From the IMG/VR virus record IMGVR_UViG_3300005613_000041, positions 11,239 to 75,238 of that record: DNA of 64,000 bases. One strand, 5' to 3'. Shown here piece by piece: positions 1-64,000 of this stretch. Made by a program: the position numbers and the translations under genes. The DNA is from a virus. Its lineage: Duplodnaviria > Heunggongvirae > Uroviricota > Caudoviricetes. The notes under the pieces were generated by a model. The model did not search any database. It was not told the DNA's origin and saw only the letters and a program-made list of their open reading frames with translations. How positions within the stretch are numbered: the stretch's first letter is position 1; the number at the start of each line of letters is the position of its first letter.

Positions 1-687
1 CTTACTAGTGATGATAGAGCTGATAAATTATATGATAGTATGTCTAGTTTACCTAAAATGCCTAATTATTATAACTCTTATGGTAATAAATCAATTAGAA
101 AACTTCAAGGAATAGGTGAAAATATTAAAGCACAAAAAACCAATGCTTTAAATGAACTTAAATCAGGATTAAGTCAAAGTAGATTACAATCTTCTGCTGA
201 AATTAATTCTTTAGGAGGTTCTCTAAACACCAGAAGAGCTATGAGAGCGCTAGCTGATAGATCTTACAATAAATCATTAGCTTCTGGTATGAGTTCATTA
301 GAAGACTCTGTTATGGAAAAAATGAGTCAGTTAGGTTTAGCTGAAAGTAATATATTAGCTGATAGAGATAAGTTAGTAGGAGATGCTAATGAGAAGTCGT
401 TTATGATAGACCTTGAAAACAAAAAGCAGGCATTAACTGGATATTATAATATGAAAGAACAGGGTGATGAATATATGATACAAGGACTTGGAAATCTAGC
501 TCAAACTATGAATGCCAATGATAATAATAAAAAATTCTTGGATGTTCTTAGTACATCAATGAATAATACACCTACAGGTATCTTAGATTCATCTGTGTCT
601 TCTAGATCATATCCTTATGATCCTTGGCAATTCTTAAATTATAGTATGCCGAATTCAGCTGGTTTAGAACTAAAATTACCTTTTTAG
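1..687 (+). CDS. Virion-module protein of unknown function, 5'-partial; the ORF is open to the window start
   Basis: ORF 40..687; the same frame has no stop back to position 1; sits in the plus-strand structural block. Confidence 0.4.
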   Translation, partial: LTSDDRADKLYDSMSSLPKMPNYYNSYGNKSIRKLQGIGENIKAQKTNALNELKSGLSQSRLQSSAEINSLGGSLNTRRAMRALADRSYNKSLASGMSSLEDSVMEKMSQLGLAESNILADRDKLVGDANEKSFMIDLENKKQALTGYYNMKEQGDEYMIQGLGNLAQTMNANDNNKKFLDVLSTSMNNTPTGILDSSVSSRSYPYDPWQFLNYSMPNSAGLELKLPF

Positions 688-824
688 CAGAAGATTCCCA
701 AAGGTCATATGACAATCTAGGATCTTCATCGAATAGTTATTTAAAAGGATTTGATACTTTAGGTGATACTATTGGAAGTATAGAATCTAATAATAATTAT
801 AATATACTATCAGGTGGTAAAACT

Positions 825-1187
825 ATGGATTTAGAATCCATGACAGTAGATGAATTAATCAATTCGCCAAATAAAAGGGCTATGGGGAAATATCAAATTA
901 TTCCTAATACTCTTAAAATGTTAAAAACTGAATTAGAATTAACTGGGAATGAAAAATTTGATCGTAATCTTCAAGATTCACTATTTAAACATTTAGCTTA
1001 TAAAAGAGGATATAACGAATATAAATCTGGTGATATAACAGCCGAAGAATTTGCTTATAATCTTTCTAAAGAATGGGCAGCACTTCCTAAAAATTCTTCT
1101 AATGAATCTTATTATGAAGGTCGATTGGGAAATACAGCTCTTATTGGATGGGATAATACACTAGAATTAATCAAAAACTTATTTTAA
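825..1187 (+). CDS. Small SLT-like lytic transglycosylase domain protein
   Basis: 'DLES' catalytic Glu-Ser followed by 'AMGKYQIIPNTL', resembling the SLT consensus GLMQ(I/V)xPxTA; motif-level only. Confidence 0.4.
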   Translation: MDLESMTVDELINSPNKRAMGKYQIIPNTLKMLKTELELTGNEKFDRNLQDSLFKHLAYKRGYNEYKSGDITAEEFAYNLSKEWAALPKNSSNESYYEGRLGNTALIGWDNTLELIKNLF

Positions 1188-1189
1188 AC

Positions 1190-3097
1190 ATGGTAAACTT
1201 ACAACCAATAAAACCTGAAATACCAAAAGAAGCTCTGATGTCGCTTGTTGCTAGACAAGAAAAAGCAACTGATGTCGGACTAGGAGCTATAGGTAAAATG
1301 AATACATTAATCGGAGGATTAGAAGTTTCAGAAATAAATAATCCTAAATTTCAAGAATATGTCAATACATATAACAATAAACTAGATCAATATACTGAGT
1401 TACTGTATACCAATCCAAATAAAGCTGTTACAGCTGCTAGAGAATTACAAATTCTTGGCAATCAATTACTTCAAGATGCTTCATCAGGTACTATTTCTAA
1501 GTTTACTAAACCTTATGCTCAATACAAAGCATGGTTAGGAGATGTTAAAAAAGATAAAAATGTATCTAATGAAGCATTTGCACTTGCTAATCAATACGCA
1601 CAATCACAATTTAATTTACTTAATGAAGATCCTTCAGCCCAAGTGAATGTTTCACCTAAGTTATTTAATAAACCAGATATGATGGAACAAGCACATGATG
1701 TTTTATCTAAAGTCAAAACAGATGAAAAAGGTGGTTATATAGATAATGAAAGAATTAATACACTAGTTGATGAAATATTTAGAAACAATCTTGACAATGT
1801 TAATTATTATCAAATGTTAAATAGTTTTGATCCAGAATCAACAGAGATAAATGAACAAAGATATAATGATGAAGTTGAAGCTGTTAAAAGACAAGCGAAA
1901 CTTGTATATAGTAAATCAGCTAAAAGAGAATCAGATTCAAATATTGGACTACCAGTAATACATACCTTAGAAAAAAGAGGTGATGTTCCTAATTTACAAT
2001 CAGAAAGAAAAGAACTTATTGCTAAAGGAGAAAAATTAACTAGAGACTTTTTATTAGCATCACAAGCTGGCCAAACTCAACAAGCTCAAGCAATAGCTGA
2101 TCGTTATGAAGATTATATGGTGGATATAAACAATATTACAAATCAAATAGATTACTTTAATGAACAAGCATTGTCTCAATTAACACCAAGTGAACAACTA
2201 CAATTAATTAATCCTGAAACTAAGAAATTGAGAACTGATGCTGAATTTAATGAGATTGATAGAAACTTAAAAACTGATGCAATGCCTTTTCATTATGGTT
2301 TAAATACAGGGATGTTAAATACAGAGATGTTAAATACAGAGATGTACAATAATCCACCAGTAATTAAAGCGTATGACAAGTTTAAGAAAAAAAGAAAGCA
2401 GTTAATGGAAGAATCTTATCAATCTAGTACTAAACTTTCAATTATACCTACAAAAGAAATGTCAGAAAAAGTATCAGAATCAGTACTTTATTCATTAAAA
2501 GGAGCAGAAGTACTAGACTCTAAAGGTAGATTAATCAAAGAACCAAATTTTGATACAGATGAAATCGAAGTTAAAAGTATATCAAGTGGGAATTCTGGGA
2601 ACATTGATGTTGAATTTACACATGGTAAAGATACATTCATAGCTAAACTTGGAGAAAGTAGATCAAAATCATTAGCTGAATCAATTACGAATAGTGAATA
2701 TGGTAATGATGCAACAACTTTTGCTGAAGGTATTTTAAATAACACTGTAAGAATTTATGATCAAGTAAATACAATAGGTGCTCCAGTTGGTGGTAATTAT
2801 AAAGGACCAGCAAAAATTATAAGTCTAAAAGGAGCTGGTACAGATGGTAAGCCAATTGACTATAAATTTAATATTGTATTAGGATCAAATAATAATTATA
2901 TTATAGAATCTTTAACTAGAAATGGAGAAGTTATTAATTTACCATCCGATGGGATTAATATATCGACTGATGTTAACAACATGGGAAATAATAAGAATGC
3001 TAAAACAGCTCTTGTACACACATTAACAACTCTTGTTCAAACAAGAACACCTGAAGTTTTATTACAAGAAATAGCTAAGTACATCAATATTAAATAA
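1190..3097 (+). CDS. Virion/tail-associated protein of unknown function (635 aa)
   Basis: Long ORF with phage-typical low-GC codon usage; contains an internal 15-nt tandem repeat (GMLNTEMLNTEMYNN). Confidence 0.5.
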   Translation: MVNLQPIKPEIPKEALMSLVARQEKATDVGLGAIGKMNTLIGGLEVSEINNPKFQEYVNTYNNKLDQYTELLYTNPNKAVTAARELQILGNQLLQDASSGTISKFTKPYAQYKAWLGDVKKDKNVSNEAFALANQYAQSQFNLLNEDPSAQVNVSPKLFNKPDMMEQAHDVLSKVKTDEKGGYIDNERINTLVDEIFRNNLDNVNYYQMLNSFDPESTEINEQRYNDEVEAVKRQAKLVYSKSAKRESDSNIGLPVIHTLEKRGDVPNLQSERKELIAKGEKLTRDFLLASQAGQTQQAQAIADRYEDYMVDINNITNQIDYFNEQALSQLTPSEQLQLINPETKKLRTDAEFNEIDRNLKTDAMPFHYGLNTGMLNTEMLNTEMYNNPPVIKAYDKFKKKRKQLMEESYQSSTKLSIIPTKEMSEKVSESVLYSLKGAEVLDSKGRLIKEPNFDTDEIEVKSISSGNSGNIDVEFTHGKDTFIAKLGESRSKSLAESITNSEYGNDATTFAEGILNNTVRIYDQVNTIGAPVGGNYKGPAKIISLKGAGTDGKPIDYKFNIVLGSNNNYIIESLTRNGEVINLPSDGINISTDVNNMGNNKNAKTALVHTLTTLVQTRTPEVLLQEIAKYINIK

Positions 3098-3109
3098 AAT
3101 TATTTATAA

Positions 3110-6100
3110 ATGGACAATAAATATACAATACCTGTAAATACTGGGATAGGTGGATATAATATAGACAATGAAACAGTAGCTGAAGTCACTAGACTTATTC
3201 CAAATGCTACAACAGAATCATTAGGATCACCAAATCTTACTATGAGACTTGCTAATGCTCAACCTTGGCAAGAGAAAGCTCTAAAAGGTGGATGGAACTT
3301 TGCTGTTAATGCTCTTGGTATGGGATCAATGATGGTTGGTTCACTTGACCCAAGAATGTTAGTTGGTGCTGTTAGTGATACAGAAAGAACGTATTCAAAT
3401 TTCTTTACTGAATTCGGTAAAGAATTTATGGAACAAAATCTTGCTACTATCTATGAACAAAATCCAGGTAGTGTAAATTTTACAGATCCAGGTTGGTGGT
3501 TTAATAGAATTGGTGATACTGGAGCTATTCTTGGTATTGTTGGTGAGACAGCTTTGGAAACAATTGCTTTAGGTGGTATTGGTAAATTAGCAACAAGTGT
3601 AACAACAGGTGCTAGATTAGCTCGTATTACATCCATGATAAATAAAGTTAGAAATACTAGAAGTTTAGCTACTGGTACATTTGCTTTTTCAGGTATGAGA
3701 GAAGCTGTTCTTGAATCTAACGATGTATTTGAATCAACATACGAAAGTCTTAAAAGATCTGGAATTAATGAGGAAATGGCTAGAGAAAATGCCGCACAAG
3801 CTGCTGCTTTTAGCTTTAGGGCTAATGCTATACCTAAAGCAGTTTTAGGCGCTCTACAGGCTCGTATGATGACTTATTCACCACTTGTAGGACTTAAATC
3901 AGCTGATGTTTTAGATGAAGCACTAAGTAAAATCCAATCACCATTAAAAAGAAATCTAACCAGAATTGGACTTGAAGGTGGTTCTGAAGCTTTTGAAGAA
4001 GGTTATCAGTCAGCTATAAGCGGGTATGCAGCATATAAAGCAGATCTTATGAGTGATCTTACTAATCCATTTGAAGTTAGTAACTATATGAATATGTCAG
4101 ATATATTTAATAGTGCTTTTGTTGGGTTCTTAGGTGGTAGTACTTTAATGCCAGCTGTCGGTGCTGTTATGAATAAAGCTTTAGGTCGTTCTAAAGATCC
4201 TTATAAAGAAATATATGATCAAAATATAACTGCTGGTAATGGTATTAAGCTTGAAATGATGAAAAATCTTTCAGAGGCTATTAAAAATGATGATAAAAAA
4301 ACAATTGACAGAATACAATCTGAATTAAATGGTTATAATGTTCTTGAAGCTATCTGGTTAGATAACGTAGCTGGTAAAGATGATGCATTATATTCAGACT
4401 ACATGAGCTTTTTAGATAACACGTTAAAGAGTATCCAAGAAAACAACAGTGAAGAACTTTCAAAAATTGGCATTGATGAAAATACCAATCTTGAGGATAT
4501 TAAAGGTAGATTCTTAGAATTCAAATCTGATGCAGAATTTATTAAAAGTGTATTCGAACAGGAATCTGAAGAAGCCAATATACATACAATTAAACCAATT
4601 GTAGGTATAAGAGTATCATTAAAACAACTAGATGAAAGAATTGCTGATGAACAATCTGATCTTCAGAAAATAAAAAGTGAAAATGAATCTATTGGTTTAT
4701 CAATTGAACAAAGAATTTTATTTGATTCAGCTACCGAAATAGAAGCTTTAAAATATACTATTTCTGACTTAGAAACTATTTCTAATAGAACTCTTAAACC
4801 AAATGTAAGAAATAAGTATCAAAAAATTATTGAGAATCTAAAAAAAGAATTAACTGAAAAAGTAGAAAATTTTGAAGGAAGGGTTGTCAGAGATAATAAA
4901 TATAAGAAAGCAGTAAATCATGTAGCCCATATAAAATTTTATGAAGCTACTAAAACTATTAAAGGTCAAGAACTAGATGAGTGGAGAGATAGTAAAAAAT
5001 CTAAAGAAAAAGTTAAAGACATGTTTCAATCTTTAGTTGATAATGCTAAAACTAAAGAAAGTGTTGATAACATTAAAGAAGCTGCTCAAGAAACTAATAA
5101 TCCTGAAATAATTGATGCTGTAGAAGAAGCTGCTAGTAATAAAGTTGAAGATACTTCTAATCAAGCTAAAATTAAAACTGTTGAAGAGTTAAATAATAAA
5201 GCTGAAAAAGAAGTAGTTTTTCAAGATCTAAAGAAGGAAGCTGAAAAAGTTGAGAAACAAGAAGCTAAAAAGAAATCAGAAAGTAAAGATCTAAATAAAC
5301 CGATAGTGGTTGATTCAATGGATGATCTTGCTGATGATTATTCTTTTTATCCGGGTGAAAAATCTACATTAGATAAATCTGCTCTAGAAAAAGTTAAATT
5401 TTCTATGAGAAGACTTTCTTATAAGATTAATTCTAGAACTCCTTCATTTAAAGAAGCTATTGAAGAACTTTTAACTGATATCGATTATGATAGAGTTAAA
5501 AGCATTTACCATATTGCTGTAATAGGTTGGGAAGAAAATATTAAAGAAGATCCGAATAGATACAAAAGATCGAATTATCAGGAAATCTATGATAATTTAT
5601 TTAATAGTAATAAAGAAATCATTAGTGAATTAGAAAGTGTTCTTGGTTCTGAAAAAACTGATAAAATTAAAAATAAAAAAGAAGAAACAACTCCACCTAA
5701 ATATATCCTAAAAGGAGCTACTAGTAATTACGAAGGTTCTCAACTTTCTTTTGTGGCTGTTAGAAAAGAACAAATAGTTACAATTGATGAACAAGGTAAT
5801 GTTATAGTCAATTGGGAAAACATAAAGGATGCTTCTATATTTGATAATGAATTTTTATCTAACAGTAAAGATTTAGCTAATCCAGATAAATTTGGTATTG
5901 GAACAGAATTAGAAGCAACTATTCATCCACAACATAAAAAGATTCCAGTCAAACTGTATTTTGATGAACTATTTGATATTGATAGTAACAGTACAGATTT
6001 CAGAAAAGGTGTAAGAATAATTTATTTTGTTAATAATAAAGGAGAAAGAATACACAGAACACCTACTTTTTCTGAATATGAAGAAGGTGTAACAATTACT

Positions 6101-9100
6101 TATGAAAAACCTAGTAGTAGAAAAAATAGTCAAAAAGAAGGTATACAAAGTGAAAGTAAATACATAAAATTTGAAAAAGATAGTGAACTTTATTGGGATT
6201 ATATTCCTATTGTAGTATATGAAAAAGGAAATACACCAAATGATGGATTAGCTTTTTTACATGTACCAAACTGGAATAGTAGATTTACGAAGTCAAATTC
6301 TAGTTTTGACGAAAATGATGCTGGTTATATAGCTGAGGAAGCTTATAAAAGAGATAAACAATCTAGAAGTGCTGTAAGAGAAGCTTATGAAAATAATAAA
6401 GCAGCTACATTTAAAATTACTAAAAAAGGTAGTGGTAGTTATGAACAGTTAAGATTACCAGATGAGAATTATGTTACTTTAAGAGAAGGTTCTAAAGATA
6501 ATAGTCTTTTAGGATTTATATATAAAAACAATAGTATCAATGTTATAAAAGATGGTGAGTTAATTGAAAATGTTACTCCTCAAAGTTCAGATTCTAAAAT
6601 CTATATTGATGCTGAAGATATTACAACGGATTCTTACAATAATAGATTTTTCGAGTTAAGGAAAGTACAAAATATTGAAGGAAAAGATGTTTACTTACCA
6701 TTCTATGTAAAAGAAAAAGACATTACCGAAGAAGAATTTGATTCTATTTTTAATGCTATAAATCTTTATCTAAGTTCTAATAGTAATAGAAAAAAGATTG
6801 ATGAAATTGCATCAAAGTCAAGATTAGATATCTCTACACCACAAGGATTATATGAGTATCTATCATTATTTATTAATGTTAACATGAATCAATCTGATGC
6901 TGTTATTAAAGTAGTTAACTTTGATAAGTCAGGAAAAACTTATGGTGATATAAAAATTGGTAATAAAATATATAAAAAAGGTTCTCTTGTAGACAGAAGT
7001 GTTTTTACTGAAGCTATTAATTCATCAAGAAAAGGATTGATGAGAAGAACTGACTTTAAAGGAATGCTACATGATACTCAAGTTCTTCATATAGATAATA
7101 ACTATGGTATTAAAAGTGTTAATACATATAGTGAATATTTAAAAGATCATTTATTAACTGATATTGTTAATTATAATGTTGGTACTGAGGATAATCCAAT
7201 TTATACTCCGACTATCCAACCAGTAATAGGTATTGTTCCCGAAAGTCAAGTAGATATTAAAACTCCTATAGATATAAAAGATGATTATGTAAAAGAAGTT
7301 AAAGAACAACCTATTGTAAAAGATAATGTTGTAGTTGAAGATCTTTCTGAAAAAGAAGCTAAGATTCAAAAAGCTTTAAATCTTGTAAGTCTTATTGTTT
7401 CTTCTGATGAAAGATTAACTTATCAGATTGGTGATATCAGTCAGTATAATGCTATTTCTATAGGTCCAGAACAAAGATTAGAATACATAAAAGAACTAAA
7501 TTTAATTCCAAATTTACTTCCTTTTGAACAAGAAGAAATAGTAAGTAACATATTTCATCAATTAAATTATCATATTAAAAATAGTGATATTGATAGTTTA
7601 ACAAAAAATGATATTAAAAACATCATTCAAAATATTATAGCTGATGAAGTTGGTTCAAAACTAAATGAAGTAATTGACAGTATTGAAGAGATAACACAAA
7701 TAGCTGATGAATTTGACTTTACAAATCTTTTAAGTGATTTAAATTTAGCTAAAGATAAACTTTCTTCAATTATAGATAATTCAGATAGAATTCTAGATCT
7801 TGTTAATGATAGATTAATATCTATGAAAACTATAGTTGACAAAGAAGAAGATTCTGAACATGTTTATGACAAAGGTAAAGAAGAAGTCAATATGAAAGAT
7901 CAAGCTAGTTTTGAAGTCAGAAAATTCTTTCAAAGCATTATGGACTTGGATAAAGACGGTAATGAAAAAATAGGTTTTCTCGGAATGCCCGTATTTGTAG
8001 ATATGGATAGAGCATTTGATGTGGTAACTTCACTATCAGCAGATCTTGGTTCTAATTATCATTTTATTATTGATAATCTTAAAAAACATCATATTGCTTA
8101 TCCTTGGTTATGGTACGAAGGTAAAGAAGATGAAAGTTCAAGTTCTATAGAAGAAAAAAGATCTAAAACCTTAATTGGAAGAATTGAATCTACAAAAAAT
8201 GGTGATAAACTGTCTTCATTTCAACATCAGTTTGTTTATCTAATGAACAAACACTATACAGAAATGAAAATGATTTTGATTGACAAGTCTAAAGATGAAA
8301 ATCTAAAGGTGTATGATACTAATTCTTTATCAGCCAAAAGAGCATTGGTTAACGAATGGCATAATAATATTAAAACTTCTAATCTTGTAACTTATACTAA
8401 TGATAGAGAATATGTTTTTGTTAAAGAAGAAGCTCAAAAATTACTAGATGAATTTAAAAGTTTATTTAAAACACCTAGTAGTAGAGAGATTAATTCATTA
8501 TTTAATGAAGATATAGAATCTTTAGAAGAAGGAACTTTTGAAATCAAGGGTAAACGTTTCATGGAATTAAAAAAAGCCATGAAGAATAGTAATTCAGATA
8601 GATATCTTATTAATGCCAGAGGTAATAAAAATTTCTTAGCTGTTAGAAATGATAATAATACTGTTACATTAAGTAGAGTCGAAGGAACACATGATATTGA
8701 TAGTGTTCATGAATGGACTAAGAAATTTGGTATTCCACTTTCTAAAGAATATATACAAGAATTATTCAACAAAGGTGTAACAACTTATGATAAGAAGTCT
8801 AGAAAAAAGGTAAATAAAAAGTTTAAGGAATTATTTAATTATAATACTAAAGCAAATTCTTATGGTGGTATTTTTGGTTATTTAGCTTTAGAACTTGAAA
8901 AAATAGTTGCTTCTGAGAAACCTATGTTTTTTGGTATTGGAAAAGATATATCTTTAAATAACTATTTAATTTTAAAAACAGCTCAGGAAGAAGCTAAGTA
9001 TACTCCTGCTAAAATTATTACATCTTGGAGAGATGGTAAAAAAACTATTTATGGTTACACAGCTACGAATTTTATAACTGATAGAGTTAGAGGTTTGAAA

Positions 9101-12100
9101 AATGGTAATTCTATCAAGATGTTAAGAAAAGCATCATTTAATAGTCAGTCTGAAATACTAAATAAGCTTGAAAATAATTCTTCATTTAGAAAAGCTTTTA
9201 ATTCATTTATTCCGGGTAAAACATTACTTAAACAGATTGGTTCTAAACCATTTGGAGAAAATGATTTATCGAGTCTTTCTGATGGTGATCATGAATATGC
9301 TAAGATCGGATTTTTCCAAAGTGTTCAGGGTAAAGAACTTAATTCTCCAATTAAAGTTACTGTAGATGATAGTACTATCAAGTTACCTACAAGAATGACT
9401 AATATGTTTGGACTTACTATGTCTGATAAAACAGCTATGGAAATTTTTAATACATTAGCTTTAGATTTACATGACATTGATTTTGACATTGATGAAAATA
9501 ATATCAGTATTAAAGAACATATAGCAGAATTTCTTTATCAACAAGTAGTAAAACCTGAATTACTTAGAGTTGATGAATTCTTTAGAGCACCAAAATATAA
9601 TATTAAAGGTTACAATGGTGGACAATTTTATTTAGTTCCATCTATTAACAAGTTAGAATTTGAATATGATGGTAAGACTCATGTTCTAATTGACTATTTA
9701 AAAGATAACAAGTTAACAGAAGATGTAGAAAAAGTTATTCAACCATTAATACGTTCTGAAGTTAAAAGATTAGTTTCTCATTTAGTAGAAAAAAAATTAG
9801 ATTCTTGGAAAGCCACAAACATCATTGAGGATAAAGATCATAATTTAAACAAGAAATATCTTGAAAAGTTTAGAGATAAAAAAGTTGAACTTGCAACATT
9901 TGATTATGTTATAAATTATATGTGGCATAATGCAGAAATGTTTAAACTTTTTGCTGGTGATCCTGCTAATTACTTCAAATTAGATAGTAAAAATTTAAAA
10001 CAAAAATCAGTAATTGATTGGACTTCTGAAGATTATATTAAAGCATCCAAAGAAACATTTATTAATGTTGGTAAGAGACTTGCTTTACTAAGTGCTCCCG
10101 GAAATAAATTATCAAATAGTGAAGGTGATTCATATATCCAATTATTTATTGAAGACAATGAATCAAAAGCTTATATGTATGAAAAACTAAAAGAAGAATT
10201 TGGTGATGAAATAGCTAAGCATTACTTATCAGCTAATGAGACTGATGCTCAGGAATATACTACATGGGAAGAACATCTTGATATTCTTACTCGAATGGGA
10301 AGAATGCAAGATTCTCTAATAGATATTACTGTTGATGATATTGAAATAGCTCGTACTATATTTAGTAAAGTAAAAGATTTATCAAAACTTTCTGTTAGAG
10401 AAAGATCTGCACTTACTAAAGTATTACAACCTATCAAACCAGTATATACTGGACAAATGTATGATAGTAAACATGATATAGTAAGAACTGTTTATGTAAA
10501 ATCTTCTAGTTTTCCATTAATTCCACAACTTACAAAAGGAATGGAACTTGATAAGTTAAGAGAATTGATGACTCATATTCAAGAAACTAAAGGTATGAAA
10601 GTTAGAGCTTCTTACCAATCTGCTAATAAAGTTGGAGCTGTTAAAAATCCTATTAATCTTGTTGATATAAACAGTGAGGAATATAGATTTAATGATATTT
10701 TAGGAAGTATCAAAGATAATCAAGAAGCATTGGATAAATTACTTAGTGACAGTTCATTAGTACTTAACAGAGATAATTTTAGAATCCAGCAAGATGTTCC
10801 TTACAAATCTGCTAAAAATAAACATGAAATTACTCAAGGTACACAGCTAGCTAAGTTAATATTAGGAGATGGTGTATTAGAGCTTACTGATTTTGAAAAT
10901 GGTAGAGATGGTAAACAAATCTATACAGCTTATAAAGAAATCTATAATGACATTTATGAAAATAGATTGGCATTATTAAATCTAGATTTCAGTACTGTAG
11001 AATCATTACAAGAAGTACTTTATGCTGAAGCTGATGAAAGAGGTTATACATCACAAGATAAAAAATATCTTGAATTAGATAATGGTGGTAACTTTAAAAT
11101 TTCACCTGCTTATGCTCCTAATGCTGATAAATTTGAAGCATTACTTCAATCTATTATTAATAAGAGAGTAATAAAGCTTAAAATACCTGGTTATTCATTC
11201 GTAGTAGGATCAGAAGCTGGTATTGTAACTAAAACAATAGATGAGTTAAAAGATAACGATAAAAATAACATTGTATGGATAGACGAACCTATCACAGGAA
11301 GAAAACTTGATTCTCATGAAATATTAATTCCTTCTAAATTAGTTCATCCAAGAACAGGTAAGTTAATTGATTTATTAAATGATGGATATGCTGAAATAGC
11401 AAAAAATTCTAATGGTAAAACTTATTGGAAGTTAAATAAAGAAATGGTAGATGAAGATTTATTAAAAGTAATATCATTTCGTATTCCAACATCAAAACAT
11501 AGCTCTATGTCACTTGATAAAATTGTTGGATTTTTACCAGTTGAGTCTGGTGATCTTATGATTGTGTCAAGTGCTAAAACAATTATGAAAGGACTTGATT
11601 TTGATGTTGATAAAGAAAATACTTATTCATTTTATACTGACTTTGATGAAAATGAAGTATTAAAACCTGTTCATAAGATTGCATCTTACAATAAAGAAAA
11701 ACTATTGGAAGAATTACAATCTGAAAAAGATAATGATAAGATTAAAGAGATAAGAGAAAAATTACACAAAGTAAACATTAATGAACTCATTAGTATACAA
11801 AGAGAAGTTCTTAATCATCCTAAAGTTCATGAAAAAACACTTGAAGTTCTTGATACTAATGATATAGAAACTCAGGCTAATATATTTGATGAATTAATAA
11901 ATAAAGATGATTCTAACTTTACACCATTGTCTGACGAGTATCAGAAACAAAAAATGTTGACAGGTGCTTCTGGTAAGTTAGGTACTGCTATTTACTCGAA
12001 TGATGTTACATTCAATAGTATTATTCAGCAATTGTACTTAGATAATCCTGATTCAACTATTTATAGAGCTTTAGGACACATAAACATTGGTGGTATCGCA

Positions 12101-15100
12101 AGTAATCAATATCTTGGTGCTTTATATAGTGTAAATGGAGAAAGAACTATTACTGATATCTTATCTGAAAGACAAAATGCTTCTGTAGATAATGAAAAAT
12201 TACAGGTTTTAGGAAAACTTAATCTTAATCAATATACTATGGCTACTGACCGAGCACTTATATTTTTAGGATTAGACAAAGGTGAAAAAGTAGTACATAA
12301 TGGAAAAACAATAGATAACATTTCATTCTTTATACTTAACCAACCTATCATTAGAGAATTCGTATTTGAAATGGAGAAAGCATCTTCTCAATTAGGAGGA
12401 TGGAGTTCTGATGTTCAGTCAGAAGTTGTAAATAATTTAAACATAAGATATACAGTTGATGAGAAAGATGTAAAATATAAAAGTGAAGATTTAACTAATT
12501 CCATATTGTATAAAGAACTATCTGAGAAACCTACAAATGCTATTCAATTGGCTGTATTAGATACATTCTTGGAATTAAAGAAAATTGGTGAAGATATTTC
12601 TGTATTAGAAGGAAGAATTAATCTTGATAGTAAAGGATTAGGTAAATCCTTATTTGATACAATTAATTCTACAGATAAGTTTTATAAATTAAAAAAACTA
12701 TCAGAAAATGATGAATTTTCATTTACTAATGTTGAAAGATTATATCAGACTATTCAAGCTAACATAACAGATATTGGTTTAAAAGCGTCAAGTAAATGGT
12801 TAAAACATTATCCTTATCAGACTGAATTCCTTCTTGATACAGTTGCTGATTTAGAACAGATATTATATCCTTTTGAGGATGATACTAGAAATTTATCTAC
12901 TGAAAGAAAACAAGAATTATTTAAAGAATTCAAAAAGTTTTTAAATAGTGGTAGTACTTCTTTGTTTATAGAAAAAGATGTTAATAAAGAAAGATATAGA
13001 TTGAGTGTTGATAAGAATGAAAAAGTATCTTTAGCAAAATATTTAAGAGATTTAATAGAAAGTGATAAATATTCATCAATTAATAAAAATAAATTACTAA
13101 CTGCTTTAAATTTTGAAATAGAAACTAATGGTAATTATTCATTAATAAAATTTGATAATGCTTCAGGTGAAGCTTTTGGAGAAGATACTCTTAAAAATGC
13201 TTTTGTTGAACTATTATCTGTAGATATTGAATTACCTGATTTTAACGGTATGAAATATTCTACAAATAAATTAGCACAAGATCTTATTTCTTACTCTTTC
13301 TTAGAAGGTGGTATTCAAGAAGCTACTCAATTTGTTAAATTTATACCATTTACCTATTTGGAACAATCTGGATATATTGATCATATCAACTATATTGATA
13401 GTAGATTGAGAAATTCAGATAATGTAGATGAATTTTTTGAAGTACTAGGTGAGAATAAAATAAATAAATTTATTAGACAATATATTCGTCATAATCCAGA
13501 AATATTACCTAAGATCAAAGTTGATGATAGTCAACTAAGAGATTTAAGAAATAATATTTCTATTCAAATACCTTATGATAAAATACCAGAGAATGCTACT
13601 TACATAGCCGTATATGATAAAAATATAAAGTCAGAAAAGAAAAAGCATCATTTATTATATGTTAATTATGAAAGAAGTACTTTAGATCCTATTAGTCAAT
13701 TAGGTAGTCAATTTATGAGTGAATATGATATGAATAGTGAAGTGTTAGATCCACAATCAGTAATTAGACATTCTGGTGATCTAACAGAAAGTGATACTGT
13801 TAATGTTGTATTTGAAAATGATGATTGGAGATTGTTATCTAATTTTGCTTATAGTCCAATTAAAGATCCAAAATTGAAAGGTACAGAATTCAAATCAGTC
13901 GAACAGGCTTTTCAATATCATAAAGCTATTATAGCATTAAAACAAGCTAAACTTGCTGGTAATCAAGAGGTAATAGAACTTATTAAAAAAGTTGGTAGTC
14001 AAATTATAAACGAAAGTAATGGTTATAAACTAAAATCTCTTGGAAAAGAAATTGTATTTATCAATATAAAAGAATGGGATGAAAAGAAAGTTGATATCAT
14101 GAGACATCTTCTTAAATTGAAATTTGATACAAATGGGTTTGCTAAGAAGAAGTTACTTGAAACTGGTAGTGCTATTATTACTCATGAACTGAAAAATAAA
14201 GATGAATGGACAAAAGAATTTCCTAAATTACTAACAGAACTTAGAGATATTTATAAAGGAAAAAGTATTCCAGTCAAAGATGACAGTAAAACATCTAATG
14301 TTAGTTCTGGTATTGAATACAAAATAGTACTATTCAATAGTAAGAATGTTAATGAAGTACTTGATCATATTGTCAATGATAATAAAGTAGAAAGAGGTTT
14401 AATTGAATTAGCTAAATGGTTAAAGACAATAAAAAATCAACCTAATGTAAAATTTTCAACAGAAGAAGGATATGGTGCTACTTATGACGATAATACTAAA
14501 ACCATATCTATAGGAAGAGATCTTTTAGACTTAACAGATGATACTTTCATTCCTAATACAATTGATTTGACTTTACAAAATAATATTGCCAGATTAATTC
14601 TTCATGAATATATTCATGCTATTACGATACCTGAATTAAAAAAATATGAGAATAATTATGAAAATGCTCCTACATATGTTAAAAATCTATTAAGTGTATT
14701 TGAAAAAGCTCAAAAATTAGCTGATCCTGAACTGATGGAGTCTATGAAGAAAAAAATAGATAATAAACGTAGAAATAAACCTTCAGAAAAGTTTATAAAT
14801 GAAGAACTTATAGAGTATGGATTGGTTGATAAATTTGAATTTATTACTGAGCTTCTTACTAATAAGAAATTTATGGAAAAACTTAATGTTGTTCCAGAAG
14901 GTACATCATTCTTAACAAACTTAAAAGATTTCTTCAAATCTATACTTGAAGCATTTGGTATAAGAGTTAAAAATAATAGTCTACTTGAAGAAGGTGTAGA
15001 AGCTATTACTCAACTAATAGAAAATGCTAATTTCACTACAGAAAATGTATTACCTTGGAAAGCTGAAGTTGATAAAAAACAGCAAATAGATCAAAACTAT

Positions 15101-15193
15101 TCTGTAACTAATCGTGACTTTTCTAGTACACAGAGTGAAATTGATCAATTAAAATCTACATTTAAAGATGCAGATGGAAAAACAATATGTTAA
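3110..15193 (+). CDS. Giant 4027-aa virion protein, crAss-like virion RNAP-type: DxDxD double-psi-beta-barrel motif, C-terminal NADAR-like domain and HExxH zincin peptidase motif
   Basis: Uninterrupted 12-kb ORF; 'GLDFDVDKEN' (~11590-11620) matches the catalytic DxDxD of crAss-like virion RNAPs; NADAR/YbiA-like block 'FENDDWRLLSNFAYSP...EQAFQYHKA...KLKF...LLETG...EWTKEF' (~13800-14230); 'LILHEYIHAI' HExxH (~14600). Confidence 0.7.
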   Translation: MDNKYTIPVNTGIGGYNIDNETVAEVTRLIPNATTESLGSPNLTMRLANAQPWQEKALKGGWNFAVNALGMGSMMVGSLDPRMLVGAVSDTERTYSNFFTEFGKEFMEQNLATIYEQNPGSVNFTDPGWWFNRIGDTGAILGIVGETALETIALGGIGKLATSVTTGARLARITSMINKVRNTRSLATGTFAFSGMREAVLESNDVFESTYESLKRSGINEEMARENAAQAAAFSFRANAIPKAVLGALQARMMTYSPLVGLKSADVLDEALSKIQSPLKRNLTRIGLEGGSEAFEEGYQSAISGYAAYKADLMSDLTNPFEVSNYMNMSDIFNSAFVGFLGGSTLMPAVGAVMNKALGRSKDPYKEIYDQNITAGNGIKLEMMKNLSEAIKNDDKKTIDRIQSELNGYNVLEAIWLDNVAGKDDALYSDYMSFLDNTLKSIQENNSEELSKIGIDENTNLEDIKGRFLEFKSDAEFIKSVFEQESEEANIHTIKPIVGIRVSLKQLDERIADEQSDLQKIKSENESIGLSIEQRILFDSATEIEALKYTISDLETISNRTLKPNVRNKYQKIIENLKKELTEKVENFEGRVVRDNKYKKAVNHVAHIKFYEATKTIKGQELDEWRDSKKSKEKVKDMFQSLVDNAKTKESVDNIKEAAQETNNPEIIDAVEEAASNKVEDTSNQAKIKTVEELNNKAEKEVVFQDLKKEAEKVEKQEAKKKSESKDLNKPIVVDSMDDLADDYSFYPGEKSTLDKSALEKVKFSMRRLSYKINSRTPSFKEAIEELLTDIDYDRVKSIYHIAVIGWEENIKEDPNRYKRSNYQEIYDNLFNSNKEIISELESVLGSEKTDKIKNKKEETTPPKYILKGATSNYEGSQLSFVAVRKEQIVTIDEQGNVIVNWENIKDASIFDNEFLSNSKDLANPDKFGIGTELEATIHPQHKKIPVKLYFDELFDIDSNSTDFRKGVRIIYFVNNKGERIHRTPTFSEYEEGVTITYEKPSSRKNSQKEGIQSESKYIKFEKDSELYWDYIPIVVYEKGNTPNDGLAFLHVPNWNSRFTKSNSSFDENDAGYIAEEAYKRDKQSRSAVREAYENNKAATFKITKKGSGSYEQLRLPDENYVTLREGSKDNSLLGFIYKNNSINVIKDGELIENVTPQSSDSKIYIDAEDITTDSYNNRFFELRKVQNIEGKDVYLPFYVKEKDITEEEFDSIFNAINLYLSSNSNRKKIDEIASKSRLDISTPQGLYEYLSLFINVNMNQSDAVIKVVNFDKSGKTYGDIKIGNKIYKKGSLVDRSVFTEAINSSRKGLMRRTDFKGMLHDTQVLHIDNNYGIKSVNTYSEYLKDHLLTDIVNYNVGTEDNPIYTPTIQPVIGIVPESQVDIKTPIDIKDDYVKEVKEQPIVKDNVVVEDLSEKEAKIQKALNLVSLIVSSDERLTYQIGDISQYNAISIGPEQRLEYIKELNLIPNLLPFEQEEIVSNIFHQLNYHIKNSDIDSLTKNDIKNIIQNIIADEVGSKLNEVIDSIEEITQIADEFDFTNLLSDLNLAKDKLSSIIDNSDRILDLVNDRLISMKTIVDKEEDSEHVYDKGKEEVNMKDQASFEVRKFFQSIMDLDKDGNEKIGFLGMPVFVDMDRAFDVVTSLSADLGSNYHFIIDNLKKHHIAYPWLWYEGKEDESSSSIEEKRSKTLIGRIESTKNGDKLSSFQHQFVYLMNKHYTEMKMILIDKSKDENLKVYDTNSLSAKRALVNEWHNNIKTSNLVTYTNDREYVFVKEEAQKLLDEFKSLFKTPSSREINSLFNEDIESLEEGTFEIKGKRFMELKKAMKNSNSDRYLINARGNKNFLAVRNDNNTVTLSRVEGTHDIDSVHEWTKKFGIPLSKEYIQELFNKGVTTYDKKSRKKVNKKFKELFNYNTKANSYGGIFGYLALELEKIVASEKPMFFGIGKDISLNNYLILKTAQEEAKYTPAKIITSWRDGKKTIYGYTATNFITDRVRGLKNGNSIKMLRKASFNSQSEILNKLENNSSFRKAFNSFIPGKTLLKQIGSKPFGENDLSSLSDGDHEYAKIGFFQSVQGKELNSPIKVTVDDSTIKLPTRMTNMFGLTMSDKTAMEIFNTLALDLHDIDFDIDENNISIKEHIAEFLYQQVVKPELLRVDEFFRAPKYNIKGYNGGQFYLVPSINKLEFEYDGKTHVLIDYLKDNKLTEDVEKVIQPLIRSEVKRLVSHLVEKKLDSWKATNIIEDKDHNLNKKYLEKFRDKKVELATFDYVINYMWHNAEMFKLFAGDPANYFKLDSKNLKQKSVIDWTSEDYIKASKETFINVGKRLALLSAPGNKLSNSEGDSYIQLFIEDNESKAYMYEKLKEEFGDEIAKHYLSANETDAQEYTTWEEHLDILTRMGRMQDSLIDITVDDIEIARTIFSKVKDLSKLSVRERSALTKVLQPIKPVYTGQMYDSKHDIVRTVYVKSSSFPLIPQLTKGMELDKLRELMTHIQETKGMKVRASYQSANKVGAVKNPINLVDINSEEYRFNDILGSIKDNQEALDKLLSDSSLVLNRDNFRIQQDVPYKSAKNKHEITQGTQLAKLILGDGVLELTDFENGRDGKQIYTAYKEIYNDIYENRLALLNLDFSTVESLQEVLYAEADERGYTSQDKKYLELDNGGNFKISPAYAPNADKFEALLQSIINKRVIKLKIPGYSFVVGSEAGIVTKTIDELKDNDKNNIVWIDEPITGRKLDSHEILIPSKLVHPRTGKLIDLLNDGYAEIAKNSNGKTYWKLNKEMVDEDLLKVISFRIPTSKHSSMSLDKIVGFLPVESGDLMIVSSAKTIMKGLDFDVDKENTYSFYTDFDENEVLKPVHKIASYNKEKLLEELQSEKDNDKIKEIREKLHKVNINELISIQREVLNHPKVHEKTLEVLDTNDIETQANIFDELINKDDSNFTPLSDEYQKQKMLTGASGKLGTAIYSNDVTFNSIIQQLYLDNPDSTIYRALGHINIGGIASNQYLGALYSVNGERTITDILSERQNASVDNEKLQVLGKLNLNQYTMATDRALIFLGLDKGEKVVHNGKTIDNISFFILNQPIIREFVFEMEKASSQLGGWSSDVQSEVVNNLNIRYTVDEKDVKYKSEDLTNSILYKELSEKPTNAIQLAVLDTFLELKKIGEDISVLEGRINLDSKGLGKSLFDTINSTDKFYKLKKLSENDEFSFTNVERLYQTIQANITDIGLKASSKWLKHYPYQTEFLLDTVADLEQILYPFEDDTRNLSTERKQELFKEFKKFLNSGSTSLFIEKDVNKERYRLSVDKNEKVSLAKYLRDLIESDKYSSINKNKLLTALNFEIETNGNYSLIKFDNASGEAFGEDTLKNAFVELLSVDIELPDFNGMKYSTNKLAQDLISYSFLEGGIQEATQFVKFIPFTYLEQSGYIDHINYIDSRLRNSDNVDEFFEVLGENKINKFIRQYIRHNPEILPKIKVDDSQLRDLRNNISIQIPYDKIPENATYIAVYDKNIKSEKKKHHLLYVNYERSTLDPISQLGSQFMSEYDMNSEVLDPQSVIRHSGDLTESDTVNVVFENDDWRLLSNFAYSPIKDPKLKGTEFKSVEQAFQYHKAIIALKQAKLAGNQEVIELIKKVGSQIINESNGYKLKSLGKEIVFINIKEWDEKKVDIMRHLLKLKFDTNGFAKKKLLETGSAIITHELKNKDEWTKEFPKLLTELRDIYKGKSIPVKDDSKTSNVSSGIEYKIVLFNSKNVNEVLDHIVNDNKVERGLIELAKWLKTIKNQPNVKFSTEEGYGATYDDNTKTISIGRDLLDLTDDTFIPNTIDLTLQNNIARLILHEYIHAITIPELKKYENNYENAPTYVKNLLSVFEKAQKLADPELMESMKKKIDNKRRNKPSEKFINEELIEYGLVDKFEFITELLTNKKFMEKLNVVPEGTSFLTNLKDFFKSILEAFGIRVKNNSLLEEGVEAITQLIENANFTTENVLPWKAEVDKKQQIDQNYSVTNRDFSSTQSEIDQLKSTFKDADGKTIC

Positions 15194-15196
15194 AAT

Positions 15197-18100
15197 ATGG
15201 ACTGTAATTTAATACCTACAGTAGAAATTGAGGGTGCTAAAGTTCCTAGTGCCCTCTTTACTACTTTACAACAATATAGTAACAATAGAGAGGAAGCAAA
15301 GAATCTTTATTTGTATACTAAAACTAAAGAATTCCAATCTTGGAACCCAAAATTAGATAATTTTGGAGAAGCCATCGTTGAATATTATAACGAAGAACCT
15401 GTTTTTATAAATATTAATGATGAAGTAAAACCGTTATTTGAAAAATATTATTCTCCAGATGTAATTAGAGTTACTGCTGAACAGTATGAACAAGCTACAG
15501 GTGATTTTTTATTTGGAGAAATTCCTAAGAAACAATTTTCTAAACTTCTACAACAAAAACAGAATGTAGCTAAAAGTCTTCATCAAATAATTAATTTATC
15601 AAAAGCTGACACACCTAAAGAAATTACCAAAGTAGAAACTGCTAAAAGACTACTGTATGGTACTAAAAATGAAAAAGGTCTAGAAAGAGAAATAGCAGAG
15701 TTGACTTCAGATATCGAAGTTAAGAATGTTATTGATTATGCTACTCATACATTAAATCAAATTAGATCTCTAGTTGATGTTGGTGATTTTGATTCAGATA
15801 CATTAGCATTAGAATTAGCCAACTTTCTAGAAAGAGCTGGTTCATTTATTGATATGAGTCAGAATCCTTTGTTTGAAGAAGATGAACTTGCAAACATGAA
15901 TGAACAAGAAAAAAGTATTCTAGCAGATTTAGCTTTTCAAGCTTCTAATATAGTAAGTAGTGTGAAAATACAAAGTGCTAAAAACATTTATGAAAGAATT
16001 ATAGATGACCCTACTATATCAAAAAAGATTGATAAGAAAAAACTTACAGAAGATTATGTATTTTCTTCAAGTGGACTTAAAGATATTAGTTTATTTGATG
16101 AATATCTCATAGACCCTGCTAGTATTACTTTTGGAGAAACTAGTCCTTTAGGTCAAGTAATGAAGATTACTCTTGAAAATGCTTTTAATAGATCTAGAGG
16201 TGAAGTTAATTTTTTTGAAGAAAGATTAAATAATTTATTACCAACAGTAGAAAAAACTATCAGTTCATTAGAAGATGGAAAATACCAACTAGGATCTATG
16301 GGTATTCAAAGTAAAGGTGTTGTTTGGGATATATTTTATGAAACAGACGATAATGGTAAAAAAACAGGTAATTTAGTAAACAGATATTCTAGTAAATGGT
16401 TTGACGAATTCAAACACAATCAGTATTTAACCAATAAAAAAATAATGAACATTTGGTCTACTGATGGTACTAATAAATCTGGTAGAGTTAATGCAGCTTT
16501 AAATGAACAAAGAAAATGGATAAAAAATAATTCTATCATTCTCGATTTTACAGCTGTATCACAGATAATGGAGTATATTAATAATCATCCTGTTCTTAAA
16601 GAATTAAATATTCAAGCTGCTGAAGAAGAAGTTAATAAAGATACACTGAATATTACTGATAAACATTTTGAAGAGATTGTAGAAGAACAGATAAAATTAT
16701 TAGAAGAATATGCTAATAAATATGATGCTGTTTTGAAAGCTGAACTCATTAAAGAAGAAGTAGAATCATTTGATGATCTGTCAAGAGAAGGAAAAACTGC
16801 TATCCAAGAGTGGATTCTAAAATATTCACCAATGAATGGTTATTCGAATTTTGTATTAGATACAGCAGCAGAACTTGAAAAAGTTGAAAGTGATGAAAAA
16901 TCATATGTAGTATTTAATACATTTGATTATAATGTCAAAATACCAAGAAAGATAAAAAGTAGATTAGAAACAAGAAATGGAAAATCAGTTGAAATTAAAA
17001 AAGAAACCAACTATTACAATGATAAATTTAACTTGATTGAACAACACGATGACTTGTATCAATTTAGAAATTTAGCAAATGAGATTTTAACTTATGTAAA
17101 TTCAGCTTTACCAACAAGTGCTAAACATACATTATCTCATAATGCTATTCCATTACTACATAAGAATCTTAGTGAGATAATGTTTGATCCTAAAATAGAT
17201 TTTTTTGCTAAATTAACTAATATTAGAAGATATTTGTATGATTATTTAAGAAAAATGCTAACTATTGATGAACCTGACAGTGTAACGAAATCTACTCTGA
17301 ATCCTTTAACAGGTGAACCTGAAAAAAGAGTTAATGATTCATTTTTAAGATCAAACAAGAAAGATATTAGTATTAGATTTAATGTTGAAAAAGCTAAATT
17401 CAATTCACTATCAGATAATACCTCAGTGGTAATAAAAGATAGATATACTGTAGCATTTTATGAAACTTTGTCTCAAGAACAATTAACAATGTTGAGAGAT
17501 CGCTTGAATTTCAATTTTAAAAATAAAAATGAACTTTATGAAAGATTAGGATTAGAAGTAAAAGAAAAAATTCCAGTTGGGAAAATACTTTATAATTATT
17601 CAACTGATTATATTATAGACAATAGAAGTTATAATCTTCACAAATCATTATTACTATTTACTCAAGCTGCTGCTGATTATAAGGCTAGATCTGAAGTCAA
17701 GCCATTTATTGATGTAGTTATGGAAAAATTTAAAGAAATTAAAAAAATTGAAACAGGCAGGACAAATGAAGAAAAAATAAATGAATCTATATCTGGTACA
17801 AATATTATTGCTCATGGGTCTCGTAAAAAAGATGTATCAAGATATGAATCTTGGTATGATAGAGTTGTATTAGGAAATTATCAAGGTAAAGATGTTGGTG
17901 TTACAGATAAAAAAATTTATTCTCATGAAGAGAAGTTACTTTTAAAAGAGTTAAATAATTTAGAAGGAGATGATATTGAAATTCTTAAAAAACAAATAGG
18001 AACAAATCTAACAGCCACTAGATTTTGGCAAGCTCTCCTTACTTTTATAAGAATGAAAGCTTTAGGTTGGAACTTACCAGCTTCTTTAACTAACCTGATG

Positions 18101-19600
18101 GAAGGTCAGATTTCTAATGAATTGTTAGCACAAACAGAAGAATTTTTTAGTCTTGATAATTGGTATAAAGCTACAAACATCTATGCGTATGGATCAAAAG
18201 AAGATAAAAAGAAGATGAAAGTTCTTATGAACAAGTTTGATATTCTTCAAGATTCTAGTAATATGTTCCAAAAAGCTGAAATTAAATCAGCTTTAAGTAA
18301 ATTAAATAAGTTAAGTCCATTTCAATTTACAAGAACTGTAGAATGGTTTAACCAATCACCTTTAATGGTAGCTCTTTTAATGGAAGAAAAAATTAAAGAT
18401 TCAGAAGGTAACGAAGTTTCTTTATGGAATGCTTTTGATGAAAATGGTCACTTAAAAAAGGGGTTCAGCCAAGGTGAATTTGGAGAACAAAATATTCAAA
18501 ATTGGGAAAAACTTGATGGACCTGATTATAATAACTATAAGAATAAACAGATTAAAGTTATTGTAAAACATCATGGTGACTATGATGCTAATAGAGGTAT
18601 CAAAATAAAAGAAACTTATACTGGTAAATCATTACTTATGTTTAAAGGTTGGTTACCAATGTATATTAATAAATTTTTTGCTGATCAACATCTGGATTTT
18701 GAAACTGGTAAAACAATTAAAGGATATTATCGTTCACAAACAAGATCTTCTGGAAGTTTATCAGGATTTCTTATTGGTATGACAGTAGGTGGTTTACCTA
18801 TGGGAGCATTTTTAGGATTAGCTGGTTATGGGCTAGGTGTTTTAAATAAAGTTGATTCAGATACAAATTATTTTCAAACTCTACTAATAGATAGTAAATC
18901 ATTAGTTAAAAAATTATATGGTATTCCTTTAAATAGATTAGCTGGTAAAAAAATTGCTAATACATCTACATATCAAGAATATAAAGATTTAGGTTTTACA
19001 GAATTAGATGCTAGAAACTTACAAGCTAATTTATCACAAATGAGTGTTTTACTTACATTTGTGTTAATGTCTATGATAGTCAAAGCTGCTTTATGGGATG
19101 ATGAAGATGATAAAGACAGCAGTAGAAGAAAAGCTCATAACTTACTGATGAACAAATTAGGAAATCTTATTGGTCAAATAACAATGTATACACAACCTCA
19201 AGATTTTTGGAATGACATGGTTGTTCAGAATGGTGTTATTAAAACGATAAGTGATGTTTTTGATGTAGCTGGTGATGTTAGCGGATATATACAAGGTATA
19301 GATACATATTCTGGAGGTTATAGATCAGGAGAATCAAAATTAGCTACTTCATTCTCAAGAGCGTTCTTACCAGTACCAGCCAAAATGATTATCAATCAAG
19401 ACTTCTCATTCGGTTTTGATGCTTATATGAAAAGACAATTTGAAACAAATTGGATTGATTATGAATTTTCTCCAAGAGAAGAAAAACTTAAAGAAATAGC
19501 CAGAAGCAAAAGATCAAAAAGAAGAAAAGAATTATTAGATGAAGGTTTAACACCAAAAGAAGCTAATAAAATTCTTCGAAAAGAAGGCTTATACGATTAA
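15197..19600 (+). CDS. Large 1467-aa virion protein, candidate ejection/cargo or tape-measure-like protein
   Basis: 4.4-kb ORF immediately after the giant gene; Gly-rich hydrophobic segments near the C-terminus (GFLIGMTVGGLPMGAFLGLAGYGLGVL); basic C-terminal tail. Confidence 0.55.
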   Translation: MDCNLIPTVEIEGAKVPSALFTTLQQYSNNREEAKNLYLYTKTKEFQSWNPKLDNFGEAIVEYYNEEPVFININDEVKPLFEKYYSPDVIRVTAEQYEQATGDFLFGEIPKKQFSKLLQQKQNVAKSLHQIINLSKADTPKEITKVETAKRLLYGTKNEKGLEREIAELTSDIEVKNVIDYATHTLNQIRSLVDVGDFDSDTLALELANFLERAGSFIDMSQNPLFEEDELANMNEQEKSILADLAFQASNIVSSVKIQSAKNIYERIIDDPTISKKIDKKKLTEDYVFSSSGLKDISLFDEYLIDPASITFGETSPLGQVMKITLENAFNRSRGEVNFFEERLNNLLPTVEKTISSLEDGKYQLGSMGIQSKGVVWDIFYETDDNGKKTGNLVNRYSSKWFDEFKHNQYLTNKKIMNIWSTDGTNKSGRVNAALNEQRKWIKNNSIILDFTAVSQIMEYINNHPVLKELNIQAAEEEVNKDTLNITDKHFEEIVEEQIKLLEEYANKYDAVLKAELIKEEVESFDDLSREGKTAIQEWILKYSPMNGYSNFVLDTAAELEKVESDEKSYVVFNTFDYNVKIPRKIKSRLETRNGKSVEIKKETNYYNDKFNLIEQHDDLYQFRNLANEILTYVNSALPTSAKHTLSHNAIPLLHKNLSEIMFDPKIDFFAKLTNIRRYLYDYLRKMLTIDEPDSVTKSTLNPLTGEPEKRVNDSFLRSNKKDISIRFNVEKAKFNSLSDNTSVVIKDRYTVAFYETLSQEQLTMLRDRLNFNFKNKNELYERLGLEVKEKIPVGKILYNYSTDYIIDNRSYNLHKSLLLFTQAAADYKARSEVKPFIDVVMEKFKEIKKIETGRTNEEKINESISGTNIIAHGSRKKDVSRYESWYDRVVLGNYQGKDVGVTDKKIYSHEEKLLLKELNNLEGDDIEILKKQIGTNLTATRFWQALLTFIRMKALGWNLPASLTNLMEGQISNELLAQTEEFFSLDNWYKATNIYAYGSKEDKKKMKVLMNKFDILQDSSNMFQKAEIKSALSKLNKLSPFQFTRTVEWFNQSPLMVALLMEEKIKDSEGNEVSLWNAFDENGHLKKGFSQGEFGEQNIQNWEKLDGPDYNNYKNKQIKVIVKHHGDYDANRGIKIKETYTGKSLLMFKGWLPMYINKFFADQHLDFETGKTIKGYYRSQTRSSGSLSGFLIGMTVGGLPMGAFLGLAGYGLGVLNKVDSDTNYFQTLLIDSKSLVKKLYGIPLNRLAGKKIANTSTYQEYKDLGFTELDARNLQANLSQMSVLLTFVLMSMIVKAALWDDEDDKDSSRRKAHNLLMNKLGNLIGQITMYTQPQDFWNDMVVQNGVIKTISDVFDVAGDVSGYIQGIDTYSGGYRSGESKLATSFSRAFLPVPAKMIINQDFSFGFDAYMKRQFETNWIDYEFSPREEKLKEIARSKRSKRRKELLDEGLTPKEANKILRKEGLYD

Positions 19601-19615
19601 TGGTACAGAAAAAAA

Positions 19616-19640
19616 ATAGCGGAGCCTAAATGACTCCGCT
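19616..19640. terminator. Bidirectional rho-independent terminator between convergent gene blocks
   Basis: Inverted repeat AGCGGAG-N9-CUCCGCU, flanked by an A8 run on one side and a T-rich tract on the other; lies between the stops of the plus 15197..19600 gene and the minus dUTPase gene. Confidence 0.6.
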
Positions 19641-19647
19641 AATCTAT

Positions 19648-20130
19648 TTAATGAGATCCGGTACTACCAAATCCATTTTCACCCCTTTCGTAAGATTCAC
19701 TAAATTTTTCTACTACTTCAAACTGTGCTCTATATACTGGAGCAAGTACAGCTTGTGCTATTCGTTCTCCTTTTTTAACTGATTGTATAAAATTTCCTAT
19801 ATTATAAAGAATTACTTTTATTTCTCCATGATAATCAGCATCTATAGTACCAAAACTAGCAACTAATCCTTTTTTTAAAGCCAATCCACTACGAGGTCTA
19901 ATCTGTAATTCATACCCATCAGGGATATTACACATTAATCCTGTTCCGAACAGGATCTTAGAGTGTGGTGGTATATATACAACTGATGTTGTTTTTTTAA
20001 ATAGATCTACACCTTCACGAGACATATCAATTGCCGTATAAGCGCATAAATCCATACCTGAAGCATGTGAAGATTTATACTCAGGTTCTGGATACTTTAG
20101 ATCTATTCGTTCTACTTTTATATTTTTCAT
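19648..20130 (-). CDS. dut: dUTP diphosphatase (dUTPase)
   Basis: Classical trimeric dUTPase motifs: RSGLALK, GTIDADYHGE, GERIAQ, RGENGFGSTG. Confidence 0.9.
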   Translation of the reverse strand: MKNIKVERIDLKYPEPEYKSSHASGMDLCAYTAIDMSREGVDLFKKTTSVVYIPPHSKILFGTGLMCNIPDGYELQIRPRSGLALKKGLVASFGTIDADYHGEIKVILYNIGNFIQSVKKGERIAQAVLAPVYRAQFEVVEKFSESYERGENGFGSTGSH

Positions 20131-20395
20131 TTTTTCTTTTTTTTATAAAATTTTCTTTAAGACTATAAATTTGTTTCAAATCCGTCATATCTAACAGCGG
20201 ACTTTTACTCATACCATCAAAGAATTTATCAAGTGAAGCTTCTAATCCGACATCTGTAATATTACAATGGAATCTCAATTTCTGAAAGTTCATTGGATCT
20301 TCAGGTTGAAAAATAAGAGGATCTCTTTTGATTCTCTTATCAACATATTTCCAGTTATTAGCTGGGGTTTTATAAAACACGATAATTCTTTTCAT
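20081..20395 (-). CDS. Hypothetical protein (104 aa); overlaps the dut start by 50 nt in another frame
   Basis: ORF only; basic low-complexity C-terminal tail. Confidence 0.25.
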   Translation of the reverse strand: MKRIIVFYKTPANNWKYVDKRIKRDPLIFQPEDPMNFQKLRFHCNITDVGLEASLDKFFDGMSKSPLLDMTDLKQIYSLKENFIKKRKNEKYKSRTNRSKVSRT

Positions 20396-20419
20396 ACTAA
20401 TAAGAACTTTTTAATATTT

Positions 20420-20770
20420 TTAATTACATCCGGAATAACCACACGAATAACATATTGTACATCCATTTTCATGAACAAGTTGATTACCACAATTAGGACA
20501 AGCTTCAATAGCTTTTTCCCCATCTGGTATATACTTTTTAAGTACTCTAGAAATAGCACTCATAAAATCATTCAATCCATTACTCATCTTCTTACACTGA
20601 TGAATAACAAATTTAATGTCGGCGCCATGTCTTAACAACATTGAGGCTAAAACAGTTATAATTTTTTCATTAGGAGTAGTATCAGCGATGTTTTCAATAC
20701 TTACTTCATCACTTTCAAATTTATATACCCCTTTTTTAACTTTAACTGTATATCCACTAATGTCTCTTTT
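20420..20770 (-). CDS. Ribonucleotide reductase (class II-like) exon 3: C-terminal Cys-rich zinc-finger tail
   Basis: Frame open from ~20885 down to the stop at 20420; ends 'EACPNCGNQLVHENGCTICYSCGYSGCN', the CxxC...CxxC zinc finger typical of class II RNR C-termini; the 5' limit is approximate (20770-20782). Confidence 0.55.
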   Translation of the reverse strand, partial: KRDISGYTVKVKKGVYKFESDEVSIENIADTTPNEKIITVLASMLLRHGADIKFVIHQCKKMSNGLNDFMSAISRVLKKYIPDGEKAIEACPNCGNQLVHENGCTICYSCGYSGCN

Positions 20771-22034
20771 TATATTAGGGTTAACAATAGCAAATACTTC
20801 ATATGGCTTACCATTTAAAAGACCAACTATAATACCATAGTATATGGATTGGACTTTTACGATTGAATAATGAGCTTCTAATTTTTTAGGTCTTTTAGGA
20901 GCATCATTTTTTGGTATAACTTCAGTAACTTTTTCTTTATTTAGATTTGAGATGATGTTATTACGACTACCATCTCTATAGCTTTTTATCTACTACTTTC
21001 ATAATAGTTTGGACTATACCATAATCCTTGTCAGGATTCTTCCATTATAGTCTCTGAACGTCTCGTAATCCATTTATAATCATAACATTCTATTGGACAG
21101 TCTCCAATATAATCAAGAAGTAAAATTAAACCTTTATTTCCTAAATGGTACGCGCCACCTTTTTTATAAGAATAAAACTTTACTTGATTACCAGTAATTT
21201 TTTGAAGTTGTTTTAACACATACTCATTATAATGTTTACAAGATATTTGTCCTCTGTTATTCCAACTTTTACTTTGTTTGGAACTAGAACCATCCCCAAT
21301 ATACCACCAAAGTAGCATAGTAGGTGTTAAATTAATATCAGGTAAAATTTTTCTAAATTGTTTTTGTGTTATCATTATTTCTTTTGGATAAAATAAATTA
21401 TAAATATCCATAAATTCTGGTCTTGTTTCTGTTTGAAAAGTATAAGCATTTACTCCTTTATATATTTCAGAACATTTAATTCCTTCGTTTAAAAAGAAAG
21501 GTATAATATATTCTAAAACTTCTCTATGTTTATCAGTATAAATAAAATGGGGGTATTTGCCTTTTATAGCTAATCTCATCCCACCATCTCCTAAAATCAT
21601 ACCTAATATCATTTCTTTTAAACTATTAGAAATATTAATAGGTTCTTTATAAAAAAAATCTCTTACAGATTCTTTTACATTTCTAATCTTTGTACCAGAT
21701 TTTGCTATTTTATAACGAATCTGTCCAATGTTTTTATTATACTTTTGTGAAAGTTTATTCATACTTTCACCTTGCTTATATTCTTCTATGATTATATCCC
21801 ATAGATTAGGATTTCGCTGCTGATTATCCATTTATACAATTTAAAAAGGTTTAACAATAATATTATACAAAGGTATAACAAAATTATTAAAATTCCAAAT
21901 AAAATTGTATTTATTTTCATTATTTTAAAACATTCACACTTATCATCTCTGATTATGTTGTAGTTAATGAAACTTTAGGAAGTTCCAGCAATTTAGAAAG
22001 TTTTCATCTATATATTACTATATAGAGCCGCCTA
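20771..22034 (-). other. Group I intron 2 of the RNR gene (~1.26 kb) with an embedded LAGLIDADG homing endonuclease gene
   Basis: RNR exon 2 reads ...LKGITVNI then TAG at 22032; the RNR-like frame resumes ~1.25 kb downstream; the same GUUAAC / AAYAUA sequences occur at both candidate junctions; the intron 5' region is homologous to the ATPase-gene intron; boundaries are +/-12 nt. Confidence 0.6.
21031..21831 (-). CDS. LAGLIDADG homing endonuclease (double-motif) with N-terminal HTH-like region, intron-encoded
   Basis: 'LGMILGDGGM' and 'LLWWYIGDGSS' LAGLIDADG motifs; free-standing ORF with its own start inside the RNR intron. Confidence 0.85.
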   Translation of the reverse strand: MDNQQRNPNLWDIIIEEYKQGESMNKLSQKYNKNIGQIRYKIAKSGTKIRNVKESVRDFFYKEPINISNSLKEMILGMILGDGGMRLAIKGKYPHFIYTDKHREVLEYIIPFFLNEGIKCSEIYKGVNAYTFQTETRPEFMDIYNLFYPKEIMITQKQFRKILPDINLTPTMLLWWYIGDGSSSKQSKSWNNRGQISCKHYNEYVLKQLQKITGNQVKFYSYKKGGAYHLGNKGLILLLDYIGDCPIECYDYKWITRRSETIMEES

Positions 22035-23354
22035 TATGTTAACGGTAATACCTTTAAGTTTATAATTCCATGCATCTAGATAGATTCGTGATACAACTTC
22101 TTTTGGTATATCTGATGGAAGATTTATGGTCGAACTTATGGAATGTGATGTAAATTCTTGTAGAATACTTTGCATTTTAATTCTAAACTCCCAATCAATT
22201 TCTTCAGCTTCAACCCAAGGAAGCTCTTTTTTATGAAGTTTGGTAATACTTTCATCATCTGTATCAATACCTTTAACTTTACAATAGTCATAAACTCTTG
22301 GGTGTATAGTACTATATTTTTTAAATTTTTGACCATCTTTGTCTATATAATCATAATCTTCTGTTTTGTCTTCTACTTTAACAGATCTAGTACTAAACAT
22401 AGAATAAATAGGTTCCATTCCACTACTTACACCATGTTCAAGAGACTTACTACCTGTAGGAGCAATTGTACTCCACGATACATGTCTTCTACCGAACTTG
22501 CTCATTCTTTTCCATTGTTCAGGATACTCTGATTCTATAAATTCATAAAATGAATTACCTCCTTGTTCAAGATTAATATCAAATCCTTTAAATGGTCCAA
22601 ATCTGATTGACAAATCAATAGTTGAATCAAGTTCAGCTCTCATTTTAATTTTCATGATAGCTTTAGCATTCATTAATCCATTCTCAGAATCATATCTGAT
22701 GTTAAGAGCTGCTAAAACATCAGCTAATCCCATAATACCTAATCCAATTCTTCTACTATTAACAACATTTCTTCTAATAGTATTCCACAGATTAAATTCT
22801 TCCAGTTCAAATTGTTGTGAAACAGTAATATGTCTAATAATCCTATCAATTGCTTCGATTTCTAGATCAACTAGAATATCCATTAAAATAATGGATTCAT
22901 AAACATATTGATAAAATTTATCACCATCAAATACTGCATTTTCCGTAAAAGGATTTTCCACAAAATTATAAAGATTCATATGACCGAGAATACAGCTAGC
23001 ATACGGTTGAAACCATATCTCACTACAAGGATTACATACTGAACCTTTATACTCTTTGTATACACTATCAGGTGCATAATTATTATGATTGTCACTAAAG
23101 ACAATTCCAGGTTCAGCTACACTATGAGCAGCATCAATGATTTTATCCCATAATACTCTAGCTTTTACTTTTGATGAATATTCATCATTATCACCAAAAT
23201 ACAATTCATAATCTTCATCATTGATTACTGCCTCCATAAAATCATCAGTAATATCAATTGATAAATTAGCACCTGTTAGTTTAGTTAAATCCTTTTTGAC
23301 TTCAATAAATTTCTCAATATCAGGATGATGAATATTAAGAAGTACCATCAACGC
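22035..23354 (-). CDS. Ribonucleotide reductase (class II-like) exon 2
   Basis: Begins 'ALMVLLNIHHPDIEKFI' (RNR HPDI motif); active-site 'VCNPCSEIW'; 'STIAPTGS' and 'TINLP' RNR motifs; ends 'KLKGITV..'; the annotated Met is a TTG artefact; a 5' splice junction is required. Confidence 0.8.
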
Positions 23355-23692
23355 CTAAGGTTTAAATACCTTATTAGACTATATCTTCAGATAAGACTAA
23401 GTTCTTATCCACCTATGCGCTTCCAAACAATGAATTTCACATTGAATGTACTTTACTCGGTTACTCACCATTAACTGTAATGGTTGTCCTTTCAATAGTC
23501 GTTACACTTTCATTAGTATATTCAAAATATAAACCTTGCCTTTTACTTTTTGTAATAGAATTTGGTCATTAATATACTAATGCTTAGCACGGTATTATTA
23601 TATATTCGGCAAATATATAGTTTCCACCGTTAGCCCTTATAAAGGACACCCTATATTTATAGGTTCACATAGTTTTGAGGCACATTTTGTTT
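23355..23692 (-). other. Group I intron 1 of the RNR gene (338 nt, no ORF)
   Basis: Exon 1 ends ...NGRRG (GGU, 5' splice site after U) and exon 2 starts ALMVLL, restoring the conserved RNR 'RRGALM..HPDI' sequence exactly; intron ends in G (omega-G); core has GACUA...UAGUC P7-like pairing. Confidence 0.8.
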
Positions 23693-24223
23693 ACCTCTTC
23701 GTCCATTCTGAGCTACTTCATTTGTAGTACGACTATATCTCTCAGCAAATGAAATTACTCCCGTAGATGTCTTAGCAGCATTGTTTACTGTTGCTCCTTC
23801 TGGTCTTAGTGTTGATAGATTAATACCAACACCACCTCTTCTTTTCATAATATTAGCCAATTCAGCATCTTTCTCGATAATACCAACATAACTATCTCTA
23901 GGAGAGGCTATACCATAACAGTTACTTAGACTACCAATCTGTTTAGTTCCTATTAAAGCTGTAGGACTGCCAGCATAAGTAAAAAGTTTTTCTTTAAATA
24001 TACTACTCAATTGATCGAAAGATAACTCTTTTCTTTTTTGTCCATATTCAGATAAATCATTCTTATCATGAATAACTTCTTTATGTGTTCGTTGACTCAT
24101 AATTCTTATAATTTCAGATACTATTGTATCATATCTATCATAAACAGAATTTTCATCTTTATCTTTATACTTTTTATTCCATATTAATTCTCCGAGAGGA
24201 TTATTATCAAAGTAATTATTCAT
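23693..24223 (-). CDS. Ribonucleotide reductase (class II-like) exon 1 (N-terminal ~177 aa)
   Basis: 'LSNCYGIA' and 'RRGGVGINLSTLRP' resemble the RNR N-terminal Cys and GGG(I/V)Gxx(S)xLR loop; ends with RRG at the splice site. Confidence 0.75.
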
Positions 24224-24292
24224 TTATTTAATTATTCATAAGTTTTTTATGTGAAACTTATAAGTTTCACATATTATGTTTATTCTATTAAT

Positions 24293-24511
24293 CTATAGAA
24301 TAGTTGTTGAATCAACAATCATTTTATATTTTACTAACTCAAATAGATAAAATTCTTTATAATATGAAAATGAACCATAACAAAGACTTAAAGATGACGT
24401 AGCATGACGTCTCTTTTTAAATAATTTTCCATCTTGCTCATTTTGAGTCCAATTTCCACTACCATTATACCATAGATTAGTTATAATATTTCTTATTCTG
24501 AATGCTTCCAT
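24293..24511 (-). CDS. Hypothetical small protein (72 aa)
   Basis: ORF only. Confidence 0.2.
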   Translation of the reverse strand: MEAFRIRNIITNLWYNGSGNWTQNEQDGKLFKKRRHATSSLSLCYGSFSYYKEFYLFELVKYKMIVDSTTIL

Positions 24512-24581
24512 ACCTTTATTTGTTTATTATTCACCAATTTCCACTTATTCAAATCAATCGGAGTAGAAAAATTAAAAATTT

Positions 24582-25493
24582 TCATATTAATTCTTGTTTT
24601 ACAAATTGGTTTTGTAAATCTATCATCAGATCTCTCATTTGTGGATGTGCTGCTTTATCACATCTTAATTCAAATATATGTTTCCATTCTTCAATGGTAG
24701 CTTTTACTACTATTTCTGTTTTAAGAGCATTAGGAAGTATTTCTCTAGCTTGTTCTGGTTTCCAATTAAAATTTCTCAAATGTTTATAGTTCATTTCAGT
24801 ATAAAACAATTGCTCACAAAATAAGTTAGAGGAATCCCATACATTTTTAGAATTATCATACCAAGGTGGTTCTATAAATTCAATATCACCTTTTTCATCA
24901 CAATATCTTGTAGATTTTTGAGCAAAACTACACAATCTATGTCTAACTAGTTCATGCGTCACTCCACGATTAGTTATAAATTTAACTGTAACTTTCTTCT
25001 TTTCCTCAATGTCTCCTGTAAATCCTGATATTTCTCTATTACATTTTAATATTTTTCTATCACCTGTAATAATTTTAGATAAATTAAAAATAAAAGCATT
25101 ATAAAAAGATATTGCAACTTCTGATTCTTCTTCAATATTATCACTTTCAAGATACTCTATAATTTCTAATCCTGCTCTTGGATTAATTATCACTATAATA
25201 CCATTATGACAATCATGTGATAAAAAATCTATACTATGAAAACAAGATAGATGAAGAAATCGAACAAAAAAATAATGAGCTTCTAAATCATCTAAATAAA
25301 GTATAATATCTTTACCAAATTCTAACATCGCATAGTGCTTTCTTTTGATGAGATTTTCTACCAACTTAATAGCAGAACTATCATCTTCAGTAATTTTATC
25401 TTCACTTTTATAACATACTCTAGCGGCTCTTTCTATATCTTTAAGAGAGCCTTGTGATTCCCATATTTCAGAAGATTGTTTTACTAACTCCAT
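24582..25493 (-). CDS. thyX: Flavin-dependent thymidylate synthase ThyX
   Basis: ThyX signature 'RHRLCSFAQKSTRY' (RHRxxxxxxxSxRY) and C-terminal 'AREILPNALKTEIVVKATIEEWKHIFELRCDKAAHPQMRDL'. Confidence 0.85.
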   Translation of the reverse strand: MELVKQSSEIWESQGSLKDIERAARVCYKSEDKITEDDSSAIKLVENLIKRKHYAMLEFGKDIILYLDDLEAHYFFVRFLHLSCFHSIDFLSHDCHNGIIVIINPRAGLEIIEYLESDNIEEESEVAISFYNAFIFNLSKIITGDRKILKCNREISGFTGDIEEKKKVTVKFITNRGVTHELVRHRLCSFAQKSTRYCDEKGDIEFIEPPWYDNSKNVWDSSNLFCEQLFYTEMNYKHLRNFNWKPEQAREILPNALKTEIVVKATIEEWKHIFELRCDKAAHPQMRDLMIDLQNQFVKQELI

Positions 25494-25499
25494 ATTTAT

Positions 25500-25820
25500 T
25501 TATTTTTCATTTAACATTTCTAAGATTCTTTTAGATAATCTCTCCTCACCATCTTTAATGCCTTTTTCACAACCAATATAAAAGGCATCGTCGATGTTTC
25601 CACCACATATGCCATAAATATCTTCAAAATCAATATTATCAGATTCTTTTTCAACTATTGATTTTAGATATTTTTTTATTGATTTTATTTTATTATATAG
25701 TTCTAAATTTTCCTCTTTTAAACTATAGACATTTTCATATGTCATATCTTCAGGTGTTACTTCAATGTTACTCATATTTAATTCTCCTATTTTCTTTAAT
25801 TTCATAAACAACAATTTCAA
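25500..25820 (-). CDS. Hypothetical protein (106 aa)
   Basis: ORF in the minus-strand operon; no recognisable motif. Confidence 0.35.
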   Translation of the reverse strand: MKLLFMKLKKIGELNMSNIEVTPEDMTYENVYSLKEENLELYNKIKSIKKYLKSIVEKESDNIDFEDIYGICGGNIDDAFYIGCEKGIKDGEERLSKRILEMLNEK

Positions 25821-25854
25821 CAGATTTATTTTTTAATATCAATATACCTTATAA

Positions 25855-26496
25855 TCATATTGGTATATTTATCAATTTATCATTTTCAAATGCTTTAACT
25901 GGAGATATGAGACCACAAATATCAAATTGATATTTAAGTTTATAGTAGCTCTGAGATGTATCTACTTTGAATTTGATAATGTTACCATATCCATAGTTCT
26001 CGATTATCACAGGAAATCGGGTATGTGGTCTTTTGATACACACTGAATTAATAAGAGTAGATAGGATACTCATCCGTGATGAATCAAGGATCAATCTTTG
26101 ATCAGATAATGCCTTATCACCCGGGATAACAGACCTCCAGTCAGGGAAAGGCTTATTATACTGACTGGTGAGATCATAAGCGTATTCCTGCTCATCAGAT
26201 AGAAATTCTCCATATTTAGAAGCATAAGTAAATCTTATATGTTTATCATTTACTTCCTCAATCATAGTACGACGATTAGAGACATCTGGTAAAATACATG
26301 TTGGTATTGATAATGAAAAATCAAGATTTTGAAATGGAATTTTAGGAGTGATGACTACCAGTATATCCCCATTTGTGATAACAAACCCACCGATCTTATG
26401 ATCATAATATGCACAATGTATAGAATTATTAATATTCTTACTAATTAGCCTAGATAATGAATATTTAGTAAACGGAATAAATATTTTACATTTCAT
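25855..26496 (-). CDS. Hypothetical protein (213 aa)
   Basis: ORF in operon context. Confidence 0.4.
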   Translation of the reverse strand: MKCKIFIPFTKYSLSRLISKNINNSIHCAYYDHKIGGFVITNGDILVVITPKIPFQNLDFSLSIPTCILPDVSNRRTMIEEVNDKHIRFTYASKYGEFLSDEQEYAYDLTSQYNKPFPDWRSVIPGDKALSDQRLILDSSRMSILSTLINSVCIKRPHTRFPVIIENYGYGNIIKFKVDTSQSYYKLKYQFDICGLISPVKAFENDKLINIPI

Positions 26497-26537
26497 AATA
26501 GTAATTAAATTTATTTGGTGGGATAGTCTTATCTAAA

Positions 26538-26954
26538 TTAAAATTCTTTTTTTTGTAATAAAAATTCTCCATCTTTTATTTTCATATAAACAATTTTTGT
26601 TGGATTACTGTAACGTACATAAGCTCTACCACCATCAATGAAATTATCCTTGATCTTAATAAAATCATGACGATGTTGAGAATAATAATAGTCACCATCC
26701 TCTACAAGCATATAAAAATCAAGATCTTCTATATAATCAGCATTCGTTATATAAGCTTTTTTATCAAAAGTTGTTATACCAAAATACCTATTTCCGAATT
26801 TTTCATGTGGTGTATCTCGATAAAATATATCATAAGCATATGTAGTATTAGGGTCAATACTTGATGTACACACATATTTTATAGGTACACCATCTTTTTT
26901 AGTATAATGTTTCTCGATATCTTTTATATTGAGAATCGGATAATGTTTAATCAT
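26538..26954 (-). CDS. Hypothetical protein (138 aa)
   Basis: ORF in operon context. Confidence 0.4.
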   Translation of the reverse strand: MIKHYPILNIKDIEKHYTKKDGVPIKYVCTSSIDPNTTYAYDIFYRDTPHEKFGNRYFGITTFDKKAYITNADYIEDLDFYMLVEDGDYYYSQHRHDFIKIKDNFIDGGRAYVRYSNPTKIVYMKIKDGEFLLQKKEF

Positions 26955-27409
26955 AATTTAACTTTTGTTATTTCATGTTCCCATATTACGATTTTACCTG
27001 ATTTCATATGAAATACAGGATTAAAAAATTTTTTTACTACTATATCTGAATACAATCCATGTCGTTCTATCACTTCTCCATTTTCAATATAAAAACATGA
27101 TTCTCCATTATAAGTAATATTTTCAATAGTATCTAGAACTCCTTCATTTGTTTCACTTTCTTGTACAAAAACTGTATCACCTATATTAAATTTAGTAGGT
27201 GACTTAACAATTTTTGTTTCTGCTGGGATTATTTTTTTATCTATCTTATCCCATACACCACTAAATAATTGACTAAGATTTTTATCTATTGGAGTACAAT
27301 CCCTACAATCTTCTCCAACAAAATCAATCTCCCAAAAAGGTACTAATTCATTGTTTTTTGTTATAGCATATGGCATTGGGATATACCGGTCTTCATTATA
27401 ATTAGGCAT
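26951..27409 (-). CDS. Hypothetical protein (152 aa)
   Basis: ORF; 4-nt start/stop overlap with its neighbour suggests translational coupling. Confidence 0.4.
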   Translation of the reverse strand: MPNYNEDRYIPMPYAITKNNELVPFWEIDFVGEDCRDCTPIDKNLSQLFSGVWDKIDKKIIPAETKIVKSPTKFNIGDTVFVQESETNEGVLDTIENITYNGESCFYIENGEVIERHGLYSDIVVKKFFNPVFHMKSGKIVIWEHEITKVKL

Positions 27410-27421
27410 ATTTGTATTATT

Positions 27422-27649
27422 TTAATTTAAATTTTTCATATTCCAATCAATATTTTTAATAGTCTTTGTTTTTTCAGATTTTAATTTTTCAATTAATTCT
27501 AACATACTCTTAATTCGAGATATAGCTAGTTCACCAATACTACGACAATCTCTAGTCTCTTTTGCTAAATCATCAAGATTCCTAAATTCCATACCCTCAA
27601 GTACATCTCGATAATTTTTAACAGCTCTTTTTAAATCTTTTTTTCTCAT
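27422..27649 (-). CDS. Hypothetical small protein (75 aa)
   Basis: ORF only. Confidence 0.3.
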   Translation of the reverse strand: MRKKDLKRAVKNYRDVLEGMEFRNLDDLAKETRDCRSIGELAISRIKSMLELIEKLKSEKTKTIKNIDWNMKNLN

Positions 27650-27721
27650 AATATTAATTTTGATATTCTACAATTGTCAAGTTTATATCTTGTAAGTATT
27701 TCTAAAGTTTTATTTAAAAGA

Positions 27722-28099
27722 TTACTCATAAATATTTCCAATAACTTCGAGAGTACTGTTTAGTAATACTATATTTCTAACAATATAAGAATCACTGATA
27801 AAATCTTTAATTATTTTTATTCTTATTGGTCGTATTTGCTTTCCATTCTCTACCTCATAACCTTTCCATTCTACTATATCACCTTCATAAATTTCTTTAT
27901 CATTTTTATCTTTTACTCCAAGATATTGCATTATCTCTACATTATCTATAGAAGTACACATGGTTGCTTTTGAACCATCTGAGGTAATAGATCGACTATC
28001 TGTAAGAATAATATCTGTCCATGTTCCCATGTTCAAACATATCACATCTTCCATAATACCAAGTGGTTTAACCCATGCACGAAATTTAATTTTTCTCAT
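27722..28099 (-). CDS. Hypothetical protein (125 aa)
   Basis: ORF only. Confidence 0.35.
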   Translation of the reverse strand: MRKIKFRAWVKPLGIMEDVICLNMGTWTDIILTDSRSITSDGSKATMCTSIDNVEIMQYLGVKDKNDKEIYEGDIVEWKGYEVENGKQIRPIRIKIIKDFISDSYIVRNIVLLNSTLEVIGNIYE

Positions 28100-28117
28100 A
28101 AAATTAAATTTTAAATT

Positions 28118-28142
28118 AAAAAAAGGGGAGAATTAACTCCCC
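28118..28142 (-). terminator. Rho-independent terminator after ORF 28154..28585
   Basis: Minus strand reads GGGGAG-UUAAUU-CUCCCC followed by U7. Confidence 0.5.
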
Positions 28143-28153
28143 TATAATTACTA

Positions 28154-28585
28154 TTAATCATCATCAGGTCTTATTTCAAAATTATTGATATCATCATATA
28201 GTTTATCAATATTTTCATAACATTCTTGTTTGACTTTATAATCATCATTATAAAATGATTTAGCATATTCTTTAACTTCTGCTGATCCATTTTCAACTAG
28301 TGAATAAACTACTTGTTCAAACAAAGCTTGTGATCTGATCATTGATTCATAAGAATCTTTTAATTTTTTAAGTTCAGTTAAAGTCTTCTTTTTATTCTTG
28401 ACATAAGCCATTTCAACTTTAACATCAGCTAATACATCATTACTTTTTGCTTTTCGAAAAGCATCTGTAATATCTTTTAGTAGCTGTACTAATATAACTG
28501 AAATATTTTTACTTACTTTTTTTGTGTATTTTACTACTGGAATTTGATTTTTTTTCATTTTTTTCTTTTTTGTTTTCAATTTCAA
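28154..28585 (-). CDS. Hypothetical Lys-rich protein (143 aa)
   Basis: ORF only. Confidence 0.35.
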   Translation of the reverse strand: MKLKTKKKKMKKNQIPVVKYTKKVSKNISVILVQLLKDITDAFRKAKSNDVLADVKVEMAYVKNKKKTLTELKKLKDSYESMIRSQALFEQVVYSLVENGSAEVKEYAKSFYNDDYKVKQECYENIDKLYDDINNFEIRPDDD

Positions 28586-28850
28586 GTTCTAATAAAAATA
28601 TACCACAACATAAAAGATGAGCTAAATGATAATTATCTGATTCAGAATCAAATAGTTCACCTTTTCTATAAGCTTCAAGATGTCTCATTAAAGCCGCAAT
28701 ATATCTATCTTTCCAGTTTTCCACATATTTCCAATTATTAGGAGCATATTTTTTAGCTCCGAATGTTAGTATTTCAACTACTTTTTCAATTGAAAGTGGT
28801 GGTAATAAATCATATCTTAATTTTTCGTTATCAAATTTTTTTCCTTCCAT
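28509..28850 (-). CDS. Putative dATP/dGTP pyrophosphohydrolase-like domain protein
   Basis: 'LTFGAKKYAPNNW ... RYIAALMRHLEAYRKGELFDSESDNYHLAHLLCCGIFLL' matches the KYxxxNW / RHxxxxxxGxxxDxES...HLAH pattern of phage dNTP pyrophosphohydrolase N-domains; recalled family pattern, not searched. Confidence 0.35.
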   Translation of the reverse strand: MEGKKFDNEKLRYDLLPPLSIEKVVEILTFGAKKYAPNNWKYVENWKDRYIAALMRHLEAYRKGELFDSESDNYHLAHLLCCGIFLLELEIENKKEKNEKKSNSSSKIHKKSK

Positions 28851-29448
28851 TAGTTAATAAAATATGAGAGTTAAAATACTCCATGTGGTCAATTGGAAAG
28901 TCATATTCGTCAATCATCATGGTGTTAATAACATCATCATCAATAGAATAGTAAGACTTGATTCTGTTAATATATAATTCCTTAGCTGAATCATCTTTAT
29001 TTATTACAGAGATAGCTTCTTTCCAATAGGAAATTCTTTTATCATAAATATTAGATAATTCTTTATTACATAATATTTTAGAATATCTAGAATTTTTAAA
29101 TTCATTGAATGAAATTTGTATTTCTTCTGGAATACTGAATACTAACATATGATAACCATCAAACATATTGAAAGTATAATCATTTTCGTAAAAAGGTAAA
29201 TCTCGACTCATGTCAAGAACAATATCCATTTTATCTTTCTTTGTTCTTAATACATCTATAAGTACAAACAAATGATTATCGTATGATTTAGTTAATAGCG
29301 CGTCTCCAATACCGTATGCAGCAAATTTAACTCTATTTTTAAATATAGAATCTAAATATATATTTCTATATTTTTCCCAAAAAATTGGTTTAAAATATTT
29401 CAAAGTCTTATTAACAAAAACTTTTCCATGTTCTAATTTCATATCCAT
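28831..29448 (-). CDS. Hypothetical protein (205 aa)
   Basis: ORF only. Confidence 0.35.
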   Translation of the reverse strand: MDMKLEHGKVFVNKTLKYFKPIFWEKYRNIYLDSIFKNRVKFAAYGIGDALLTKSYDNHLFVLIDVLRTKKDKMDIVLDMSRDLPFYENDYTFNMFDGYHMLVFSIPEEIQISFNEFKNSRYSKILCNKELSNIYDKRISYWKEAISVINKDDSAKELYINRIKSYYSIDDDVINTMMIDEYDFPIDHMEYFNSHILLTNGRKKI

Positions 29449-30491
29449 TGATGTTTGTTAATGTAATCTCCACTATTAACAAATTTATCCCAATTAGAAA
29501 TTAAATCCATTATTCCAATCTTTTCTTTAAATGTTATTTTTCGTGTATCTTGATTATCAAATGTTAATCCAGCTATAGCACATTCTTTAGCTCCATATAA
29601 AGTTTCATTAATTGTATCTTCTTTAACTCTATAAATCATAGGTTCACTTTCAGGATACCTTTTCGACATTACATGGAATTCAAAAGGACTAATTTCATAA
29701 GCAGGATATAACCGCTTTAATCCTTCAGTATAAAAAGCTGCTTGAATATTATATCCAAACTTCCAGAAACTTTGTGGAAAATTAATTACATCATCTTCCA
29801 TAGTTTTAACATCAATCGGTGTTATAGTTCTATTATTAGTAACAAGAATATCAATCAAGGCTTTACATTCTTGACCTAACATAGTCCAATTAATATGTTT
29901 CTGACATTCAATTCTATCAAATGTTCCTCTTTTTGAAGAATGTGGTAAAGTAAGACCAGTATATACGTTATTATGGAATCTTTCAACAATAGAATCAACT
30001 ACCATTGATTCTTCATAAGATAATATGATTTTTCCATCAGCTTCCTTTAACTGTTCATAAAATTCATGTCCTTGTTCTACAACTTTTTTAAATCTTGTTT
30101 CAGGTTTATAACTCTGAAATACGTCTATAACTTCACAAGCTTCATTAATTAAACCTGTGTCTGTATTACTTAGATTTAAACTTTTATCTATAAGATTGTT
30201 TTTCCCATATATATATCTACACAATTTCATGATATTTTCTGAAGGATAATCTTCGAAAGAAGAAACAAAAAATTCTTTATTAAAAACATCTATGTCCATT
30301 GTTAATTTTACATCAACAGCAGAGCCAATTTTATTATGCTTTTTTGTTTCTTCATACGATTCTTCTCTACTTAATTGTGCTTCATTAAAAGATGAAAAAC
30401 AATAACATCTTTTTAAAAAAGATTGACTAATCGCAGGATCGTTATAATATTCTTCTATTCCTTCTATCGTATTAAAATGTACATTATTCAT
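29439..30491 (-). CDS. Hypothetical protein (350 aa)
   Basis: ORF only. Confidence 0.4.
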   Translation of the reverse strand: MNNVHFNTIEGIEEYYNDPAISQSFLKRCYCFSSFNEAQLSREESYEETKKHNKIGSAVDVKLTMDIDVFNKEFFVSSFEDYPSENIMKLCRYIYGKNNLIDKSLNLSNTDTGLINEACEVIDVFQSYKPETRFKKVVEQGHEFYEQLKEADGKIILSYEESMVVDSIVERFHNNVYTGLTLPHSSKRGTFDRIECQKHINWTMLGQECKALIDILVTNNRTITPIDVKTMEDDVINFPQSFWKFGYNIQAAFYTEGLKRLYPAYEISPFEFHVMSKRYPESEPMIYRVKEDTINETLYGAKECAIAGLTFDNQDTRKITFKEKIGIMDLISNWDKFVNSGDYINKHQWI

Positions 30492-30861
30492 TATTTATAA
30501 TTTTTACAAAATCATTTAAAGAGAGTATGACTAAAGTATCATATTCTTCACGTCTTTTTCCTTGACCAACATATTTTTTATGAATAATAACATTAGGATT
30601 ATTCTTTACAACATGATCATCAGGAAGATTGTTATTTATTTTTTCTTTTATAGATTTTAATTCTTTTGAGTAGTTCAAACTTCTCTGTTTACCAGATTTC
30701 GCTTGAACATTATACGGTAAATTACTAAGATCAATACCACAAGAGTCTAACAATTTACTTTCTTCCCTCGTGGTACGACAATGAGTAAAACCTAAAGAAC
30801 GAAAGAGAGCTGCTAACTCTCTTTCTAATCTATGACCTAAGTTTCTTTCCTTATTTCCCAT
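30484..30861 (-). CDS. Hypothetical protein, possibly a small nuclease/resolvase-like fold
   Basis: Weak resemblance only ('GHRLERELAALFRSLGF...D...D'). Confidence 0.2.
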   Translation of the reverse strand: MGNKERNLGHRLERELAALFRSLGFTHCRTTREESKLLDSCGIDLSNLPYNVQAKSGKQRSLNYSKELKSIKEKINNNLPDDHVVKNNPNVIIHKKYVGQGKRREEYDTLVILSLNDFVKIINNE

Positions 30862-31580
30862 TAAAATATATCATATGTATTAGATTGAGAAATATCTGAT
30901 TCCTCGATTTCAATTTTTTCAACTGCTTCTTTTGTTTCCGTTTTTACTTCTAAACAGTCATCTAATTTTTGATAAAGCCTATTTCTATTAAGGACATCTT
31001 CCTTAGTTATAATATTAAAATTTGAAAGGATATCATTGGTATAATAAATGTCTATACCATCCTCTTTATATTTTTTAACAATTGAATTACATGTTTTATA
31101 CAATCCACCATCTACTTGTCGATCAACAAGTAACACAAACATATATGGCTCGATATTATTATAAATCAATTGTTGAATATATTCACTTTTTATACACAAC
31201 ATGTATAAAAATTTTATAGGATCATTAAGATCATTACCTTGATAAAGCATGTGATCATTAAAAAAATATTGTGTACCTAAAGAACTAAATTTTCCTATTA
31301 CTGGGTAATGTCCATAAAAATTAGGATCATTCATACGCTCAATATATCTAGTCTTAGGTAAAGAATTAAAGCTTCTTTCTATAAATAAATTACCAAAAGC
31401 TTTTTTACAATCATCACTAATTTCAGAATAATAAAGAACGTTAAAAGGAAAAAAAGTATTTATCTCACTATTGAAAAATATATCATAGTCAATATCAATA
31501 TAACTACGACTTGCCATTGAATCGTTATATGCTCCTTTTTTGGCATTTTCTCTGAATGTACTATTAAGACTATATATCAT
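30861..31580 (-). CDS. Hypothetical protein (239 aa)
   Basis: ORF only. Confidence 0.35.
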   Translation of the reverse strand: MIYSLNSTFRENAKKGAYNDSMASRSYIDIDYDIFFNSEINTFFPFNVLYYSEISDDCKKAFGNLFIERSFNSLPKTRYIERMNDPNFYGHYPVIGKFSSLGTQYFFNDHMLYQGNDLNDPIKFLYMLCIKSEYIQQLIYNNIEPYMFVLLVDRQVDGGLYKTCNSIVKKYKEDGIDIYYTNDILSNFNIITKEDVLNRNRLYQKLDDCLEVKTETKEAVEKIEIEESDISQSNTYDIF

Positions 31581-32271
31581 GTAAATCCTCCCTTTTAAAC
31601 ATGCACATCGGTATCATGAATTCTGTAAAATATGGAATATCACATAAAGATCCATCTACAGTCATATTAGTCAAATGATTAGTGTATATACCAGTCATAA
31701 GACCTGCAATCATCATAGCCATATGAGTAGTTTGTTTAAAGGTACACCTTTCTTCTTCAACTTCACTATCGTCAAATAAATGATTTTCTTTATAATCATT
31801 ACATCTGGTGATATCATCACCAGTCATAGAAAATATTTGAAATTGTTCAGCAGTTAATCTTCCATCTATGAACAAAGCATTTTTATCATACTCATGTTTT
31901 TCAAACCAAGTCTTAAACAGATATCTTCTAGTTTTCATATTGTCTAATGCCCCAAATGTAATAGGTCGTAATAATTCAGGACTGTATCTGAAATTAATCG
32001 AATCAACTGTAATATATCTATTACCAAAATCATATAAATTTTCTACGACGGCTTGGACTTTTGTAAGACCTATTTGAGACTCTTTAAAAAATTGTCCTGT
32101 AAGATTATGAGACTCGATTAAGTCATAATCTACAATTCTCATAATCTTACAACCAGTTCTTGAAACAGAAAGTGATAACCAAGATCCGATTCCACCCTGA
32201 CCAACAATTAAAGGTGACTGCTTTTCAGCTGTCTTAAACCAGATTGCATCTTTTATTCTATCTAACGACAT
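31570..32271 (-). CDS. E1-like (ThiF/MoeB family) ubiquitin-activating-type enzyme
   Basis: 'LIVGQGGIGSWLSLSVSRTG ... IVDYDLIESHNLTGQF' matches the ThiF/E1 nucleotide-binding signature GxGxxG...D.D.v..sNL.RQ. Confidence 0.65.
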   Translation of the reverse strand: MSLDRIKDAIWFKTAEKQSPLIVGQGGIGSWLSLSVSRTGCKIMRIVDYDLIESHNLTGQFFKESQIGLTKVQAVVENLYDFGNRYITVDSINFRYSPELLRPITFGALDNMKTRRYLFKTWFEKHEYDKNALFIDGRLTAEQFQIFSMTGDDITRCNDYKENHLFDDSEVEEERCTFKQTTHMAMMIAGLMTGIYTNHLTNMTVDGSLCDIPYFTEFMIPMCMFKREDLHDI

Positions 32272-33514
32272 AAGCTCCTTTTGAATGTTTAATTTTTTGT
32301 AAATTACTTCTTCTTATAATTTCATTCATATTTATTTCTCGATAACCTATTATCTGTTCATTTTCGCTTAATATATCTATATACGCCTTGATATAATATG
32401 ATAGTTCGTTAGCAAATACGATTTTGTGATGATCTTCTAGACAATCAGCGATATCACAAAGTGTCAAATGCATATTTTTTAAAAACGTTGAATCATCGTC
32501 TTCATTTTCATAAAAGAAAGCTTTATATTTACTTTTAATATTTTTTATTATATCCTCAATTCTAAATTTTCTAGATATGTCTGTAGGATATCTTAAATCC
32601 AAAAATACAAGAAGACTTGAAATAGTTTCTACACGTTCTTTATCCATATTATCAGGTAAAAGAATATCTATCATAAATTCTTCGATAGCAGGATCAAGAT
32701 CATAAAGATCTTCATCCTCTGAGAATCCCATTAGAAGTTGTTTATATTCATTTTCTCTTATCAAATGATTTTTCTTGATATGATTTCTACTAGAAAAATA
32801 ATTATTAGTCATTAACTTCTGACTCTTCTTTTTTTCTTTTTCCATCTCATCAACTGCTTCCAAAAAGGAAGTACTTTTAACTACTCCTCTAGCAGGATAA
32901 ACAATTTTACAAGGATGCTTGAAAATAACAGAATCTTTTTGAGATTTACTATAAAATGTAGACATATCTCCATCAGAATTTTTTACTGTTAATCTTCTAG
33001 GATCAACCTCTCCATGTTGAGCAAGAAATGCTGTAAAATTTAAAGCATTGTTAACAATGAGAGAAAGATAATAATTATAAAGTGGAGCATTATCTTTCAA
33101 TTCTTGTAAATCTGTACCACTAAAATTAGTACCCATAGTATGATGACTGTGAATGTGTCCAAGTCGCCAACTAAACACATCTATTTCATCTAGATTTTTC
33201 TCTTTTATCACACTTTCTTGAAAAACCAATACTCTTTCATCCAAACTATATTCAGTATAACTGGACGATCCTATATGAAGAGGAAGTATATCTTCCAATG
33301 TTATTTCAAATTCTTCCTTATTATCCTCATAAAGTGAAGATATTTTTTTATTATCACTGTAAAATAGAACTCCTGACCACTCAACATCTATTTTATTAAG
33401 TAGAAATTCTATTTTCTCCATCACTTCTGATGTTATATTCAGTATAACTTTTTTTTTCATATCGACGAGTGGAGTACCATCCTGTATCTTCTTCTTTTCT
33501 TCTTGTTTTTCCAT
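32258..33514 (-). CDS. JAB/MPN (JAMM) metallopeptidase domain protein
   Basis: 'VEWSG' upstream Glu plus 'GHIHSHHTMGTNFSGTD' (HxH...SxxD); long C-terminal extension; start overlaps the upstream gene. Confidence 0.6.
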   Translation of the reverse strand: MEKQEEKKKIQDGTPLVDMKKKVILNITSEVMEKIEFLLNKIDVEWSGVLFYSDNKKISSLYEDNKEEFEITLEDILPLHIGSSSYTEYSLDERVLVFQESVIKEKNLDEIDVFSWRLGHIHSHHTMGTNFSGTDLQELKDNAPLYNYYLSLIVNNALNFTAFLAQHGEVDPRRLTVKNSDGDMSTFYSKSQKDSVIFKHPCKIVYPARGVVKSTSFLEAVDEMEKEKKKSQKLMTNNYFSSRNHIKKNHLIRENEYKQLLMGFSEDEDLYDLDPAIEEFMIDILLPDNMDKERVETISSLLVFLDLRYPTDISRKFRIEDIIKNIKSKYKAFFYENEDDDSTFLKNMHLTLCDIADCLEDHHKIVFANELSYYIKAYIDILSENEQIIGYREINMNEIIRRSNLQKIKHSKGAYVVR

Positions 33515-34640
33515 AACTTATATTAATTTTTTTATTTAATAAATAAAGAATCGCTTTATATGCCATATTACTAATAGTAGTATTTGTATGATCGATTTCT
33601 TTTTCTTCTTCAAAAACATTATCACCAATTACTTCAAATACAACTTCTTTTCCTTTAAAAGGAAAACTCAGCTGTGAAGCTTTTTCCTTATAATAAGAAA
33701 GCTTTTCATTGTATTCACTAAGTGATTCAGACTGACCAATTGGATAAAGTTTAGCTGAAGTATCACATTTTCGATAAAGTGTTATATCATCATAACATAT
33801 TCCTTTTTTATGTTTATCTATAAAAAAGTCATTTAACTTTTGTTTAACTCTCGAATTTTCCGGTATTTTCAATCTAAGTGGAGTAATCATAATATCTGTT
33901 TTTAACAGATCATAAATTTCAAGATAAACATTATCTTTCTCTGAGAATAATGACTTCTTTATTTTATCCAGAAAAGTTTTAGTAAAATAATCATTATTAA
34001 CAATATATTTATTCTTTTCAAGAAATATATTTTTAGCATCTCTTATTAATGACATTCCTACATATGGACCACCTTCAAGAGATTCATAAGAAATATAATT
34101 GAATAGACTGTGCCACAAGATTTCGTATTCAATATCATCAAGTAAATCATTACTTTCTGTAACTTTAGAACCAAAAATCATTTTAGTTTCTGGAAAGTCT
34201 CCATAACCTTCACAAACATTAGAAAAATATGGTTTTGGGCTATTAAACAACTGACGAATATAATGTGTTGATACATGACTAAAACAAAAATTACTTATTA
34301 CTTCATTAAAAGTGTATATACTTCTTGAAAACATAGTATGAAGATGCATTTGATCAGAATTTGTTATAAAAAATCCTGCATATACTCCTCTCATTAAATG
34401 AGATTTATTATATTTATTAGTTAATACAACGTCACCATATCTAACAATAATTAAGCTATTATCATCATAATCATAACAGCTAACATTTTCTTCTCCATAT
34501 ATATTATTAGCAGTTAATACTAATTTTTTGAGATGATTTCCTTTTTCTTTTTGTGAAATTTCGTCTATTGTTATTTCATTCATATATAATTTGGTATTAT
34601 AAAAAAAGAGGACTGCCAAAAAACGACAACCCTCTTTCAT
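33396..34640 (-). CDS. Hypothetical 414-aa protein, candidate E2-like (UBC-fold) enzyme by position and weak motif
   Basis: Lies between the Ubl-like and JAB genes; 'IDKHKKGICYDDITLY' loosely resembles the UBC 'HPN..G.ICLDIL' active-site Cys context; not established. Confidence 0.25.
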   Translation of the reverse strand: MKEGCRFLAVLFFYNTKLYMNEITIDEISQKEKGNHLKKLVLTANNIYGEENVSCYDYDDNSLIIVRYGDVVLTNKYNKSHLMRGVYAGFFITNSDQMHLHTMFSRSIYTFNEVISNFCFSHVSTHYIRQLFNSPKPYFSNVCEGYGDFPETKMIFGSKVTESNDLLDDIEYEILWHSLFNYISYESLEGGPYVGMSLIRDAKNIFLEKNKYIVNNDYFTKTFLDKIKKSLFSEKDNVYLEIYDLLKTDIMITPLRLKIPENSRVKQKLNDFFIDKHKKGICYDDITLYRKCDTSAKLYPIGQSESLSEYNEKLSYYKEKASQLSFPFKGKEVVFEVIGDNVFEEEKEIDHTNTTISNMAYKAILYLLNKKINISYGKTRRKEEDTGWYSTRRYEKKSYTEYNIRSDGENRIST

Positions 34641-34668
34641 TTGTTTTAAATACTTATATAAGCTTTTT

Positions 34669-35235
34669 TTAACTCAACTCAGCCATAAACCTTTCACATT
34701 CGGCTTCAAGTTCTTCTTCCATTTTTTTGAAGTTTTCAATTGATATCAAGTACTCTTCAATATCATCTTCCAGTACTTCTGGACTAATGATAATATTGTG
34801 AATATTAGCAAGATAATCACTTAGTTCATCAAAAGTCAAAAATCTTTTTTCTTCAACTTCATTTTCTTTCATATCCCACTCTTTGATCATTTCACGAAGT
34901 TTAATAGTACTTATGTTAGTGTAATTACCAAAAAAATCACGTGCTTCTTCATCATTTTCACGGATTTCCTTAATGATAGCATAACAGTTTTGTCTGGTTA
35001 GATCCGAACCAGATTTAGTTTTTCTAGCCATCAAGAAAAGAGTAATATCACCTTCTGGTAGAACAGCTTCTTCTAGTTCCAACGTAGTCTGTGTACCACG
35101 CAAAACGGCTCTCATATCGTCAATATAGGAATACTGAGAATTAAGAACACTTTTCAATGCTCCCCATGTGCTAATTGATTCTTCTACTTCAATAATTTTT
35201 ACTGATCCTGAGTGAAAAATTGTAACTTTCTTCAT
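34669..35235 (-). CDS. Hypothetical 188-aa protein with an N-terminal beta-grasp/ubiquitin-like-looking segment
   Basis: 'KVTIFHSGSVKIIEVEESISTWGALKSVL...GTQTTLELEEAVLPEGDITLFL' has the alternating pattern of Ubl/ThiS beta-grasp folds; no C-terminal Gly-Gly. Confidence 0.25.
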   Translation of the reverse strand: MKKVTIFHSGSVKIIEVEESISTWGALKSVLNSQYSYIDDMRAVLRGTQTTLELEEAVLPEGDITLFLMARKTKSGSDLTRQNCYAIIKEIRENDEEARDFFGNYTNISTIKLREMIKEWDMKENEVEEKRFLTFDELSDYLANIHNIIISPEVLEDDIEEYLISIENFKKMEEELEAECERFMAELS

Positions 35236-35241
35236 AATAAA

Positions 35242-35850
35242 TTATAATTTAATGTTTGTTTTTTTAAATATACCACTGCCCAGAAATCCTGCTTTTCTTC
35301 CACTATAAGCTTCAGCAGCTGGATGTGGAACAGTATGTATAATATTTGTTTGTTTGTTTATAAACTTTGAATAAAACTGAGCATTTCTACCCATTAATAA
35401 CCATTCACAAGAGTTATGATTACTAATAGTACGAACTACTTCTGTTGAAAAGGATCTCCAGTATATCATATGAGAACCTGGTTTTTTCTTTTCAACTGTA
35501 AGAGAAACATTTATTGGGAATACACCTTTGTTTAACCATTCTTCATTATCAATTGGATGTCCTAATTCTTCTTCTATTATTTTTAAAGAATAGGGTTTCT
35601 TTTCCAATGTTGGATCAACTAAGAAAGCATAGCCAATAGCTTCTCCATTAGGATATGGGTCCATACCTAATATGACAAGTTTTATTTCATTTAATGGAAT
35701 TTGAAATACTCGAAAAATATTGTCAATTGGTGGATAGAATTGACATTTCGGAAGTATTGTTGTGTTAAGGATTTTTAATCCTTCATCATTCTCGAACACA
35801 TCTTGTAGATGAGGTATCCAAGAATCGTGAAAATATTTGTTCATTAACAA
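35242..35850 (-). CDS. ung: Uracil-DNA glycosylase (family 1-like)
   Basis: 'VILGMDPYPNGEAIGYAF' (GQDPYH water-activating loop analogue) and C-terminal 'HPAAEAYSG' (HPSPLS-like). Confidence 0.7.
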   Translation of the reverse strand: MLMNKYFHDSWIPHLQDVFENDEGLKILNTTILPKCQFYPPIDNIFRVFQIPLNEIKLVILGMDPYPNGEAIGYAFLVDPTLEKKPYSLKIIEEELGHPIDNEEWLNKGVFPINVSLTVEKKKPGSHMIYWRSFSTEVVRTISNHNSCEWLLMGRNAQFYSKFINKQTNIIHTVPHPAAEAYSGRKAGFLGSGIFKKTNIKL

Positions 35851-36796
35851 ATTTATTTACATAATCCCTACCTTTAGATTTATACAAGTCTGAAATATCT
35901 TTATCTGATGTTTCTGAGAAAATTTCTACAATCTCAATATCTAATGATAGTTTATTTAAATAATTTTTAAACTTTGCTGATTTTTCAATACCAACACAAT
36001 CATTATCAAAAAATATTATAATTGTTTGAAAATTTCTCAAAATAGAAATTAAAAGATTTTGATCTGAAAATTGATTTTCACTCTGTAACCATATTGAATT
36101 GACATCAAAATTTCTGAGAACTCTACAATCTTTGTAAGACTTAGTTATAACTAAGTAGTTTTTTGAATAGTCAATATTATTGACATTTCCAATATCATTT
36201 TTTGTAGCGTTCGTCATAAACTTATATTTTTTCTTTTCAGAAAAAGGTCTATAAGTTTTTTTAATGTTTTTTTCACGATTTATCAAAATGTTATAAGTAA
36301 GATCTATTGGTGAAATTACTTTATCACCAATAATAATAGAACTGACTGGTGAAACAAGATCTTCATTTAATTGTTCTATAGTTATACCATATTTTCCCCA
36401 AAATTCTTTATCTTTTATTTTCCAATTTCTTAAAATAACATTTAAAGATTTTTTCTCTTTTGTCTTCTTACTTTTTTCTATCTGACGAGGAGGAATTTTT
36501 GTTTCTACACCATCCATCTTGTTATTTAAAAGAAAAATAGACTGACCTATACTTATTCCATATAGGTCAGAACAAAACGTTAGTACGTTTCTATTTTTTT
36601 CAACCCAATCTACAAAATATAATATGTTATTATACCATTTGAAATAACATGAAGGATTGTCATCTTTTCTAAAAAAGGAACAATAGTATTTATCCAACTG
36701 GGGATATTCCCCAATCATTGTTTTATATAGTTCCTCTTGAGAATAATTAATTAATAATTCTTCAAATGTTATGATGGGTTTTTTTAAATTCATCAC
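35786..36796 (-). CDS. TOPRIM-domain DnaG-like DNA primase (putative)
   Basis: 'TIIIFFDNDCVGIEKSAKF' TOPRIM DxD motif; N-terminal Cys pair; sits between replication genes. Confidence 0.4.
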   Translation of the reverse strand: MMNLKKPIITFEELLINYSQEELYKTMIGEYPQLDKYYCSFFRKDDNPSCYFKWYNNILYFVDWVEKNRNVLTFCSDLYGISIGQSIFLLNNKMDGVETKIPPRQIEKSKKTKEKKSLNVILRNWKIKDKEFWGKYGITIEQLNEDLVSPVSSIIIGDKVISPIDLTYNILINREKNIKKTYRPFSEKKKYKFMTNATKNDIGNVNNIDYSKNYLVITKSYKDCRVLRNFDVNSIWLQSENQFSDQNLLISILRNFQTIIIFFDNDCVGIEKSAKFKNYLNKLSLDIEIVEIFSETSDKDISDLYKSKGRDYVNKFVNEQIFSRFLDTSSTRCVRE

Positions 36797-37500
36797 CAGA
36801 CTTGTGAACTGTTATTACCATCCATGGATGGTGCTGGCGGTAGTCCAACTTCAGCTGATTGGCTAAATTGAGACTCCATAAACCACTTAGTTCTATAGAT
36901 ATCGGATCTTTCACCATCACTATTCTCATAGTGATAAGTTCCACTGTTAGGATCAATTATTTGTTTAGCCCCTTCTACATATGGAGCTATCCAAGGTCCA
37001 TGTTTTGTATTTTTAGCTACATTAAGGTATTTCTTACCTTCAGAGTTACAACTCCAAGGATACTGAAGAAACACATGTACTTTTACATTTTCACATTTAC
37101 CTTTAGCAATATCAGCACACATTTTAAGAAGATCAATACTATTCATATTTTCTGGATACTTTTCAGTAGCCTTCTCAATTGCTTCATCACTAATAAGGAA
37201 TGATTTTAGAATAGTATATATTGTTGATTCTAGATTAACCATTTCGGCTTGATATTCAGATACAGTTTCATCACCAATACCTGCATTAACATCATATACT
37301 ACTTCACTATTCTTACTGAAGACCTTTGTAACAGGGAAGGTCAAAATCTTCATCGGTTTATCATCTCCCATATCTAGATTTACTAGAAGTACCTTCATAG
37401 GTTTATCATTGTATTCTTCGAGATATCGAATATCAATAATCGTAGCTTCATTAAGACCAAATGTTTTTTTCGAAGAAGAATTTCCTTTATTAAGTTTCAT
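36793..37500 (-). CDS. Hypothetical protein (235 aa)
   Basis: ORF only. Confidence 0.4.
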   Translation of the reverse strand: MKLNKGNSSSKKTFGLNEATIIDIRYLEEYNDKPMKVLLVNLDMGDDKPMKILTFPVTKVFSKNSEVVYDVNAGIGDETVSEYQAEMVNLESTIYTILKSFLISDEAIEKATEKYPENMNSIDLLKMCADIAKGKCENVKVHVFLQYPWSCNSEGKKYLNVAKNTKHGPWIAPYVEGAKQIIDPNSGTYHYENSDGERSDIYRTKWFMESQFSQSAEVGLPPAPSMDGNNSSQVW

Positions 37501-37552
37501 AATTAGTTATTGTTTTAAAGTTTAGATTTTTTTAGGATTGTAATATATATAA

Positions 37553-37825
37553 TTAGTCAACTAATTCAAAACGAATAGGTTGACCTTTTTTCAATCCTTT
37601 AAGTTTAGAATGGCTCCAGATCAATTTCTTTTCTTTAGAGTTAAATTGATAAAGTTCATTAATCTCATTACGAGTTTTACCTGATTTGATTAAATCAGCA
37701 ATTTCATTAACACTAATAACTTTAGGAGTATCAGATTTTACATCACCTGAAACTTCTGGTGACTCCTCATAATTTACATTTGTGAATTCTTCAGTTTCAA
37801 TAGCTTCATACATAACTTCATTCAT
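37553..37825 (-). CDS. Hypothetical protein (90 aa)
   Basis: ORF only. Confidence 0.3.
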   Translation of the reverse strand: MNEVMYEAIETEEFTNVNYEESPEVSGDVKSDTPKVISVNEIADLIKSGKTRNEINELYQFNSKEKKLIWSHSKLKGLKKGQPIRFELVD

Positions 37826-37827
37826 AT

Positions 37828-38190
37828 TTATTCTCCTTCATAATATTTTTTCATACAATTCAATACTTCCTGCATGTCATTAGGAATTTTAAGTGCAGGA
37901 AACATTCCTTCTGGTGATTTTGCTGGTACTTCTAAACCAGCATCATTTATCATTCTATTAGTGATAAAAGAATATTCAGCTTTTTTCTCCTCGTTAAAAC
38001 TGACAGACGTAAATAAGCAAATACTTACAACAGCAAGTGGATTATACTTATCATCAAGCATTTTTCCAATAAGTTTTGTTTTGAGGAGAGGTTGTTTATC
38101 TGCAACATCTTCATGAAATGTCATAATAACATTCTTGTCAGTTGGCACTTGATTTTGAGCAAACTTTATAATTGACTGCATATTCACAGC
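37828..38190 (-). CDS. AAA_24/Sak4-like P-loop ATPase, exon 2 (C-terminal half)
   Basis: 'KNVIMTFHEDV...KPLLKTKLIGKMLDDKYNPLAVVSICLF' matches the sensor/'nvi.iaH' segment of phage AAA_24 ATPases; the upstream frame is closed by a stop 4 codons before the Met. Confidence 0.5.
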   Translation of the reverse strand, partial: AVNMQSIIKFAQNQVPTDKNVIMTFHEDVADKQPLLKTKLIGKMLDDKYNPLAVVSICLFTSVSFNEEKKAEYSFITNRMINDAGLEVPAKSPEGMFPALKIPNDMQEVLNCMKKYYEGE

Positions 38191-38486
38191 CATTTTAGTA
38201 AATTTATCATCATTTTAATCTTTTATTTTTCAATAAAAGTCTGACTATATCTTAATTAATAATATTAATTCCTACCTTTTCCAAGAAAAATTCTTGTACT
38301 CTACTCACTTCCAGTTAAACTGTGTTTTCGATAGTCGATGAACTTTACTCATTTTAAAGAGTCTTAGCTGCTGATTGTCCAATATTAATTATTTTTAAAC
38401 ATTCACGTTTATTTTTTCAAATTACGTTGTAGTTAATTAATCTCTAAGGAGTTCCCAGCAATTAAATAGGTTTATAGTGAACATGA
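38191..38486 (-). other. Putative group I intron splitting the AAA_24 ATPase gene (~300 nt, no ORF)
   Basis: ~75 nt at its 5' end are ~80% identical to the 5' end of RNR intron 2 (AAUUGCUGGRAACUYCC...AUUAACUACAACRUAAU...GUGAAUGUUU); contains CGACUAUCGAAA...AUAGUC P7-like elements; boundaries approximate. Confidence 0.5.
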
Positions 38487-38789
38487 AAAATATCCACTAG
38501 TATTAGCTTTCTCAAAATATTCATTCAACATACTAAACCCAATGTCATCAATAATAATATTTTTGATATTTGGGTCAGTCGATTTAGCTGACATAGCTTT
38601 AATAATCTCTTCTGACGTTACGAGTCTAGCAATATTTTTGTTAGCAGCATTATATTGCTTTCTACTACCTTTCCATGGTAGTTCTTTTCCAGTAACATTA
38701 ATAATTACTGTCTCATTTGACGGTAGATTTTTAAATGATGTTGATTTACCAGTACCGGTATCACCAACAATCATAATTATATTTGCCAT
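38487..38789 (-). CDS. AAA_24/Sak4-like P-loop ATPase, exon 1 (Walker A/B half)
   Basis: Walker A 'GDTGTGKST'; Walker B 'IIIDDIG'; only 105 aa before a stop, i.e. half of a ~230-aa ATPase. Confidence 0.55.
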
Positions 38790-38837
38790 AAATTACACAT
38801 ATTTATAGTCTATTAGTTAATTTACTACATTAACTAA

Positions 38838-39956
38838 TTAATATTTTAATGGTTCAAAAAGTCCAAGATTACCTTTAAATTCTAAATGGGTATGAACCGG
38901 GCATTCAGTATCTCTACTCTCCACAAGATGCCATGACCTTATATTTGGATATTTTCTGACATCAGGACAGTTAAAATGCTTTCTTATCTTATACTTTTCG
39001 TCACGAGGATTGAATAAAGTAATAATGAAGTTACTATCCTCAGACAAATTGCCTGTATCTTTGATCGTTTCTGCTGTAGGATAAAGTTCATCTGACATAA
39101 ACTGAATCCTGTCTACATCACCTAAAGATCTATTAGTATGAATCACATTAACAAAGGTAAAACCACATAAATTTCTTAAATCTACCTGATAGCCTGACCA
39201 TCTATCAACGTTCTCTTTAAGACTATATCCTTTTTCTCTTTTAAGATTTCGCATGTGATCTGTTATCACAATCGTAAAGTGATTAAGGTCATTTGGCTTA
39301 TATCCAGAAATTCTACTCTTATTGACAGATTTACCATTTTCCTGAGTTGGATAAGTTTCGTGAATAAACTTACCATGTTTATCAGCATAATCCATCAAAT
39401 AATGATACATCCCGGTCGGGTTCATTTTATCTTCGATGAAGTCGATCTTACCTTTTTGAATACAATTACCATTTGAATCATATTCACCAAACATCGGTCT
39501 TATCCATTTCTCATAGACCGCAAACACTCCATCCTTCATCTTAGGACTAGCTGTTATGATATTTCTATCTTCATCTTGAAGTTTTCCTTCAAAAAACATA
39601 GGATTAATCGGATAAGATCTACCTTTCCATTCATAGTGAGTAACTCCAAATTCTTTAAACATAAAATATGGAATTAATCTGAATTGTTTTTTCATACGAT
39701 CAATTTCATACGAAAAATAGATCCAATCTACAGTTATTCCTTTATCAACAACTTCTTTTCTTAATGAATCAATAAATGGATTTATAAGAAATAGATTGTC
39801 CACTAAAGCAGTTTTTCCAGATTTAGGTGCTCCTGCGATGGTGTATGTACTCTTTCTTTGTACACCACCCATAAATTGATTGATATTAACCAATCCAGTA
39901 TCAAGACCAAAATTATTTCCTTCTTGACCCTGAAGAAAAGCTTCTTTAAAATTCAT
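38838..39956 (-). CDS. DnaB-like (SF4) replicative DNA helicase
   Basis: Walker A 'AGAPKSGKTALV'; 'FTIVITDHMRNL' (H2/Walker B-like); 'ITLFNPRDE' arginine-finger-like segment. Confidence 0.6.
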   Translation of the reverse strand: MNFKEAFLQGQEGNNFGLDTGLVNINQFMGGVQRKSTYTIAGAPKSGKTALVDNLFLINPFIDSLRKEVVDKGITVDWIYFSYEIDRMKKQFRLIPYFMFKEFGVTHYEWKGRSYPINPMFFEGKLQDEDRNIITASPKMKDGVFAVYEKWIRPMFGEYDSNGNCIQKGKIDFIEDKMNPTGMYHYLMDYADKHGKFIHETYPTQENGKSVNKSRISGYKPNDLNHFTIVITDHMRNLKREKGYSLKENVDRWSGYQVDLRNLCGFTFVNVIHTNRSLGDVDRIQFMSDELYPTAETIKDTGNLSEDSNFIITLFNPRDEKYKIRKHFNCPDVRKYPNIRSWHLVESRDTECPVHTHLEFKGNLGLFEPLKY

Positions 39957-40516
39957 ATCATTTTATGTATGTCATTTTTATCATTTTCTTTTTCTTTAAC
40001 AATCTTTACAAACTCTTCTAATCTAGATGTGGCAGCAGAACCTACACCTTTCTTAATAAAATAATCAGCTCTTTGAAGATATTGAGGATTATTAACTGTT
40101 TGTAAATATAATTTTACTGCTTCCAATACATCTTCTTTTCTTACATCTGGATTTTCACTAAAGAACTTTTTCATTCTATTAGCACAAGAGGTAACTGTTC
40201 CACCACCATCTTTTCTTATACTAACAAATAATGACATGTATTCATTCTCTACCCAATCCCAACTGTCAAAACTATTAGATGAATCTTTTTCACTTTCAAA
40301 TAATCTAACATTAAAAATTACTTCATCTAATTTCCAGTCTATATCTATTATGTGATTGGATAGTAAGATTTTTATGTTCTTTTGCATAGTTGGAGATTCA
40401 TTATAGAATTTTTCTATATCTAAATCATGATATAATGCTAAAAGAATCATTATACAACTTTCTACATCGGCATTTACTTCCTTTAATTTTTTAATTAACG
40501 AATTATTAATTTTCAT
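39953..40516 (-). CDS. Hypothetical protein (187 aa)
   Basis: ORF only. Confidence 0.35.
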   Translation of the reverse strand: MKINNSLIKKLKEVNADVESCIMILLALYHDLDIEKFYNESPTMQKNIKILLSNHIIDIDWKLDEVIFNVRLFESEKDSSNSFDSWDWVENEYMSLFVSIRKDGGGTVTSCANRMKKFFSENPDVRKEDVLEAVKLYLQTVNNPQYLQRADYFIKKGVGSAATSRLEEFVKIVKEKENDKNDIHKMI

Positions 40517-41633
40517 GAAATATAAAATCTTTCATATTTTTAGTAGAAGATTCAAACCACTCTTCTTCTACTGTGTTTTTAGCTATTAATACATAAATAA
40601 TAGCTTGGTGATCTTCTCGATAACGAATAGATCTACCAATTCTTTGTGTTAAAGTTAATTCACTTCTGCTTGTTTGAAAAATAATTTCAGCATCAACATC
40701 AGGAATATTAACACCTTCATTAAGTCTGTCAACAACAGAAAGTGAATTTATTTCTTTCTCAATAAACATATTAAGAAATTTATCATTAGAACTTTCTGAA
40801 TGATAAGTAAATGGTGAGATTCTGTTAGCAACTTTAATACTTGGTGAGAATATAACTGTTCTTTTTTCTTCAGCTTCTAACTTTTTAAGAATCCGTGAAG
40901 CTTCTGAAACTTTACTATTTAAGGAACCAAGAAATTGATATCTCTTAATTCTCAACATCTTTAGACGAGAATAATCACCTTGAGTTTTAAATGGTGTTGC
41001 TACCAAATTGTTAATTGCACCATTCAGATATTCACTATTAGCATATTCTGTTGTAAGAAATGGTCTATTTTTATTACCAGCTCTAACTTGTTTAACATGT
41101 TGATCAAGTGTTACATATACTGGAATTATTTTAAAATTACTAACTAAATTCTGATCAACACTTTGTTTTAAAGTAATTTCAATTACTTTATTAAAACTAC
41201 TCAAGATCTCCTGTTTTTTTAAATCATGAGGAAAAGTAGCTGTTAAGCTTAATGATTCTTTGATATTATTATTTTGTAAGAAAACTGAATTGTTAACAGT
41301 AAGATTTTGAACCTCATCAAAAATAACAAGATCAAAATTTTCATCTGTAATATTACAGATACTTTTATAACAGATAGTATTAATACTATCATAATTTTCT
41401 ATTTTTCCCCATAGTCCAAATTGCTCTTTCCAAGTTTTATCTCGTAATTCTTCTGTAGGAACAACTATGAGAATATTAGCTTTAGGATTTTTCTCTATTA
41501 CAGACTCTACTCTTAATACTCCGATCCTGCTTTTGCCGACTCCAGTAGCGGCAATAACAAGATTGCGACCCTCACCTAAATCTGCTAATTGTTCAGCAAT
41601 AGATTCTTGTATTTTTGTTTTTGTATTTGACAT
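40506..41633 (-). CDS. SF2 DNA/RNA helicase (DEAD/DEAH-like)
   Basis: Motif I 'ATGVGKS'; motif II 'FDEVQ'; motif III 'LTAT'; motif VI 'QRIGRSIR'. Confidence 0.7.
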   Translation of the reverse strand: MSNTKTKIQESIAEQLADLGEGRNLVIAATGVGKSRIGVLRVESVIEKNPKANILIVVPTEELRDKTWKEQFGLWGKIENYDSINTICYKSICNITDENFDLVIFDEVQNLTVNNSVFLQNNNIKESLSLTATFPHDLKKQEILSSFNKVIEITLKQSVDQNLVSNFKIIPVYVTLDQHVKQVRAGNKNRPFLTTEYANSEYLNGAINNLVATPFKTQGDYSRLKMLRIKRYQFLGSLNSKVSEASRILKKLEAEEKRTVIFSPSIKVANRISPFTYHSESSNDKFLNMFIEKEINSLSVVDRLNEGVNIPDVDAEIIFQTSRSELTLTQRIGRSIRYREDHQAIIYVLIAKNTVEEEWFESSTKNMKDFIFHEN

Positions 41634-41636
41634 TTA

Positions 41637-42398
41637 TTATAAGGTATTTATTATAAGTTTTTTTGCTTCATCTATATAATAATCATAATCAATCATCTGT
41701 TTTAAACTTTCCAGATCTATATCAGTTAAGTTATTACAAACGATACAAGTTTTATCAACTTCGAGATATTCTCTTCTCATCTCATTTTTTCCAGATAGAG
41801 GAGGCATGATTTTAGCTAGATAAATACCATTATTTGAAATACAATATCGAGTAACTTTACCTAATTTTTCTATAACTTTTCCATCTTCATCAAGAATCAC
41901 AAACTCATGACTATTATTTTTCTTGACGGCTGATTTAAAATAATCAAAAATGTCATCATGATTTCTTATAAAACTTTCTATATCAACCCCATCTTTATAA
42001 AAAGCTTCAACAGCTTTTGGAACAATCATCATTGAATGATTTTTATGAGGTTCTCTATCATATTCATAAGCACCCTTTTTCTTCAATGAACCATTATCGA
42101 ATATCCCAATATAATTATTGCAATCACGGATATGTAACTCTTCATATTCTGCATATTCCAGTTCCAGATTAGTAAGCTCTTCCCATTTTTTACACACATC
42201 ATCAAATTCATCTTCTTTATTACGAGGAATTCTTACTTCACCACCATCTGTATTCATCATTAATAATTGACATCCTTCGATTTTCAACAACTGTTCAACC
42301 AACATAGTCAACATAAGTTGACCATTCAATGTTATTTGAATAACTGCTTGAGGATCTCTTAATTCACTAAAATTATCATTCATTTTCAGTTTTATTAC
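41637..42398 (-). CDS. Family B DNA polymerase exon 2 (motif C and KxY region)
   Basis: Frame open upstream to ~42416; '...AVIQITLNGQLML...LLMMNTDGGE' (motif C YxDTDS-like) and 'KKKGAYEY' (KxY); the 5' splice boundary is approximate. Confidence 0.65.
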   Translation of the reverse strand, partial: VIKLKMNDNFSELRDPQAVIQITLNGQLMLTMLVEQLLKIEGCQLLMMNTDGGEVRIPRNKEDEFDDVCKKWEELTNLELEYAEYEELHIRDCNNYIGIFDNGSLKKKGAYEYDREPHKNHSMMIVPKAVEAFYKDGVDIESFIRNHDDIFDYFKSAVKKNNSHEFVILDEDGKVIEKLGKVTRYCISNNGIYLAKIMPPLSGKNEMRREYLEVDKTCIVCNNLTDIDLESLKQMIDYDYYIDEAKKLIINTL

Positions 42399-43439
42399 CG
42401 TAATATCATTTAAATATTACTTCTATATGTTTCCATGTAGCTTAGACTATATCATTATCCTATATATTTATATAGGATAGTAGGCGCTCGTGTCTTTATT
42501 ATATTCTACAATTGTAGTTTCAAAAGTTAGTCGTTGCTCTTTCTATAACCATTTAAATTATAGCTTAGATCAGTATTATCATATCAATTGACTTAGACTT
42601 CTACTGAATTCACCTACTTCCTTTATTGTGTTACCACAATAAGGGGCTGTGTATTATATTTAAACTTTCTTAAAAAATAAACCTTTATATGGCTTATTAA
42701 AATTTGAAGACTTATTAATATTTACAGATTGTAACAAATAAGGAGAATAACTTTGTCTTCCATTTGGATTTCTTAAAATCATATGTTGTTTTAAGATAAA
42801 TTCGTCTTGTAAAGATAATTCTTCGATATCTTTAGCACTTCTCCATTCTCCTAAATAATTCATGTTTATATCGAAAACTTGAATATTAGGATTATTATTT
42901 CTCTGAGCATTTATTTGATTTGTTCTATCAGGTTTTTTTCTTTTAGGAACTTTTAAGTGATCTGTAGAAAAATACTTTATACCTTTATTCCAAGGAGTTC
43001 TATTTCTCAAAGTTTCTTTTACATGATCTAATTCACCATTGTCGTATTTTCTCTTCATTGTTAAACGTCTTTTGTTAATAGCTTCTTGAGAAAACTGACA
43101 ACCACCTGTAGCTAACAAATTTATATTATATAAGTTTTCAAAATCTTCTTTGTCAATATATGTTTGTTCAAGTTCTAGAATATTATCATTACAATGTTCT
43201 AATACATTAAACTCAAAATTTTCTTCTCCATATTTATTCCAAGCATATTGAAGATGAGAATTCTTATGTTTATTATTTTTTAATACATTTTTATGATGAT
43301 AAATTCTTTTTTCTAAATCAATACTAGAACCAATATATTTTTTACCATTTATTTTATTTTTTATTTCATAAACACCTTTCATAGTATACCTCCTTTTAAG
43401 AGAATATACTATAAATTAAGTTTAAATACAATTTAAACA
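42399..43439 (-). other. Group I intron in the DNA polymerase gene (~1.04 kb) carrying a GIY-YIG homing endonuclease gene
   Basis: Exon 1 stops 5 codons after motif B 'KLSGNGSYG'; motif C resumes ~1 kb downstream; the proposed junction YG|V follows a U and the intron ends in G; a strong SD (AAAAGGAGG) precedes the embedded HEG. Confidence 0.6.
42660..43382 (-). CDS. GIY-YIG homing endonuclease (I-TevI-like), intron-encoded
   Basis: 'GVYEIKNKINGKKYIGSSIDLEKRIYHH' canonical GIY-YIG motif; free-standing, with its own SD. Confidence 0.85.
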   Translation of the reverse strand: MKGVYEIKNKINGKKYIGSSIDLEKRIYHHKNVLKNNKHKNSHLQYAWNKYGEENFEFNVLEHCNDNILELEQTYIDKEDFENLYNINLLATGGCQFSQEAINKRRLTMKRKYDNGELDHVKETLRNRTPWNKGIKYFSTDHLKVPKRKKPDRTNQINAQRNNNPNIQVFDINMNYLGEWRSAKDIEELSLQDEFILKQHMILRNPNGRQSYSPYLLQSVNINKSSNFNKPYKGLFFKKV

Positions 43440-44648
43440 ACCATAACTACCATTGCCAGATAGTTTTAGAGCTTTATTAAGAACACTACCTTTTGGATAT
43501 TTCGATCTTTCAATTTTAATATCATTCATCGTGGTACAAAATGTAGGTCCAAGATGAAGAGGATAAATATTATTTGTAATCATCATCGACGGATAGTAAC
43601 TTTTAACATCAAAACTTTTAACAATATAATTTTCATTTGTAAAAAAGTTACCGTAAGTAGCTTGGTGAACACCACCAGTACCGTAAGTAATTTGATTACC
43701 TTTAAAATTAATTGTTAATGATTTAATTTCGATTTCAGGATATTCTAGTAAATCTTGATATTTCTCAATTGTTACTTTACGAGGTTTTCGTTTTAGATTT
43801 GATTTTGAAATATCAATAATCGGTAATATTTCTGTTAAGTTTTTATTTGGAATATCAGTAAAAGCACCTTTAGTCTCTTTTATTTCTCTTGTTTTTAACC
43901 AATTTAAAAACTGATTAAGATCAGATGACTCAAAACTGACATATGGAAATATTACATCTTTAAACTTAATGATTTCTCTATTAGTTTGACCAAGCTCATC
44001 CTTCTCTAAAGCAGATTTAAGCTTAGATACCAAAATAGATTCTCCAATTTTAACATCATTGAAATTAGTCATATCTATATTAAATCTTTCACTTAATTCT
44101 TCTCTTAGAGAAATATGTCCTAAACTGTGTTTTCTATAAAATTCATAAGTAGCGAACAAGTCATTCTGATTATAGAAAATGACTTCATCCATCTTATCTA
44201 ACGGTACTATTTCATCATGTTCTATAGGCAAATCTTGGACATTCTTCATTCTCATAAAAAACTCAAGTTGTTTAAGACTTGTCATTTTTGCTTTATTATT
44301 ATAATGATGAATTAGTCTAAGATCTATTTGGGGAATAAGTTGAGGAATACGAGAAGGATATTTACTTCTAACCAAAATGTCACTGTAAGTTTTACATAAA
44401 CCTACAATAGTAGACATTTTGTATTTTTTTGATTGAACTAATGATAAGAAATGATATAATAGAGGATAATCAAACGATATGTTATTAAACCCTATCATTT
44501 GTTTAACATGACGAAGATATTCTACTAACTCATCATATTCAAGCTTTCTTTCTGAAAATTCAAAGTATTTTTCTTCTTGAGATTCTGTTTCAAGAAACCC
44601 AAATAATAAATAGTTTTTAAAAATCTCAATATCATATATTACTTTCAT
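43440..44648 (-). CDS. Family B DNA polymerase exon 1 (3'-5' exonuclease domain, motifs A and B)
   Basis: Exo I 'IYDIEIF'; Exo II '[11 protein letters not shown]'; Exo III '[13 protein letters not shown]'; pol motif A '[11 protein letters not shown]' (DxxSLYPS); motif B 'KLSGNGSYG'. Confidence 0.75.
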
Positions 44649-44982
44649 TGATTTTTTGTATTGTAACGTTTACAACACCTTTCTGTATCATACCTAATTT
44701 TTCGGCAGCTGCAAACGATAAATCAATTGTTCTTCCTTTTATATAAGGACCTCTGTCATTAATTCGTACTACAACTTTCCTTCCATTTTCTAGGTTAGTG
44801 ACTCTGACACATGTTCCGAAAGGTAAAGTTTTATGTGCAGCGGTCATATCATACATATTAAATTTCTCACCATTAGCAGTTGTTCTACCATGAAATCTAT
44901 CAGCATAATATGATGCTACATCTTCAGCTATTAATATATTGCTATTAAATATTAGCAATAATACTAAAATTATTTTTTTCAT
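44632..44982 (-). CDS. Secreted RlpA-like double-psi beta-barrel (DPBB) protein, lytic-transglycosylase/expansin-like
   Basis: Signal peptide '[20 protein letters not shown]'; then '[19 protein letters not shown]...[32 protein letters not shown]', the RlpA consensus. Confidence 0.6.
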
Positions 44983-44992
44983 TTACATTTAT

Positions 44993-45313
44993 TTAAATTT
45001 TGTGAAGAAGTTTAAATTCTTTTCCAAGTTCTTGTCTTAGATCATTTACATGATCAGTTAAAAGATAACGAAATTTTCTAACTCCTTTAATTTTCTCTTT
45101 TGTTGAAACAAGTTTGATATTGTCACTGAATGGATCTTTAATATCAATCTCTACTTCAGATAAATTCGCAATCGAAGAAATTACGTGATGTTCTTTTTTA
45201 ACTTCATTCATAACTAAGTCATAAATAGAATCAAAATATCTCACAACGACATAAAAAATTTTTATATTATTTGTTATTATGTTACGTAGTACTACAACAT
45301 ATAAATATGACAT
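44993..45313 (-). CDS. Hypothetical protein (106 aa)
   Basis: ORF only. Confidence 0.3.
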   Translation of the reverse strand: MSYLYVVVLRNIITNNIKIFYVVVRYFDSIYDLVMNEVKKEHHVISSIANLSEVEIDIKDPFSDNIKLVSTKEKIKGVRKFRYLLTDHVNDLRQELGKEFKLLHKI

Positions 45314-45389
45314 GTTAATTTATTTTAAGGTTTGTAAAAAATGTATAGCTAAAATATTATCTACTGTTTACAATCATCCGCTTTATTCT

Positions 45390-45593
45390 TTATTTCTGTA
45401 TTTTAAGTTCTTCATAAGTGTAAATATAGACACTTTCACCTGTCATTTCTCCACACTTAGAACACTCTAGTCGATTAGTACGATCTTGATGTAGTACACC
45501 AACCCACGTATAGTAGCAATTTTTACACTCACAATCCGCGACAACCCATACAGGAGATGCTTCTTCGATCAAATCTAGTACAAATTCAATCAT
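45390..45593 (-). CDS. Small zinc-ribbon-like protein (67 aa)
   Basis: Cys cluster CxCxxC...CxxC. Confidence 0.3.
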   Translation of the reverse strand: MIEFVLDLIEEASPVWVVADCECKNCYYTWVGVLHQDRTNRLECSKCGEMTGESVYIYTYEELKIQK

Positions 45594-45904
45594 GCCGCAC
45601 CTCCATACTTGGCTATGGCTGCCTTTGCTTTATCAAGCTGCACAAATAACTTTTTTGACGGTTGTCTCCCCACTCTGTAGCATACCAGTAGTGCATCTTT
45701 GGCTTTGACCGCATCTACCAGGTCGGCTATTGCTTTGTCAGTATCGGCAAGACACTCCTCAAGTTCACCAATACGATGTGATACTTTTTCTTCGGCTTCT
45801 TGAATTAAGTCCTTGTAGGCTTTTATGCCTGCAACTGTTTTCATCATTTGGCGTAAAAATGGTTGGCATGTATAAAGCGGCTCAAATATCTCCTTGACGT
45901 TCAT
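45590..45904 (-). CDS. Hypothetical protein, paralog A (higher-GC island, SD-preceded)
   Basis: GGAGGUG SD; paralogous to the next gene ('M.VKEI...HRIGELEE...AKYGGAA' vs 'M.IKEI...KRIGDLEKK...AKHGGEK'). Confidence 0.5.
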   Translation of the reverse strand: MNVKEIFEPLYTCQPFLRQMMKTVAGIKAYKDLIQEAEEKVSHRIGELEECLADTDKAIADLVDAVKAKDALLVCYRVGRQPSKKLFVQLDKAKAAIAKYGGAA

Positions 45905-46182
45905 TTTTCACCTCCATGCTTGGCTCTAGCTACCTTTGCCTCAAGCTCGGCAATGCACAGTGTCTTGTTTTTCTTTATTTCTAGCTCAGCAATGCCGATT
46001 GCCTCTCTTTTCAATTCTTCAGCATTCTTTAATTTTTTCTCAAGATCGCCAATACGTTTATACACTGCATGTTCGATACGGTCAAGGCTGGCATTGTGGT
46101 ATGGCGCAAGATTGTGTTTTCCGACAGGATCAAAAACCTTCGCGTCCCACTTCTCGTTGTTAATGATTTCCTTGATGCTCAT
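45901..46182 (-). CDS. Hypothetical protein, paralog B (higher-GC island)
   Basis: GGAGGA SD; tandem paralog of 45590..45904. Confidence 0.5.
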   Translation of the reverse strand: MSIKEIINNEKWDAKVFDPVGKHNLAPYHNASLDRIEHAVYKRIGDLEKKLKNAEELKREAIGIAELEIKKNKTLCIAELEAKVARAKHGGEK

Positions 46183-46550
46183 TCTGCGTCCTCCACTGGT
46201 TCGTAGGTTGCTTCAAAGATGTCTGGCTTGCACGGGTAAAACTCTCCCTGCACGCCCGTTATAATCCAGTCACCCGGACATACGATATGACCACCCTCAA
46301 GCGTATCAACCCACCCATGCTCACTCATACGATGACCACACTGACGGCACTTATTCTGCAAGCCGTGCACGCTTAATGGTAATCCGTCGTGGCTTTTAAA
46401 CCTCCGCACAACATCTCCATCCCAGTTTTCCATACGTCGATACTGCGGAGACTGCCTCCCGTCATTTTTTTCTGTGTAGTCAAGCGGATGGTCTCCATTC
46501 TTAAACCACTGCGTAGCTTCAACGATAACTGGCTTTTTTCTGAATTTCAT
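46179..46550 (-). CDS. Hypothetical Cys/His-containing protein (higher-GC island)
   Basis: Start trimmed to 'MKFRKKPVIV', which is preceded by AAGGAGG; CxxC...H..C pattern. Confidence 0.4.
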   Translation of the reverse strand: MKFRKKPVIVEATQWFKNGDHPLDYTEKNDGRQSPQYRRMENWDGDVVRRFKSHDGLPLSVHGLQNKCRQCGHRMSEHGWVDTLEGGHIVCPGDWIITGVQGEFYPCKPDIFEATYEPVEDAE

Positions 46551-47203
46551 TTTTCCTCCTTGTTTATCATCCATATGTGATCTGGGTCTGGCACAAACAC
46601 CATTGATTCACTGCTTTCAAAATGATGAACAACTATCCAGCCTCCTGGAACTTTTGCCCTTGATGTTCCTTCATCTGGGTAGTTATCTACCAACTCCCAT
46701 TCAAACAGTTTGTCACTACTACAATCTGGTGTTCGTGCGCCATTCCCTCCCTTCAGCGCCTGAATCTCCAGGTCTTGCGCCGCGATCCGTTCCAGCAGGT
46801 TATCGATGTCGCGGCCCCTGTCACTTACCTCAGCACGCAAGCGATTGATACGGTCTTCTTGTGTCATCATTTTATTTTGCCTCCCTTGTTTGGTTTTGAA
46901 ATCCCGCACAGGACGAACCCTAAAGAGGAGGTACTTGCCTCTGCAGTTCTGGGTGCCACTGTAGAAGTTCTGGTACCACGCGTTGGGAGCGTTGAACTCC
47001 GACGAACTCCAGTAGTAGTTGGCTCCTAAACCGCCGATATCTTCTTGCTTGAGGCACATCAAGTCCAATTCATCCTTCGTTGGTAACCTCCAACCATCGC
47101 CAAGTGCTTCAGACACCTTAACTGCTTCGTCCCATGTGTAAAATCCTTCGAGGTCTTGTGGGTAAACCTCAAACCCAAGTTCTTGATACAGTGTTGTTGT
47201 CAT
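46547..47203 (-). CDS. DUF1566 (Lcl C-terminal-like) domain protein with coiled-coil C-terminus
   Basis: 'DGWRLPTKDELDLMC...YYWSSSEFNAPNAWYQNFYSGTQNC...YLLFRVRPVRDF' matches the DUF1566 pattern; start set at 'MTTTLYQ' after GGAGGAG. Confidence 0.5.
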   Translation of the reverse strand: MTTTLYQELGFEVYPQDLEGFYTWDEAVKVSEALGDGWRLPTKDELDLMCLKQEDIGGLGANYYWSSSEFNAPNAWYQNFYSGTQNCRGKYLLFRVRPVRDFKTKQGRQNKMMTQEDRINRLRAEVSDRGRDIDNLLERIAAQDLEIQALKGGNGARTPDCSSDKLFEWELVDNYPDEGTSRAKVPGGWIVVHHFESSESMVFVPDPDHIWMINKEEK

Positions 47204-47253
47204 TTCTCCTCCGTTGTTTGTTGTTGTGTTGTTATTTTTCCGCTTAGTAAGGG

Positions 47254-47460
47254 TTAACTTTTGTATTTGTAATCTAAATCCTTCAACAAAAACTTCAATT
47301 CTTCTATACGACATTGTGCTTTTTCCATAAGGTTTATGTAACAAGCTTCAGCGTCAGGCGTCTTAGCATGTAGGGCTGATTTGTTTAAAAAATTGTAACG
47401 GCCTCCCAAAAACGCAATTCGGCTTTCAATATCCTGTTTAATTGATTCTGTGATGTTCAT
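47254..47460 (-). CDS. Hypothetical protein (68 aa)
   Basis: ORF preceded by a conserved 27-nt upstream repeat. Confidence 0.35.
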   Translation of the reverse strand: MNITESIKQDIESRIAFLGGRYNFLNKSALHAKTPDAEACYINLMEKAQCRIEELKFLLKDLDYKYKS

Positions 47461-47496
47461 AGTAGTTGATGTTTAATAGTTGTTTGTATCTGAAAT

Positions 47497-47775
47497 TTAA
47501 ATCTTACACAACGTGTCAATGTAACGCCAACAACCGCCAACTGAAGCCCTTTGGTTTGGTATATCAATATGTTTTATTACACCCACCCAAGGTTCATTTT
47601 TCCATGCGTGTTTAACATAACCGTCAATAAGCTGATCAGCAGTGTACGCACATTGCCCATTACGATTTAGTATTCTTGCTCCGTGGATTTTAACCATGTC
47701 ACCTATTTGCAAGGTTTCTGTTTGCGGTGTATCTGTAGTTTCGGGTTTCACACGAAGAAGTTCGTATAAATTCAT
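47497..47775 (-). CDS. Hypothetical protein (92 aa)
   Basis: ORF preceded by the same conserved upstream repeat. Confidence 0.35.
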   Translation of the reverse strand: MNLYELLRVKPETTDTPQTETLQIGDMVKIHGARILNRNGQCAYTADQLIDGYVKHAWKNEPWVGVIKHIDIPNQRASVGGCWRYIDTLCKI

Positions 47776-47876
47776 AGTAGTTAATGTTTAATAGTTGTTG
47801 ATAAGTATACCCACAAATTAGGCCGCCTCTGAATAATGAGTTCAATAAAGCCTATGCTTTAAGGCGGCTTTAAAAG

Positions 47877-48242
47877 TTACTGATAAATTTCACATAAGAC
47901 GATATCACCGGATTCAATTCCCTTTGCTATTTCTTTACTATCCATGCCAAAAAACATACTAAGATATTTATTTGTAGTTTTAGAATCTTTGTAAAAACGA
48001 TTATCTATAAACTTTCTACCAGCATAATCAATAACAGCTACTAAAGACGCATAAGACTGAAAAACAGTACCGGATGAAATTGTGTATTGATATTTGCCGT
48101 TATCGCATTTATATTCCGTATCAGAATAAAACGTCTGTTTATTATCGAAGATTACATCAATATGGTTGCTTTCAATCTTAAATTGGTTAGCTATAGGATT
48201 ACCCTTATCTGATACAAAATTTTTAACTTTGTTCATGATCAT
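47877..48242 (-). CDS. Hypothetical protein (121 aa, low GC)
   Basis: ORF; a putative hairpin terminator follows at 47803-47850. Confidence 0.4.
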   Translation of the reverse strand: MIMNKVKNFVSDKGNPIANQFKIESNHIDVIFDNKQTFYSDTEYKCDNGKYQYTISSGTVFQSYASLVAVIDYAGRKFIDNRFYKDSKTTNKYLSMFFGMDSKEIAKGIESGDIVLCEIYQ

Positions 48243-48261
48243 ATTATTTTAATTGTTCGAG

Positions 48262-48335
48262 TGTTACTACATTTCGAGCCTGCCGGGGAGTTGAACCCCG
48301 GCTTGGTCATCCTGTCAGGCTGTTACCAAGGCAAA
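48262..48335 (-). other. tRNA-like mini-element (6-bp acceptor-like stem plus canonical T-arm; no D or anticodon arm)
   Basis: Minus strand AGCCUG-N14-CCGGGGUUCAACUCCCCGG-CAGGCU; too short for a tRNA; sits at the edge of the higher-GC island. Confidence 0.3.
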
Positions 48336-48340
48336 CACTA

Positions 48341-48625
48341 TTAATCGATGTTGTGACCCATATTTGTAAGAGATAACCACCGTTCGGAACCTTTGCAAGT
48401 TTTGCCGTTTTTCACAAAGCGATATGGTTTTGTAGTTTCTGTAAATAGTTCACCTTTTGTTTTTTCTGCAAAACTTTTAGCCTTTTCAAAGGTTGTACCG
48501 ACACAGGTATTTGTTTCATTAAAAAAAGTTCTCTTTTTGTCCAGCGTTACTACCATGTAACTTTCCATCATAACTTTCTTGTTTGGTTCTTTTGTTGGTA
48601 TCGTTACTCTGGCCAGAGACCCCAT
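48341..48625 (-). CDS. Hypothetical protein (94 aa)
   Basis: ORF only. Confidence 0.35.
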   Translation of the reverse strand: MGSLARVTIPTKEPNKKVMMESYMVVTLDKKRTFFNETNTCVGTTFEKAKSFAEKTKGELFTETTKPYRFVKNGKTCKGSERWLSLTNMGHNID

Positions 48626-48789
48626 GTCCCGTCGCCTATCGCATCGGGGTCCATCTGCTTGATGTCCTTGATAGCCTCATCGATATCGATGGGCTTAGCC
48701 TGTTCAATGTGACCATACCAGACGGTGGTCTCCCCTTGCCTTTTAACGTACTCAAGCTGAGCTATCAAGATCTCTTTTGCACTTTTCAT
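48604..48789 (-). CDS. Hypothetical protein (61 aa, higher GC)
   Basis: ORF only. Confidence 0.3.
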   Translation of the reverse strand: MKSAKEILIAQLEYVKRQGETTVWYGHIEQAKPIDIDEAIKDIKQMDPDAIGDGTWGLWPE

Positions 48790-48825
48790 GACGTTTTCTT
48801 TTGTTTAAACTATTTGAATATCTTG

Positions 48826-48877
48826 TAGGGTCAGCGGGATTCGAACCCGCACGTCCATTACTGAACACAGGATTTTA
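48826..48877 (-). tRNA. tRNA-Leu(UAA): tRNA-Leu(UAA) 3' exon (anticodon nt 34 onward, long variable arm, T-arm, acceptor)
   Basis: UAAAAUCCUG...GCGGGUUCGAAUCCCGC-UGACCCU-A pairs with the 5' exon acceptor GGGGUCA; reconstituted anticodon loop is CUUAAAA. Confidence 0.75.
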
Positions 48878-49257
48878 CTTACCACTATAGCTTTCGCTAC
48901 CAATAATCAAGCTTACACGCTCTCCTCACCTCAATGGATCGTCTATCCATTTGGCAACCTGTGCCGTCTTGCGCGACAATTATTGTTTGTAGTCTGGACT
49001 ATGCCTTCACCATATTTAATTAGAACTTAGGTGGGGTGATTATAGTCTCTGCACGTTCTTAATCTATGACATTAGCCAACTACTTCATACACACCTGTAT
49101 GTTTCGAGCCTGTTAATTCAGGCTTTCAATTAAGCTTCGCTCAAGGTTAGGGGCATATATTTACAGATTGCTACAACTTTTGATTGTAGTCATTGCTACC
49201 CGTTCCTTGAATTTACACCCTGCTAATACATTGTTTCCAATGTAAAGACCCATTAAA
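48878..49257 (-). other. Group I intron (380 nt) in the anticodon loop of tRNA-Leu(UAA), at the canonical position between nt 33/34 and 35
   Basis: 5' exon ends ...AGGACU(U); intron ends in G before UAAAAUCC; interior has GACUA/UAGUC P7-like motifs; 380 nt with no ORF. Confidence 0.7.
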
Positions 49258-49291
49258 AAGTCCTAGGCGTCTACCAGTTCCGCCATGACCC
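49258..49291 (-). tRNA. tRNA-Leu(UAA): tRNA-Leu(UAA) 5' exon (acceptor, Leu-type D-arm, anticodon-stem 5' half)
   Basis: GGGGUCA-UG-GCGGAACUGGUAGACGC-C-UAGGA-CU(U); D-arm GCGGAAYUGGUAGACGC is diagnostic of tRNA-Leu. Confidence 0.75.
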
Positions 49292-49350
49292 CATAAAATA
49301 GAACAAGTAATATAATTACTTGTTCTAAATAAATCAAAGCTTTTTTAAAG

Positions 49351-50151
49351 TTATTTTGATATCATAACAGGAGTATTACCATCAGTAATAATAATTTTAT
49401 CATTATCATTGATAGCATCAATCCATTGAGATGTCAATATCTGAGGTGTCAAACCTTGTGATCTAATTCTATTAGTTTCACGTTCAATCAACGCTTTTTG
49501 TTGTTCCATACGAGCAATCTCCAAATCATTTTCAGCTTTTCTGGCATTCTGAATTGATTCATTTCGTGCTTCAACAGCCTTTTTCATAGAATCAGGAGGA
49601 TTAAGACTTGAAGTTAGAGATAAAAGAACAAATCCTTTTTCTTCAAATTCTTCTTTCAATCTCTTTTCAACTTTTTCTTCATATCCTTGAAGATTTGACA
49701 TCAATTCATCAGTCGTATAAGATCTGGCAATCTCCCTATAAGCGTTAAAAACTACTACATTAAGAATCTTTAGTTCAACCTCATCTAGAGAAATGTGATT
49801 TTCATTACCTGAGATATCCTTAAAATTATACACAATGTGTTTTCCTTTACTTCTTATAGGAGAATATTGATATCTTGGTGAGATTGAAAATTCACCAGCA
49901 TCTTTTGCCAAAATATCTCCATTATCAAATCCTCCAGAAGTTTCCCACATAGGAACCTGATATAGTTTTTCTCCTGTGAATGGATTCAAAGGTACAAGTC
50001 CTTTTACTTCTACTAGGTCTTCAATACCATTTTTACCCCAATTAATCATCTTGACAGCTTCATGATTGGGTTCAACACGTGAACATCCTGTCAAGTTAAT
50101 CATACCAATCATCATGATTGTCAACAGTGCAATACTACGAATAATTTTCAT
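49351..50151 (-). CDS. SPFH/band-7 (prohibitin-like) domain lipoprotein
   Basis: Signal peptide with lipobox 'INLTGC'; central/C-terminal region with SPFH-like segment and Glu/Lys/Arg-rich coiled coil ('ARNESIQNARKAENDLEIARMEQQKALIERE'). Confidence 0.45.
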   Translation of the reverse strand: MKIIRSIALLTIMMIGMINLTGCSRVEPNHEAVKMINWGKNGIEDLVEVKGLVPLNPFTGEKLYQVPMWETSGGFDNGDILAKDAGEFSISPRYQYSPIRSKGKHIVYNFKDISGNENHISLDEVELKILNVVVFNAYREIARSYTTDELMSNLQGYEEKVEKRLKEEFEEKGFVLLSLTSSLNPPDSMKKAVEARNESIQNARKAENDLEIARMEQQKALIERETNRIRSQGLTPQILTSQWIDAINDNDKIIITDGNTPVMISK

Positions 50152-50153
50152 AA

Positions 50154-50351
50154 TTAAATATTTTCTTTTATGATTTTAATAATGTTTTTAAATAATTTCT
50201 CATAAGGAATTCGTATGATAATAATAATATAAATCATCATTAGTATTGATGACCATATCCCTATTATTTCAATCATTGAAATAATAAATGATATTATTGC
50301 AATATTACCTAATACGAGAAGAAAAGCATAAGTTAATTCTCTTCTTATCAT
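50154..50351 (-). CDS. Small hydrophobic membrane protein (65 aa)
   Basis: Almost entirely hydrophobic Ile/Leu-rich ORF. Confidence 0.35.
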   Translation of the reverse strand: MIRRELTYAFLLVLGNIAIISFIISMIEIIGIWSSILMMIYIIIIIRIPYEKLFKNIIKIIKENI

Positions 50352-50372
50352 TGTTTTAAGTTTAATTATTAA

Positions 50373-50858
50373 TTATGACTTGAAAATAAATTCATTCCAA
50401 GAAATCTTACTTTTTACAACGAACAAAGGCTTTTTCGGTTCTTTAAGCAGTCTCATACCTACTTCTTCTGGTGTTCTATTACCTTTACGAGAGTTACAAG
50501 AATGACAAGCTGCTACCATATTTTCCCATGTATTAAGTCCTCCTTTTGACACAGGTACAATATGATCAATAGTTAAATGTTTATCGCTTCCACAATACTG
50601 ACAAAAGCCATCTCTGATTAAGACAGCTTTTTTAGTTGGTATCAATGGTTTATAAGGTACTCGAACAAAAAAATTTAACCTTATTACATCAGGATAAGGA
50701 AAGATGCTTTGTTTAGAATGAATGAGTTTATTTTCTACTTCTTTAATAATAGTAGCTTTACCATTAAATATTAATAACATTGCTTTTTGAACTGATATTA
50801 CATTTAATGGCAAATAACTACTATTTAGAAGTAATACTTCTTTTTGCTTGTTTAACAT
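50373..50858 (-). CDS. HNH endonuclease
   Basis: 'CQYCGSDKHLTIDHIVPVSKGGLNTWENMVAACHSCNSRKG' HNH motif with Zn-binding Cys pairs. Confidence 0.8.
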   Translation of the reverse strand: MLNKQKEVLLLNSSYLPLNVISVQKAMLLIFNGKATIIKEVENKLIHSKQSIFPYPDVIRLNFFVRVPYKPLIPTKKAVLIRDGFCQYCGSDKHLTIDHIVPVSKGGLNTWENMVAACHSCNSRKGNRTPEEVGMRLLKEPKKPLFVVKSKISWNEFIFKS

Positions 50859-50939
50859 TTGATAGTAACTTCTTATGCAACAGGAACAAATACTTTTTCT
50901 TGTTCGACTTTCATTTTTTACTAATATCTAAAGATCGAT

Positions 50940-51311
50940 TTATACCGATATGGTTTCTGATGAAGTCCTTTCATTGAAAGTTTGGAAACTTTTCTTTCCA
51001 TAAACAATTTTCGTATAACGGATAGGAGATAGTTTATTATATTCATTCCAGATTATTGTTCTGTTTTCTTTATTCAAAAAAATAGGATTGTCTTTTAACA
51101 TTTTTGTTAAAGCAATCCTTCTACCATGATATCTTTCGAATTTGTCTTTAGGACCACAGAGAGCTTTGCCCTGAGCAACCAACTTATCTCCTTTCCATAA
51201 ACTCGCTGTTGTTTTAGGACATGTTACCATTTGTCCACTAATCAATATGGATTCAGTATCATATTGAAAAGTTAAATTGTATACTTCTTCATTTAATTTT
51301 ACATCAAACAT
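50940..51311 (-). CDS. Hypothetical protein (123 aa)
   Basis: ORF only. Confidence 0.35.
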   Translation of the reverse strand: MFDVKLNEEVYNLTFQYDTESILISGQMVTCPKTTASLWKGDKLVAQGKALCGPKDKFERYHGRRIALTKMLKDNPIFLNKENRTIIWNEYNKLSPIRYTKIVYGKKSFQTFNERTSSETISV

Positions 51312-51336
51312 AATTTTTCATTATTTAATTTTTTAT

Positions 51337-51861
51337 TTATAAATTTTTATCCAATGTTGTAACATTGGAATTCTTTTTTAGTTCATCAAAGTCAATAGGT
51401 TTATAATTTATATTTTCTACACAAACATTAAAATGTTTTGATCCTGTCTCAAAATCTCGATGACTAGTATTATGTAAATGTCCATGTATATTTACATAAG
51501 GCATATGTTTATCCATAAACAAAGGATGATGTGATAAAATAAAGAATTCATCAACAATAATTGGATAAGGAATAAAATCATAAAATAATTCATTGTAAAA
51601 AGTATTACTAAAATTATCATGATTTCCTTTAATCAGTACAATTTTTCCATTTAATTGTTCTACAATTTCTTTCATTTTATTTTTACTAATAAAAGCAAAA
51701 TCACCAAGATGGAAAATAATATCATCTTGACAAACAACAGAATTCCAATTTTCGATTAATGTTTTTTCCATATGATAAACATTTTCAAAGGGTCTATCAC
51801 AGAAATCAATTATATTTTCGTGACCGAAATGAGTATCTGAAATGATAAATCTTTTAGACAT
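51337..51861 (-). CDS. Calcineurin-like metallophosphoesterase
   Basis: 'ISDTHFGH', 'HLGDF', 'GNHD', 'HGHLH' metallophosphatase motifs. Confidence 0.8.
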   Translation of the reverse strand: MSKRFIISDTHFGHENIIDFCDRPFENVYHMEKTLIENWNSVVCQDDIIFHLGDFAFISKNKMKEIVEQLNGKIVLIKGNHDNFSNTFYNELFYDFIPYPIIVDEFFILSHHPLFMDKHMPYVNIHGHLHNTSHRDFETGSKHFNVCVENINYKPIDFDELKKNSNVTTLDKNL

Positions 51862-52234
51862 CTAAGTCTCCAATTAAAAGTTTTAATGATTTTATTATTG
51901 TTATATCTATTGGATCTGTTGTAATAGGATTCAATATATAAGAAAGAACATTTTCTTTGTAATTAATAACGTTACCTATTAAATCATAAACTGTTGCAGA
52001 TAAAATACTCACTCTTAGATTATCACCAATAGTATCTACTTTAATTTGTAGACTAACAACTGCTTCTGATTTTTTACTATAAAGAATTATGTTTAAATCA
52101 CTATCGGTTGTGGTAATTTTTGAATTGTTAATGTTCAAAAACAGTGCTTCATTGGAAGTTTCATAAATTAGAATTTCGTGAGCACAAAGACTGGTAGGTA
52201 GTAGTAACATGACTACTAAAAGTAAATTTCTCAT
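51854..52234 (-). CDS. Secreted hypothetical protein (126 aa) with signal peptide
   Basis: 'MRNLLLVVMLLLPTSLCAH' signal peptide. Confidence 0.4.
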   Translation of the reverse strand: MRNLLLVVMLLLPTSLCAHEILIYETSNEALFLNINNSKITTTDSDLNIILYSKKSEAVVSLQIKVDTIGDNLRVSILSATVYDLIGNVINYKENVLSYILNPITTDPIDITIIKSLKLLIGDLDV

Positions 52235-52341
52235 TACTGTAAGAATTTATTGATTGATTAAGGTAGGAAAGTACCCTCTAAAGGATTCGAACTTACGACT
52301 TTTAAAATAATTTTGATTATTAAGTTCGATTCATTATATTG

Positions 52342-52420
52342 AAGGGCTGACAGGGTTCGAACCTGCATACTCCAATTACTCGATTAATGACTGCTTAGAA
52401 GGCAGTTGAGATACAGCCCC
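52342..52420 (-). tRNA. Atypical tRNA-like gene (79 nt): good acceptor and T-arm, UCU anticodon-like hairpin, no canonical D-arm, 23-nt insert before the T-arm
   Basis: GGGGCUG/CAGCCCU acceptor; GCAGGUUCGAACCCUGU T-arm; ACUGC-CUUCUAA-GCAGU hairpin; possible pseudo-tRNA or tRNA-like RNA. Confidence 0.3.
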
Positions 52421-52444
52421 ATTTAACTATAAATATTTACAGTT

Positions 52445-52945
52445 ATGAATTGTTTAAACTGTGGTCAAGAGACCAGCAATCCTAAATTTTGTTCAAGATC
52501 ATGTTCTGCTACATATACTAATAAGTTAATTCCTAAAAGAAAGACTAAGAAAACTTGTATTATATGTGGCGAACCTGTTATGTCTTATAGACATAATAGA
52601 TGTCAATTACATTGGGATGAATACAAAAATAATAAATATAAAAGTAAGACGATAGGTGAATATAGAAATATGTCTTCAGTTAAAGATAAGCATCTTTCTT
52701 GGATTCATACACACATAAGACAATTTGCTAGATCATGGTTAAAAGAACTAACCAAACTTCCTTGTGCAATTTGTGGATACGATAAACATGTTGAATTAGC
52801 TCATATTAAACCATTATCAAGTTTTTCTGATTCAGAATTACTTTCAGTAGTTAACTCTAAAGACAATGTTATACAGTTATGTAGAAATTGTCATTGGGAA
52901 TTTGATAATGGTTTAATAGAATTGCCTAAGATACTCGAATCTTGA
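52445..52945 (+). CDS. HNH homing-type endonuclease with N-terminal zinc ribbon, opposite strand inside the tRNA array
   Basis: 'CAICGYDKHVELAHIKP...NVIQLCRNCHWEFDNG' HNH motif; N-terminal 'CLNCG...CSRSC'. Confidence 0.8.
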   Translation: MNCLNCGQETSNPKFCSRSCSATYTNKLIPKRKTKKTCIICGEPVMSYRHNRCQLHWDEYKNNKYKSKTIGEYRNMSSVKDKHLSWIHTHIRQFARSWLKELTKLPCAICGYDKHVELAHIKPLSSFSDSELLSVVNSKDNVIQLCRNCHWEFDNGLIELPKILES

Positions 52946-53018
52946 ACCCACTGATCAAAAAGGCTAGGGCTTTATCCATTAAGCTAAGAGGGCATATATT
53001 GCAGTATTTTAAATAGAG

Positions 53019-53092
53019 TACGGATGGTAGGACTTGAACCCACTGTCTCAGAGATATAAGCTCCGTGCATATACCAGTTATGCTTCATCCGC
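53019..53092 (-). tRNA. tRNA-Ile(UAU): tRNA-Ile(UAU)
   Basis: Hand-folded cloverleaf: GCGGAUG acceptor, anticodon loop CUUAUAU, T-arm GUGGGUUCAAGUCCUAC. Confidence 0.7.
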
Positions 53093-53287
53093 ATCAAATT
53101 AATTTATCATGAAGTATTCTTCTAATAGATCTTGAAAATTATCAAAGAATTCAAGTCTCCTTATTCTGGGATTTACAAGTGTGACTTTTTATCCAAATGA
53201 TTATATAAAAACTAACAATACTACTTAAAATTATGTTTAACATTTCAGAGGTTTCATACATAATATCATGATTTGATTATTAAAATG

Positions 53288-53360
53288 TGGAACAGACAGG
53301 AATCGAACCTGTGACCACTAGATTTTCAGTCTAGCACTCTACCAACTGAGTTACTGTTCC
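53288..53360 (-). tRNA. tRNA-Phe(GAA): tRNA-Phe(GAA)
   Basis: GGAACAG acceptor, D-arm ACUCAGUUGGUAGAGU, anticodon loop CUGAAAA, T-arm ACAGGUUCGAUUCCUGU. Confidence 0.8.
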
Positions 53361-53365
53361 TTTTG

Positions 53366-53450
53366 CGGAGATAGTAGGATTCGAACCTACACAAGATATT
53401 AACTCGATAGTTTAGCAAACTATTGTGGCTACCAATTTCACCATATCTCC
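53366..53450 (-). tRNA. tRNA-Ser(GCU): tRNA-Ser(GCU), type II
   Basis: GGAGAUA acceptor, anticodon loop UUGCUAA, long variable arm, T-arm GUAGGUUCGAAUCCUAC. Confidence 0.75.
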
Positions 53451-53462
53451 AACATTAGATAG

Positions 53463-53536
53463 TGTACCGAGTGAGATTCGAACTCACGATCCTCAGATTA
53501 AAAGTCTGATGCTTTAGCCTACTAAGCTACCGATAC
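53463..53536 (-). tRNA. tRNA-Lys(UUU): tRNA-Lys(UUU)
   Basis: D-arm GCUUAGUAGGCUAAAGC, anticodon loop CUUUUAA, T-arm GUGAGUUCGAAUCUCAC. Confidence 0.8.
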
Positions 53537-53563
53537 ATAAAAAAAGAAAAATAAATAATTTTT

Positions 53564-53785
53564 TTATACTTCAATTCCTCCTCTATAATACCATTTCATA
53601 AAATTTGGATCATTTAATTTTTCAATTGGATAATCTGTACAAAATTTACCATTAAAATATCTATGTGCTTTATCTCTACAATCATTCCAATTTTCACCTT
53701 CGATAATTGCGAGACAATTATGATCAAATGTTTTATCATTTATATAATGAACATGATCTTGACCAAAACTTATTAGTATTTTCAT
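53564..53785 (-). CDS. Hypothetical small protein (73 aa)
   Basis: ORF between tRNA genes. Confidence 0.3.
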   Translation of the reverse strand: MKILISFGQDHVHYINDKTFDHNCLAIIEGENWNDCRDKAHRYFNGKFCTDYPIEKLNDPNFMKWYYRGGIEV

Positions 53786-53811
53786 ATTTTAATTATTTTA
53801 TTTTTTTTGAG

Positions 53812-53884
53812 CACGTGCTGTAAGAATCGAACTTACCCAACAAGTTTTGGAGACTCGTTCGCCAGCCTTGGAACATGAGCACGT
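53812..53884 (-). tRNA. tRNA-Trp(CCA): tRNA-Trp(CCA) (slightly irregular D-stem)
   Basis: ACGUGCU/AGCACGU acceptor, anticodon loop CUCCAAA, T-arm GUAAGUUCGAUUCUUAC. Confidence 0.6.
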
Positions 53885-53944
53885 ATTTACTGGGCTTCCT
53901 ATAACTCACCAATTCAATATACAAAAAGTTTGATAACAAAAAAA

Positions 53945-54403
53945 TTATTTTTCTACTTTACCAAAAATAATTTCAAGGAGCTTCTTCTTTATCACAACAT
54001 TTGGGATTCTAAGTGTTCTTGGGTCATCAAATCCCATAATGGTTCCCACCTCGCAAACGGCTCCTGAACGACTTACCCCAGCTGCACAATGAACAATTAC
54101 GTTCCAGTTGTTTGAGTAAGCCTTCTGAAGAACCGATACTATATCTACAGCGTCCTTATGATCGATACAATCCTCGGAATATGTATCATCGATCAGGTAT
54201 CGATGGACCTCATGGAATTCGTATGGTGATACTGGAAATTCTACAAAACTCCCACTAAACCCGAAATCATCCCTTTCTTTGGAAAGTATCTGAATTGCTA
54301 TGGCATTCTCACCAGGATCTCGATGTGATCCCTCGACAAAAGCCATATATGATACGTTTTGAATGAATGCCATTAAAAGTTCTTCTCTCGACCTTTCACC
54401 CAC
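53945..54403 (-). CDS. Dual-specificity (Cys-based) protein phosphatase
   Basis: 'VIVHCAAGVSRSGA' HCx5R P-loop signature; higher local GC. Confidence 0.65.
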   Translation of the reverse strand: MGERSREELLMAFIQNVSYMAFVEGSHRDPGENAIAIQILSKERDDFGFSGSFVEFPVSPYEFHEVHRYLIDDTYSEDCIDHKDAVDIVSVLQKAYSNNWNVIVHCAAGVSRSGAVCEVGTIMGFDDPRTLRIPNVVIKKKLLEIIFGKVEK

Positions 54404-54583
54404 CCAGTCGGTATAGGATCAGTCTTTTTTATCCTTCTGTTCTTTTTCTCTTCGACGTTGGTTATCCACATTGTTCCTTTATTGACGTGTTCCAACTCCT
54501 TCGACAAATATCTTGGATCGTTGACAGAAACCTGCATAGTTTTGCCATTCTCGTCCTTTACAGTAACAGTTCCTTTAGTTTAG

Positions 54584-54655
54584 TACTCTCCAGAGGAATC
54601 GAACCCCTATGAACCGGGTAGAAGCCGGTGACATTATCCGTTATGCTAGGAGAGC
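54584..54655 (-). tRNA. tRNA-Arg(UCU): tRNA-Arg(UCU)
   Basis: GCUCUCC acceptor, anticodon arm ACCGG-CUUCUAC-CCGGU, T-arm AGGGGUUCGAUUCCUCU. Confidence 0.75.
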
Positions 54656-54676
54656 ATTTGATACATCCGCATTGAT

Positions 54677-54910
54677 TTATCTTGGGATTATAAATGAATC
54701 TTTAATAAAGGTTGTTAGAATGTGTCCACAATCAATAACCCCTCTTTCCCACCCACTATAAAATGGATCATTTGGTTCATCAGGATCTCTTGTCTCTGCA
54801 TCACATTCGTGTAACCTCTTCTTAGCAAGCTTTATCGTCTCATCAAGAAAATCCTCATGAGACAGATTTTTCTCTTTGGCAAGCGCCAGTAACATAGCCC
54901 TATCCGTCAT
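54677..54910 (-). CDS. Hypothetical protein (77 aa)
   Basis: ORF only. Confidence 0.3.
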
Positions 54911-54967
54911 ACCTCCTCCAGCATTTTTCTGAGTTCGTCCAGTATAATCTCGGTTGTCTTTGTTTTG

Positions 54968-55052
54968 CGGGAGGAGTAGGATTCGAACCCACGGAACCTT
55001 TCGGCCCTCTGGTTTTCAAAACCAGCGCATTAGTCCACTCTGCCATCCTCCC
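54968..55052 (-). tRNA. tRNA-Ser(UGA): tRNA-Ser(UGA), type II
   Basis: GGGAGGA acceptor, anticodon loop UUUGAAA, long variable arm AGGGCCGAAAGGUUCC, T-arm GUGGGUUCGAAUCCUAC. Confidence 0.75.
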
Positions 55053-55083
55053 AAGTTTAAAATACAATACTCACATTAGAATG

Positions 55084-55158
55084 TACTACCACTTGGAATT
55101 GAACCAAGAACCTCTTGTGTATCAGACAAGTGCTCTAACCAGATTGAGCTATGGTAGT
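55084..55158 (-). tRNA. tRNA-Ile(GAU): tRNA-Ile(GAU)
   Basis: ACUACCA/UGGUAGU acceptor, D-arm GCUCAAUCUGGUUAGAGC, anticodon loop CUGAUAC. Confidence 0.8.
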
Positions 55159-55410
55159 ATTTTTAAAACTATTTTTTGTTTTGTGTTTTATTAAAGCACA
55201 AATGATACCTTTGTCAAAATCACTAGGTTCATCAAAACCCAATGATTCAATTTCAAGTCTTTTAATACAATCATCACCAAACAAAGATATTTCTTTCATA
55301 GCATAATCATAACCTTGTTCTTTTAATGTTTTATTTACATTAAACCAAGATTTTATTAAGTTTTTAAATTTTTCATGAATATAACAATCTGATTACTAAA
55401 ATTTTCAAAA

Positions 55411-55773
55411 TTAAATTAAAAGTAATGCTTCGTGTAGACCTTTTTCAAGTGCTTCTTCATAAGTACCAATAATACGATTTTTACTTGTAAATTCGACAAA
55501 TGGATCAATTGTTTTATAAACAGCATAATTTTGTATATTAGGATAATGAGTTATAACACTAATACTAATATTATACTCCTCTCTTAACCATTTTTGTAAT
55601 AACGATTGAGTTGGTGCTGAATACCAATATTTAGGTTTTGTTGGATGAAGACTTGGAAAATCAATATCATTTAATAACTCTCCTAAAATATTGTAATATG
55701 AAGCAAACTCAGTATTAAATCCCTTTTCTTTAGCTAATATAGCTATTTCAAATGAGATAATTTGTTCTTGCAT
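55411..55773 (-). CDS. Hypothetical protein (120 aa)
   Basis: ORF only. Confidence 0.35.
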   Translation of the reverse strand: MQEQIISFEIAILAKEKGFNTEFASYYNILGELLNDIDFPSLHPTKPKYWYSAPTQSLLQKWLREEYNISISVITHYPNIQNYAVYKTIDPFVEFTSKNRIIGTYEEALEKGLHEALLLI

Positions 55774-55815
55774 AATAATGATTTATTTAATGTTATTTTA
55801 AATTAGATAAATGTG

Positions 55816-55887
55816 TTCAGGAAGTAGGGTTCGAACCTACGAATGTCAGGTCCAAAACCTGATGCCTTACCGCTTGGCTATTCCTGA
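55816..55887 (-). tRNA. tRNA-Gln(UUG): tRNA-Gln(UUG)
   Basis: UCAGGAA/UUCCUGA acceptor, anticodon loop UUUUGGA, T-arm GUAGGUUCGAACCCUAC. Confidence 0.75.
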
Positions 55888-55900
55888 ATTATTGTGATAG

Positions 55901-55974
55901 ATCCACCTGAGAGACTCGAACTCTCAACTTACTGATTACAAGTCAGTTACTCTAGCCAATTGAGTTAAGGTGGA
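55901..55974 (-). tRNA. tRNA-Thr(UGU): tRNA-Thr(UGU)
   Basis: D-arm ACUCAAUUGGCUAGAGU, anticodon loop CUUGUAA, T-arm GAGAGUUCGAGUCUCUC. Confidence 0.75.
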
Positions 55975-56030
55975 ATAAACAAAACTTCTATTATTGTCAA
56001 AATTATATGTTCCTCGAACAAAACCTAAAG

Positions 56031-56117
56031 CGGAAGTGTAGAGACTCGAACTCTAAAAACGCTGTTAACGTCCTACTTGTTTTCAAGACAAGCTCCTCAT
56101 CCAGCCGGATCACTTCC
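56031..56117 (-). tRNA. Type II tRNA with anticodon UGA (second Ser(UGA)-like gene; D-arm irregular)
   Basis: GGAAGUG/CACUUCC acceptor, anticodon arm CUUGU-CUUGAAA-ACAAG, variable stem ACGUU-AAC-AGCGU, T-arm UAGAGUUCGAGUCUCUA. Confidence 0.55.
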
Positions 56118-56124
56118 TTAAAAC

Positions 56125-56236
56125 AAATCACATTTTTAGCGCTCTACCAACTGAGCTAATTATGAATTAACATAATAATGGATTTGAACCATTGACCTCT
56201 CCAATGAAATTGGAAAATATTTGCTGTATGTGATTT
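56125..56236 (-). ncRNA. Y RNA-like (YrlA-like) structured RNA element E1: closing stem AAAUCACAU/AUGUGAUUU, conserved UACAGCAAAUAUU, internal tRNA-like module
   Basis: Covarying terminal stem shared with five other copies; interior has CCAAU-UUC-AUUGG hairpin, AAUGGUUCAAAUCCAUU T-arm, AUUAUG-UUAAUU-CAUAAU closed acceptor-like hairpin and GCUCAGUUGGUAGAGC D-arm. Confidence 0.5.
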
Positions 56237-56252
56237 TATAAAAATTAAATAG

Positions 56253-56337
56253 TACCTCTAGAGAGACTCGAACTCTCAATTCCTTTTGGGAATGTAGTTC
56301 CTAAGACTACCGCGTTTGCCAATTTCGCCATAGAGGT
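56253..56337 (-). tRNA. tRNA-Leu(UAG): tRNA-Leu(UAG), type II
   Basis: ACCUCUA/UAGAGGU acceptor, D-arm GCGAAAUUGGCAAACGC, anticodon loop CUUAGGA, long variable arm, T-arm GAGAGUUCGAGUCUCUC. Confidence 0.75.
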
Positions 56338-56344
56338 ATATTAC

Positions 56345-56406
56345 AGATCATTCTTTGTATTTCATCATAAAAAAATAAAATTTTAATATTTGCTGTAAAT
56401 GATCTT
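56345..56406 (-). ncRNA. Short member E2 of the conserved stem-loop family (stem AGAUCAUU/AAUGAUCU; loop starts UACAGCAAAUAUU)
   Basis: Same conserved motif and covarying stem as E1/E3-E6; no internal tRNA-like module. Confidence 0.45.
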
Positions 56407-56419
56407 ATTAAATAATAGG

Positions 56420-56510
56420 AGGGCAGGATCGGATTTGAACCAATAATAGATGTCTGCTGTAAGTAATTTTATAGAACAAATTACTTTCTTTACCATTTGA
56501 ATACCTGCCC
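56420..56510 (-). tRNA. Atypical tRNA-like gene (91 nt): canonical acceptor, D-arm and T-arm; 8-bp hairpin (UCU-containing loop) plus ~20-nt insert in place of a normal anticodon/variable region
   Basis: GGGCAGG/CCUGCCC acceptor; D-arm UUCAAAUGGUAAAGAA; T-arm AUUGGUUCAAAUCCGAU; internal AGUAAUUU-GUUCUAUA-AAAUUACU; contains UUACAGCAGAC, resembling the family motif. Confidence 0.35.
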
Positions 56511-56524
56511 ATATAATAAATTAG

Positions 56525-56600
56525 TAGGGATGACGGGATTTGAACCCGTGTGATCTAGTTCCCAAAACTAGCGAGATAAACCAGACTCCTCTACATCCCT
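56525..56600 (-). tRNA. tRNA-Pro(UGG): tRNA-Pro(UGG)
   Basis: AGGGAUG/CAUCCCU acceptor, anticodon arm CUAGU-UUUGGGA-ACUAG, T-arm ACGGGUUCAAAUCCCGU. Confidence 0.7.
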
Positions 56601-56756
56601 ATCTTATCATTATTGTTTATGATTCATGAAAAAATGATTTCTTATGTCATTTCTCATGTCATTATACTTTACATACAATGAGTCATCGATCGTCAAAACT
56701 ACAAGAGTTCCAACAATCCCAATAACTGCTCCAATAAACATCATAATTAATATATT

Positions 56757-57113
56757 TTAGTTAAAAGAATATTTTCTTGCATCAATCATTTGAATTCCGT
56801 ATTCACAAATAGGAAAATCTGAATTAATTATTTCATTAAATCGCTTTTGTGCTTCCTCAAAAGCTTCTTTCTGAGAATAATAAACCTTAGATTTTCCCCA
56901 AACATCATACATATATTTTCCAAGCATATATAATTGGTTTTCCTCACACCATCTAAAATTATCTATAGCTTGTGTATGTGCTACCCGATATGCAATAATT
57001 CCATCTTTCACACTATGAATTTCACCATACTCATCATTAAAAGCATTATAATACCATTCAACTTTATAATTATCCTTAGTTTTCAATATGTAAATTCCAT
57101 TATCTGCTGACAT
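56757..57113 (-). CDS. Hypothetical protein (118 aa)
   Basis: ORF only. Confidence 0.35.
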   Translation of the reverse strand: MSADNGIYILKTKDNYKVEWYYNAFNDEYGEIHSVKDGIIAYRVAHTQAIDNFRWCEENQLYMLGKYMYDVWGKSKVYYSQKEAFEEAQKRFNEIINSDFPICEYGIQMIDARKYSFN

Positions 57114-57117
57114 TTGA

Positions 57118-57420
57118 TTATTCCTTAATTATTTCATATTGAATATTATGTTTTTTTAATCCGCTTTCAAAAATGTACATATCATTAGTATATTGAAATA
57201 AATTTTTAAACTTTTTACCCATTTCGATATTATAATGATTTATAATATGTTTCATTATAACTGATAATAGTTGTTCGAGAGTTAATGGATGAATTAATAT
57301 TTTATGTATACCGTCATTACCAATAGAGATTGGTATTTTGTTTTCCAAAAAATCAAACAGATCAGGTAAACGATCTACTTTTGGTCTAGAAATAATCTTG
57401 ATATAATTCATGTTATACAC
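57118..57420 (-). CDS. Hypothetical protein (100 aa)
   Basis: ORF only. Confidence 0.35.
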   Translation of the reverse strand: MYNMNYIKIISRPKVDRLPDLFDFLENKIPISIGNDGIHKILIHPLTLEQLLSVIMKHIINHYNIEMGKKFKNLFQYTNDMYIFESGLKKHNIQYEIIKE

Positions 57421-57437
57421 ATTTAGATTGAAAATAG

Positions 57438-57511
57438 CGGCTTCGAAGGGACTTGAACCCTCGATCTCTAGATTGACAGTCTAGTGCTTTGACCAACTAA
57501 GCTACGAAACC
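57438..57511 (-). tRNA. tRNA-Asp(GUC): tRNA-Asp(GUC)
   Basis: GGUUUCG acceptor, D-arm GCUUAGUUGGUCAAAGC, anticodon loop CUGUCAA, T-arm GAGGGUUCAAGUCCCUU. Confidence 0.75.
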
Positions 57512-57522
57512 ATTTATATTAG

Positions 57523-57596
57523 TGGACACAGGAGGGACTCGAACCCTCAACTACTTGTTTGCAAAACAAGAATTCTACCAATTGAATTACTGGCCC
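57523..57596 (-). tRNA. tRNA-Ala(UGC)-like (acceptor stem has two mismatches; G3:U70 retained)
   Basis: D-arm AUUCAAUUGGUAGAAU, anticodon arm CUUGU-UUUGCAA-ACAAG, T-arm GAGGGUUCGAGUCCCUC; GGGCCAG vs UGUGUCC acceptor pairs imperfectly. Confidence 0.45.
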
Positions 57597-57604
57597 ATTA
57601 GAAC

Positions 57605-57670
57605 AGATCATATTTTAATCACTACTAGTTTTATAGACTGGTTGATTTAATATTTGCTGTGTATGATCTT
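57605..57670 (-). ncRNA. Conserved stem-loop family member E3 (stem AGAUCAUA/UAUGAUCU; loop starts CACAGCAAAUAUU)
   Basis: Same motif family as E1, E2, E4-E6, with a compensatory stem change. Confidence 0.45.
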
Positions 57671-57688
57671 ATTAAATAATAAATAACA

Positions 57689-57777
57689 AAACTTAGAGTG
57701 AGATTTGCACTCACATCGTATTCTTCTTCCCGTAGGGCTGCTTTCTTTACTCTAATTCTAATTAAGCTATCTAAGTT
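57689..57777 (-). tRNA. Atypical tRNA-like gene (89 nt): perfect acceptor AACUUAG/CUAAGUU, T-loop UGCAAAU, unclear anticodon arm
   Basis: Acceptor and T-arm GUGAG-UGCAAAU-CUCAC are convincing; the central region cannot be folded canonically by eye. Confidence 0.3.
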
Positions 57778-57786
57778 TATTATTAG

Positions 57787-64000: not shown

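Follow-up and report, generated by a model that had tools for sequence, protein, structure and literature searches.

The 64,000-nucleotide stretch of viral DNA analysed here (hereafter, the window) encodes a giant protein that, according to a preliminary description of the locus, combines a virion-type RNA polymerase (vRNAP) with a NADAR domain and a zincin peptidase. Are these assignments sound, and what would an ADP-ribose-removing enzyme and a peptidase do on such a polymerase? The overall reading is supported by sequence profiles, an AF2 model and conserved residues. The open reading frame and its polymerase part are delimited as follows.

3110..15193, plus strand: giant ORF, 4027 aa (ORF list and translation)
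9800..12400 (aa ~2231-3097), plus strand: two-barrel RNAP core region, homologous to phi14:2 gp66 (profile against the PDB, tblastn)
11597..11611, plus strand: DFDVD, predicted metal-binding catalytic motif of the RNAP, aa 2830-2834 (codons read directly)

Judged by its sequence, the 4027-aa ORF is a polyvalent protein of the crAss-like virion RNA polymerase type, and the source of the window is a crAss-like phage. A five-sequence profile of the core (A4, aa ~2231-3097) matches the PDB chain 6vr4_A, 'DNA-dependent RNA polymerase', in two stretches with an E-value of 8.4e-29; phmmer with the whole giant protein against the PDB missed 6VR4, and the five-sequence profile was required. The tblastn matches of the core include the Flavobacterium phages FpV4/FPSV (36% identity), phi14:2 g066 and the crAss001 RNAP. 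The DFDVD motif, which had been placed at ~11590 and taken as support for vRNAP identity, is indeed aligned by the 6VR4 match with the catalytic DFDID (GSDFDIDK) of that structure, and DFDxD is common to all crAss-like vRNAPs (preprint 10.1101/2020.03.07.982082). Possession of both the two-barrel core and DFDxD places the protein in the phi14:2 gp66 family. In its entirety, the giant ORF corresponds to phi14:2 g067-like and g066-like regions fused to the first part of a g065-like region, and is matched by PHROG 16227, 'virion structural protein', at 1e-149. A near-identical 4027-aa protein is present in ENA/JGI metagenomes. Among cultured phages, FpV4/FPSV of Flavobacterium psychrophilum are the nearest relatives; no close DNA relative was detected by megablast against phage records. 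The gene order of one related locus (L010) is that of the window, with the crAss Ring/MUZ genes followed by the giant gene, a gene for a ~1600-aa protein and dUTPase/RNR.

We infer that the giant protein travels inside the capsid and is ejected together with the DNA, because its orthologues (phi14:2 gp66 and crAss001 gp47/49/50) have been identified by mass spectrometry as virion proteins that are packed and ejected, and because of the annotation of FpV4 gp32 and the depletion of cysteine described below. The phi14:2 gp67-gp66-gp65 and crAss001 gp47/gp50/gp49 blocks share with the window the RNAP core (6VR4) and the terminal-cysteine pattern; phi14:2 gp65 contains the same zincin module at aa 165-380, and crAss001 gp47 has an HExxH at aa 2157, ~184 aa from the C-terminus and thus at a distance similar to that in the window, a likeness of motif only. 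These blocks differ from the window in being split into three proteins, the first two of which are fused in the window along with the zincin part of the third, and there is no NADAR in their proteins.

The NADAR features of the giant protein are the following.

13796..14254, plus strand: NADAR (DUF1768/YbiA-fold) domain, aa ~3563-3715 (Pfam, AF2 model, Foldseek)
13901..13924, plus strand: predicted catalytic Glu3598 and Lys3605 of the NADAR, within VEQAFQYHK (alignments A5, A7)
14183..14185, plus strand: His3692 in the last beta-strand (IITHE), the phage-type residue of the NADAR (alignments A5, A7)

The match to NADAR is well beyond chance. At 54.7 bits (E 1.9e-14, aa 3572-3700), the sequence clears the gathering cut-off of 35.1 for Pfam family PF08719, PHROG 1017 matches the region at 8e-20, and every motif that had been quoted for the NADAR/YbiA (DUF1768) pattern inside the giant ORF is found, namely, NFAYSP at aa 3578 (nt 13841), EQAFQYHKA at aa 3598, KLKF at aa 3669, LLETG at aa 3682 and EWTKEF at aa 3699. 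The AF2 model of the domain (pLDDT 86.3, pTM 0.79) is predicted to have the core helices and small flanking sheets of the YbiA fold, and in Foldseek comparisons the modelled structure resembles NADAR in complex with ADP-ribose (8bau, E 1.6e-5, TM 0.58) and YbiA (2b3w, E 5.5e-5, TM 0.62-0.70), both with probability 1.00. Of the two predicted catalytic residues, E3598 is invariant and K3605 is at least 90% conserved in alignments A5 and A7, T4 gp30.3/AdfN included; they are the counterparts of E88 and K95 of the E. coli C7 NADAR, the catalytic Glu and the phosphate-binding Lys, respectively, both of which are essential (PMC11543638). H3692 is invariant in the same alignments, which comprise T4 gp30.3/AdfN and 35 PF08010/PF08719 proteins; it aligns with the Glu of YbiA LVEHT and stands where DarG1 / BC4488 has Asp, a His variant known from the phage gp30.3 NADARs (PMC11543638, PMC11125620). 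These comparisons establish aa ~3563-3715 as a NADAR-fold domain that keeps the catalytic Glu, the Lys and the phage-type His. Thus, the profile similarity to NADAR/YbiA and the catalytic residues, the two features on which the preliminary description had made its case depend, are both present, as is the agreement of the predicted structure with solved NADAR and YbiA structures.

The last-strand residue also bears on the identity of the domain. A YbiA-type metabolic N-glycosidase, an auxiliary metabolic enzyme for damage control of riboflavin intermediates, would be in keeping with the match of the modelled fold to E. coli YbiA and with a weak similarity to TIGR02464 ('riboflavin biosynthesis intermediates N-glycosidase'); however, the 47.2 bits of this similarity are far under the curated cut-off of 73.7, the YbiA-defining Glu is replaced by His, and there is no evident reason for a metabolic enzyme to reside inside an injected polymerase, as relatives of the domain do at 33 of 34 related loci. 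We consider this role extremely improbable, and the YbiA identity as such is rejected on the score and the His-for-Glu replacement. Identity with the DarT1-associated antitoxin (DarG1) is rejected as well, the NADAR being internal to a virion protein, the flanking block proteins having no family matches, and the residue in question being His, not Asp.

Comparison of the linkers of related giant proteins identifies the NADAR as a lineage-specific insertion of ~165-200 aa before the conserved C-terminal peptidase module. The insertion separates the RNAP-associated region from the peptidase module and sits in a linker of 201 aa in the window (3545-3745) versus 36 aa in FpV4 gp32 (3953-3988), and there is no NADAR at the corresponding site in the relatives L003, L004, L005 and L007. 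The closest relatives (FpV4, L003-L008) lack any NADAR, so that the domain is dispensable. Among the IMG/VR relatives of the window NADAR, 33 of 34 lie within giant ORFs, where their position varies, and DFDxD is also present in at least 22 of these 33 ORFs; selection therefore keeps the NADAR on injected proteins. The same NADAR subfamily is found in giant proteins of the transcription/ejection block of uncultured human/macaque gut crAss-like phages, cr126_1 (QOR59539.1, 'DUF1768 domain-containing protein') and cr131_1 (gp48), with 28-31% identity to the window domain in alignment A5 and 35% for cr126_1 in A6. Like the window protein, the NADAR-containing ORF of cr126_1 includes DFDxD and ends with a C-terminal Cys. 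The two phages come from other families (Steigviridae and Suoliviridae), the cr126_1 giant has no HExxH, and the NADAR is N-terminal in cr126_1 (aa ~54-215), in the middle of the protein in cr131_1 and 312 aa from the C-terminus in the window.

Among the closest known counterparts is phage T4 gp30.3/AdfN (anti-DarT factor NADAR; PF08010, Phage_30_3), which shares with the window domain the NADAR fold, the Glu and Lys, the last-strand His and a phage origin, hydrolyses guanine-ADP-ribose and defeats DarTG1 (PMC11125620, PMC11825919). The two differ in that AdfN is a free protein of ~150 aa expressed after infection, whereas the window domain forms an inner part of an injected polymerase of 4027 aa. 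They share only 19% identity, and the Pfam family matched by the window domain is PF08719, not PF08010.

On these grounds, we propose that the giant protein is an injected, polyvalent two-barrel vRNAP in which the NADAR would strip host-placed ADP-ribose from phage DNA or another nucleic acid and the peptidase would cut the giant protein or its partners, a joint reading of the sequence evidence that we regard as moderately probable. The combination of NADAR and zincin is probably a counter-defence delivered with the DNA. Packaged in the capsid and ejected with the phage DNA, the giant would bring the NADAR into the cell ahead of any phage gene expression. There, the NADAR would most likely remove ADP-ribose from guanines of phage DNA, or another nucleic-acid adduct, placed by a host transferase of the DarT1 type, so that the attached polymerase could still use the template. 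That NADARs reverse guanine ADP-ribosylation of DNA, as the preliminary description held, is documented by their guanine-ADP-ribose hydrolase activity (PMC11543638, PMC11125620), and its suggestion that a virion-delivered copy pre-empts DarT-type or other ADP-ribosylating defences is retained here, by inference, as the most likely role. In support of this role, T4 AdfN defeats DarTG1 in vivo (PMC11825919), in this case as a free early protein, and packaging of NADAR, Macro and Nudix domains in virions has been proposed (PMC9503650). Against it stands the dispensability of the domain, which the closest relatives lack. Moreover, guanine-ADP-ribose is hydrolysed in vitro by both T4 AdfN and YbiA, but in E. 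coli AdfN depends on further phage factors and YbiA does not protect (PMC11125620, PMC11825919), so that activity in vitro is no guarantee of a role in vivo.

The substrate could also be of a different kind. Phage NADARs have been argued to act more likely on soluble ADP-ribose derivatives (Iyer et al. 2022, PMC9503650), and the window NADAR might, on entry, destroy soluble ADP-ribose-derived molecules of host immunity, such as NAD-derived signals or toxic ADP-ribose derivatives, with no DNA repair involved. Consistent with this, the same survey describes a tendency of phage Macro, NADAR and Nudix domains to counter such derivatives from within the virion, and the window domain keeps the ADP-ribose-binding Glu/Lys pair, its model matching an ADP-ribose-bound structure. 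Nevertheless, we find this rather unlikely: all NADARs tested so far, the His-type T4 protein included, hydrolyse guanine-ADP-ribose on DNA, the NADAR literature cited here documents no activity on a signalling nucleotide, and a permanent tether to a DNA-bound polymerase better fits a nucleic-acid substrate. The physical fusion to an RNA polymerase would equally suit a NADAR that strips ADP-ribose from the early transcripts of the attached polymerase or from the polymerase protein, and NADARs and other hydrolases are reported to reverse ADP-ribosylation of RNA and of cytidine (PMC11833690, PMC12945103). This variant is clearly improbable, DNA having been the assay substrate for the closest characterised relatives and no sequence feature discriminating between RNA and DNA as the substrate.

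The third part of the giant protein is the peptidase.

14348..15034, plus strand: zincin-like metallopeptidase (MPTase) module, aa ~3747-3975
14603..14617, plus strand: HEYIH, with H3832, E3833 and H3836 as predicted zinc ligands and general base (invariant in A2/A3; codons read directly)
14816..14839, plus strand: Y3903 ... E3910-F3911 (YGLVDKFEF), columns Y166, E173 and F174 of the tail alignment, each invariant or nearly so

An HExxH motif after the NADAR block is present as described previously (LILHEYIHAI, aa 3829), but 128 aa from EWTKEF instead of ~100, and the interval 13800-14660 given for the whole feature, while enclosing the NADAR and the HExxH, cuts the peptidase module, which extends to ~nt 15034 in an ORF that ends at 15193. 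In the sense of the published definition of zincin MPTases (PMC5512222), the module has the HExxH and a Glu on the following helix: H3832, E3833 and H3836 are invariant, and E3910, nearly invariant and located on the second helix, is predicted to supply the third zinc ligand in a gluzincin arrangement. An HExxH could arise by chance in 4027 aa, yet this one is invariant across the homologues of the module, so that the module is genuine, and the conserved pattern establishes aa ~3747-3975 as a zincin-like metallopeptidase module. An HMMER scan retrieved 60 homologues of the HExxH module among 1.84 billion representatives. The zincin profile reaches the N4 vRNAP C1 domain, ejection proteins and minigluzincins (profile A2 against the N4 vRNAP chains, E 2e-6 to 6e-6, residues 2143-2269), and there are SprT-like sub-threshold matches in 13 of 31 module members; with the window zincin sequence alone, Pfam matches are absent or sub-threshold. 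Word-indexed homologue searches with the tail (C-terminal) and NADAR-region queries, and the first IMG/VR scan with the C-terminal 527 aa of the giant, yielded zero matches, the homologues of both regions being recovered only by the exhaustive HMMER scan and profile queries. In the predicted tail model, considered for a possible 'cysteine switch' with the C-terminal Cys near the HExxH site, the DSSP string has no more than isolated bridges (tail residues 192, 220, 282 and 288), and these lie apart from the active-site sheet.

The module is homologous to those of phi14:2 gp65, N4 vRNAP and the ejection proteins of T7-like phages. N4 gp50 (C1 sub-domain, aa 2124-2375) and N4-like polyvalent vRNAPs resemble the window protein in being giant, virion-packaged and cysteine-poor, with a subsequent HExxH zincin-like module (profile E ~2e-6; PMC5512222, PMC13434306); the N4-like versions can bear extra effector domains, such as ART, RNase or lysozyme. 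Unlike the window protein, N4 gp50 contains a T7-like single-subunit polymerase unrelated to the two-barrel crAss type, has no NADAR, and has zero cysteines (PMC11445570) versus one in the window giant. The minigluzincins (projannalysin 4JIX, proabylysin 4JIU, selecase 4QHF) are archaeal, free-standing proteins of ~105 aa whose likeness to the window module is limited to fold and motif (~20% identity); the phage module has about double their length and additional helices between its two ligand helices.

The peptidase would most likely cut the giant protein or its partners after ejection, freeing or activating parts. Autoprocessing by MPTases is a proposed theme of polyvalent proteins (PMC5512222), and the zincin domain of phi14:2 gp65 has been proposed to activate the RNAP (preprint 10.1101/2020.03.07.982082). 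Almost as likely as processing is a role in the ejection complex limited to structural zinc binding: the HExxH module might have been inherited with the ejection machinery and contain no working protease, leaving the NADAR as the sole enzymatic accessory in the region, which we treat as a serious possibility. The N4 vRNAP, with the homologous module in its C1 domain, is packaged unprocessed (PMC5512222), and the module also occurs, without reported proteolysis, in tetrameric ejection proteins of T7-like phages, including PhiM1 gp48, as well as in a 1337-aa internal virion protein; the PhiM1 paper makes no mention of protease activity. However, the general-base Glu, the third-ligand Glu and the Tyr are invariant or nearly so in 31-33 divergent sequences with ~20% mean identity, a conservation not expected of a purely structural metal site. 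Thus, of the earlier suggestion of a self-processing or host-targeting protease, processing of the giant or its partners is favoured, and the structural role stands close beside it.

Both kinds of accessory domain are already known in phages, and the arrangement in the window contains nothing of a new kind. Publications of 2017-2021 describe zincin modules on virion RNAPs, packaging of NADARs in virions was put forward in 2022, and defeat of DarTG1 by phage NADARs was demonstrated in 2025; a crAss-like giant protein with a 'DUF1768' annotation is on record, and literature searches found no paper describing a NADAR/DUF1768 fusion in crAss-like phages. In this arrangement, the first phage protein that makes contact with the injected DNA carries an enzyme for removing ADP-ribose, and this in the group that is the most abundant among Bacteroidota phages of the gut and the sea. 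If the NADAR is active, some crAss-like phages arrive pre-armed against defences that ADP-ribosylate DNA. Together, the window and the related loci show the giant 'transcription' proteins to be platforms for counter-defence domains, which have been grafted on repeatedly and at different positions.

Finally, the end of the giant protein and the start of the next one carry the following features.

15188..15190, plus strand: Cys4027, the last residue and sole cysteine of the giant protein (codon read directly)
15197..19600, plus strand: downstream 1467-aa protein of the same block, the sole cysteine of which is residue 3 (codon 15203-15205)

Cysteine is depleted here (2 in 6464 aa, versus 1.36% elsewhere in the window), as has been reported for the ejection proteins of Schitoviridae (PMC11445570). 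The pieces of the block are nearly free of cysteine except 1-9 residues from the ends that abut another piece: a Cys is found within the last 8 residues in 51 of 57 homologues, and the junction pattern, a C-terminal Cys followed by an N-terminal Cys, recurs in 18 of 19 non-redundant junctions. Tentatively, disulfides or a shared metal site between terminal cysteines could link the block proteins head-to-tail into one ordered chain that passes through the tail and dissolves in the reducing cytoplasm, with the giant as a link whose C4027 pairs with Cys3 of the next protein. The pattern may explain how separately encoded pieces stay together, and in order, during ejection. Coupling at the nucleotide or translational level is ruled out as the cause of the terminal cysteines by L004, where a gap of 10-11 nt and a change of frame precede the downstream gene, and by crAss001, which keeps the Cys pair even though gp47 is encoded on the strand opposite gp50. 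The pair occurs only at breaks between polypeptides, being absent inside fused versions of the block and present in the fission variant L003.

The giant protein had been described from sequence as a virion RNA polymerase (vRNAP) carrying a NADAR-like domain and an HExxH zincin near its C-terminus, and all motifs quoted in that preliminary description were found at their places in the 4027-aa ORF. The relevant features of the window are:

1-19600, plus strand: block of five ORFs
825-1187: 120-aa ORF upstream of the block
3110-15193, plus strand: giant ORF, 4027 aa, with the NADAR/HExxH finding close to its end
11597-11611, plus strand: DFDVD motif, codons read directly
14603-14617, plus strand: HEYIH motif, codons read directly
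3' of the plus-strand block, minus strand: replication and nucleotide-metabolism block (dUTPase, LAGLIDADG-interrupted ribonucleotide reductase (RNR), thymidylate synthase, exonuclease)
21031-21831, minus strand: LAGLIDADG homing-endonuclease ORF, within 21031-23351
46547-47344: ORF with an Lcl_C domain, in a high-G+C segment
49351-50151: SPFH/Band 7 protein, in the same segment
52342-61472, minus strand: tRNA gene cluster, 22 genes by ARAGORN and 23 by Rfam, with most amino acids represented

The vRNAP identity is sound because it is backed by profile matches, by relatives and by gene order. The protein matches PHROG 16227 ('virion structural protein') at 1e-149, and a profile of aa ~2231-3097, built from the window sequence and four IMG/VR relatives, has a sole match among solved structures, 6VR4 (phi14:2 gp66, a crAss-like vRNAP; E 8.4e-29), in which GSDFDIDK aligns with GLDFDVDKE of the window. 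In tblastn, the closest cultured relatives are FpV4/FPSV-group phages of Flavobacterium psychrophilum (36% identity), followed by phi14:2 g066 and crAss001-type polymerases. The distant relative P0005 (locus L010) shares the gene order of the window, behind the crAss Ring and muzzle genes. A near-twin protein in ENA and JGI metagenome assemblies differs at only 6 of the 4027 residues. By analogy with orthologues detected in virions, we infer that the giant protein is packaged and ejected. Near its N-terminus (window 3110-4200) lie two glycine-rich hydrophobic segments, aa 139-158 (AILGIVGETALETIALGGIG) and aa 335-354 (SAFVGFLGGSTLMPAVGAVM), reminiscent of the membrane-inserting helices described in the N-terminal parts of N4-like vRNAPs.

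The proposed NADAR/YbiA similarity was upheld by both profile search and structure prediction. The region scores 54.7 bits against Pfam PF08719 (gathering cut-off 35.1); compared directly with solved chains, it matches weakly (8bau, E 0.012; YbiA, E 0.035). Modelling with AF2 on an alignment including 35 PF08010/PF08719 proteins gave a confident fold (pLDDT 86.3, pTM 0.79), for which Foldseek returns significant matches only to the ADP-ribose-bound Phytophthora NADAR and E. coli YbiA. In alignments that took in T4 gp30.3 (AdfN), two crAss-like giant proteins and many free phage NADARs, E3598, Q3602, H3692, E3703-F3704 and R3712 are invariant, and K3605 is at least 90% conserved. The conserved Glu and Lys are the catalytic and phosphate-binding residues; at the last-strand position, YbiA has Glu, DarT1-linked antitoxins have Asp and phage gp30.3 proteins have His (Schuller et al. 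2023; Cihlova et al. 2024; PMC11543638, PMC11125620). Given the retention of E3598, K3605 and H3692, the window NADAR is thus, as judged from its sequence, of the His-type, that is, phage-type, with the predicted active site intact. A reading as the riboflavin-pathway equivalog was rejected (47 bits vs a cut-off of 73.7).

By alignment, this NADAR is an insertion, spanning 201 residues in the window (3545-3745) vs 36 in FpV4 gp32; the related loci L003, L004, L005 and L007 have no NADAR and retain both its flanks and the C-terminal module. Among phage records, tblastn located the same NADAR type in cr131_1 gp48 and in a 2402-aa protein of cr126_1 annotated 'DUF1768 domain-containing protein', so that the fusion is already present in GenBank. 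A pattern scan of IMG/VR yielded 34 loci, in 33 of which (4 counted under TAG recoding) the NADAR lies within an ORF of 705 to >4200 aa, with DFDxD in the same ORF in at least 22. Since its seed sequences were crAss-type, the scan speaks for this NADAR subfamily, which is almost confined to giant proteins, and not for phage NADARs in general; NADAR profile searches return mainly free proteins of ~150 aa. The position of the domain varies: N-terminal vicinity, mid-protein, or 170-890 aa before the C-terminus. In P0005 it is C-terminal to the peptidase module and itself split by an insert. This 5531-aa protein (L010 10001-26596), in which the RNAP and zincin module are followed by the split NADAR, a PIF1/RecD-type helicase, further domains and a terminal Cys, illustrates the extent of domain accretion in crAss-like giant proteins. 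The homologs P0004 and P0018 contain a short Gly-rich block. The NADAR-bearing crAss-like loci L002, L012, L037, L042 and L045 yield long ORFs only with TAG as a sense codon, consistent with the stop-codon recoding described in some crAss-like phages.

The zincin, too, is borne out as a predicted domain, with a conserved HExxH and E3910 and profile matches to zincins. A word-indexed homolog search with the tail found nothing; an exhaustive scan retrieved 60 proteins among 1.84 billion representatives, mostly with the module close to the C-terminus of 1400-5500-aa proteins. In 31-33 sequences whose columns average ~20% identity, H3832, E3833, H3836 and two Phe never vary, and T3839, Y3903 and E3910 vary rarely or not at all; the residue pattern of H3832/E3833/H3836 with E3910 is a gluzincin arrangement. 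The module profile matches phi14:2 gp65 aa 165-380 (E 6e-24), the 1337-aa internal virion protein 9sfn (2e-15), the tetrameric ejection protein PhiM1 gp48 (4e-7), N4 vRNAP residues 2143-2269 (about 2e-6) and projannalysin (1.3e-4), then selecase, myroilysin, Spartan, botulinum toxin and IrrE; 13/31 members give sub-threshold SprT-like matches. In the AF2 model (pLDDT 77, pTM 0.70), the HExxH helix comes after a sheet of three strands. N4 vRNAP region 2130-2448 has already been unified with zincins (Iyer et al. 2017, PMC5512222) and is the C1 sub-domain in a 2026 N4 structure paper (PMC13434306). The module might function in processing after ejection or might have a structural role; both readings are kept because N4 vRNAP is packaged intact (PMC5512222).

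The RNAP, NADAR and zincin domains are all recognizable, with their predicted catalytic residues conserved. If the giant protein enters the cell along with the DNA, the NADAR would be in place before transcription of the phage begins. Acting like AdfN, it would probably strip ADP-ribose from guanine in single-stranded DNA that a DarT1-type toxin has modified, and tethering to the polymerase would position it at the transcription bubble. Alternatively, its substrate could be a soluble ADPr-derived molecule (PMC9503650), or RNA or protein. For every single element of the arrangement there is a precedent: virion RNAPs and crAss-like partners with zincin modules (PMC5512222; 10.1101/2020.03.07.982082), virion-packaged NADARs as a concept (PMC9503650), phage NADAR counter-defence (PMC11825919) and, for the fusion, the GenBank annotation in cr126_1. 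Our literature search found no paper on NADAR in crAss-like polymerases.

The plus-strand block contains 2 cysteines in 6464 residues vs 1.36% in the minus-strand ORFs, in keeping with reported suppression of cysteine in ejection proteins (PMC11445570). The sole Cys of the giant is its last residue (codon 15188-15190), and that of the next protein is residue 3 (15203-15205). Among non-redundant junctions of consecutive large block proteins (window, L003-L008, L010, L013-L036, L046-L049, with phi14:2 and crAss001 included), the upstream protein has a Cys in its last 10 residues in 18/19 and the downstream one in its first 8 in 19/19 (both ends in 18/19, with the downstream Cys at residues 3-6); the background in other ORFs of these loci is 6.1% and 4.8%, respectively. 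Apart from these residues, the proteins concerned contain almost no cysteine. In phi14:2, the only cysteines of the three proteins are g067 C1797 (last residue), g066 C3 and C2179, and g065 C3. In crAss001, where the pattern persists with gp47 on the opposite strand, gp47 has a single Cys (residue 2339 of 2341), gp50 has C5 and C2404, and gp49 only C5. The L003 fission variant has a Cys pair at its break (about window aa 1340), a position without such a pair in the fused window protein. We found no mention of this pattern in the cited literature; the simplest idea is a putative head-to-tail disulfide or shared metal site. The block behaves like one polyprotein cut at differing places in each phage: the window giant joins phi14:2 g067, g066 and the zincin part of g065, and in crAss001 the putative zincin module, recognized by its HExxH motif, is at the end of gp47. 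Boundaries also shift among other lineages (window 3110-15193 vs L003 1080-7100 and 7100-15697; L047, L048).

The 120-aa ORF, which matches internal parts of endolysin and tail-lysozyme PHROGs (1e-12 to 1e-9) and no Pfam family, may be a small cell-wall hydrolase belonging to the ejection set. Adjoining the LAGLIDADG ORF, a TTG-initiated ORF of 439 aa matches solely the C-terminal part of RNR large-subunit profiles; therefore, the RNR gene seems to be interrupted by an intron or intein-type element (21031-23351, minus strand). Interspersed with the tRNA genes are small ORFs and a gene for an HNH endonuclease (52445-52945). The segment 46001-50000, with a G+C of 0.37-0.43 vs ~0.28 elsewhere, may be a recent acquisition.

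Follow-up and report, generated by a model that had tools for sequence, protein, structure and literature searches.

A class II ribonucleotide reductase gene in a probably crAss-like phage appears to be interrupted by two group I introns, one with a predicted LAGLIDADG endonuclease gene

Introduction

Ribonucleotide reductase (RNR) genes of phages are known hosts of group I introns, which have been found in nrdB and nrdD/sunY of T4, bnrdE and bnrdF of SPbeta, nrdE of Staphylococcus phage Twort (I1 and I2), and nrdE and nrdF of the Bacillus cereus group (PMC3653736, PMC2504315). These introns often carry genes of the HNH, GIY-YIG or LAGLIDADG type, several may reside in one gene, and in-frame stop codons occur early after the 5' splice site (PMC3653736, PMC2504315). 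Their host genes belong to class I or class III, whereas the host gene described here, nrdJ, belongs to class II. The genomes of crAss-like phages (Yutin et al. 2021, PMC7886860) and Jug jumbo phages (2026, PMC12880540) are associated with Bacteroidota, and group I introns that carry LAGLIDADG, HNH or GIY-YIG genes interrupt many of their core genes. The parts of these two surveys used here name the genes for MCP, PolB, primase, ATPase and TerL as well as nrdD as hosts, and do not single out nrdJ.

We analyzed a 64,000-nt stretch of an AT-rich phage genome from IMG/VR (the window), which contains at least five group I introns. The phage is probably crAss-like, as inferred from its best protein matches (42% identity), the gene order NrdJ - small ORF - dUTPase and a 4027-aa virion protein. 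Positions 24223..20420 of the minus strand are one nrdJ gene in three exons, and we are confident that it is interrupted by two group I introns, the second of which encodes a LAGLIDADG endonuclease, with splicing and homing as their presumed activities. An original prediction, made from the letters of the DNA, had proposed this arrangement; it is borne out by the NrdJ profile and alignments, the intron families and alleles with empty insertion sites.

Results

The gene is divided as follows.

nrdJ exon 1: 23693..24223, minus strand, 531 nt, codons 1-177, ending ...AQNGRRG with U as the last base.
Intron 1: 23355..23692, minus strand, putative 338-nt ORF-less group I intron, IA-like with P7.1 and P7.2, terminal G at 23355.
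nrdJ exon 2: 22042..23354, minus strand, 1313 nt, from ALMVLLNIHHPDI to KLKGIT plus the first two bases of Val615, with U as the last base.
Intron 2: 20982..22041, minus strand, putative 1060-nt group I intron, terminal G at 20982.
nrdJ exon 3: 20420..20981, minus strand, 562 nt including the stop codon, beginning with the last base of Val615 and continuing YRDGSRNN...

The joined exons form a 2406-nt ORF in a single frame, which encodes an 801-aa NrdJ. This protein matches TIGR02504 (NrdJ_Z equivalog) over residues 15-622 with 442.2 bits against a cutoff of 399.95, and Pfam Ribonuc_red_lgC spans its residues 101-616 in one stretch. Exon 1 is aligned with intron-less NrdJ through residue 177, residues 4-800 match an intron-less crAss-like NrdJ as a single piece in tblastn, and no gaps appear at NGRRG/ALM or GITV/YRDGS, either in the MAFFT alignment or in the alignment with Thermotoga NrdJ 1xje. 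The latter, from Thermotoga maritima, is the best solved structure for the joined protein (E = 2e-57). The joined protein has the NPC(S)E thiyl-radical loop, and exon 3 ends at 20420 with a Cys-rich CxxC...CxxC tail (CPNCG...CTICYSCGYSGC). The gene product is a class II RNR, presumably adenosylcobalamin-dependent. The end of exon 1, the extent of the ORF-less intron 1 with its final G, the start of exon 2 and its run through ...KGITV into an in-frame TAG, and the Cys-rich tail all agree with the original prediction. A protein-seeded IMG/VR scan with the joined NrdJ did not find close relatives, and an exact-match look-up of the exon 1 ORF returned no record; sister contigs differ at a few residues.

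Alleles with an empty site were found for each insert in metagenome contigs of the same phage; a look at intron-less homologues in related phages had been one of the checks originally proposed. Contig L257 lacks exactly 23692..23355, the whole of intron 1, and contig L256 lacks exactly 22041..20982, the whole of intron 2, so that in L256 ...ATTAC(A)GT runs directly onto (A)TATAGAGATGG. These alleles fix the intron boundaries independently of the terminal G and P10. At the junctions they differ from the window only in synonymous changes that hug the respective site (four in L257, two in L256), and the base preceding the intron 1 site in L257 is A, not U. Apart from these changes, L257 and the window differ by nine real SNPs over 4.3 kb, every one of them in exon 1 and no more than 380 nt from the intron 1 site. 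The amino acids of exons 2-3 are 100% identical to those of L256, and the junction residues are the same in both contigs. Since the exon sequences match intron-less alleles, purifying selection on a single protein is indicated.

The start of exon 3 differs from that originally predicted. Intron 2 had been thought to extend to about 20771 and the RNR frame to resume near 20770 with ...NPNIKRD, the splice point being ambiguous within a GUUAAC repeat. A GTTAAC...ATA string is indeed present at the end of exon 2 and near 20790-20770. However, such an intron would delete 70 residues (YRDGSR...PYEVFAIV) that are aligned to conserved residues in every NrdJ homologue, the intron-less L256 joins at 22042/20981, and P7', P9 and the terminal G of the ribozyme lie at 21017..20982. 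Because intron 2 covers 22041..20982, exon 3 starts at 20981, 211 nt upstream of the proposed point. The second string is within exon 3 (codons AIVNPNIK) and irrelevant to splicing, so the ambiguity was spurious. The NrdJ alignments and the L256 allele refute a start near 20771, and the map built on it has virtually no chance of being correct.

It is improbable that the RNR is instead fragmented or decaying, with its pieces translated separately as subunits, or a pseudogene with endonuclease insertions, and with no splicing. The split nrdA of Aeromonas phage Aeh1 is a model for separately translated RNR pieces that assemble as subunits. Exon 2 has a possible start at TTG or ATG (23351/23348), the joining of exons at the RNA level is deduced from sequence, and split RNR genes without introns do occur in phages (PMC3653736, PMC3045599). 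Against this, both inserts contain complete group I cores with helices that covary across their families, and P1 and P10 pair and covary with the flanking exons. The 5' end of exon 3 has no start codon, and its first listed ORF, at 20641, discards 113 conserved codons. The agreement of the exons with the intron-less alleles, which indicates selection on one protein, also argues for a single spliced gene. Unspliced fragments would end ...NGRRGKQNVPQNYVNL or ...GITVNI.

Could the inserts be read through, as inteins or via recoded stop codons (TAG/TGA reassignment)? The same gene of the relative DAC16 does contain an intein, in one continuous 1172-aa ORF. TAG/TGA reassignment is common in crAss-like phages. 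Stop-codon recoding in these phages is documented (PMC7886860). However, read-through from exon 1 meets a stop after 11 codons, the first being TAA, and read-through from exon 2 meets one after 3 codons, where an in-frame TAA follows the first TAG; TAG/TGA recoding would not remove TAA from either insert. None of the 22 tRNAs in the window has a suppressor anticodon, and the LAGLIDADG ORF begins with a start codon of its own. The insertion point of intron 2 follows the second base of the Val615 codon (phase 2), so an in-frame fusion is impossible. Recoding was rejected on the absence of a suppressor tRNA and the presence of TAA, and inteins, which the original prediction had already excluded, on the stop codons and the phase of intron 2; read-through in any form is extremely unlikely.

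Both inserts have relatives that split other phage genes. By blastn, intron 1 is related to inserts in the DNA-polymerase genes of Bacillus herelleviruses and the NrdE gene of an Enterococcus phage, and intron 2 to inserts in staphylococcal phage lysin, crAss-like MCP and Listeria phage rpoB genes. Profile HMMs built without the window match intron 1 (E = 6e-18 and 5e-28) and intron 2 (E = 1e-12 and 6e-15). The secondary structures obtained by homology and covariation are as follows.

Intron 1 internal guide sequence (IGS) and P10: IGS GCCUC 23681..23677; P10 AAUGU 23686..23682; minus strand.
Intron 1 P3: CUAUGUG 23672..23666 with CGCAUAG 23419..23413, minus strand.
Intron 1 P4 and P6: P4 23630..23625 with 23594..23589; P6 23582..23571 with 23523..23511; minus strand.
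Intron 1 P7: GACUAU 23500..23495 with AUAGUC 23382..23377, minus strand.
Intron 1 P7.1, P7.2, P8 and P9: 23483..23468, 23448..23424, 23410..23389 and 23372..23357, minus strand.
Intron 2 P10, IGS and P2: P10 UAUAG 22036..22032; IGS GCGG 22031..22028; P2 22025..22008; minus strand.
Intron 2 P3: CUUUC 22000..21996 with GGAAG 21043..21039, minus strand.
Intron 2 P4: UGCUG 21990..21986 with CAGCA 21822..21818, minus strand.
Intron 2 P5 and P6: P5 21972..21966 with 21921..21915; P6 21808..21801 with 21073..21066; minus strand.
Intron 2 P7: GACUAU 21052..21047 with AUAGUC 21017..21012, minus strand.
Intron 2 P8 and P9: 21038..21023 and 21007..20990, minus strand.

P1 is formed by exon GAGGU and intron GCCUC in intron 1, and by exon CCGU and intron GCGG, only four base pairs, in intron 2; each has a U.G wobble at the splice site. 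P10 pairs AAUGU with GCGUU in intron 1 and UAUAG with CUAUA in intron 2. P1 of the intron 1 family is also predicted by RNAalifold. Both P1 and P10 covary with the exon: P1 of intron 2 is CUGU/GCAG in the same-site homologue L186, and its P10 is GAUAG/CUAUC in the same-site homologue L169. Among the distinct homologues, the long-range P3 shows full pairing in 20 of 21 for the intron 1 family (11 sequence combinations) and in 72 of 76 for the intron 2 family (44 combinations). Over the whole structures, 93.1% (intron 1) and 95.3% (intron 2) of the cells are paired, compared with 30-44% when the partner is slid. Compensatory changes were found at 39 of 66 pairs in intron 1 and 33 of 48 in intron 2, values that none of 500 shuffles matched. 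P4 and P7 are invariant across both families, so that covariation speaks neither for nor against them; with this exception, it supports the predicted P1, P3-P8 and P10 overall. Together the splice-site U.G pair, terminal G, P10 and covarying P3/P7 pseudoknot core support the assignment of both inserts to large families of phage group I introns.

A search with Rfam RF00028, one of the checks originally proposed, matched neither intron (cmscan; gathering score over the whole window, E <= 10 over 20000-24600). As a control, the homologous inserts of Bacillus and Enterococcus phages (L006-L009) were missed as well, so the silence of the model reflects its coverage of the subgroup and says little; it scores 47 bits on the tRNA-Leu intron of the same window. 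This silence is what could be said for inserts of a different nature, for example a group II intron, a bulge-helix-bulge intron of archaeal type or an IS element. However, a reverse transcriptase, domain V/VI and terminal inverted repeats are all absent. Hallmarks of group I are present instead: conserved R and S elements (GUUCAGAGACUAUA, AAGAUAUAGUC), the P3/P7 pseudoknot, U.G pairing at the splice site and a terminal G. The homologues, too, interrupt phage genes in this manner. We see next to no likelihood of such an insert, and the group I assignment is retained.

Intron 1 shows 67-76% nucleotide identity in both halves to the Herelleviridae DNA-polymerase inserts and the related Enterococcus phage NrdE insert and shares with them an architecture of P3, P4-P6, P7, P7.1, P7.2 and P8; its host gene and guide sequence are different. 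We take these polymerase inserts to be the SPO1/SP82/Bastille intron family with the nicking HNH endonucleases I-HmuI and I-BasI. The Enterococcus phage NrdE insert lies at GGGVG/..LNLSNLR, about 50 codons upstream of the intron 1 site. The ORF-containing forms have an HNH ORF within the P6 loop, a gene that the window copy has lost apart from its end.

HNH homing-endonuclease ORF remnant: 23461..23566, minus strand, the 3' 106 nt including the stop codon, within intron 1.

The 5' 500 nt of this ORF are missing from the window between 23567 and 23566 and kept in the near-identical contigs L004, L005, L256 and L258; intron 1 of L004 and L005, both at 99.9% identity with the window, contains a 185-aa HNH_3 ORF. 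P7.1 and P7.2, extra helices of subgroup IA (IA1/IA2) located between P7 and the 3' strand of P3, are both present in intron 1 and both covary. A P3 drawn by eye (UGUCCUUU with AAAGGACA, P7.1/P7.2 after P3') was rejected on covariation: CCUU...AAGG is a local hairpin, and the true 3' strand of P3 lies 3' of P7.2. The layout of intron 1 is atypical: P1 is followed by the 5' strand of P3 with no intervening hairpin, and two hairpins separate that strand from P4.

Intron 2 shares its 5' domain (P2-P5) with the Twortvirinae lysin insert, crAss-like cr118_1 MCP and Listeria LPJP1 rpoB at 71-82% identity. It has the compact 3' domain of the staphylococcal Twortvirinae lysin insert (P7, AAU, P3', P8) without P7.1/P7.2, though many relatives of its 5' domain have both. 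Unlike the lysin insert and its relatives, it has an AT-rich extension of about 90 nt from P5' to P4', and an ORF in P6 that overlaps P4', P6', P7, P3' and P8. CUUCC was dropped as the 5' strand of its P3; the distance to the conserved UAAAUUGCUGG block, compared over 76 homologues, favors CUUUC.

LAGLIDADG homing endonuclease ORF: 21031..21831, minus strand, 266 aa, double-motif, intron 2-encoded.

This ORF matches Pfam PF03161 over residues 73-225 (50.3 bits, cutoff 25) and has the motifs ILGMILGDGG and LWWYIGDGS. The ORF is intact, and L169 encodes its C-terminus, WITRRSETIMEES*, as well. The prediction of a LAGLIDADG gene in the second insert was correct, whereas its description as free-standing was not. 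The ORF starts just 5' of P4', includes the P4' (Q) element in its first codons, fills the P6 loop, crosses P6', P7 and P3', and has its stop codon inside the P8 loop. This overlap with core helices at both ends could hinder folding or signal lost expression.

Discussion

The locus suggests the following pathway. Each intron in the minus-strand nrdJ pre-mRNA would fold into a ribozyme, whose internal guide sequence would pair with the end of the upstream exon (GCCUC with GAGGU in intron 1, GCGG with CCGU in intron 2). Free guanosine bound at P7 would attack just after the splice-site U. The guide would then grip the downstream exon too, via P10, the freed 3'-OH of the exon would attack behind the terminal G of the intron, and ligation of the three exons would give the mRNA for the 801-aa NrdJ. 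At the DNA level, both introns may be mobile elements, intron 2 through its apparently intact LAGLIDADG endonuclease and intron 1 through the HNH endonuclease of sister genomes. During co-infection, alleles without the intron would be cut or nicked by these enzymes, and repair would copy the intron in (homing). Candidate substrates for the LAGLIDADG enzyme are the empty site of the L256 type and the exon junction of the window. Intron 1 of the window, having lost 500 nt of its endonuclease gene, may persist as a splicing-only remnant.

The introns are inserted after Gly177 and within Val615. Homologous introns occupy both codon positions in NrdJ genes that are just 30-41% identical to this one; Gly177/Ala178 and Val615 are recurrent intron targets in such distant NrdJ genes. 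The natural series of alleles (empty sites, intron with endonuclease gene, intron without it) could be used for tests of homing and resistance. More tentatively, and we rather doubt it, the locus might capture, at population level, the complete homing-endonuclease life cycle at two sites of the gene, with the changes at empty sites selected for resistance. If so, the clustered synonymous changes would block cleavage and remove the splice-site U, and the overlap of LAGLIDADG ORF and ribozyme could couple translation to splicing or yield a maturase. The locus would then offer a natural and tractable system in which to follow the arms race between intron and host in uncultured gut or environmental phages.

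Class II nrdJ joins the RNR genes colonized by group I introns, and the locus leaves the known understanding of how such elements work unchanged. Surveys based on RF00028 may undercount introns, because the model misses both phage families entirely. Gene callers break this nrdJ up into four or five fragments, of which two or three are called "ribonucleotide reductase" and the others are endonuclease ORFs, and the phage would seem to be without an intact RNR if the intron map were missing. A split nrdJ is already present in GenBank in cr108_1.

Exon structure of the nrdJ gene

Four ORFs, all in the same orientation on the minus strand, were listed at the locus of nrdJ, the class II ribonucleotide reductase (RNR) gene.

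24223..23657, minus strand, ORF of 188 aa, ending NGRRGKQNVPQNYVNL before its stop codon
23351..22032, minus strand, ORF of 439 aa, beginning (L)MVLLNIHHPDI and ending KGITVNI before its stop codon
21831..21031, minus strand, LAGLIDADG ORF of 266 aa
20641..20420, minus strand, Cys-rich ORF of 73 aa

Segments 24223..23693, 23354..22042 and 20981..20420, when joined, form a 2406-nt frame of 801 aa with zero internal stops. The ligated junctions are predicted as follows.

23693/23354, minus strand, junction 1: ...CGAAGAGGT joined to GCGTTGATGG
22042/20981, minus strand, junction 2: ...ATTACCGT joined to CTATAGAGATGG

Together the exons encode a class II RNR, as the original prediction had it. The product scored 442 bits against NCBIfam TIGR02504 (NrdJ_Z; cutoff 400), and tblastn against 50,697 phage records aligned residues 4-800 in one piece to intron-less crAss-like phage genes annotated "vitamin B12-dependent ribonucleotide reductase" (e.g. 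cr126_1, 42.5% identity). Pfam Ribonuc_red_lgC covered residues 101-616 in one stretch, and Thermotoga maritima NrdJ 1xje was matched with E = 2e-57.

A MAFFT alignment of NrdJ proteins and the alignment to 1xje are both ungapped at the two junctions: EVAQNGRRG/ALMVLLNIHHPDIE against VKQGSRRRGALMGILNINHPDIE at junction 1, and NYKLKGITV/YRDGS against TNVRGITVYRDGS at junction 2. Exon 3 opens with the last base of Val615, followed by YRDGSRNN. Together with alleles lacking one intron each (contig L257 for intron 1, contig L256 for intron 2), the ungapped NrdJ alignments establish the exon map. Intron 1 occupies 23692..23355 (338 nt) and has no ORF in the window, exactly as had been proposed. Intron 2 is 22041..20982 (1060 nt), not the ~22034..20771 given earlier, and the exon 3 junction first placed near 20770 is refuted: 70 residues that it assigned to the intron align to conserved NrdJ residues, and the second "GTTAAC...ATA" string, taken for a splice junction, sits within exon 3. 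That the inserts are inteins is excluded by their stop codons and by the insertion of intron 2 in phase 2. Read-through by stop-codon recoding is likewise excluded, since a TAA is met on reading into either insert and 0 of the 22 tRNAs in the window is a suppressor.

Both inserts have group I ribozyme cores

Rfam RF00028, the test originally suggested, gave no match to intron 1 or intron 2 even at E ≤ 10. This result is uninformative, because homologous inserts in Bacillus phage DNA-polymerase and Enterococcus phage NrdE genes were missed too, and the model does detect another intron of the window (47 bits). In both introns the splice-site U pairs with a G of the guide sequence (GAGGU with GCCUC in intron 1, CCGU with GCGG in intron 2), a P10 pairing to the downstream exon is found, and the last base is G. 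R- and S-type core elements are present in intron 1 (GUAACGACUAU...AAGAUAUAGUC) and intron 2 (GUUCAGAGACUAUA...GGUAUAGUCC). By blastn, intron 1 is related to inserts splitting Herelleviridae DNA-polymerase genes and Enterococcus phage NrdE, and the 5' domain of intron 2 to inserts in staphylococcal lysin, crAss-like MCP and Listeria phage rpoB genes.

Two IMG/VR pattern scans yielded at least 120 loci each. Among the matches listed, the long-range P3, located by invariant anchors, was fully paired in 20 of 21 distinct relatives of intron 1 (11 sequence combinations) and in 72 of 76 of intron 2 (44 combinations). Unaided RNAalifold recovered the majority of helices in both introns (intron 1: P1, P3, two local hairpins, P4, P5, P6, P7.1 and P7.2; intron 2: P2, P4, P5/P5a/P5b, P7 and P8). 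For the pair counts, the second strand pair of the P3/P7 pseudoknot was put in manually.

Pairing and covariation in the two intron families
Cells paired: intron 1 family, 93.1%; intron 2 family, 95.3%
Cells paired, slid controls: intron 1 family, 30-43%; intron 2 family, 31-44%
Pairs with compensatory change: intron 1 family, 39/66; intron 2 family, 33/48
Shuffles reaching the observed value: intron 1 family, 0/500; intron 2 family, 0/500

P4 and P7 are invariant, so covariation is silent on these two helices. Profile HMMs built from other contigs, with the window excluded, found intron 1 (E = 6e-18 and 5e-28) and intron 2 (E = 1e-12 and 6e-15). Homology and covariation thus demonstrate the predicted ribozyme secondary structure of both introns, and both are likely to self-splice.

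The layout of the intron 1 family (window 23672..23633) is atypical: P1 is followed by the P3 5' strand with no hairpin in between, and the stretch from that strand to J3/4 holds two hairpins that covary and are bordered by invariant GUGAACC and GGGUGU. This layout matched no named subgroup in the available literature. Intron 1 would be expected to fall in type IA.

Empty-site alleles

A scan of JGI metagenome contigs found three short contigs 99-100% identical to the window. As the original prediction had proposed, intron-less homologues were sought, and alleles of the same phage with precise empty sites exist for both introns. L257 lacks exactly 23692..23355; its junction, CGT AGG GGA GCT, differs from the ligated exons of the window, CGA AGA GGT GCG, by four synonymous changes, and the base preceding the site is A in L257 and U in the window. 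L256 lacks exactly 22041..20982, with two synonymous changes at the junction (ACA GTA against ACC GT/C) and a protein from exons 2-3 that is 100% identical to that of the window. These alleles are independent proof of both intron boundaries. The synonymous changes at the empty sites might make them resistant to the endonucleases.

Over 4.3 kb, N characters excluded, L257 and the window differ at nine further positions, all in exon 1 (24073-23911). Their clustering beside the insertion site is the pattern expected from co-conversion (described in PMC3984707) during homing, and both have presumably occurred in nrdJ. The locus might instead encode three separately translated fragments, or be a pseudogene. 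This is unlikely: both inserts have ribozyme cores, exons and guide sequences pair, exon 3 has no start codon of its own, and the amino acids are identical to those of the empty alleles.

Endonuclease genes of the introns

The 266-aa ORF of intron 2 scored 50.3 bits against Pfam LAGLIDADG_2 (cutoff 25) and contains two motifs, ILGMILGDGG and LWWYIGDGS. It had been described as free-standing, but it overlaps the intron core from P4' to the P8 loop: its ATG precedes the P4' strand CAGCA by 9 nt, with CAGCA inside codons 4-5, its body occupies the P6 loop, its last 21 codons cross P6', J6/7, P7 and P3', and its UGA stop is in the P8 loop. Other ORFs that extend into the core have been described, and tight control is considered necessary for them (PMC3984707). 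Among isolated phages, relatives of the protein were detectable in four Bacillus phage records only (27% identity). The protein also retrieved the metagenome contigs L004 and L005, 99.9% identical to the window.

In L004, L005, L256 and L258, all near-identical contigs, intron 1 is 838 nt long and carries a 185-aa HNH_3 ORF in its P6 loop. The window version is missing 500 nt of this ORF and retains the 3'-terminal 106 nt with the stop codon, in part because the same bases form P6', P7 and P7.1. The retention of 43 non-core nt marks a deletion and not a primitive ORF-less state. Both encoded endonucleases are presumably active.

Recurrence of the insertion sites in phage RNR genes

That phage RNR genes harbour group I introns with homing-endonuclease genes is textbook knowledge. 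In phages, RNR is interrupted more often than any other gene (PMC3653736), crAss-like and Jug phages are known to be intron-dense (PMC7886860; PMC12880540), and a split nrdJ is already in GenBank (cr108_1), so the nrdJ introns belong to a known kind. The best matches, the order NrdJ - small ORF - dUTPase and a 4027-aa virion protein suggest that the phage of the window is itself crAss-like. The added value is modest: nrdJ as host gene, two recurrent sites, a natural allele series of five states, and the failure of RF00028 on both intron families.

Among the matches listed, both codon positions hold homologous introns in other uncultured-phage NrdJ genes, 30-41% identical. Site 177/178 is occupied in L073, L082, L085, L087 and L107, with or without an ORF, and site 615 in L169 and L186, with inserts of similar size. 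The nrdJ of L169 contains three insertions or more, and its site 615 insert shares with intron 2 of the window the encoded C-terminus WITRRSETIMEES before a stop codon. In same-site homologues, P1 and P10 change in step with the exon codons. The NPC(G/S)E thiyl-radical loop is a third hot spot in phage NrdJ.

L001 (cr108_1): intron with ORF, RF00028 33.8 bits
L002 (Bacteroides phage DAC16): in-frame intein, 1172-aa ORF
L085 and L169 (IMG/VR contigs): further insertions

In Enterococcus phages, class I NrdE is interrupted by a close homologue of intron 1 (~75% identity) with an HNH ORF, as in phage Revolver (L007, 1184..1995). Unlike intron 1, it lies in another conserved RNR motif, GGGVG/..LNLSNLR, with the guide sequence changed to match. 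This illustrates retargeting through P1, which has been described for Bacillus introns (PMC2504315).

Other introns and alleles of the same phage

The genome has a G+C content of 29.5%. Its tRNA array (window 53018..61472, minus strand) contains 22 genes by ARAGORN and 23 by Rfam, with no suppressor anticodon. Both tRNA finders overlooked a tRNA-Leu(UAA) gene at 49292..48825, minus strand, whose anticodon loop is split by a 381-nt group I intron (49258..48878; RF00028 47.0 bits, E = 2.6e-10, slightly below the gathering score of 50). ARAGORN recognises its exons, once joined, as an 87-nt tRNA-Leu(UAA). The intron has U at -1 and a terminal G, and its site, CU/UAAAA, is one base 5' of the classical cyanobacterial CUU/AAAA. 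According to a 2014 review, phages have many tRNA genes, yet their group I introns are found in protein-coding genes, so such an intron may be unusual in a phage.

Two further probable introns lie on the minus strand. An ORF-less group I intron at ~38490..38210 (P4 block at 38463, R at 38342, S near 38250), with a 5' domain resembling intron 2 (nhmmer E = 6e-13), apparently interrupts the gene of a P-loop ATPase (ORFs 38789..38472 and 38193..37828). The DNA-polymerase ORF at 44648..43422 matches its PHROG profile only partially and is followed by a GIY-YIG endonuclease ORF (43382..42660) and a group I 3' core at ~42540..42440 (AACGACUA ... GAUAUAGUC); ~43420..42390 probably holds another group I intron, the fifth, with a homing endonuclease of a third family.

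Compared with window 24691..24935, the ThyX gene of L005 (JGI 3300005470) is missing 246 nt (82 codons), including the RHRxxSxxxxSxR motif; elsewhere L005 is ~99.6-100% identical to the window. Either this thyX allele is defective or the gap is an artefact of assembly.

Follow-up and report, generated by a model that had tools for sequence, protein, structure and literature searches.

RESULTS

An interrupted ATPase gene in the replication block

The window, by which we mean the whole 64,000-nt stretch of DNA analysed (positions 11,239 to 75,238 of IMG/VR record IMGVR_UViG_3300005613_000041), holds an ORF of 4027 aa, a dUTPase-like ORF, an RNR gene, a block of 23 tRNA genes and a ThyX-like ORF that was recognised by eye through its RHR...S..RY motif. 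This gene content fits a crAss-like phage, and the best annotated relatives of the window are Steigviridae (cr111_1, 42% at the amino acid level). The gene under study is preceded by a DnaB-like helicase (38838..39956) and an SNF2-type helicase (40506..41633), and is followed by two small genes and a DnaG-type primase (35786..36796). The order helicase, ATPase, two further genes and primase is common to crAssphage cr111_1 (Crassvirales, Steigviridae), in which the counterpart is unsplit and annotated as a 'Sak4-like ssDNA annealing protein'. By synteny and description, the gene is the ATPase called ATP_43b in the crAss literature. In the window it is laid out as follows:

38492..38789, minus strand: exon 1, 298 nt, 99 codons and base 1 of the Tyr100 codon, carrying Walker A and Walker B
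38211..38491, minus strand: group I intron, 281 nt, with no ORF and no P2, IA2-like with P7.1/P7.2 (RF00028, blastn, helices, covariation)
37828..38210, minus strand: exon 2, 383 nt, bases 2 and 3 of the Tyr100 codon, 125 codons and the stop
38789..38472, minus strand: upstream ORF, 105 aa, Walker A GDTGTGKS and Walker B IIIDD
38193..37828, minus strand: downstream ORF, 121 aa, with an ATG start

The five final codons of the 105-aa ORF and its stop (FSCSL and stop) are intron sequence, and the ATG of the 121-aa ORF comes 17 nt after the start of exon 2. Placing the 5' site after 38492 and the 3' site after G38211 joins the exons in frame to a 226-aa protein. The intron falls between bases 1 and 2 of the Tyr100 codon, within an invariant G-[YF]-x-K-F motif, and the K102 and F103 codons come after an in-frame TAA but before the first ATG of the 121-aa ORF, which means that they would be translatable only from spliced RNA. 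Both exon frames are intact and every invariant residue is kept. The initial annotation had proposed one ATPase gene split by an intron, with its halves separated by about 300 nt without an ORF. Both points hold, since the fused product is colinear with full-length homologues and gapless at the junction, and the ORF list contains no ORF of at least 30 aa in the ~280 nt between the two half-ORFs; the coordinates given there for the halves were near, but the true exon ends are 38492 and 38210. The window belongs to the 71.6-kb JGI metagenome contig 3300005470 Ga0074646_100070, in whose annotation the two halves are separate proteins with 0 domain matches.

The fused protein belongs to a family of unsplit ATPases

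A database search with the fused protein returned 504 homologues at E<=1e-3, and the 120 homologues listed are all unsplit, ~220-250 aa long, with 96-100% query coverage and up to 62% identity. The closest homologue among the matches listed (P0001, 61% identity) is likewise unsplit, and on Logan contigs its gene is followed by the same succession of gene sizes, Toprim primase included. All of the IMG/VR relatives fetched (80/80) are unsplit and single-chain, so there are no same-site introns among them. In an alignment of 21 sequences (the query and 20 homologues) the junction is gapless, and G99, K102 and F103 are invariant.

Two PHROG families annotated as Sak4-like match the fused protein: phrog_2872 ('Sak4-like ssDNA annealing protein') spans it, residues 1-224 aligning to profile positions 1-212 of 219 (E 1.2e-48), and phrog_124 ('Sak4-like') also matches (E 2e-9). 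The AAA_24 label of the initial annotation is a loose one. Pfam AAA_24 (PF13479) is found at E<=0.001 in 20 of the 21 aligned sequences, but on the query it reaches 23.1 bits (E 7e-5, residues 3-137 only), below the gathering score of 27; comparison of the fused product with this family, which had been suggested as a check, thus bore out colinearity with the homologues while the query itself missed the PF13479 gathering score. A PDB sequence search with the family profile gave P-loop-level matches only, with no close solved structure.

The intervening sequence has the elements of a group I intron

In a local 1.2-kb search, a check also suggested at the outset, RF00028 matches the spacer from 38514 to 38221 with 49.7 bits (E 2.3e-11), full length over model positions 1-253; the curated gathering score is 50. 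In scans of the whole window with RF00028 the intron was missed, both at the gathering threshold, where only tRNAs were reported, and at an E-value threshold, where it was filtered out; the score, 0.3 bits under the gathering score, accounts for its being missed by default and whole-window E-value scans. In blastn the intron matches that of Flavobacterium phage FPSV (73% over 229 nt, E 7e-24), and also introns of Vibrio phage ICP1 and many Staphylococcus phages. Weak blastn matches at 27560..27471 lie inside ordinary ORFs and were taken as AT-rich chance matches. The elements of the intron and of its splice sites are these:

38492..38498, minus strand: P1 5' strand, exon AGUGGAU, whose final U pairs with G38482 as the U·G of the 5' splice site
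38483..38486, minus strand: P10 strand UCAU, pairing with AUGA, the first four bases of exon 2 (38210..38207)
38476..38482, minus strand: internal guide sequence GUUCACU (P1 3' strand), intron nt 10-16
38382..38473, minus strand: conserved 5' module (P3 5' strand, J3/4, P4 5' strand, P5, P5a, P5b), with GAAA tetraloop as P5b loop (blastn, nhmmer, panel alignment)
38342..38368, minus strand: P6/P6a hairpin (helix check, covariation)
38331..38336, minus strand: P7 5' strand GACUAU, pairing with AUAGUC (38248..38243), the guanosine-binding helix
38282..38322, minus strand: P7.1 and P7.2 hairpins (CAGU/ACUG and CAAGAA/UUCUUG), flanking conserved GGAAGUGAGUAGAGUAC
38271..38277, minus strand: P3 3' strand AGGUAGG, pairing with CCUAUUU (38470..38464)
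38254..38270, minus strand: P8 hairpin, whose loop is the site of an HNH gene (L098) and of a 31-nt insert (L095) in the same-site introns described below
38220..38239, minus strand: P9 hairpin with GAAA tetraloop (covariation, double changes in 5 of 8 pairs)

P1, P3-P9, P7.1/P7.2 and P10 can all be formed with Watson-Crick or GU pairs, the sole mismatch being an A-A at the outermost P5b pair. An unconstrained minimum free energy (MFE) fold regains P3, P4, P5, P5a (partly), P5b, P6a, P7.1, P7.2, P8 and P9, at an energy that is no different from that of shuffled sequences (MFE z-score -0.43). When five related introns, including one nearly identical pair, are aligned over the 3' domain, 94% of the cells are paired compared with at most 45% with slid partners, and in the same set 14 pairs show changes on both sides and P7.2 covaries; in P7, two of the six pairs carry double changes in ICP1. 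The presence of P7.1 and P7.2 is the architecture of subgroup IA2, for which the absence of P2 is atypical. The J7.1/7.2 motif GGAAGUGAGUAGAGUAC, a 17-mer, is found in 88 IMG/VR stretches. The GC content of the intron is 27%; without P2 and very AT-rich, it may require a protein cofactor for folding.

At the predicted splice sites, AGUGGAU and GUUCACU form P1 with 7 of 7 pairs, the final one U·G, and the last base of the intron is a terminal G (omega-G, 38211). The sites defined by P1, P10 and this terminal G are the only ones that give the family's exact G-Y-x-K-F spacing, and the predicted ligated-exon junction reads ...ACTAGTGGAT|ATGATAAATTT..., also written ACTAGTGGAT|ATGATAAATTTACT. Two other choices were rejected: the P1 placement of Rfam (splice after GCU) has no in-frame 3' splice site, unlike AGUGGAU/GUUCACU, and moving the 3' splice site to the following G, which yields G-Y-K-F, removes one residue from the ungapped invariant motif.

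Other introns in the window and in the gene family

At least four interrupted-gene introns are present in the window, two in the RNR gene, one in the DNA polymerase gene and one in the ATPase gene; the ATPase intron had been counted as the third, an undercount, since the DNA polymerase gene is also split. The fused RNR is in frame and 801 aa long, and the Ribonuc_red_lgC barrel is matched over 2-523 of 523. Rfam E-value searches of the RNR region, the DNA polymerase region and L093, a homologous ATPase locus, reported no intron, although the genes there are split and both endonuclease ORFs and recognisable P1/P7/P10 elements are present; RF00028 lacks sensitivity for introns that are divergent or carry an ORF.

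L093 was the single match of a search with the exon-1 protein, and it has a different intron 5 nt downstream of our site: a 1114-nt LAGLIDADG-encoding intervening sequence after the Gly101 codon, with a colinear fused product. By eye, the core of this L093 sequence appears to resemble that of RNR intron 1. In a further homologous ATPase gene (L122) the Gly148 codon is followed by an intron that belongs to the same 5'-module family as the ATPase intron of the window, and another gene (L153) is interrupted near the same place. This gene family has two further intron sites besides that at Tyr100.

The 5' part of the ATPase intron is shared with the second RNR intron, which was the basis on which the initial annotation proposed a shared lineage that had colonised two genes of this genome:

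20982..22041, minus strand: RNR intron 2, 1060 nt, with a LAGLIDADG ORF at 21831..21031 (Pfam LAGLIDADG_2, E 3e-13)
21913..22003, minus strand: P3-P5a/b module in RNR intron 2 (blastn, nhmmer)

The likeness itself, put there at ~80% over ~75 nt, was about right: in blastn within the window, nt 19-110 of the ATPase intron (38473..38382) match 22003..21913 with 77% identity over 92 columns (E 6e-15), the next-best match having an E of 0.002, and an nhmmer profile of the module finds exactly two copies in the window (E 1e-18 and 7e-20). In a common alignment of the module the two introns are 71% identical. Here the module of the ATPase intron is 78% identical to that of the crAss cr118 capsid-gene intron and 76% to that of the Yersinia phiR1-37 intron, and the module of RNR intron 2 is 79% identical to that of the Acinetobacter ME3 intron and 75% to that of the Listeria LPJP1 rpoB intron. 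The best matches of RNR intron 2 among phage genomes are in Yersinia phiR1-37 (82%), Lactococcus AM1 (80.5%) and Acinetobacter ME3 (80%), followed by a Staphylococcus lysin gene (79%), the cr118 capsid gene (75%) and Listeria LPJP1 rpoB (71% over 212 nt). These two introns are thus not mutual nearest relatives, even within a small panel alignment. The similarity of the module is as high in introns of unrelated Yersinia, Acinetobacter, Staphylococcus, Listeria, Vibrio and Flavobacterium phages, and spread within this genome is therefore not supported. Across the panel the P5b stem shows compensatory changes beneath GNRA loops, from which it follows that the conservation of the module reflects structure. 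The two introns differ in their 3' halves: RNR intron 2 runs from P7 directly to P3' and P8 without P7.1/P7.2, like the Staphylococcus lysin intron, and its LAGLIDADG ORF starts in P5'/P4' and ends in the P8 loop. From these sequence comparisons, the ATPase intron and RNR intron 2 share a family, with no evidence for spread within this genome; of the proposed shared lineage, the 5' homology stands but its within-genome character does not, given the equal or closer module relatives in unrelated phages and the differing 3' halves.

Introns at the same site in other phages

Same-site introns were found by searching with the exon-2 ORF, which led to short 'half' proteins and from these to their contigs. 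In three other phage lineages the orthologous ATPase gene is cut at the identical position (GGA T|NN), and each fused product restores G-[YF]-x-K-F:

L095 (Logan SRR21146044): 1008-nt intron with an endonuclease-like ORF (phrog_559/9084, E ~1e-15) in P5, replacing P5a/b
L098 (SRR27686863): 876-nt intron with an HNH endonuclease gene (phrog_3377, E 5e-52) in the P8 loop
L099 (ENA ERZ17988026): 343-nt intron with no ORF

In L095 and L098 the exon ends in ACUGGAU and the guide reads GUUCAGU, a compensatory P1 change (G-C to C-G) with respect to the window. As read from the sequence, in L098 P10 can form between AUUC at the start of exon 2 and GAAU one base 5' of the internal guide sequence, and in L099 an alternative P3 pairing of UUCC with GGAA is possible.

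The introns of the window and L095 agree at 41 of 44 bases at the 5' end and at 163 of 164 over the 3' 164 nt, with the 31-nt P8-loop insert of L095 excluded, and the single difference in the 3' part is a loop base. In contrast, their exons are 62-63% identical and the proteins 52.6%, while the 30-nt exon bins beside the splice sites are 80-83% identical. Such a contrast between intron and exons is what one would expect if a mobile intron had passed from phage to phage with short tracts of co-conversion, although conservation of the motif itself contributes as well. Horizontal transfer is thus signalled both by an intron far more alike than the gene around it and by empty alleles (80/80 in IMG/VR and the 120 listed homologues). 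By the same comparisons, the nearest relatives of the ATPase intron are the same-site introns in orthologous genes of other phages, and not RNR intron 2.

DISCUSSION

In this work we have used sequence and structure comparisons to interpret an interrupted gene, which is very probably one conserved replication ATPase gene of an uncultured crAss-like phage, cut by an ORF-less group I intron from which it would be restored by splicing. The colinearity of the product, the intron-like sequence and structure of the spacer, the same-site relatives and the contrast in identity between intron and exons all support this reading directly. By analogy with characterised phage group I introns, we infer catalysis, actual splicing and the route of mobility. 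The exon end AGUGGAU would pair with the guide GUUCACU to form P1, with U·G at the cleavage site, and exogenous guanosine bound at P7 would attack after 38492. P10 (AUGA/UCAU) may then position exon 2, and ligation would follow the terminal G at 38211. Exon ligation would restore ...NTSG-Y-DKFTKM... and with it the 226-aa ATPase.

Could the gene be truly split, the RNA remaining unspliced and the 105-aa and 121-aa proteins being made and perhaps assembling? Both halves are open with ATG starts, and JGI calls two genes, but we consider this extremely improbable: the intervening sequence has the undamaged structure of a group I intron, shows covariation and has a guide that co-varies with the exon; neither of the two proteins would contain the invariant K102 and F103; the N-terminal one would have five residues encoded by the intron at its end; and the 120 listed homologues and 80 fetched IMG/VR loci are all single-chain. 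Slightly less remote, and still very unlikely, is a decayed intron that has lost ribozyme activity along with its endonuclease, which would leave the ATPase a pseudogene in this phage. The missing endonuclease ORF and P2, the extreme AT content, the unremarkable folding energy and the Rfam score just under threshold would be in keeping with decay. However, beyond the one terminal A-A in P5b no helix is disrupted, the 3' 164 nt are one loop base away from an endonuclease-bearing copy in another phage, and the exons have kept their frames and all invariant residues.

A different alternative concerns the origin of the intron, namely the recent spread of one intron lineage within this genome, by ectopic transposition or by intron-to-intron gene conversion of the 5' module. 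The module occurs at only these two places in the window, with the 77% identity over 92 nt (E 6e-15) given above; the same intron family is present at other sites and genes elsewhere, as after Gly148 in L122; and the P5 domain must be exchangeable, since the near-identical intron of L095 has a different one. We nevertheless hold this to be unlikely, because for this module unrelated phages have introns that are as close or closer to each of the two, the 3' halves differ (P7.1/P7.2 in one and none in the other), and at 71-77% identity the pair is much further apart than the window's ATPase intron and its same-site counterpart in L095 (93-99%). Furthermore, L098, a more distant same-site intron, has a P5a/b-type module as well, which suggests that the module is ancestral at the site.

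How, then, may the ATPase intron have reached its place? We suggest that it is a member of a lineage specific to this site in this gene, moving between phages. No homing endonuclease ORF is present inside 38211..38491 (among ORFs of at least 30 aa), and without an endonuclease gene this copy could not home on its own; it may be a post-homing remnant, or may have been carried by recombination or by an endonuclease acting in trans. Given the P5a/b-type module of L098, P5a/b is probably ancestral at the site and the endonuclease cassette of L095 a later replacement. More tentatively, and as a possibility that we would not yet favour, the intron may represent one of the states of a site-specific intron system that environmental crAss-like phages actively exchange, with the P5 domain as a swappable cassette that is a structured P5a/b module here and an endonuclease gene in L095. 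If true, this would imply recent transfer between phages and modular recombination from intron to intron, possibly using co-resident introns of the RNR intron 2 type.

The interrupted gene also bears on annotation, since public gene calls give two domain-less hypothetical proteins where one conserved replication ATPase exists. ORF-less introns escape endonuclease screens and the default Rfam threshold, and the intron load of crAss-like and other uncultured phages is therefore probably undercounted. In the same-site set, introns with no ORF, with an HNH gene or with another endonuclease-like ORF occur together with empty alleles. The set illustrates, on a small scale and in nature, both the homing cycle and the modular evolution of introns, in a phage group that is hard to culture. 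How group I introns are understood to work is unchanged by these findings, which concern an ordinary kind of phage mobile element.

The homing cycle of Goddard and Burt reportedly runs through invasion, decay of the endonuclease and loss. Similarly, one site here has an intron with an HNH gene (L098), one with another endonuclease-like ORF (L095), ORF-less introns (the window and L099) and many empty alleles; these may be stages of such a cycle, in which the putative endonucleases would cleave the empty site. Same-site intron series are known from the DNA polymerase introns of SPO1-family phages. Phage introns of the IA2 type with P7.1/P7.2 are those of T4 td, nrdB and nrdD and of the Staphylococcus phages Twort and K. 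With the introns of ICP1, FPSV and Yersinia phiR1-37 the ATPase intron shares the P3-P5a/b module, the J7.1/7.2 motif GGAAGUGAGUAGAGUAC and the P7 sequence AGAUAUAGUC, and its identity to the FPSV and ICP1 introns is 73-75% over ~190-230 nt; it differs from them in host gene and in having neither P2 nor an endonuclease ORF; in FPSV a GIY-YIG gene follows P8.

Sak4, known from lactococcal and HK620 phages, is a RecA-like, core-only ATPase for single-strand annealing, and Sak4 proper is defined by annealing that depends on ATP and is stimulated by a cognate SSB. The product of the split gene resembles it in size (~230 aa), in being a P-loop ATPase that carries Walker A and Walker B, and in its 'Sak4-like' PHROG matches. 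In contrast to Sak4 proper, its kinship is by profile label, with AAA_24 sub-threshold, and its annealing activity is putative. A literature search for Sak4 together with group I introns returned no relevant paper.

The closest known case is in the crAss-like phages themselves. Group I introns in ATP_43b, listed as an 'AAA domain ATPase', were reported earlier and were detected via endonuclease domains (Yutin et al. 2021, PMC7886860). The kind of phage, the class of element and the presence of several introns per genome are alike in both cases, as is the gene by synteny and description, in a replication block beside the DnaB helicase, the SNF2 helicase and the primase. In contrast, the best annotated relatives of the window are Steigviridae and not the Delta-group genomes, and the copy in the window, having no ORF, escapes the endonuclease-based approach as well as the default Rfam threshold. 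What is newly worked out for this ORF-less copy, from its sequence, are the exact predicted splice sites, the proposed structure and the set of same-site relatives.

Intron content of the window

Besides the ATPase and RNR genes, the phrog_1252 DNA polymerase gene of the window is also interrupted, by an intervening sequence of ~1.04 kb. The relevant features of the DNA polymerase and RNR genes are:

42399..43439, minus strand, DNA polymerase intervening sequence, between ORFs 44648..43422 and 42383..41637
43382..42660, minus strand, GIY-YIG endonuclease ORF in this intervening sequence (Pfam E 9e-11)
23355..23692, minus strand, RNR intron 1, 338 nt, without an ORF

The 3' core of the DNA polymerase intervening sequence is group-I-like and contains …GAUAUAGUC…, and the proposed exon join reads …NGSYG followed by VIKLKMNDNF…; an Rfam search of this region gave no match. 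Since this gene is split too, the window holds at least four introns, and the initial annotation, in which the ATPase intron was counted as the third, was therefore an undercount.

In the RNR gene, P1 of intron 1 is formed by GAGGU/GCCUC, and the exon join across it reads QNGRRG followed by ALMVLLNIHHPDI. RNR intron 1 was missed by the Rfam group I model RF00028, even at E<=0.1. Removal of both RNR introns gives an in-frame RNR of 801 aa, whose barrel domain matches positions 2-523 of the 523-position Pfam profile.

Intron sites in the ATPase gene family

In a related phage contig (L093:4307-5420), the ATPase gene is interrupted by a distinct intervening sequence that encodes LAGLIDADG and is inserted after the Gly101 codon, 5 nt downstream of the site used in the window. 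By eye, its core seemed similar to that of RNR intron 1 of the window (ACGGUG…AUACCGUGCUAA). In two more distant homologues (33-36% aa), at L122:7451-8425 and at ~6900 of L153, the ATPase gene is interrupted after (in L153, at or near) the invariant Gly148 (…KTIG followed by KMLDEK…), and the L122 intron has the same P3-P5a/b module as the ATPase intron of the window. The Gly148 position is a third intron site in this gene family.

Other observations

In Vibrio phage ICP1_2017_F_Mathbaria (L002, ~2500-2770), the ICP1 intron bears a ~77-nt tandem duplication from P5b to P6, with two copies of GGATGAAATAAGCC…CAGCAGCAGAATCCCGAAAAGGGAAG; in other ICP1 records there was one shorter match.

Elsewhere in the window lie:

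52342..61471, minus strand, cluster of 23 tRNA genes with the same orientation throughout
3110..15193, plus strand, very large ORF of 4027 aa
15197..19600, plus strand, very large ORF of 1467 aa

One of the tRNA genes (56522..56600) also has a weak tmRNA-like score. A PHROG scan of the 1467-aa ORF gave no match; both large ORFs may be counterparts of the giant proteins of crAss-like phages.

For the helicase ORF of the window (38838..39956, minus strand), the mechanical ORF list gives a length of 372 aa and the JGI annotation (L083:1524-2348) one of only 274 aa; the sole DnaB-like PHROG match of the ORF lies within its N-terminal 100 aa (residues 12-52). In crAssphage cr111_1 (L104, 1675-3508), a short CDS labelled 'replicative DNA helicase' has a GIY-YIG 'intron endonuclease' gene directly upstream of it, and the helicase gene of this phage may also be split by an intron.

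What the first reader, a model, noticed from the sequence alone, without database searches (positions are those of the whole stretch)
48826..49291. tRNA-Leu(UAA) interrupted by a 380-nt group I intron at the canonical anticodon-loop position
The minus strand has a perfect tRNA-Leu 5' half (GGGGUCA acceptor, Leu-type D-arm GCGGAACUGGUAGACGC, anticodon-stem 5' half UAGGA-CU). The matching 3' half lies ~380 nt downstream (UAAAAUCCUG, long variable arm, GCGGGUUCGAAUCCCGC, UGACCCU-A). The acceptor strands pair 7/7. Splicing gives anticodon loop CUUAAAA (anticodon UAA). The intervening sequence ends in G and contains GACUA/UAGUC P7-like elements. The insertion site (between U33/U34 and A35) is that of the ancient cyanobacterial/plastid tRNA-Leu(UAA) intron. 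I am not aware of such an intron in a phage-encoded tRNA.
Basis: seen in the sequence. Interest (0 to 1): 0.8.

Follow-up and report, generated by a model that had tools for sequence, protein, structure and literature searches.

The report
Self-splicing intron in phage tRNA-Leu gene
A phage gene for the leucine tRNA that reads the phage's most-used leucine codon is interrupted by a 381-base self-splicing (group I) RNA intron of the bacterial tRNA type; dozens of similar phage cases sit unremarked in public data, although a 2014 review says phage tRNA genes have none.

Summary
On the minus strand, exon 1 (49292-49259) and exon 2 (48877-48826) join into a canonical 86-nt tRNA-Leu(UAA). The 381 nt between them (49258-48878) are a group I intron. 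Rfam Intron_gpI gives 47 bits (E 9e-11), just under its 50-bit gathering score. A covariance model built only from relatives gives 74-96 bits (E 1e-18 to 1e-23).

The intron has the U·G wobble at the 5' splice site, a terminal G, P1-P9, and 67 of 68 family-invariant bases. It has no ORF. It resembles the IC3-type bacterial tRNA introns.

- The insertion is between U33 and U34, not at the classical cyanobacterial/plastid U34/A35 site. This 33/34 Leu type is itself widespread: about 27 bacterial and about 22 viral loci were found here.
- It is not unique to this phage. IMG/VR holds dozens of intron-split tRNAs inside phage tRNA arrays. GenBank phages carry them too (Agrobacterium phage Atu_ph07, a Microcoleus phage, a 735-kb phage).

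No paper I could search describes this, and a 2014 review says none exist.

Verdict: a new member of a known kind, in an under-reported setting, within an intron-rich phage. Self-splicing is inferred, not shown.

The parts
49259..49292 (-). Exon 1 of tRNA-Leu(UAA), 34 nt: acceptor 5' strand, D arm, anticodon-stem 5' strand, C32 and U33. The last six bases, AGGACU, are also the 5' strand of P1.
48878..49258 (-). Group I intron, 381 nt, without an ORF. It starts UUUUAAUGGGUCUU and ends GUGGUAAG, with the terminal (omega) G at 48878.
   Evidence: RF00028 47 bits; R1 74 and 95.7 bits; no ORF longer than 32 aa.
48826..48877 (-). Exon 2 of tRNA-Leu(UAA), 52 nt: U34 A35 A36, the rest of the anticodon arm, long variable arm, T arm, acceptor 3' strand and discriminator A. 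CCA is not encoded.
   Evidence: The spliced product is colinear with the uninterrupted tRNA-Leu(UAA) of crAss-like phage cr272_1.
49245..49251 (-). Internal guide sequence GGGUCUU (P1 3' strand). G49250 pairs with U33 (49259) as the U·G wobble that marks the 5' splice site.
   Evidence: The U·G pair is invariant in 10 of 10 family seed sequences.
49227..49244 (-). P2 hairpin UACAUUG-GAAA-CAAUGUA, with a GAAA tetraloop as in the family.
   Evidence: (8 of 9 P2 pairs covary).
49141..49220 (-). P3 5' strand GGGUG (49220-49216). J3/4. P4 UCAAGG (49210-49205) paired with CCUUGA (49146-49141). P5 (49201-49197 with 49155-49151), carrying an inserted hairpin at 49189-49171.
   Evidence: P4 keeps pairing through three pairs changed on both sides relative to the family's UCGGUG/CGCCGA.
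49053..49140 (-). P6/P6a (GCG..CUUAAU with AUUAAG..CGU), with a lineage-specific insertion of about 64 nt that forms two hairpins (49124-49107 and 49101-49086).
   Evidence: (the insertion is shown as *[64-68]*).
48997..49052 (-). Catalytic core: J6/7, P7 5' strand GACUA (49047-49043), J7/3 UAAU, P3' CACCC (49038-49034), P8 (49033-49008), J8/7 AAGGCA, and P7 3' strand UAGUC (49001-48997).
   Evidence: 67 of 68 family-invariant columns are kept.
48881..48993 (-). P9 (ACUAC 48993-48989 with GUGGU 48885-48881). It encloses an inserted domain closed by CAAUAAU/AUUAUUG (48985-48979 with 48907-48901). It also holds the family-conserved hairpin UAGC-GAAA-GCUA (48899-48888).
   Evidence: The one invariant column that differs (C to U in P9) still pairs, as U·G.
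49299..49327 (-). Terminator-like hairpin of the upstream SPFH gene, ending 6 nt before the tRNA 5' end. It implies that the tRNA is made by read-through plus processing, or from an unrecognised promoter.
   Evidence: consensus scan only.

Best explanation
This is a phage-encoded tRNA-Leu(UAA) gene interrupted between U33 and U34 by an ORF-less, 381-nt group I intron of the bacterial tRNA-intron (IC3-like) family.

Inferred mechanism:
- The precursor is transcribed with the intron.
- The intron folds into P1-P9. The guide sequence GGGUCUU pairs with the exon end AGGACU and places U33 in a U·G wobble.
- A free guanosine bound in P7 attacks after U33.
- The terminal G (48878) then takes the same site, and the freed 3'-OH of U33 attacks after it. 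This joins the exons and restores the anticodon loop CUUAAAA.
- RNase P and the host CCA-adding enzyme finish the tRNA.

The tRNA matters to the phage. UUA is its commonest leucine codon, and this is the only tRNA-Leu(UAA) gene in the window, so splicing competence should be under selection.

Shown here: the anatomy, family membership, covariation of the family structure, and conservation of core bases. Inferred only: catalysis in vivo or in vitro, and the processing steps.
For: - Exons and product: ARAGORN -i gives tRNA-Leu(taa) with i(35,381). The spliced sequence is a canonical 86-nt tRNA, colinear with an intronless phage tRNA-Leu(UAA).
- Ribozyme: RF00028 matches the full model at 47 bits, E 9.4e-11. 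Model R1, built from 10 relatives without this sequence, scores 74 bits, E 7.6e-19, across the whole window and 95.7 bits in a whole-model match.
- Family structure: in 10 relatives, 93.9% of cells are paired. 32 of 56 pairs change on both sides, against 12-20 such pairs (29-40% of cells paired) in slid controls, and 0 of 500 shuffles reach the observed values.
- This copy: it fits every helix, with compensatory pairs in P4, P9 and P9a, and keeps 67 of 68 invariant columns.
- Position 33/34: terminal G followed by U; 28 of 35 relatives are unambiguous.
- Demand for the tRNA: UUA is 45.7% of Leu codons, 40 per 1000 codons. No other tRNA-Leu(UAA) gene is in the window.
Against: - The Rfam score is 3 bits under the curated gathering score.
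- No splicing data exist.
- The minimum-free-energy z-score of the intron alone is only -1.95.
- The P10 pairing seen in this copy (UUUUA with UAAAA) is not conserved in relatives, so it may be an A/U-richness accident.
- Large lineage-specific insertions in P5, P6 and P9 have no homologues and could slow folding.
- No promoter for the gene was identified.
- The IC3 assignment rests on architecture and on my recollection of the Azoarcus core sequence. It was not tested with subgroup models.
Confidence: 0.88

Rival explanations
1. One reading: the intron sits at the classical cyanobacterial/plastid site between U34 and A35, and is a direct orthologue of that ancient intron.
For: The DNA is formally ambiguous, because the intron starts with U and exon 2 starts with U. 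The core is clearly related to classical 34/35 Leu introns, for example L052 at 78% core identity.
Against: A 34/35 intron would end in U, not G. The guide sequence GGGUC is the one used by 33/34 introns, whereas classical ones use ..GAGC/GAGU. In 28 of 35 relatives with the same 3' junction, the first intron base is C or A, which fixes 33/34.
Confidence: 0.04
2. The intron is a decayed relic that no longer splices, so the gene is a tRNA pseudogene and the host tRNA-Leu(UAA) serves instead.
For: The Rfam score is below gathering. There are about 180 nt of unshared peripheral insertions. There is no homing endonuclease gene. No close relative is available to show purifying selection.
Against: 67 of 68 invariant core positions are intact, and the one change keeps its pair. 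All helices are intact, with compensatory changes. The exons form a flawless cloverleaf. UUA is the phage's top Leu codon.
Confidence: 0.07
3. The ORF-less intron is currently mobile. The free-standing HNH endonuclease encoded 1.1 kb upstream (50373-50858) would cut intronless tRNA-Leu alleles in co-infecting phages ('collaborative homing').
For: The ORF matches HNH domains at 1e-16. Homologues lie within a few hundred bases of intron-split tRNAs in L033 and L064. The genome is rich in homing endonucleases.
Against: In other relatives the homologue is 3-10 kb away (L044, L077) or absent. No intron-plus/intron-minus pair of closely related phages was found. I also recall, without having checked it here, that this small HNH type is common in phages for unrelated roles.
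Confidence: 0.12
4. The locus is bacterial DNA (a host tRNA gene or a mis-assembly), not phage DNA.
For: The same intron type occurs in bacterial genomes of Armatimonadota, Saprospirales and others.
Against: The gene is flanked on both sides, on the same strand, by phage-type genes. These include an SPFH protein 49% identical to that of Cellulophaga phages phi17:2/phi4:1, DNA polymerase, primase, helicases, ribonucleotide reductase and homing endonucleases. A tRNA array of 23-24 genes (22 by ARAGORN, 23 by Rfam) lies 3 kb away. GC is 29.5% throughout.
Confidence: 0.02

Closest known systems
[quoted passage not shown]
   Same: Same host gene and anticodon. Same compact core without P5abc or P7.1/P7.2. 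No ORF. The exon anticodon stem flanks the intron. The J8/7-P7 and P9-end motifs are closely similar to classical-type copies found here.
   Different: The insertion is one nucleotide upstream (U33/U34 rather than U34/A35; one search gives the classical site). The guide sequence differs (GGGUC). It is 381 nt, against 183-278 nt for the ORF-less classical-site copies seen here, with extra hairpins in P5, P6 and P9. It lies in a phage genome.
tRNA-Leu(UAA) 33/34 introns of bacteria and metagenomic phages (family defined here; possibly one of the 17 new types of Williams 2020, which I could not verify because that table is an image)
   Same: Same splice site, same P1 (GGACU with GGGUC), same 3' end GUGGUAAG|UAAAAUCC, and same core (R1 95.7 bits).
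   Different: No member is close: best core identity is 78%. The peripheral insertions are not shared.
tRNA(CAU) 33/34 introns (cyanobacterial 'fMet.2Ug' type; viral examples L014, L027, L064)
   Same: Same anticodon-loop position and the same GGGUC guide sequence. Core identity 73-74%.
   Different: Different tRNA species. The viral examples are shorter (about 190-210 nt).
Azoarcus tRNA-Ile(CAU) IC3 intron
   Same: As I recall its sequence (from memory, not tested here), it shares stretches such as AGAGACUA...CACCCACCUAAGG...GGUGAAGGCAUAGUCC, plus GAAA tetraloops in L2 and L9.
   Different: Inserted 3' of the anticodon ('Ile2.5Ug'). About 205 nt as I recall. Different P9 end. Bacterial chromosome.
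Classical phage group I introns (T4 td, nrdB, nrdD; SPO1, Twort; crAss-like Zeta-group introns)
   Same: Self-splicing group I introns carried by phage genomes. This window holds such introns too, in the DNA polymerase gene and probably in the ribonucleotide reductase gene.
   Different: Those interrupt protein-coding genes and often carry endonuclease genes. By my recollection they are mostly subgroup IA with P7.1/P7.2. This one interrupts a tRNA, has no ORF, and has only 4 nt between P7 and P3'.

Membership tests
Group I intron | P1 helix with a U·G wobble at the 5' splice site | tested here: met
   AGGACU|U pairs with GGGUCUU, and U33 (49259) pairs with G49250. The wobble is invariant in the family.
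Group I intron | Terminal guanosine (omega G) at the 3' end | tested here: met
   ...GUGGUAAG|UAAAAUCC, with the G at 48878.
Group I intron | Conserved core P3-P4-P5-P6 and P7-P3'-P8-P7', with the P3/P7 pseudoknot | tested here: met
   RF00028 matches the full model at 47 bits, E 9.4e-11, but below the gathering score of 50. R1 gives 74 and 95.7 bits. All helices were mapped.
Group I intron | Guanosine-dependent self-splicing activity | not testable with these tools
   Needs in vitro transcription and splicing, or RNA from infected cells.
Bacterial tRNA-intron family (IC3-like) | Sits in the anticodon loop, and the ligated exons give a canonical tRNA | tested here: met
   The spliced sequence is an 86-nt tRNA-Leu(UAA), colinear with an intronless homologue.
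Bacterial tRNA-intron family (IC3-like) | Compact architecture: no P5abc domain, no P7.1/P7.2, GAAA tetraloops in L2 and L9 | tested here: met
   J7/3 is 4 nt. L2 and the P9 hairpin loop are GAAA. However, P5, P6 and P9 carry lineage-specific hairpins.
Bacterial tRNA-intron family (IC3-like) | Assignment to subgroup IC3 by the subgroup covariance models (GISSD / Nawrocki models) | not tested
   Those models are not available here. The assignment rests on homology to family members found in tRNA genes.
Classical cyanobacterial/plastid tRNA-Leu(UAA) intron | Insertion between U34 and A35 (CUU/intron/AAAA) | tested here: not met
   The insertion is CU/intron/UAAAA, i.e. 33/34, by the omega-G rule, the guide sequence and 28 of 35 unambiguous relatives. 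The classical site is given.
Mobile (homing) group I intron | Intron-encoded homing endonuclease | tested here: not met
   The longest ORF overlapping the intron is 32 aa.
Mobile (homing) group I intron | Intron-plus and intron-minus alleles in closely related genomes | tested here: inconclusive
   No close relative of this phage was found in IMG/VR, JGI metagenomes or GenBank phages.

The most novel reading that the evidence does not exclude
This intron may be one instance of a so far undescribed, largely phage-borne radiation of IC3-type tRNA introns. On this reading the introns move between anticodon-loop positions (33/34, 34/35) and between tRNA species (Leu, Met/Ile-CAU, Arg and others) inside phage tRNA arrays. 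Phages would then be plausible vectors for the patchy distribution of tRNA introns among bacterial phyla.

Hints:
- Its nearest core relatives are all viral.
- Several phage contigs carry two split tRNAs.
- IMG/VR yields about as many Leu-33/34 copies as 185,579 bacterial and archaeal species genomes.
Probability: 0.35. Interest if true: 0.6.

Novelty: new member of a known kind. Interest (0 to 1): 0.42.

Why it matters
- Annotation. Standard pipelines miss such genes. ARAGORN's default mode and Rfam at gathering threshold both missed this one. Phage tRNA repertoires are therefore undercounted: here the tRNA for the phage's commonest Leu codon would be scored as absent. In Agrobacterium phage Atu_ph07 a 'hypothetical protein' is annotated over a split tRNA-Leu.
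- The record. It contradicts the statement in the 2014 review (PMC3984707) that phage introns are confined to protein genes despite the many phage tRNA genes.
- Evolution. If the phage-borne clade holds up, phages become candidate carriers of tRNA introns between bacterial phyla.
- Ribozyme tools. It adds a naturally extended IC3 ribozyme, with three inserted peripheral domains.

None of this changes the known mechanism.

Tried and rejected
- Whole-window Rfam scans, at gathering and at E-value threshold, missed both this intron and a 77-bit one. The cause is the speed filters, not absence (against 4, 61).
- Looking for the phage or close relatives found nothing useful. Tried: megablast and blastn against GenBank phages; the SPFH-protein neighbourhood in IMG/VR and JGI metagenomes; the exact-protein index; an exact 24-mer of exon 1 in metagenomes; an exact 20-mer of P7-P3' in IMG/VR. 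So intron presence/absence polymorphism could not be tested.
I used a 147-position P3-P9 core model instead.
- Short exact patterns give many chance matches: about 55 of 83 genome hits and about 8 of 30 viral hits were not introns. Only hits verified by ARAGORN or the covariance model were counted.
- The supplementary table of PMC13011429 that would list Leu 33/34 cases is truncated in the held copy. Williams' table is an image.
- The link between the HNH endonuclease and the intron is inconclusive.
- P10 pairing was considered as a splice-site determinant and rejected as not conserved in relatives.
- A possible third intron in the ribonucleotide reductase gene at 23352-23656 scores only 15 bits.

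Full report
**1. The observation**

Read on the minus strand, positions 49292-49259 are GGGGUCAUGGCGGAACUGGUAGACGCCUAGGACU. This is the 5' part of a class-II tRNA up to U33. Positions 48877-48826 are UAAAAUCCUG, followed by a long variable arm, GCGGGUUCGAAUCCCGC, and UGACCCU-A.

ARAGORN misses the gene in default mode. With introns allowed, it calls tRNA-Leu(taa) with a 381-nt intron. The joined exons fold as a canonical 86-nt tRNA-Leu(UAA) with anticodon loop CUUAAAA.

The top acceptor pair is a G·U wobble. CCA is not encoded.

**2. Is the intervening sequence a group I intron?**

At Rfam's gathering threshold nothing is reported, and the whole-window E-value scan also loses it to the speed filters. 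A scan of 48700-49450 alone gives RF00028 Intron_gpI at 47.0 bits against a gathering score of 50. The E-value is 9.4e-11 and the match covers the whole model, 1-253.

To get independent evidence I collected relatives.
- The 16-mer TGAAGGCATAGTCCAG (J8/7-P7') occurs in 62 IMG/VR loci. About 40 of these lie inside intron-split tRNA genes.
- The 3' junction AGTGGTAWG|TAAAATCC occurs in 30 IMG/VR and 83 GTDB-genome loci.
- After checks with ARAGORN and a covariance model, about 22 viral and about 27 bacterial loci are genuine. The rest are chance matches, as expected for patterns this short.

Ten short relatives, not including the window, give a textbook group I fold with RNAalifold. With P3 added as a pseudoknot:
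- 93.9% of cells are paired.
- 32 of 56 pairs change on both sides.
- 0 of 500 shuffles reach the observed values.
- Slid controls give 29-40% paired.

A 147-position core model (R1) built from those ten sequences scores the window's intron at 74 bits, E 7.6e-19, with filters off over all 64 kb. With default filters, which matched the whole model, it scores 95.7 bits.

**3. Anatomy of this copy**

- P1: exon AGGACU plus the first intron base U pair with GGGUCUU (49251-49245). U33·G49250 is the wobble.
- P2: 49244-49227, with a GAAA loop.
- P3: GGGUG (49220-49216) with CACCC (49038-49034).
- P4: UCAAGG with CCUUGA. Three pairs are changed on both sides relative to the family's UCGGUG/CGCCGA.
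- P5: GGGUA with UGCCC, carrying an inserted hairpin.
- P6/P6a: carries an insertion of about 64 nt with two hairpins.
- P7: GACUA with UAGUC.
- J7/3 is only UAAU, so there is no P7.1/P7.2.
- P8: 49033-49008.
- P9: ACUAC with GUGGU. It encloses an inserted domain and the conserved hairpin UAGC-GAAA-GCUA.
- The intron then ends AAG, with the terminal G at 48878.

Of the 68 columns invariant in the ten relatives, 67 are identical here. The one change (C to U in P9) still pairs. The longest ORF overlapping the intron is 32 aa.

The architecture and the core motifs are those of the bacterial tRNA-intron family, which the literature classes as IC3. I could not run subgroup models.

**4. Position**

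The terminal G is followed by U, so U34 belongs to exon 2 and the insertion is U33/U34. The classical cyanobacterial/plastid intron is CUU/a...g/AAAA, i.e. U34/A35. PMC13011429 likewise gives 34/35 for tRNA-Leu and 33/34 for tRNA-fMet.

In this copy the DNA alone is ambiguous, because the intron also begins with U. In 28 of 35 relatives with the same 3' junction, however, the intron begins with C or A. The GGGUC guide sequence is shared with 33/34 introns of tRNA(CAU). Classical-site copies use a different guide.

The 'canonical position' claim is therefore off by one nucleotide. That difference marks a distinct and widespread type. In bacteria I found it mainly in Armatimonadota and Saprospirales/Bacteroidota MAGs, and also in Kuenenia, Rhodothermales, Desulfobacterales and gammaproteobacterial MAGs.

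**5. Setting**

The window is phage DNA with 29.5% GC.
- It encodes giant ORFs of 4027 and 1467 aa, DNA polymerase, primase, helicases, ribonucleotide reductase, dUTPase and thymidylate synthase.
- It holds 23-24 tRNA genes (22 by ARAGORN, 23 by Rfam) on the same strand at 52.3-61.5 kb.
- The SPFH protein just upstream of the split gene is 49% identical to that of Cellulophaga phages phi17:2/phi4:1, and about 31% identical to crAss-like phage proteins. This suggests a Bacteroidota host.
- No close relative exists in GenBank phages, IMG/VR or JGI metagenomes.

The genome is intron-rich.
- The DNA polymerase gene is split. ORF 43422-44648 matches profile positions 54-415, and ORF 41637-42383 matches 414-648. 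Between them lies an intron with a GIY-YIG ORF and a ribozyme core that scores 77 bits against RF00028.
- The ribonucleotide reductase large subunit is in at least three pieces, with a LAGLIDADG ORF and a weak intron hit.

UUA is the commonest Leu codon (45.7% of Leu codons, 40 per 1000). No other tRNA-Leu(UAA) gene is in the window, so the spliced tRNA is probably needed.

**6. Is it unprecedented in phages?**

[quoted passage not shown] Nine full-text searches found no later paper describing a group I intron in a phage tRNA gene.

The sequence databases tell a different story.
- IMG/VR contigs of 60-364 kb carry such genes inside tRNA arrays and next to terminase, ligase, primase, helicase or thymidylate synthase genes.
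- Some contigs carry two split tRNAs.
- Among GenBank phages, Agrobacterium jumbo phage Atu_ph07 has an unannotated tRNA-Leu(UAA) with a 278-nt intron at the classical site, overlapped by a 'hypothetical protein'.
- Microcoleus phage My-WqHQDG has an annotated 286-nt tRNA-Arg(CCU).
- The 735-kb phage LR756501 has a split tRNA-Leu(UAA).

In a crude neighbour-joining tree of 121 core positions, the window's intron groups with viral introns at 73-78% identity. These viral neighbours sit in different tRNAs and positions. Bacterial copies are more distant, at 54-68%. Composition bias is not excluded and the tree has no support values.

**7. Verdict**

The locus is a genuine, apparently intact group I intron of the bacterial tRNA type in a phage tRNA-Leu(UAA) gene. 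It sits at 33/34 rather than the classical 34/35.

It is a new member of a known kind. The phage setting is under-reported rather than unique. Self-splicing and any mobility remain to be shown.

Noticed in passing
window 41637-44648 (minus strand): The DNA polymerase gene is split by an intron of about 1 kb. ORF 43422-44648 matches phrog_1252 positions 54-415, and ORF 41637-42383 matches 414-648. Between them lie a GIY-YIG endonuclease ORF (42660-43382) and a group I core at 42423-42654 (RF00028 77.2 bits). The whole-window gathering scan missed this intron.
   Followed up: partly
window 20990-24223 (minus strand): The ribonucleotide reductase large subunit is in at least three pieces. ORF 23657-24223 matches profile positions 202-358, and ORF 22032-23351 matches 357-769. 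A LAGLIDADG endonuclease ORF lies at 21031-21831, next to a weak group I hit at 20990-21124 (26 bits) whose P7/J8-7 motifs resemble the tRNA intron's. The 300-nt gap at 23352-23656 gave only 15 bits.
   Followed up: partly
window 50373-50858 (minus strand): A free-standing HNH endonuclease gene lies 1.1 kb upstream of the split tRNA-Leu. Homologues lie next to intron-split tRNAs in L033 (12232-12663) and L064 (4005-4133), but far away in L044 and L077. The link to the intron is undecided.
   Followed up: partly
window 59121-59234 and 59639-61351 (minus strand): A Y-RNA-like match (YrlA RF02553, 33 bits, below gathering) lies inside the tRNA array, 405 nt from a 570-aa phrog_850 'RNA-binding protein'. 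This may be a Ro60-type protein (my guess from the Y-RNA pairing, not tested). L083 has the same protein family directly beside its intron-split tRNA-Leu.
   Followed up: no
window 52342-52420 and 56420-56510 (minus strand): Two further tRNA-like genes are found only by the Rfam tRNA model (34.5 and 42.5 bits), not by ARAGORN. The second is 91 nt long.
   Followed up: no
L010 4756-5306 (IMGVR_UViG_3300038673_000510): The relative with the best summed BLAST score among the first 62 IMG/VR loci has a 387-nt intron at 33/34 in a tRNA with anticodon UAA but a short (class I) variable arm. An intronless class-II tRNA-Leu(UAA) follows immediately, and an amber-suppressor-like tRNA(CUA) is nearby. 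One possibility is that the anticodon was converted during ectopic intron insertion.
   Followed up: no
L172 1245-1606 (Agrobacterium phage Atu_ph07, NC_042013, about 112.8-113.3 kb): A cultured jumbo phage carries an unannotated tRNA-Leu(UAA) with a 278-nt group I intron at the classical 34/35 site and an encoded CCA. RefSeq annotates 'hypothetical protein' gp154 across its 3' part.
   Followed up: partly
L086, L078, L033, L063, L085 (IMG/VR contigs): L086, L078, L033 and L063 each hold two family-model (R1) intron hits; ARAGORN places those of L086, L033 and L063 in two split tRNAs (for example Arg(UCU) plus Leu(UAA) in L033, Leu(UAA) plus Ile(UAU) in L063). L085 has one R1 hit plus a second split tRNA called only by ARAGORN. 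ARAGORN's isotype calls for split genes are often shifted and need the U(-1)/omega-G rule.
   Followed up: partly
window 49299-49327 (minus strand): A 13-bp terminator-like hairpin followed by a T-run ends 6 nt before the mature 5' end of the tRNA. How the tRNA is transcribed is therefore unclear.
   Followed up: no
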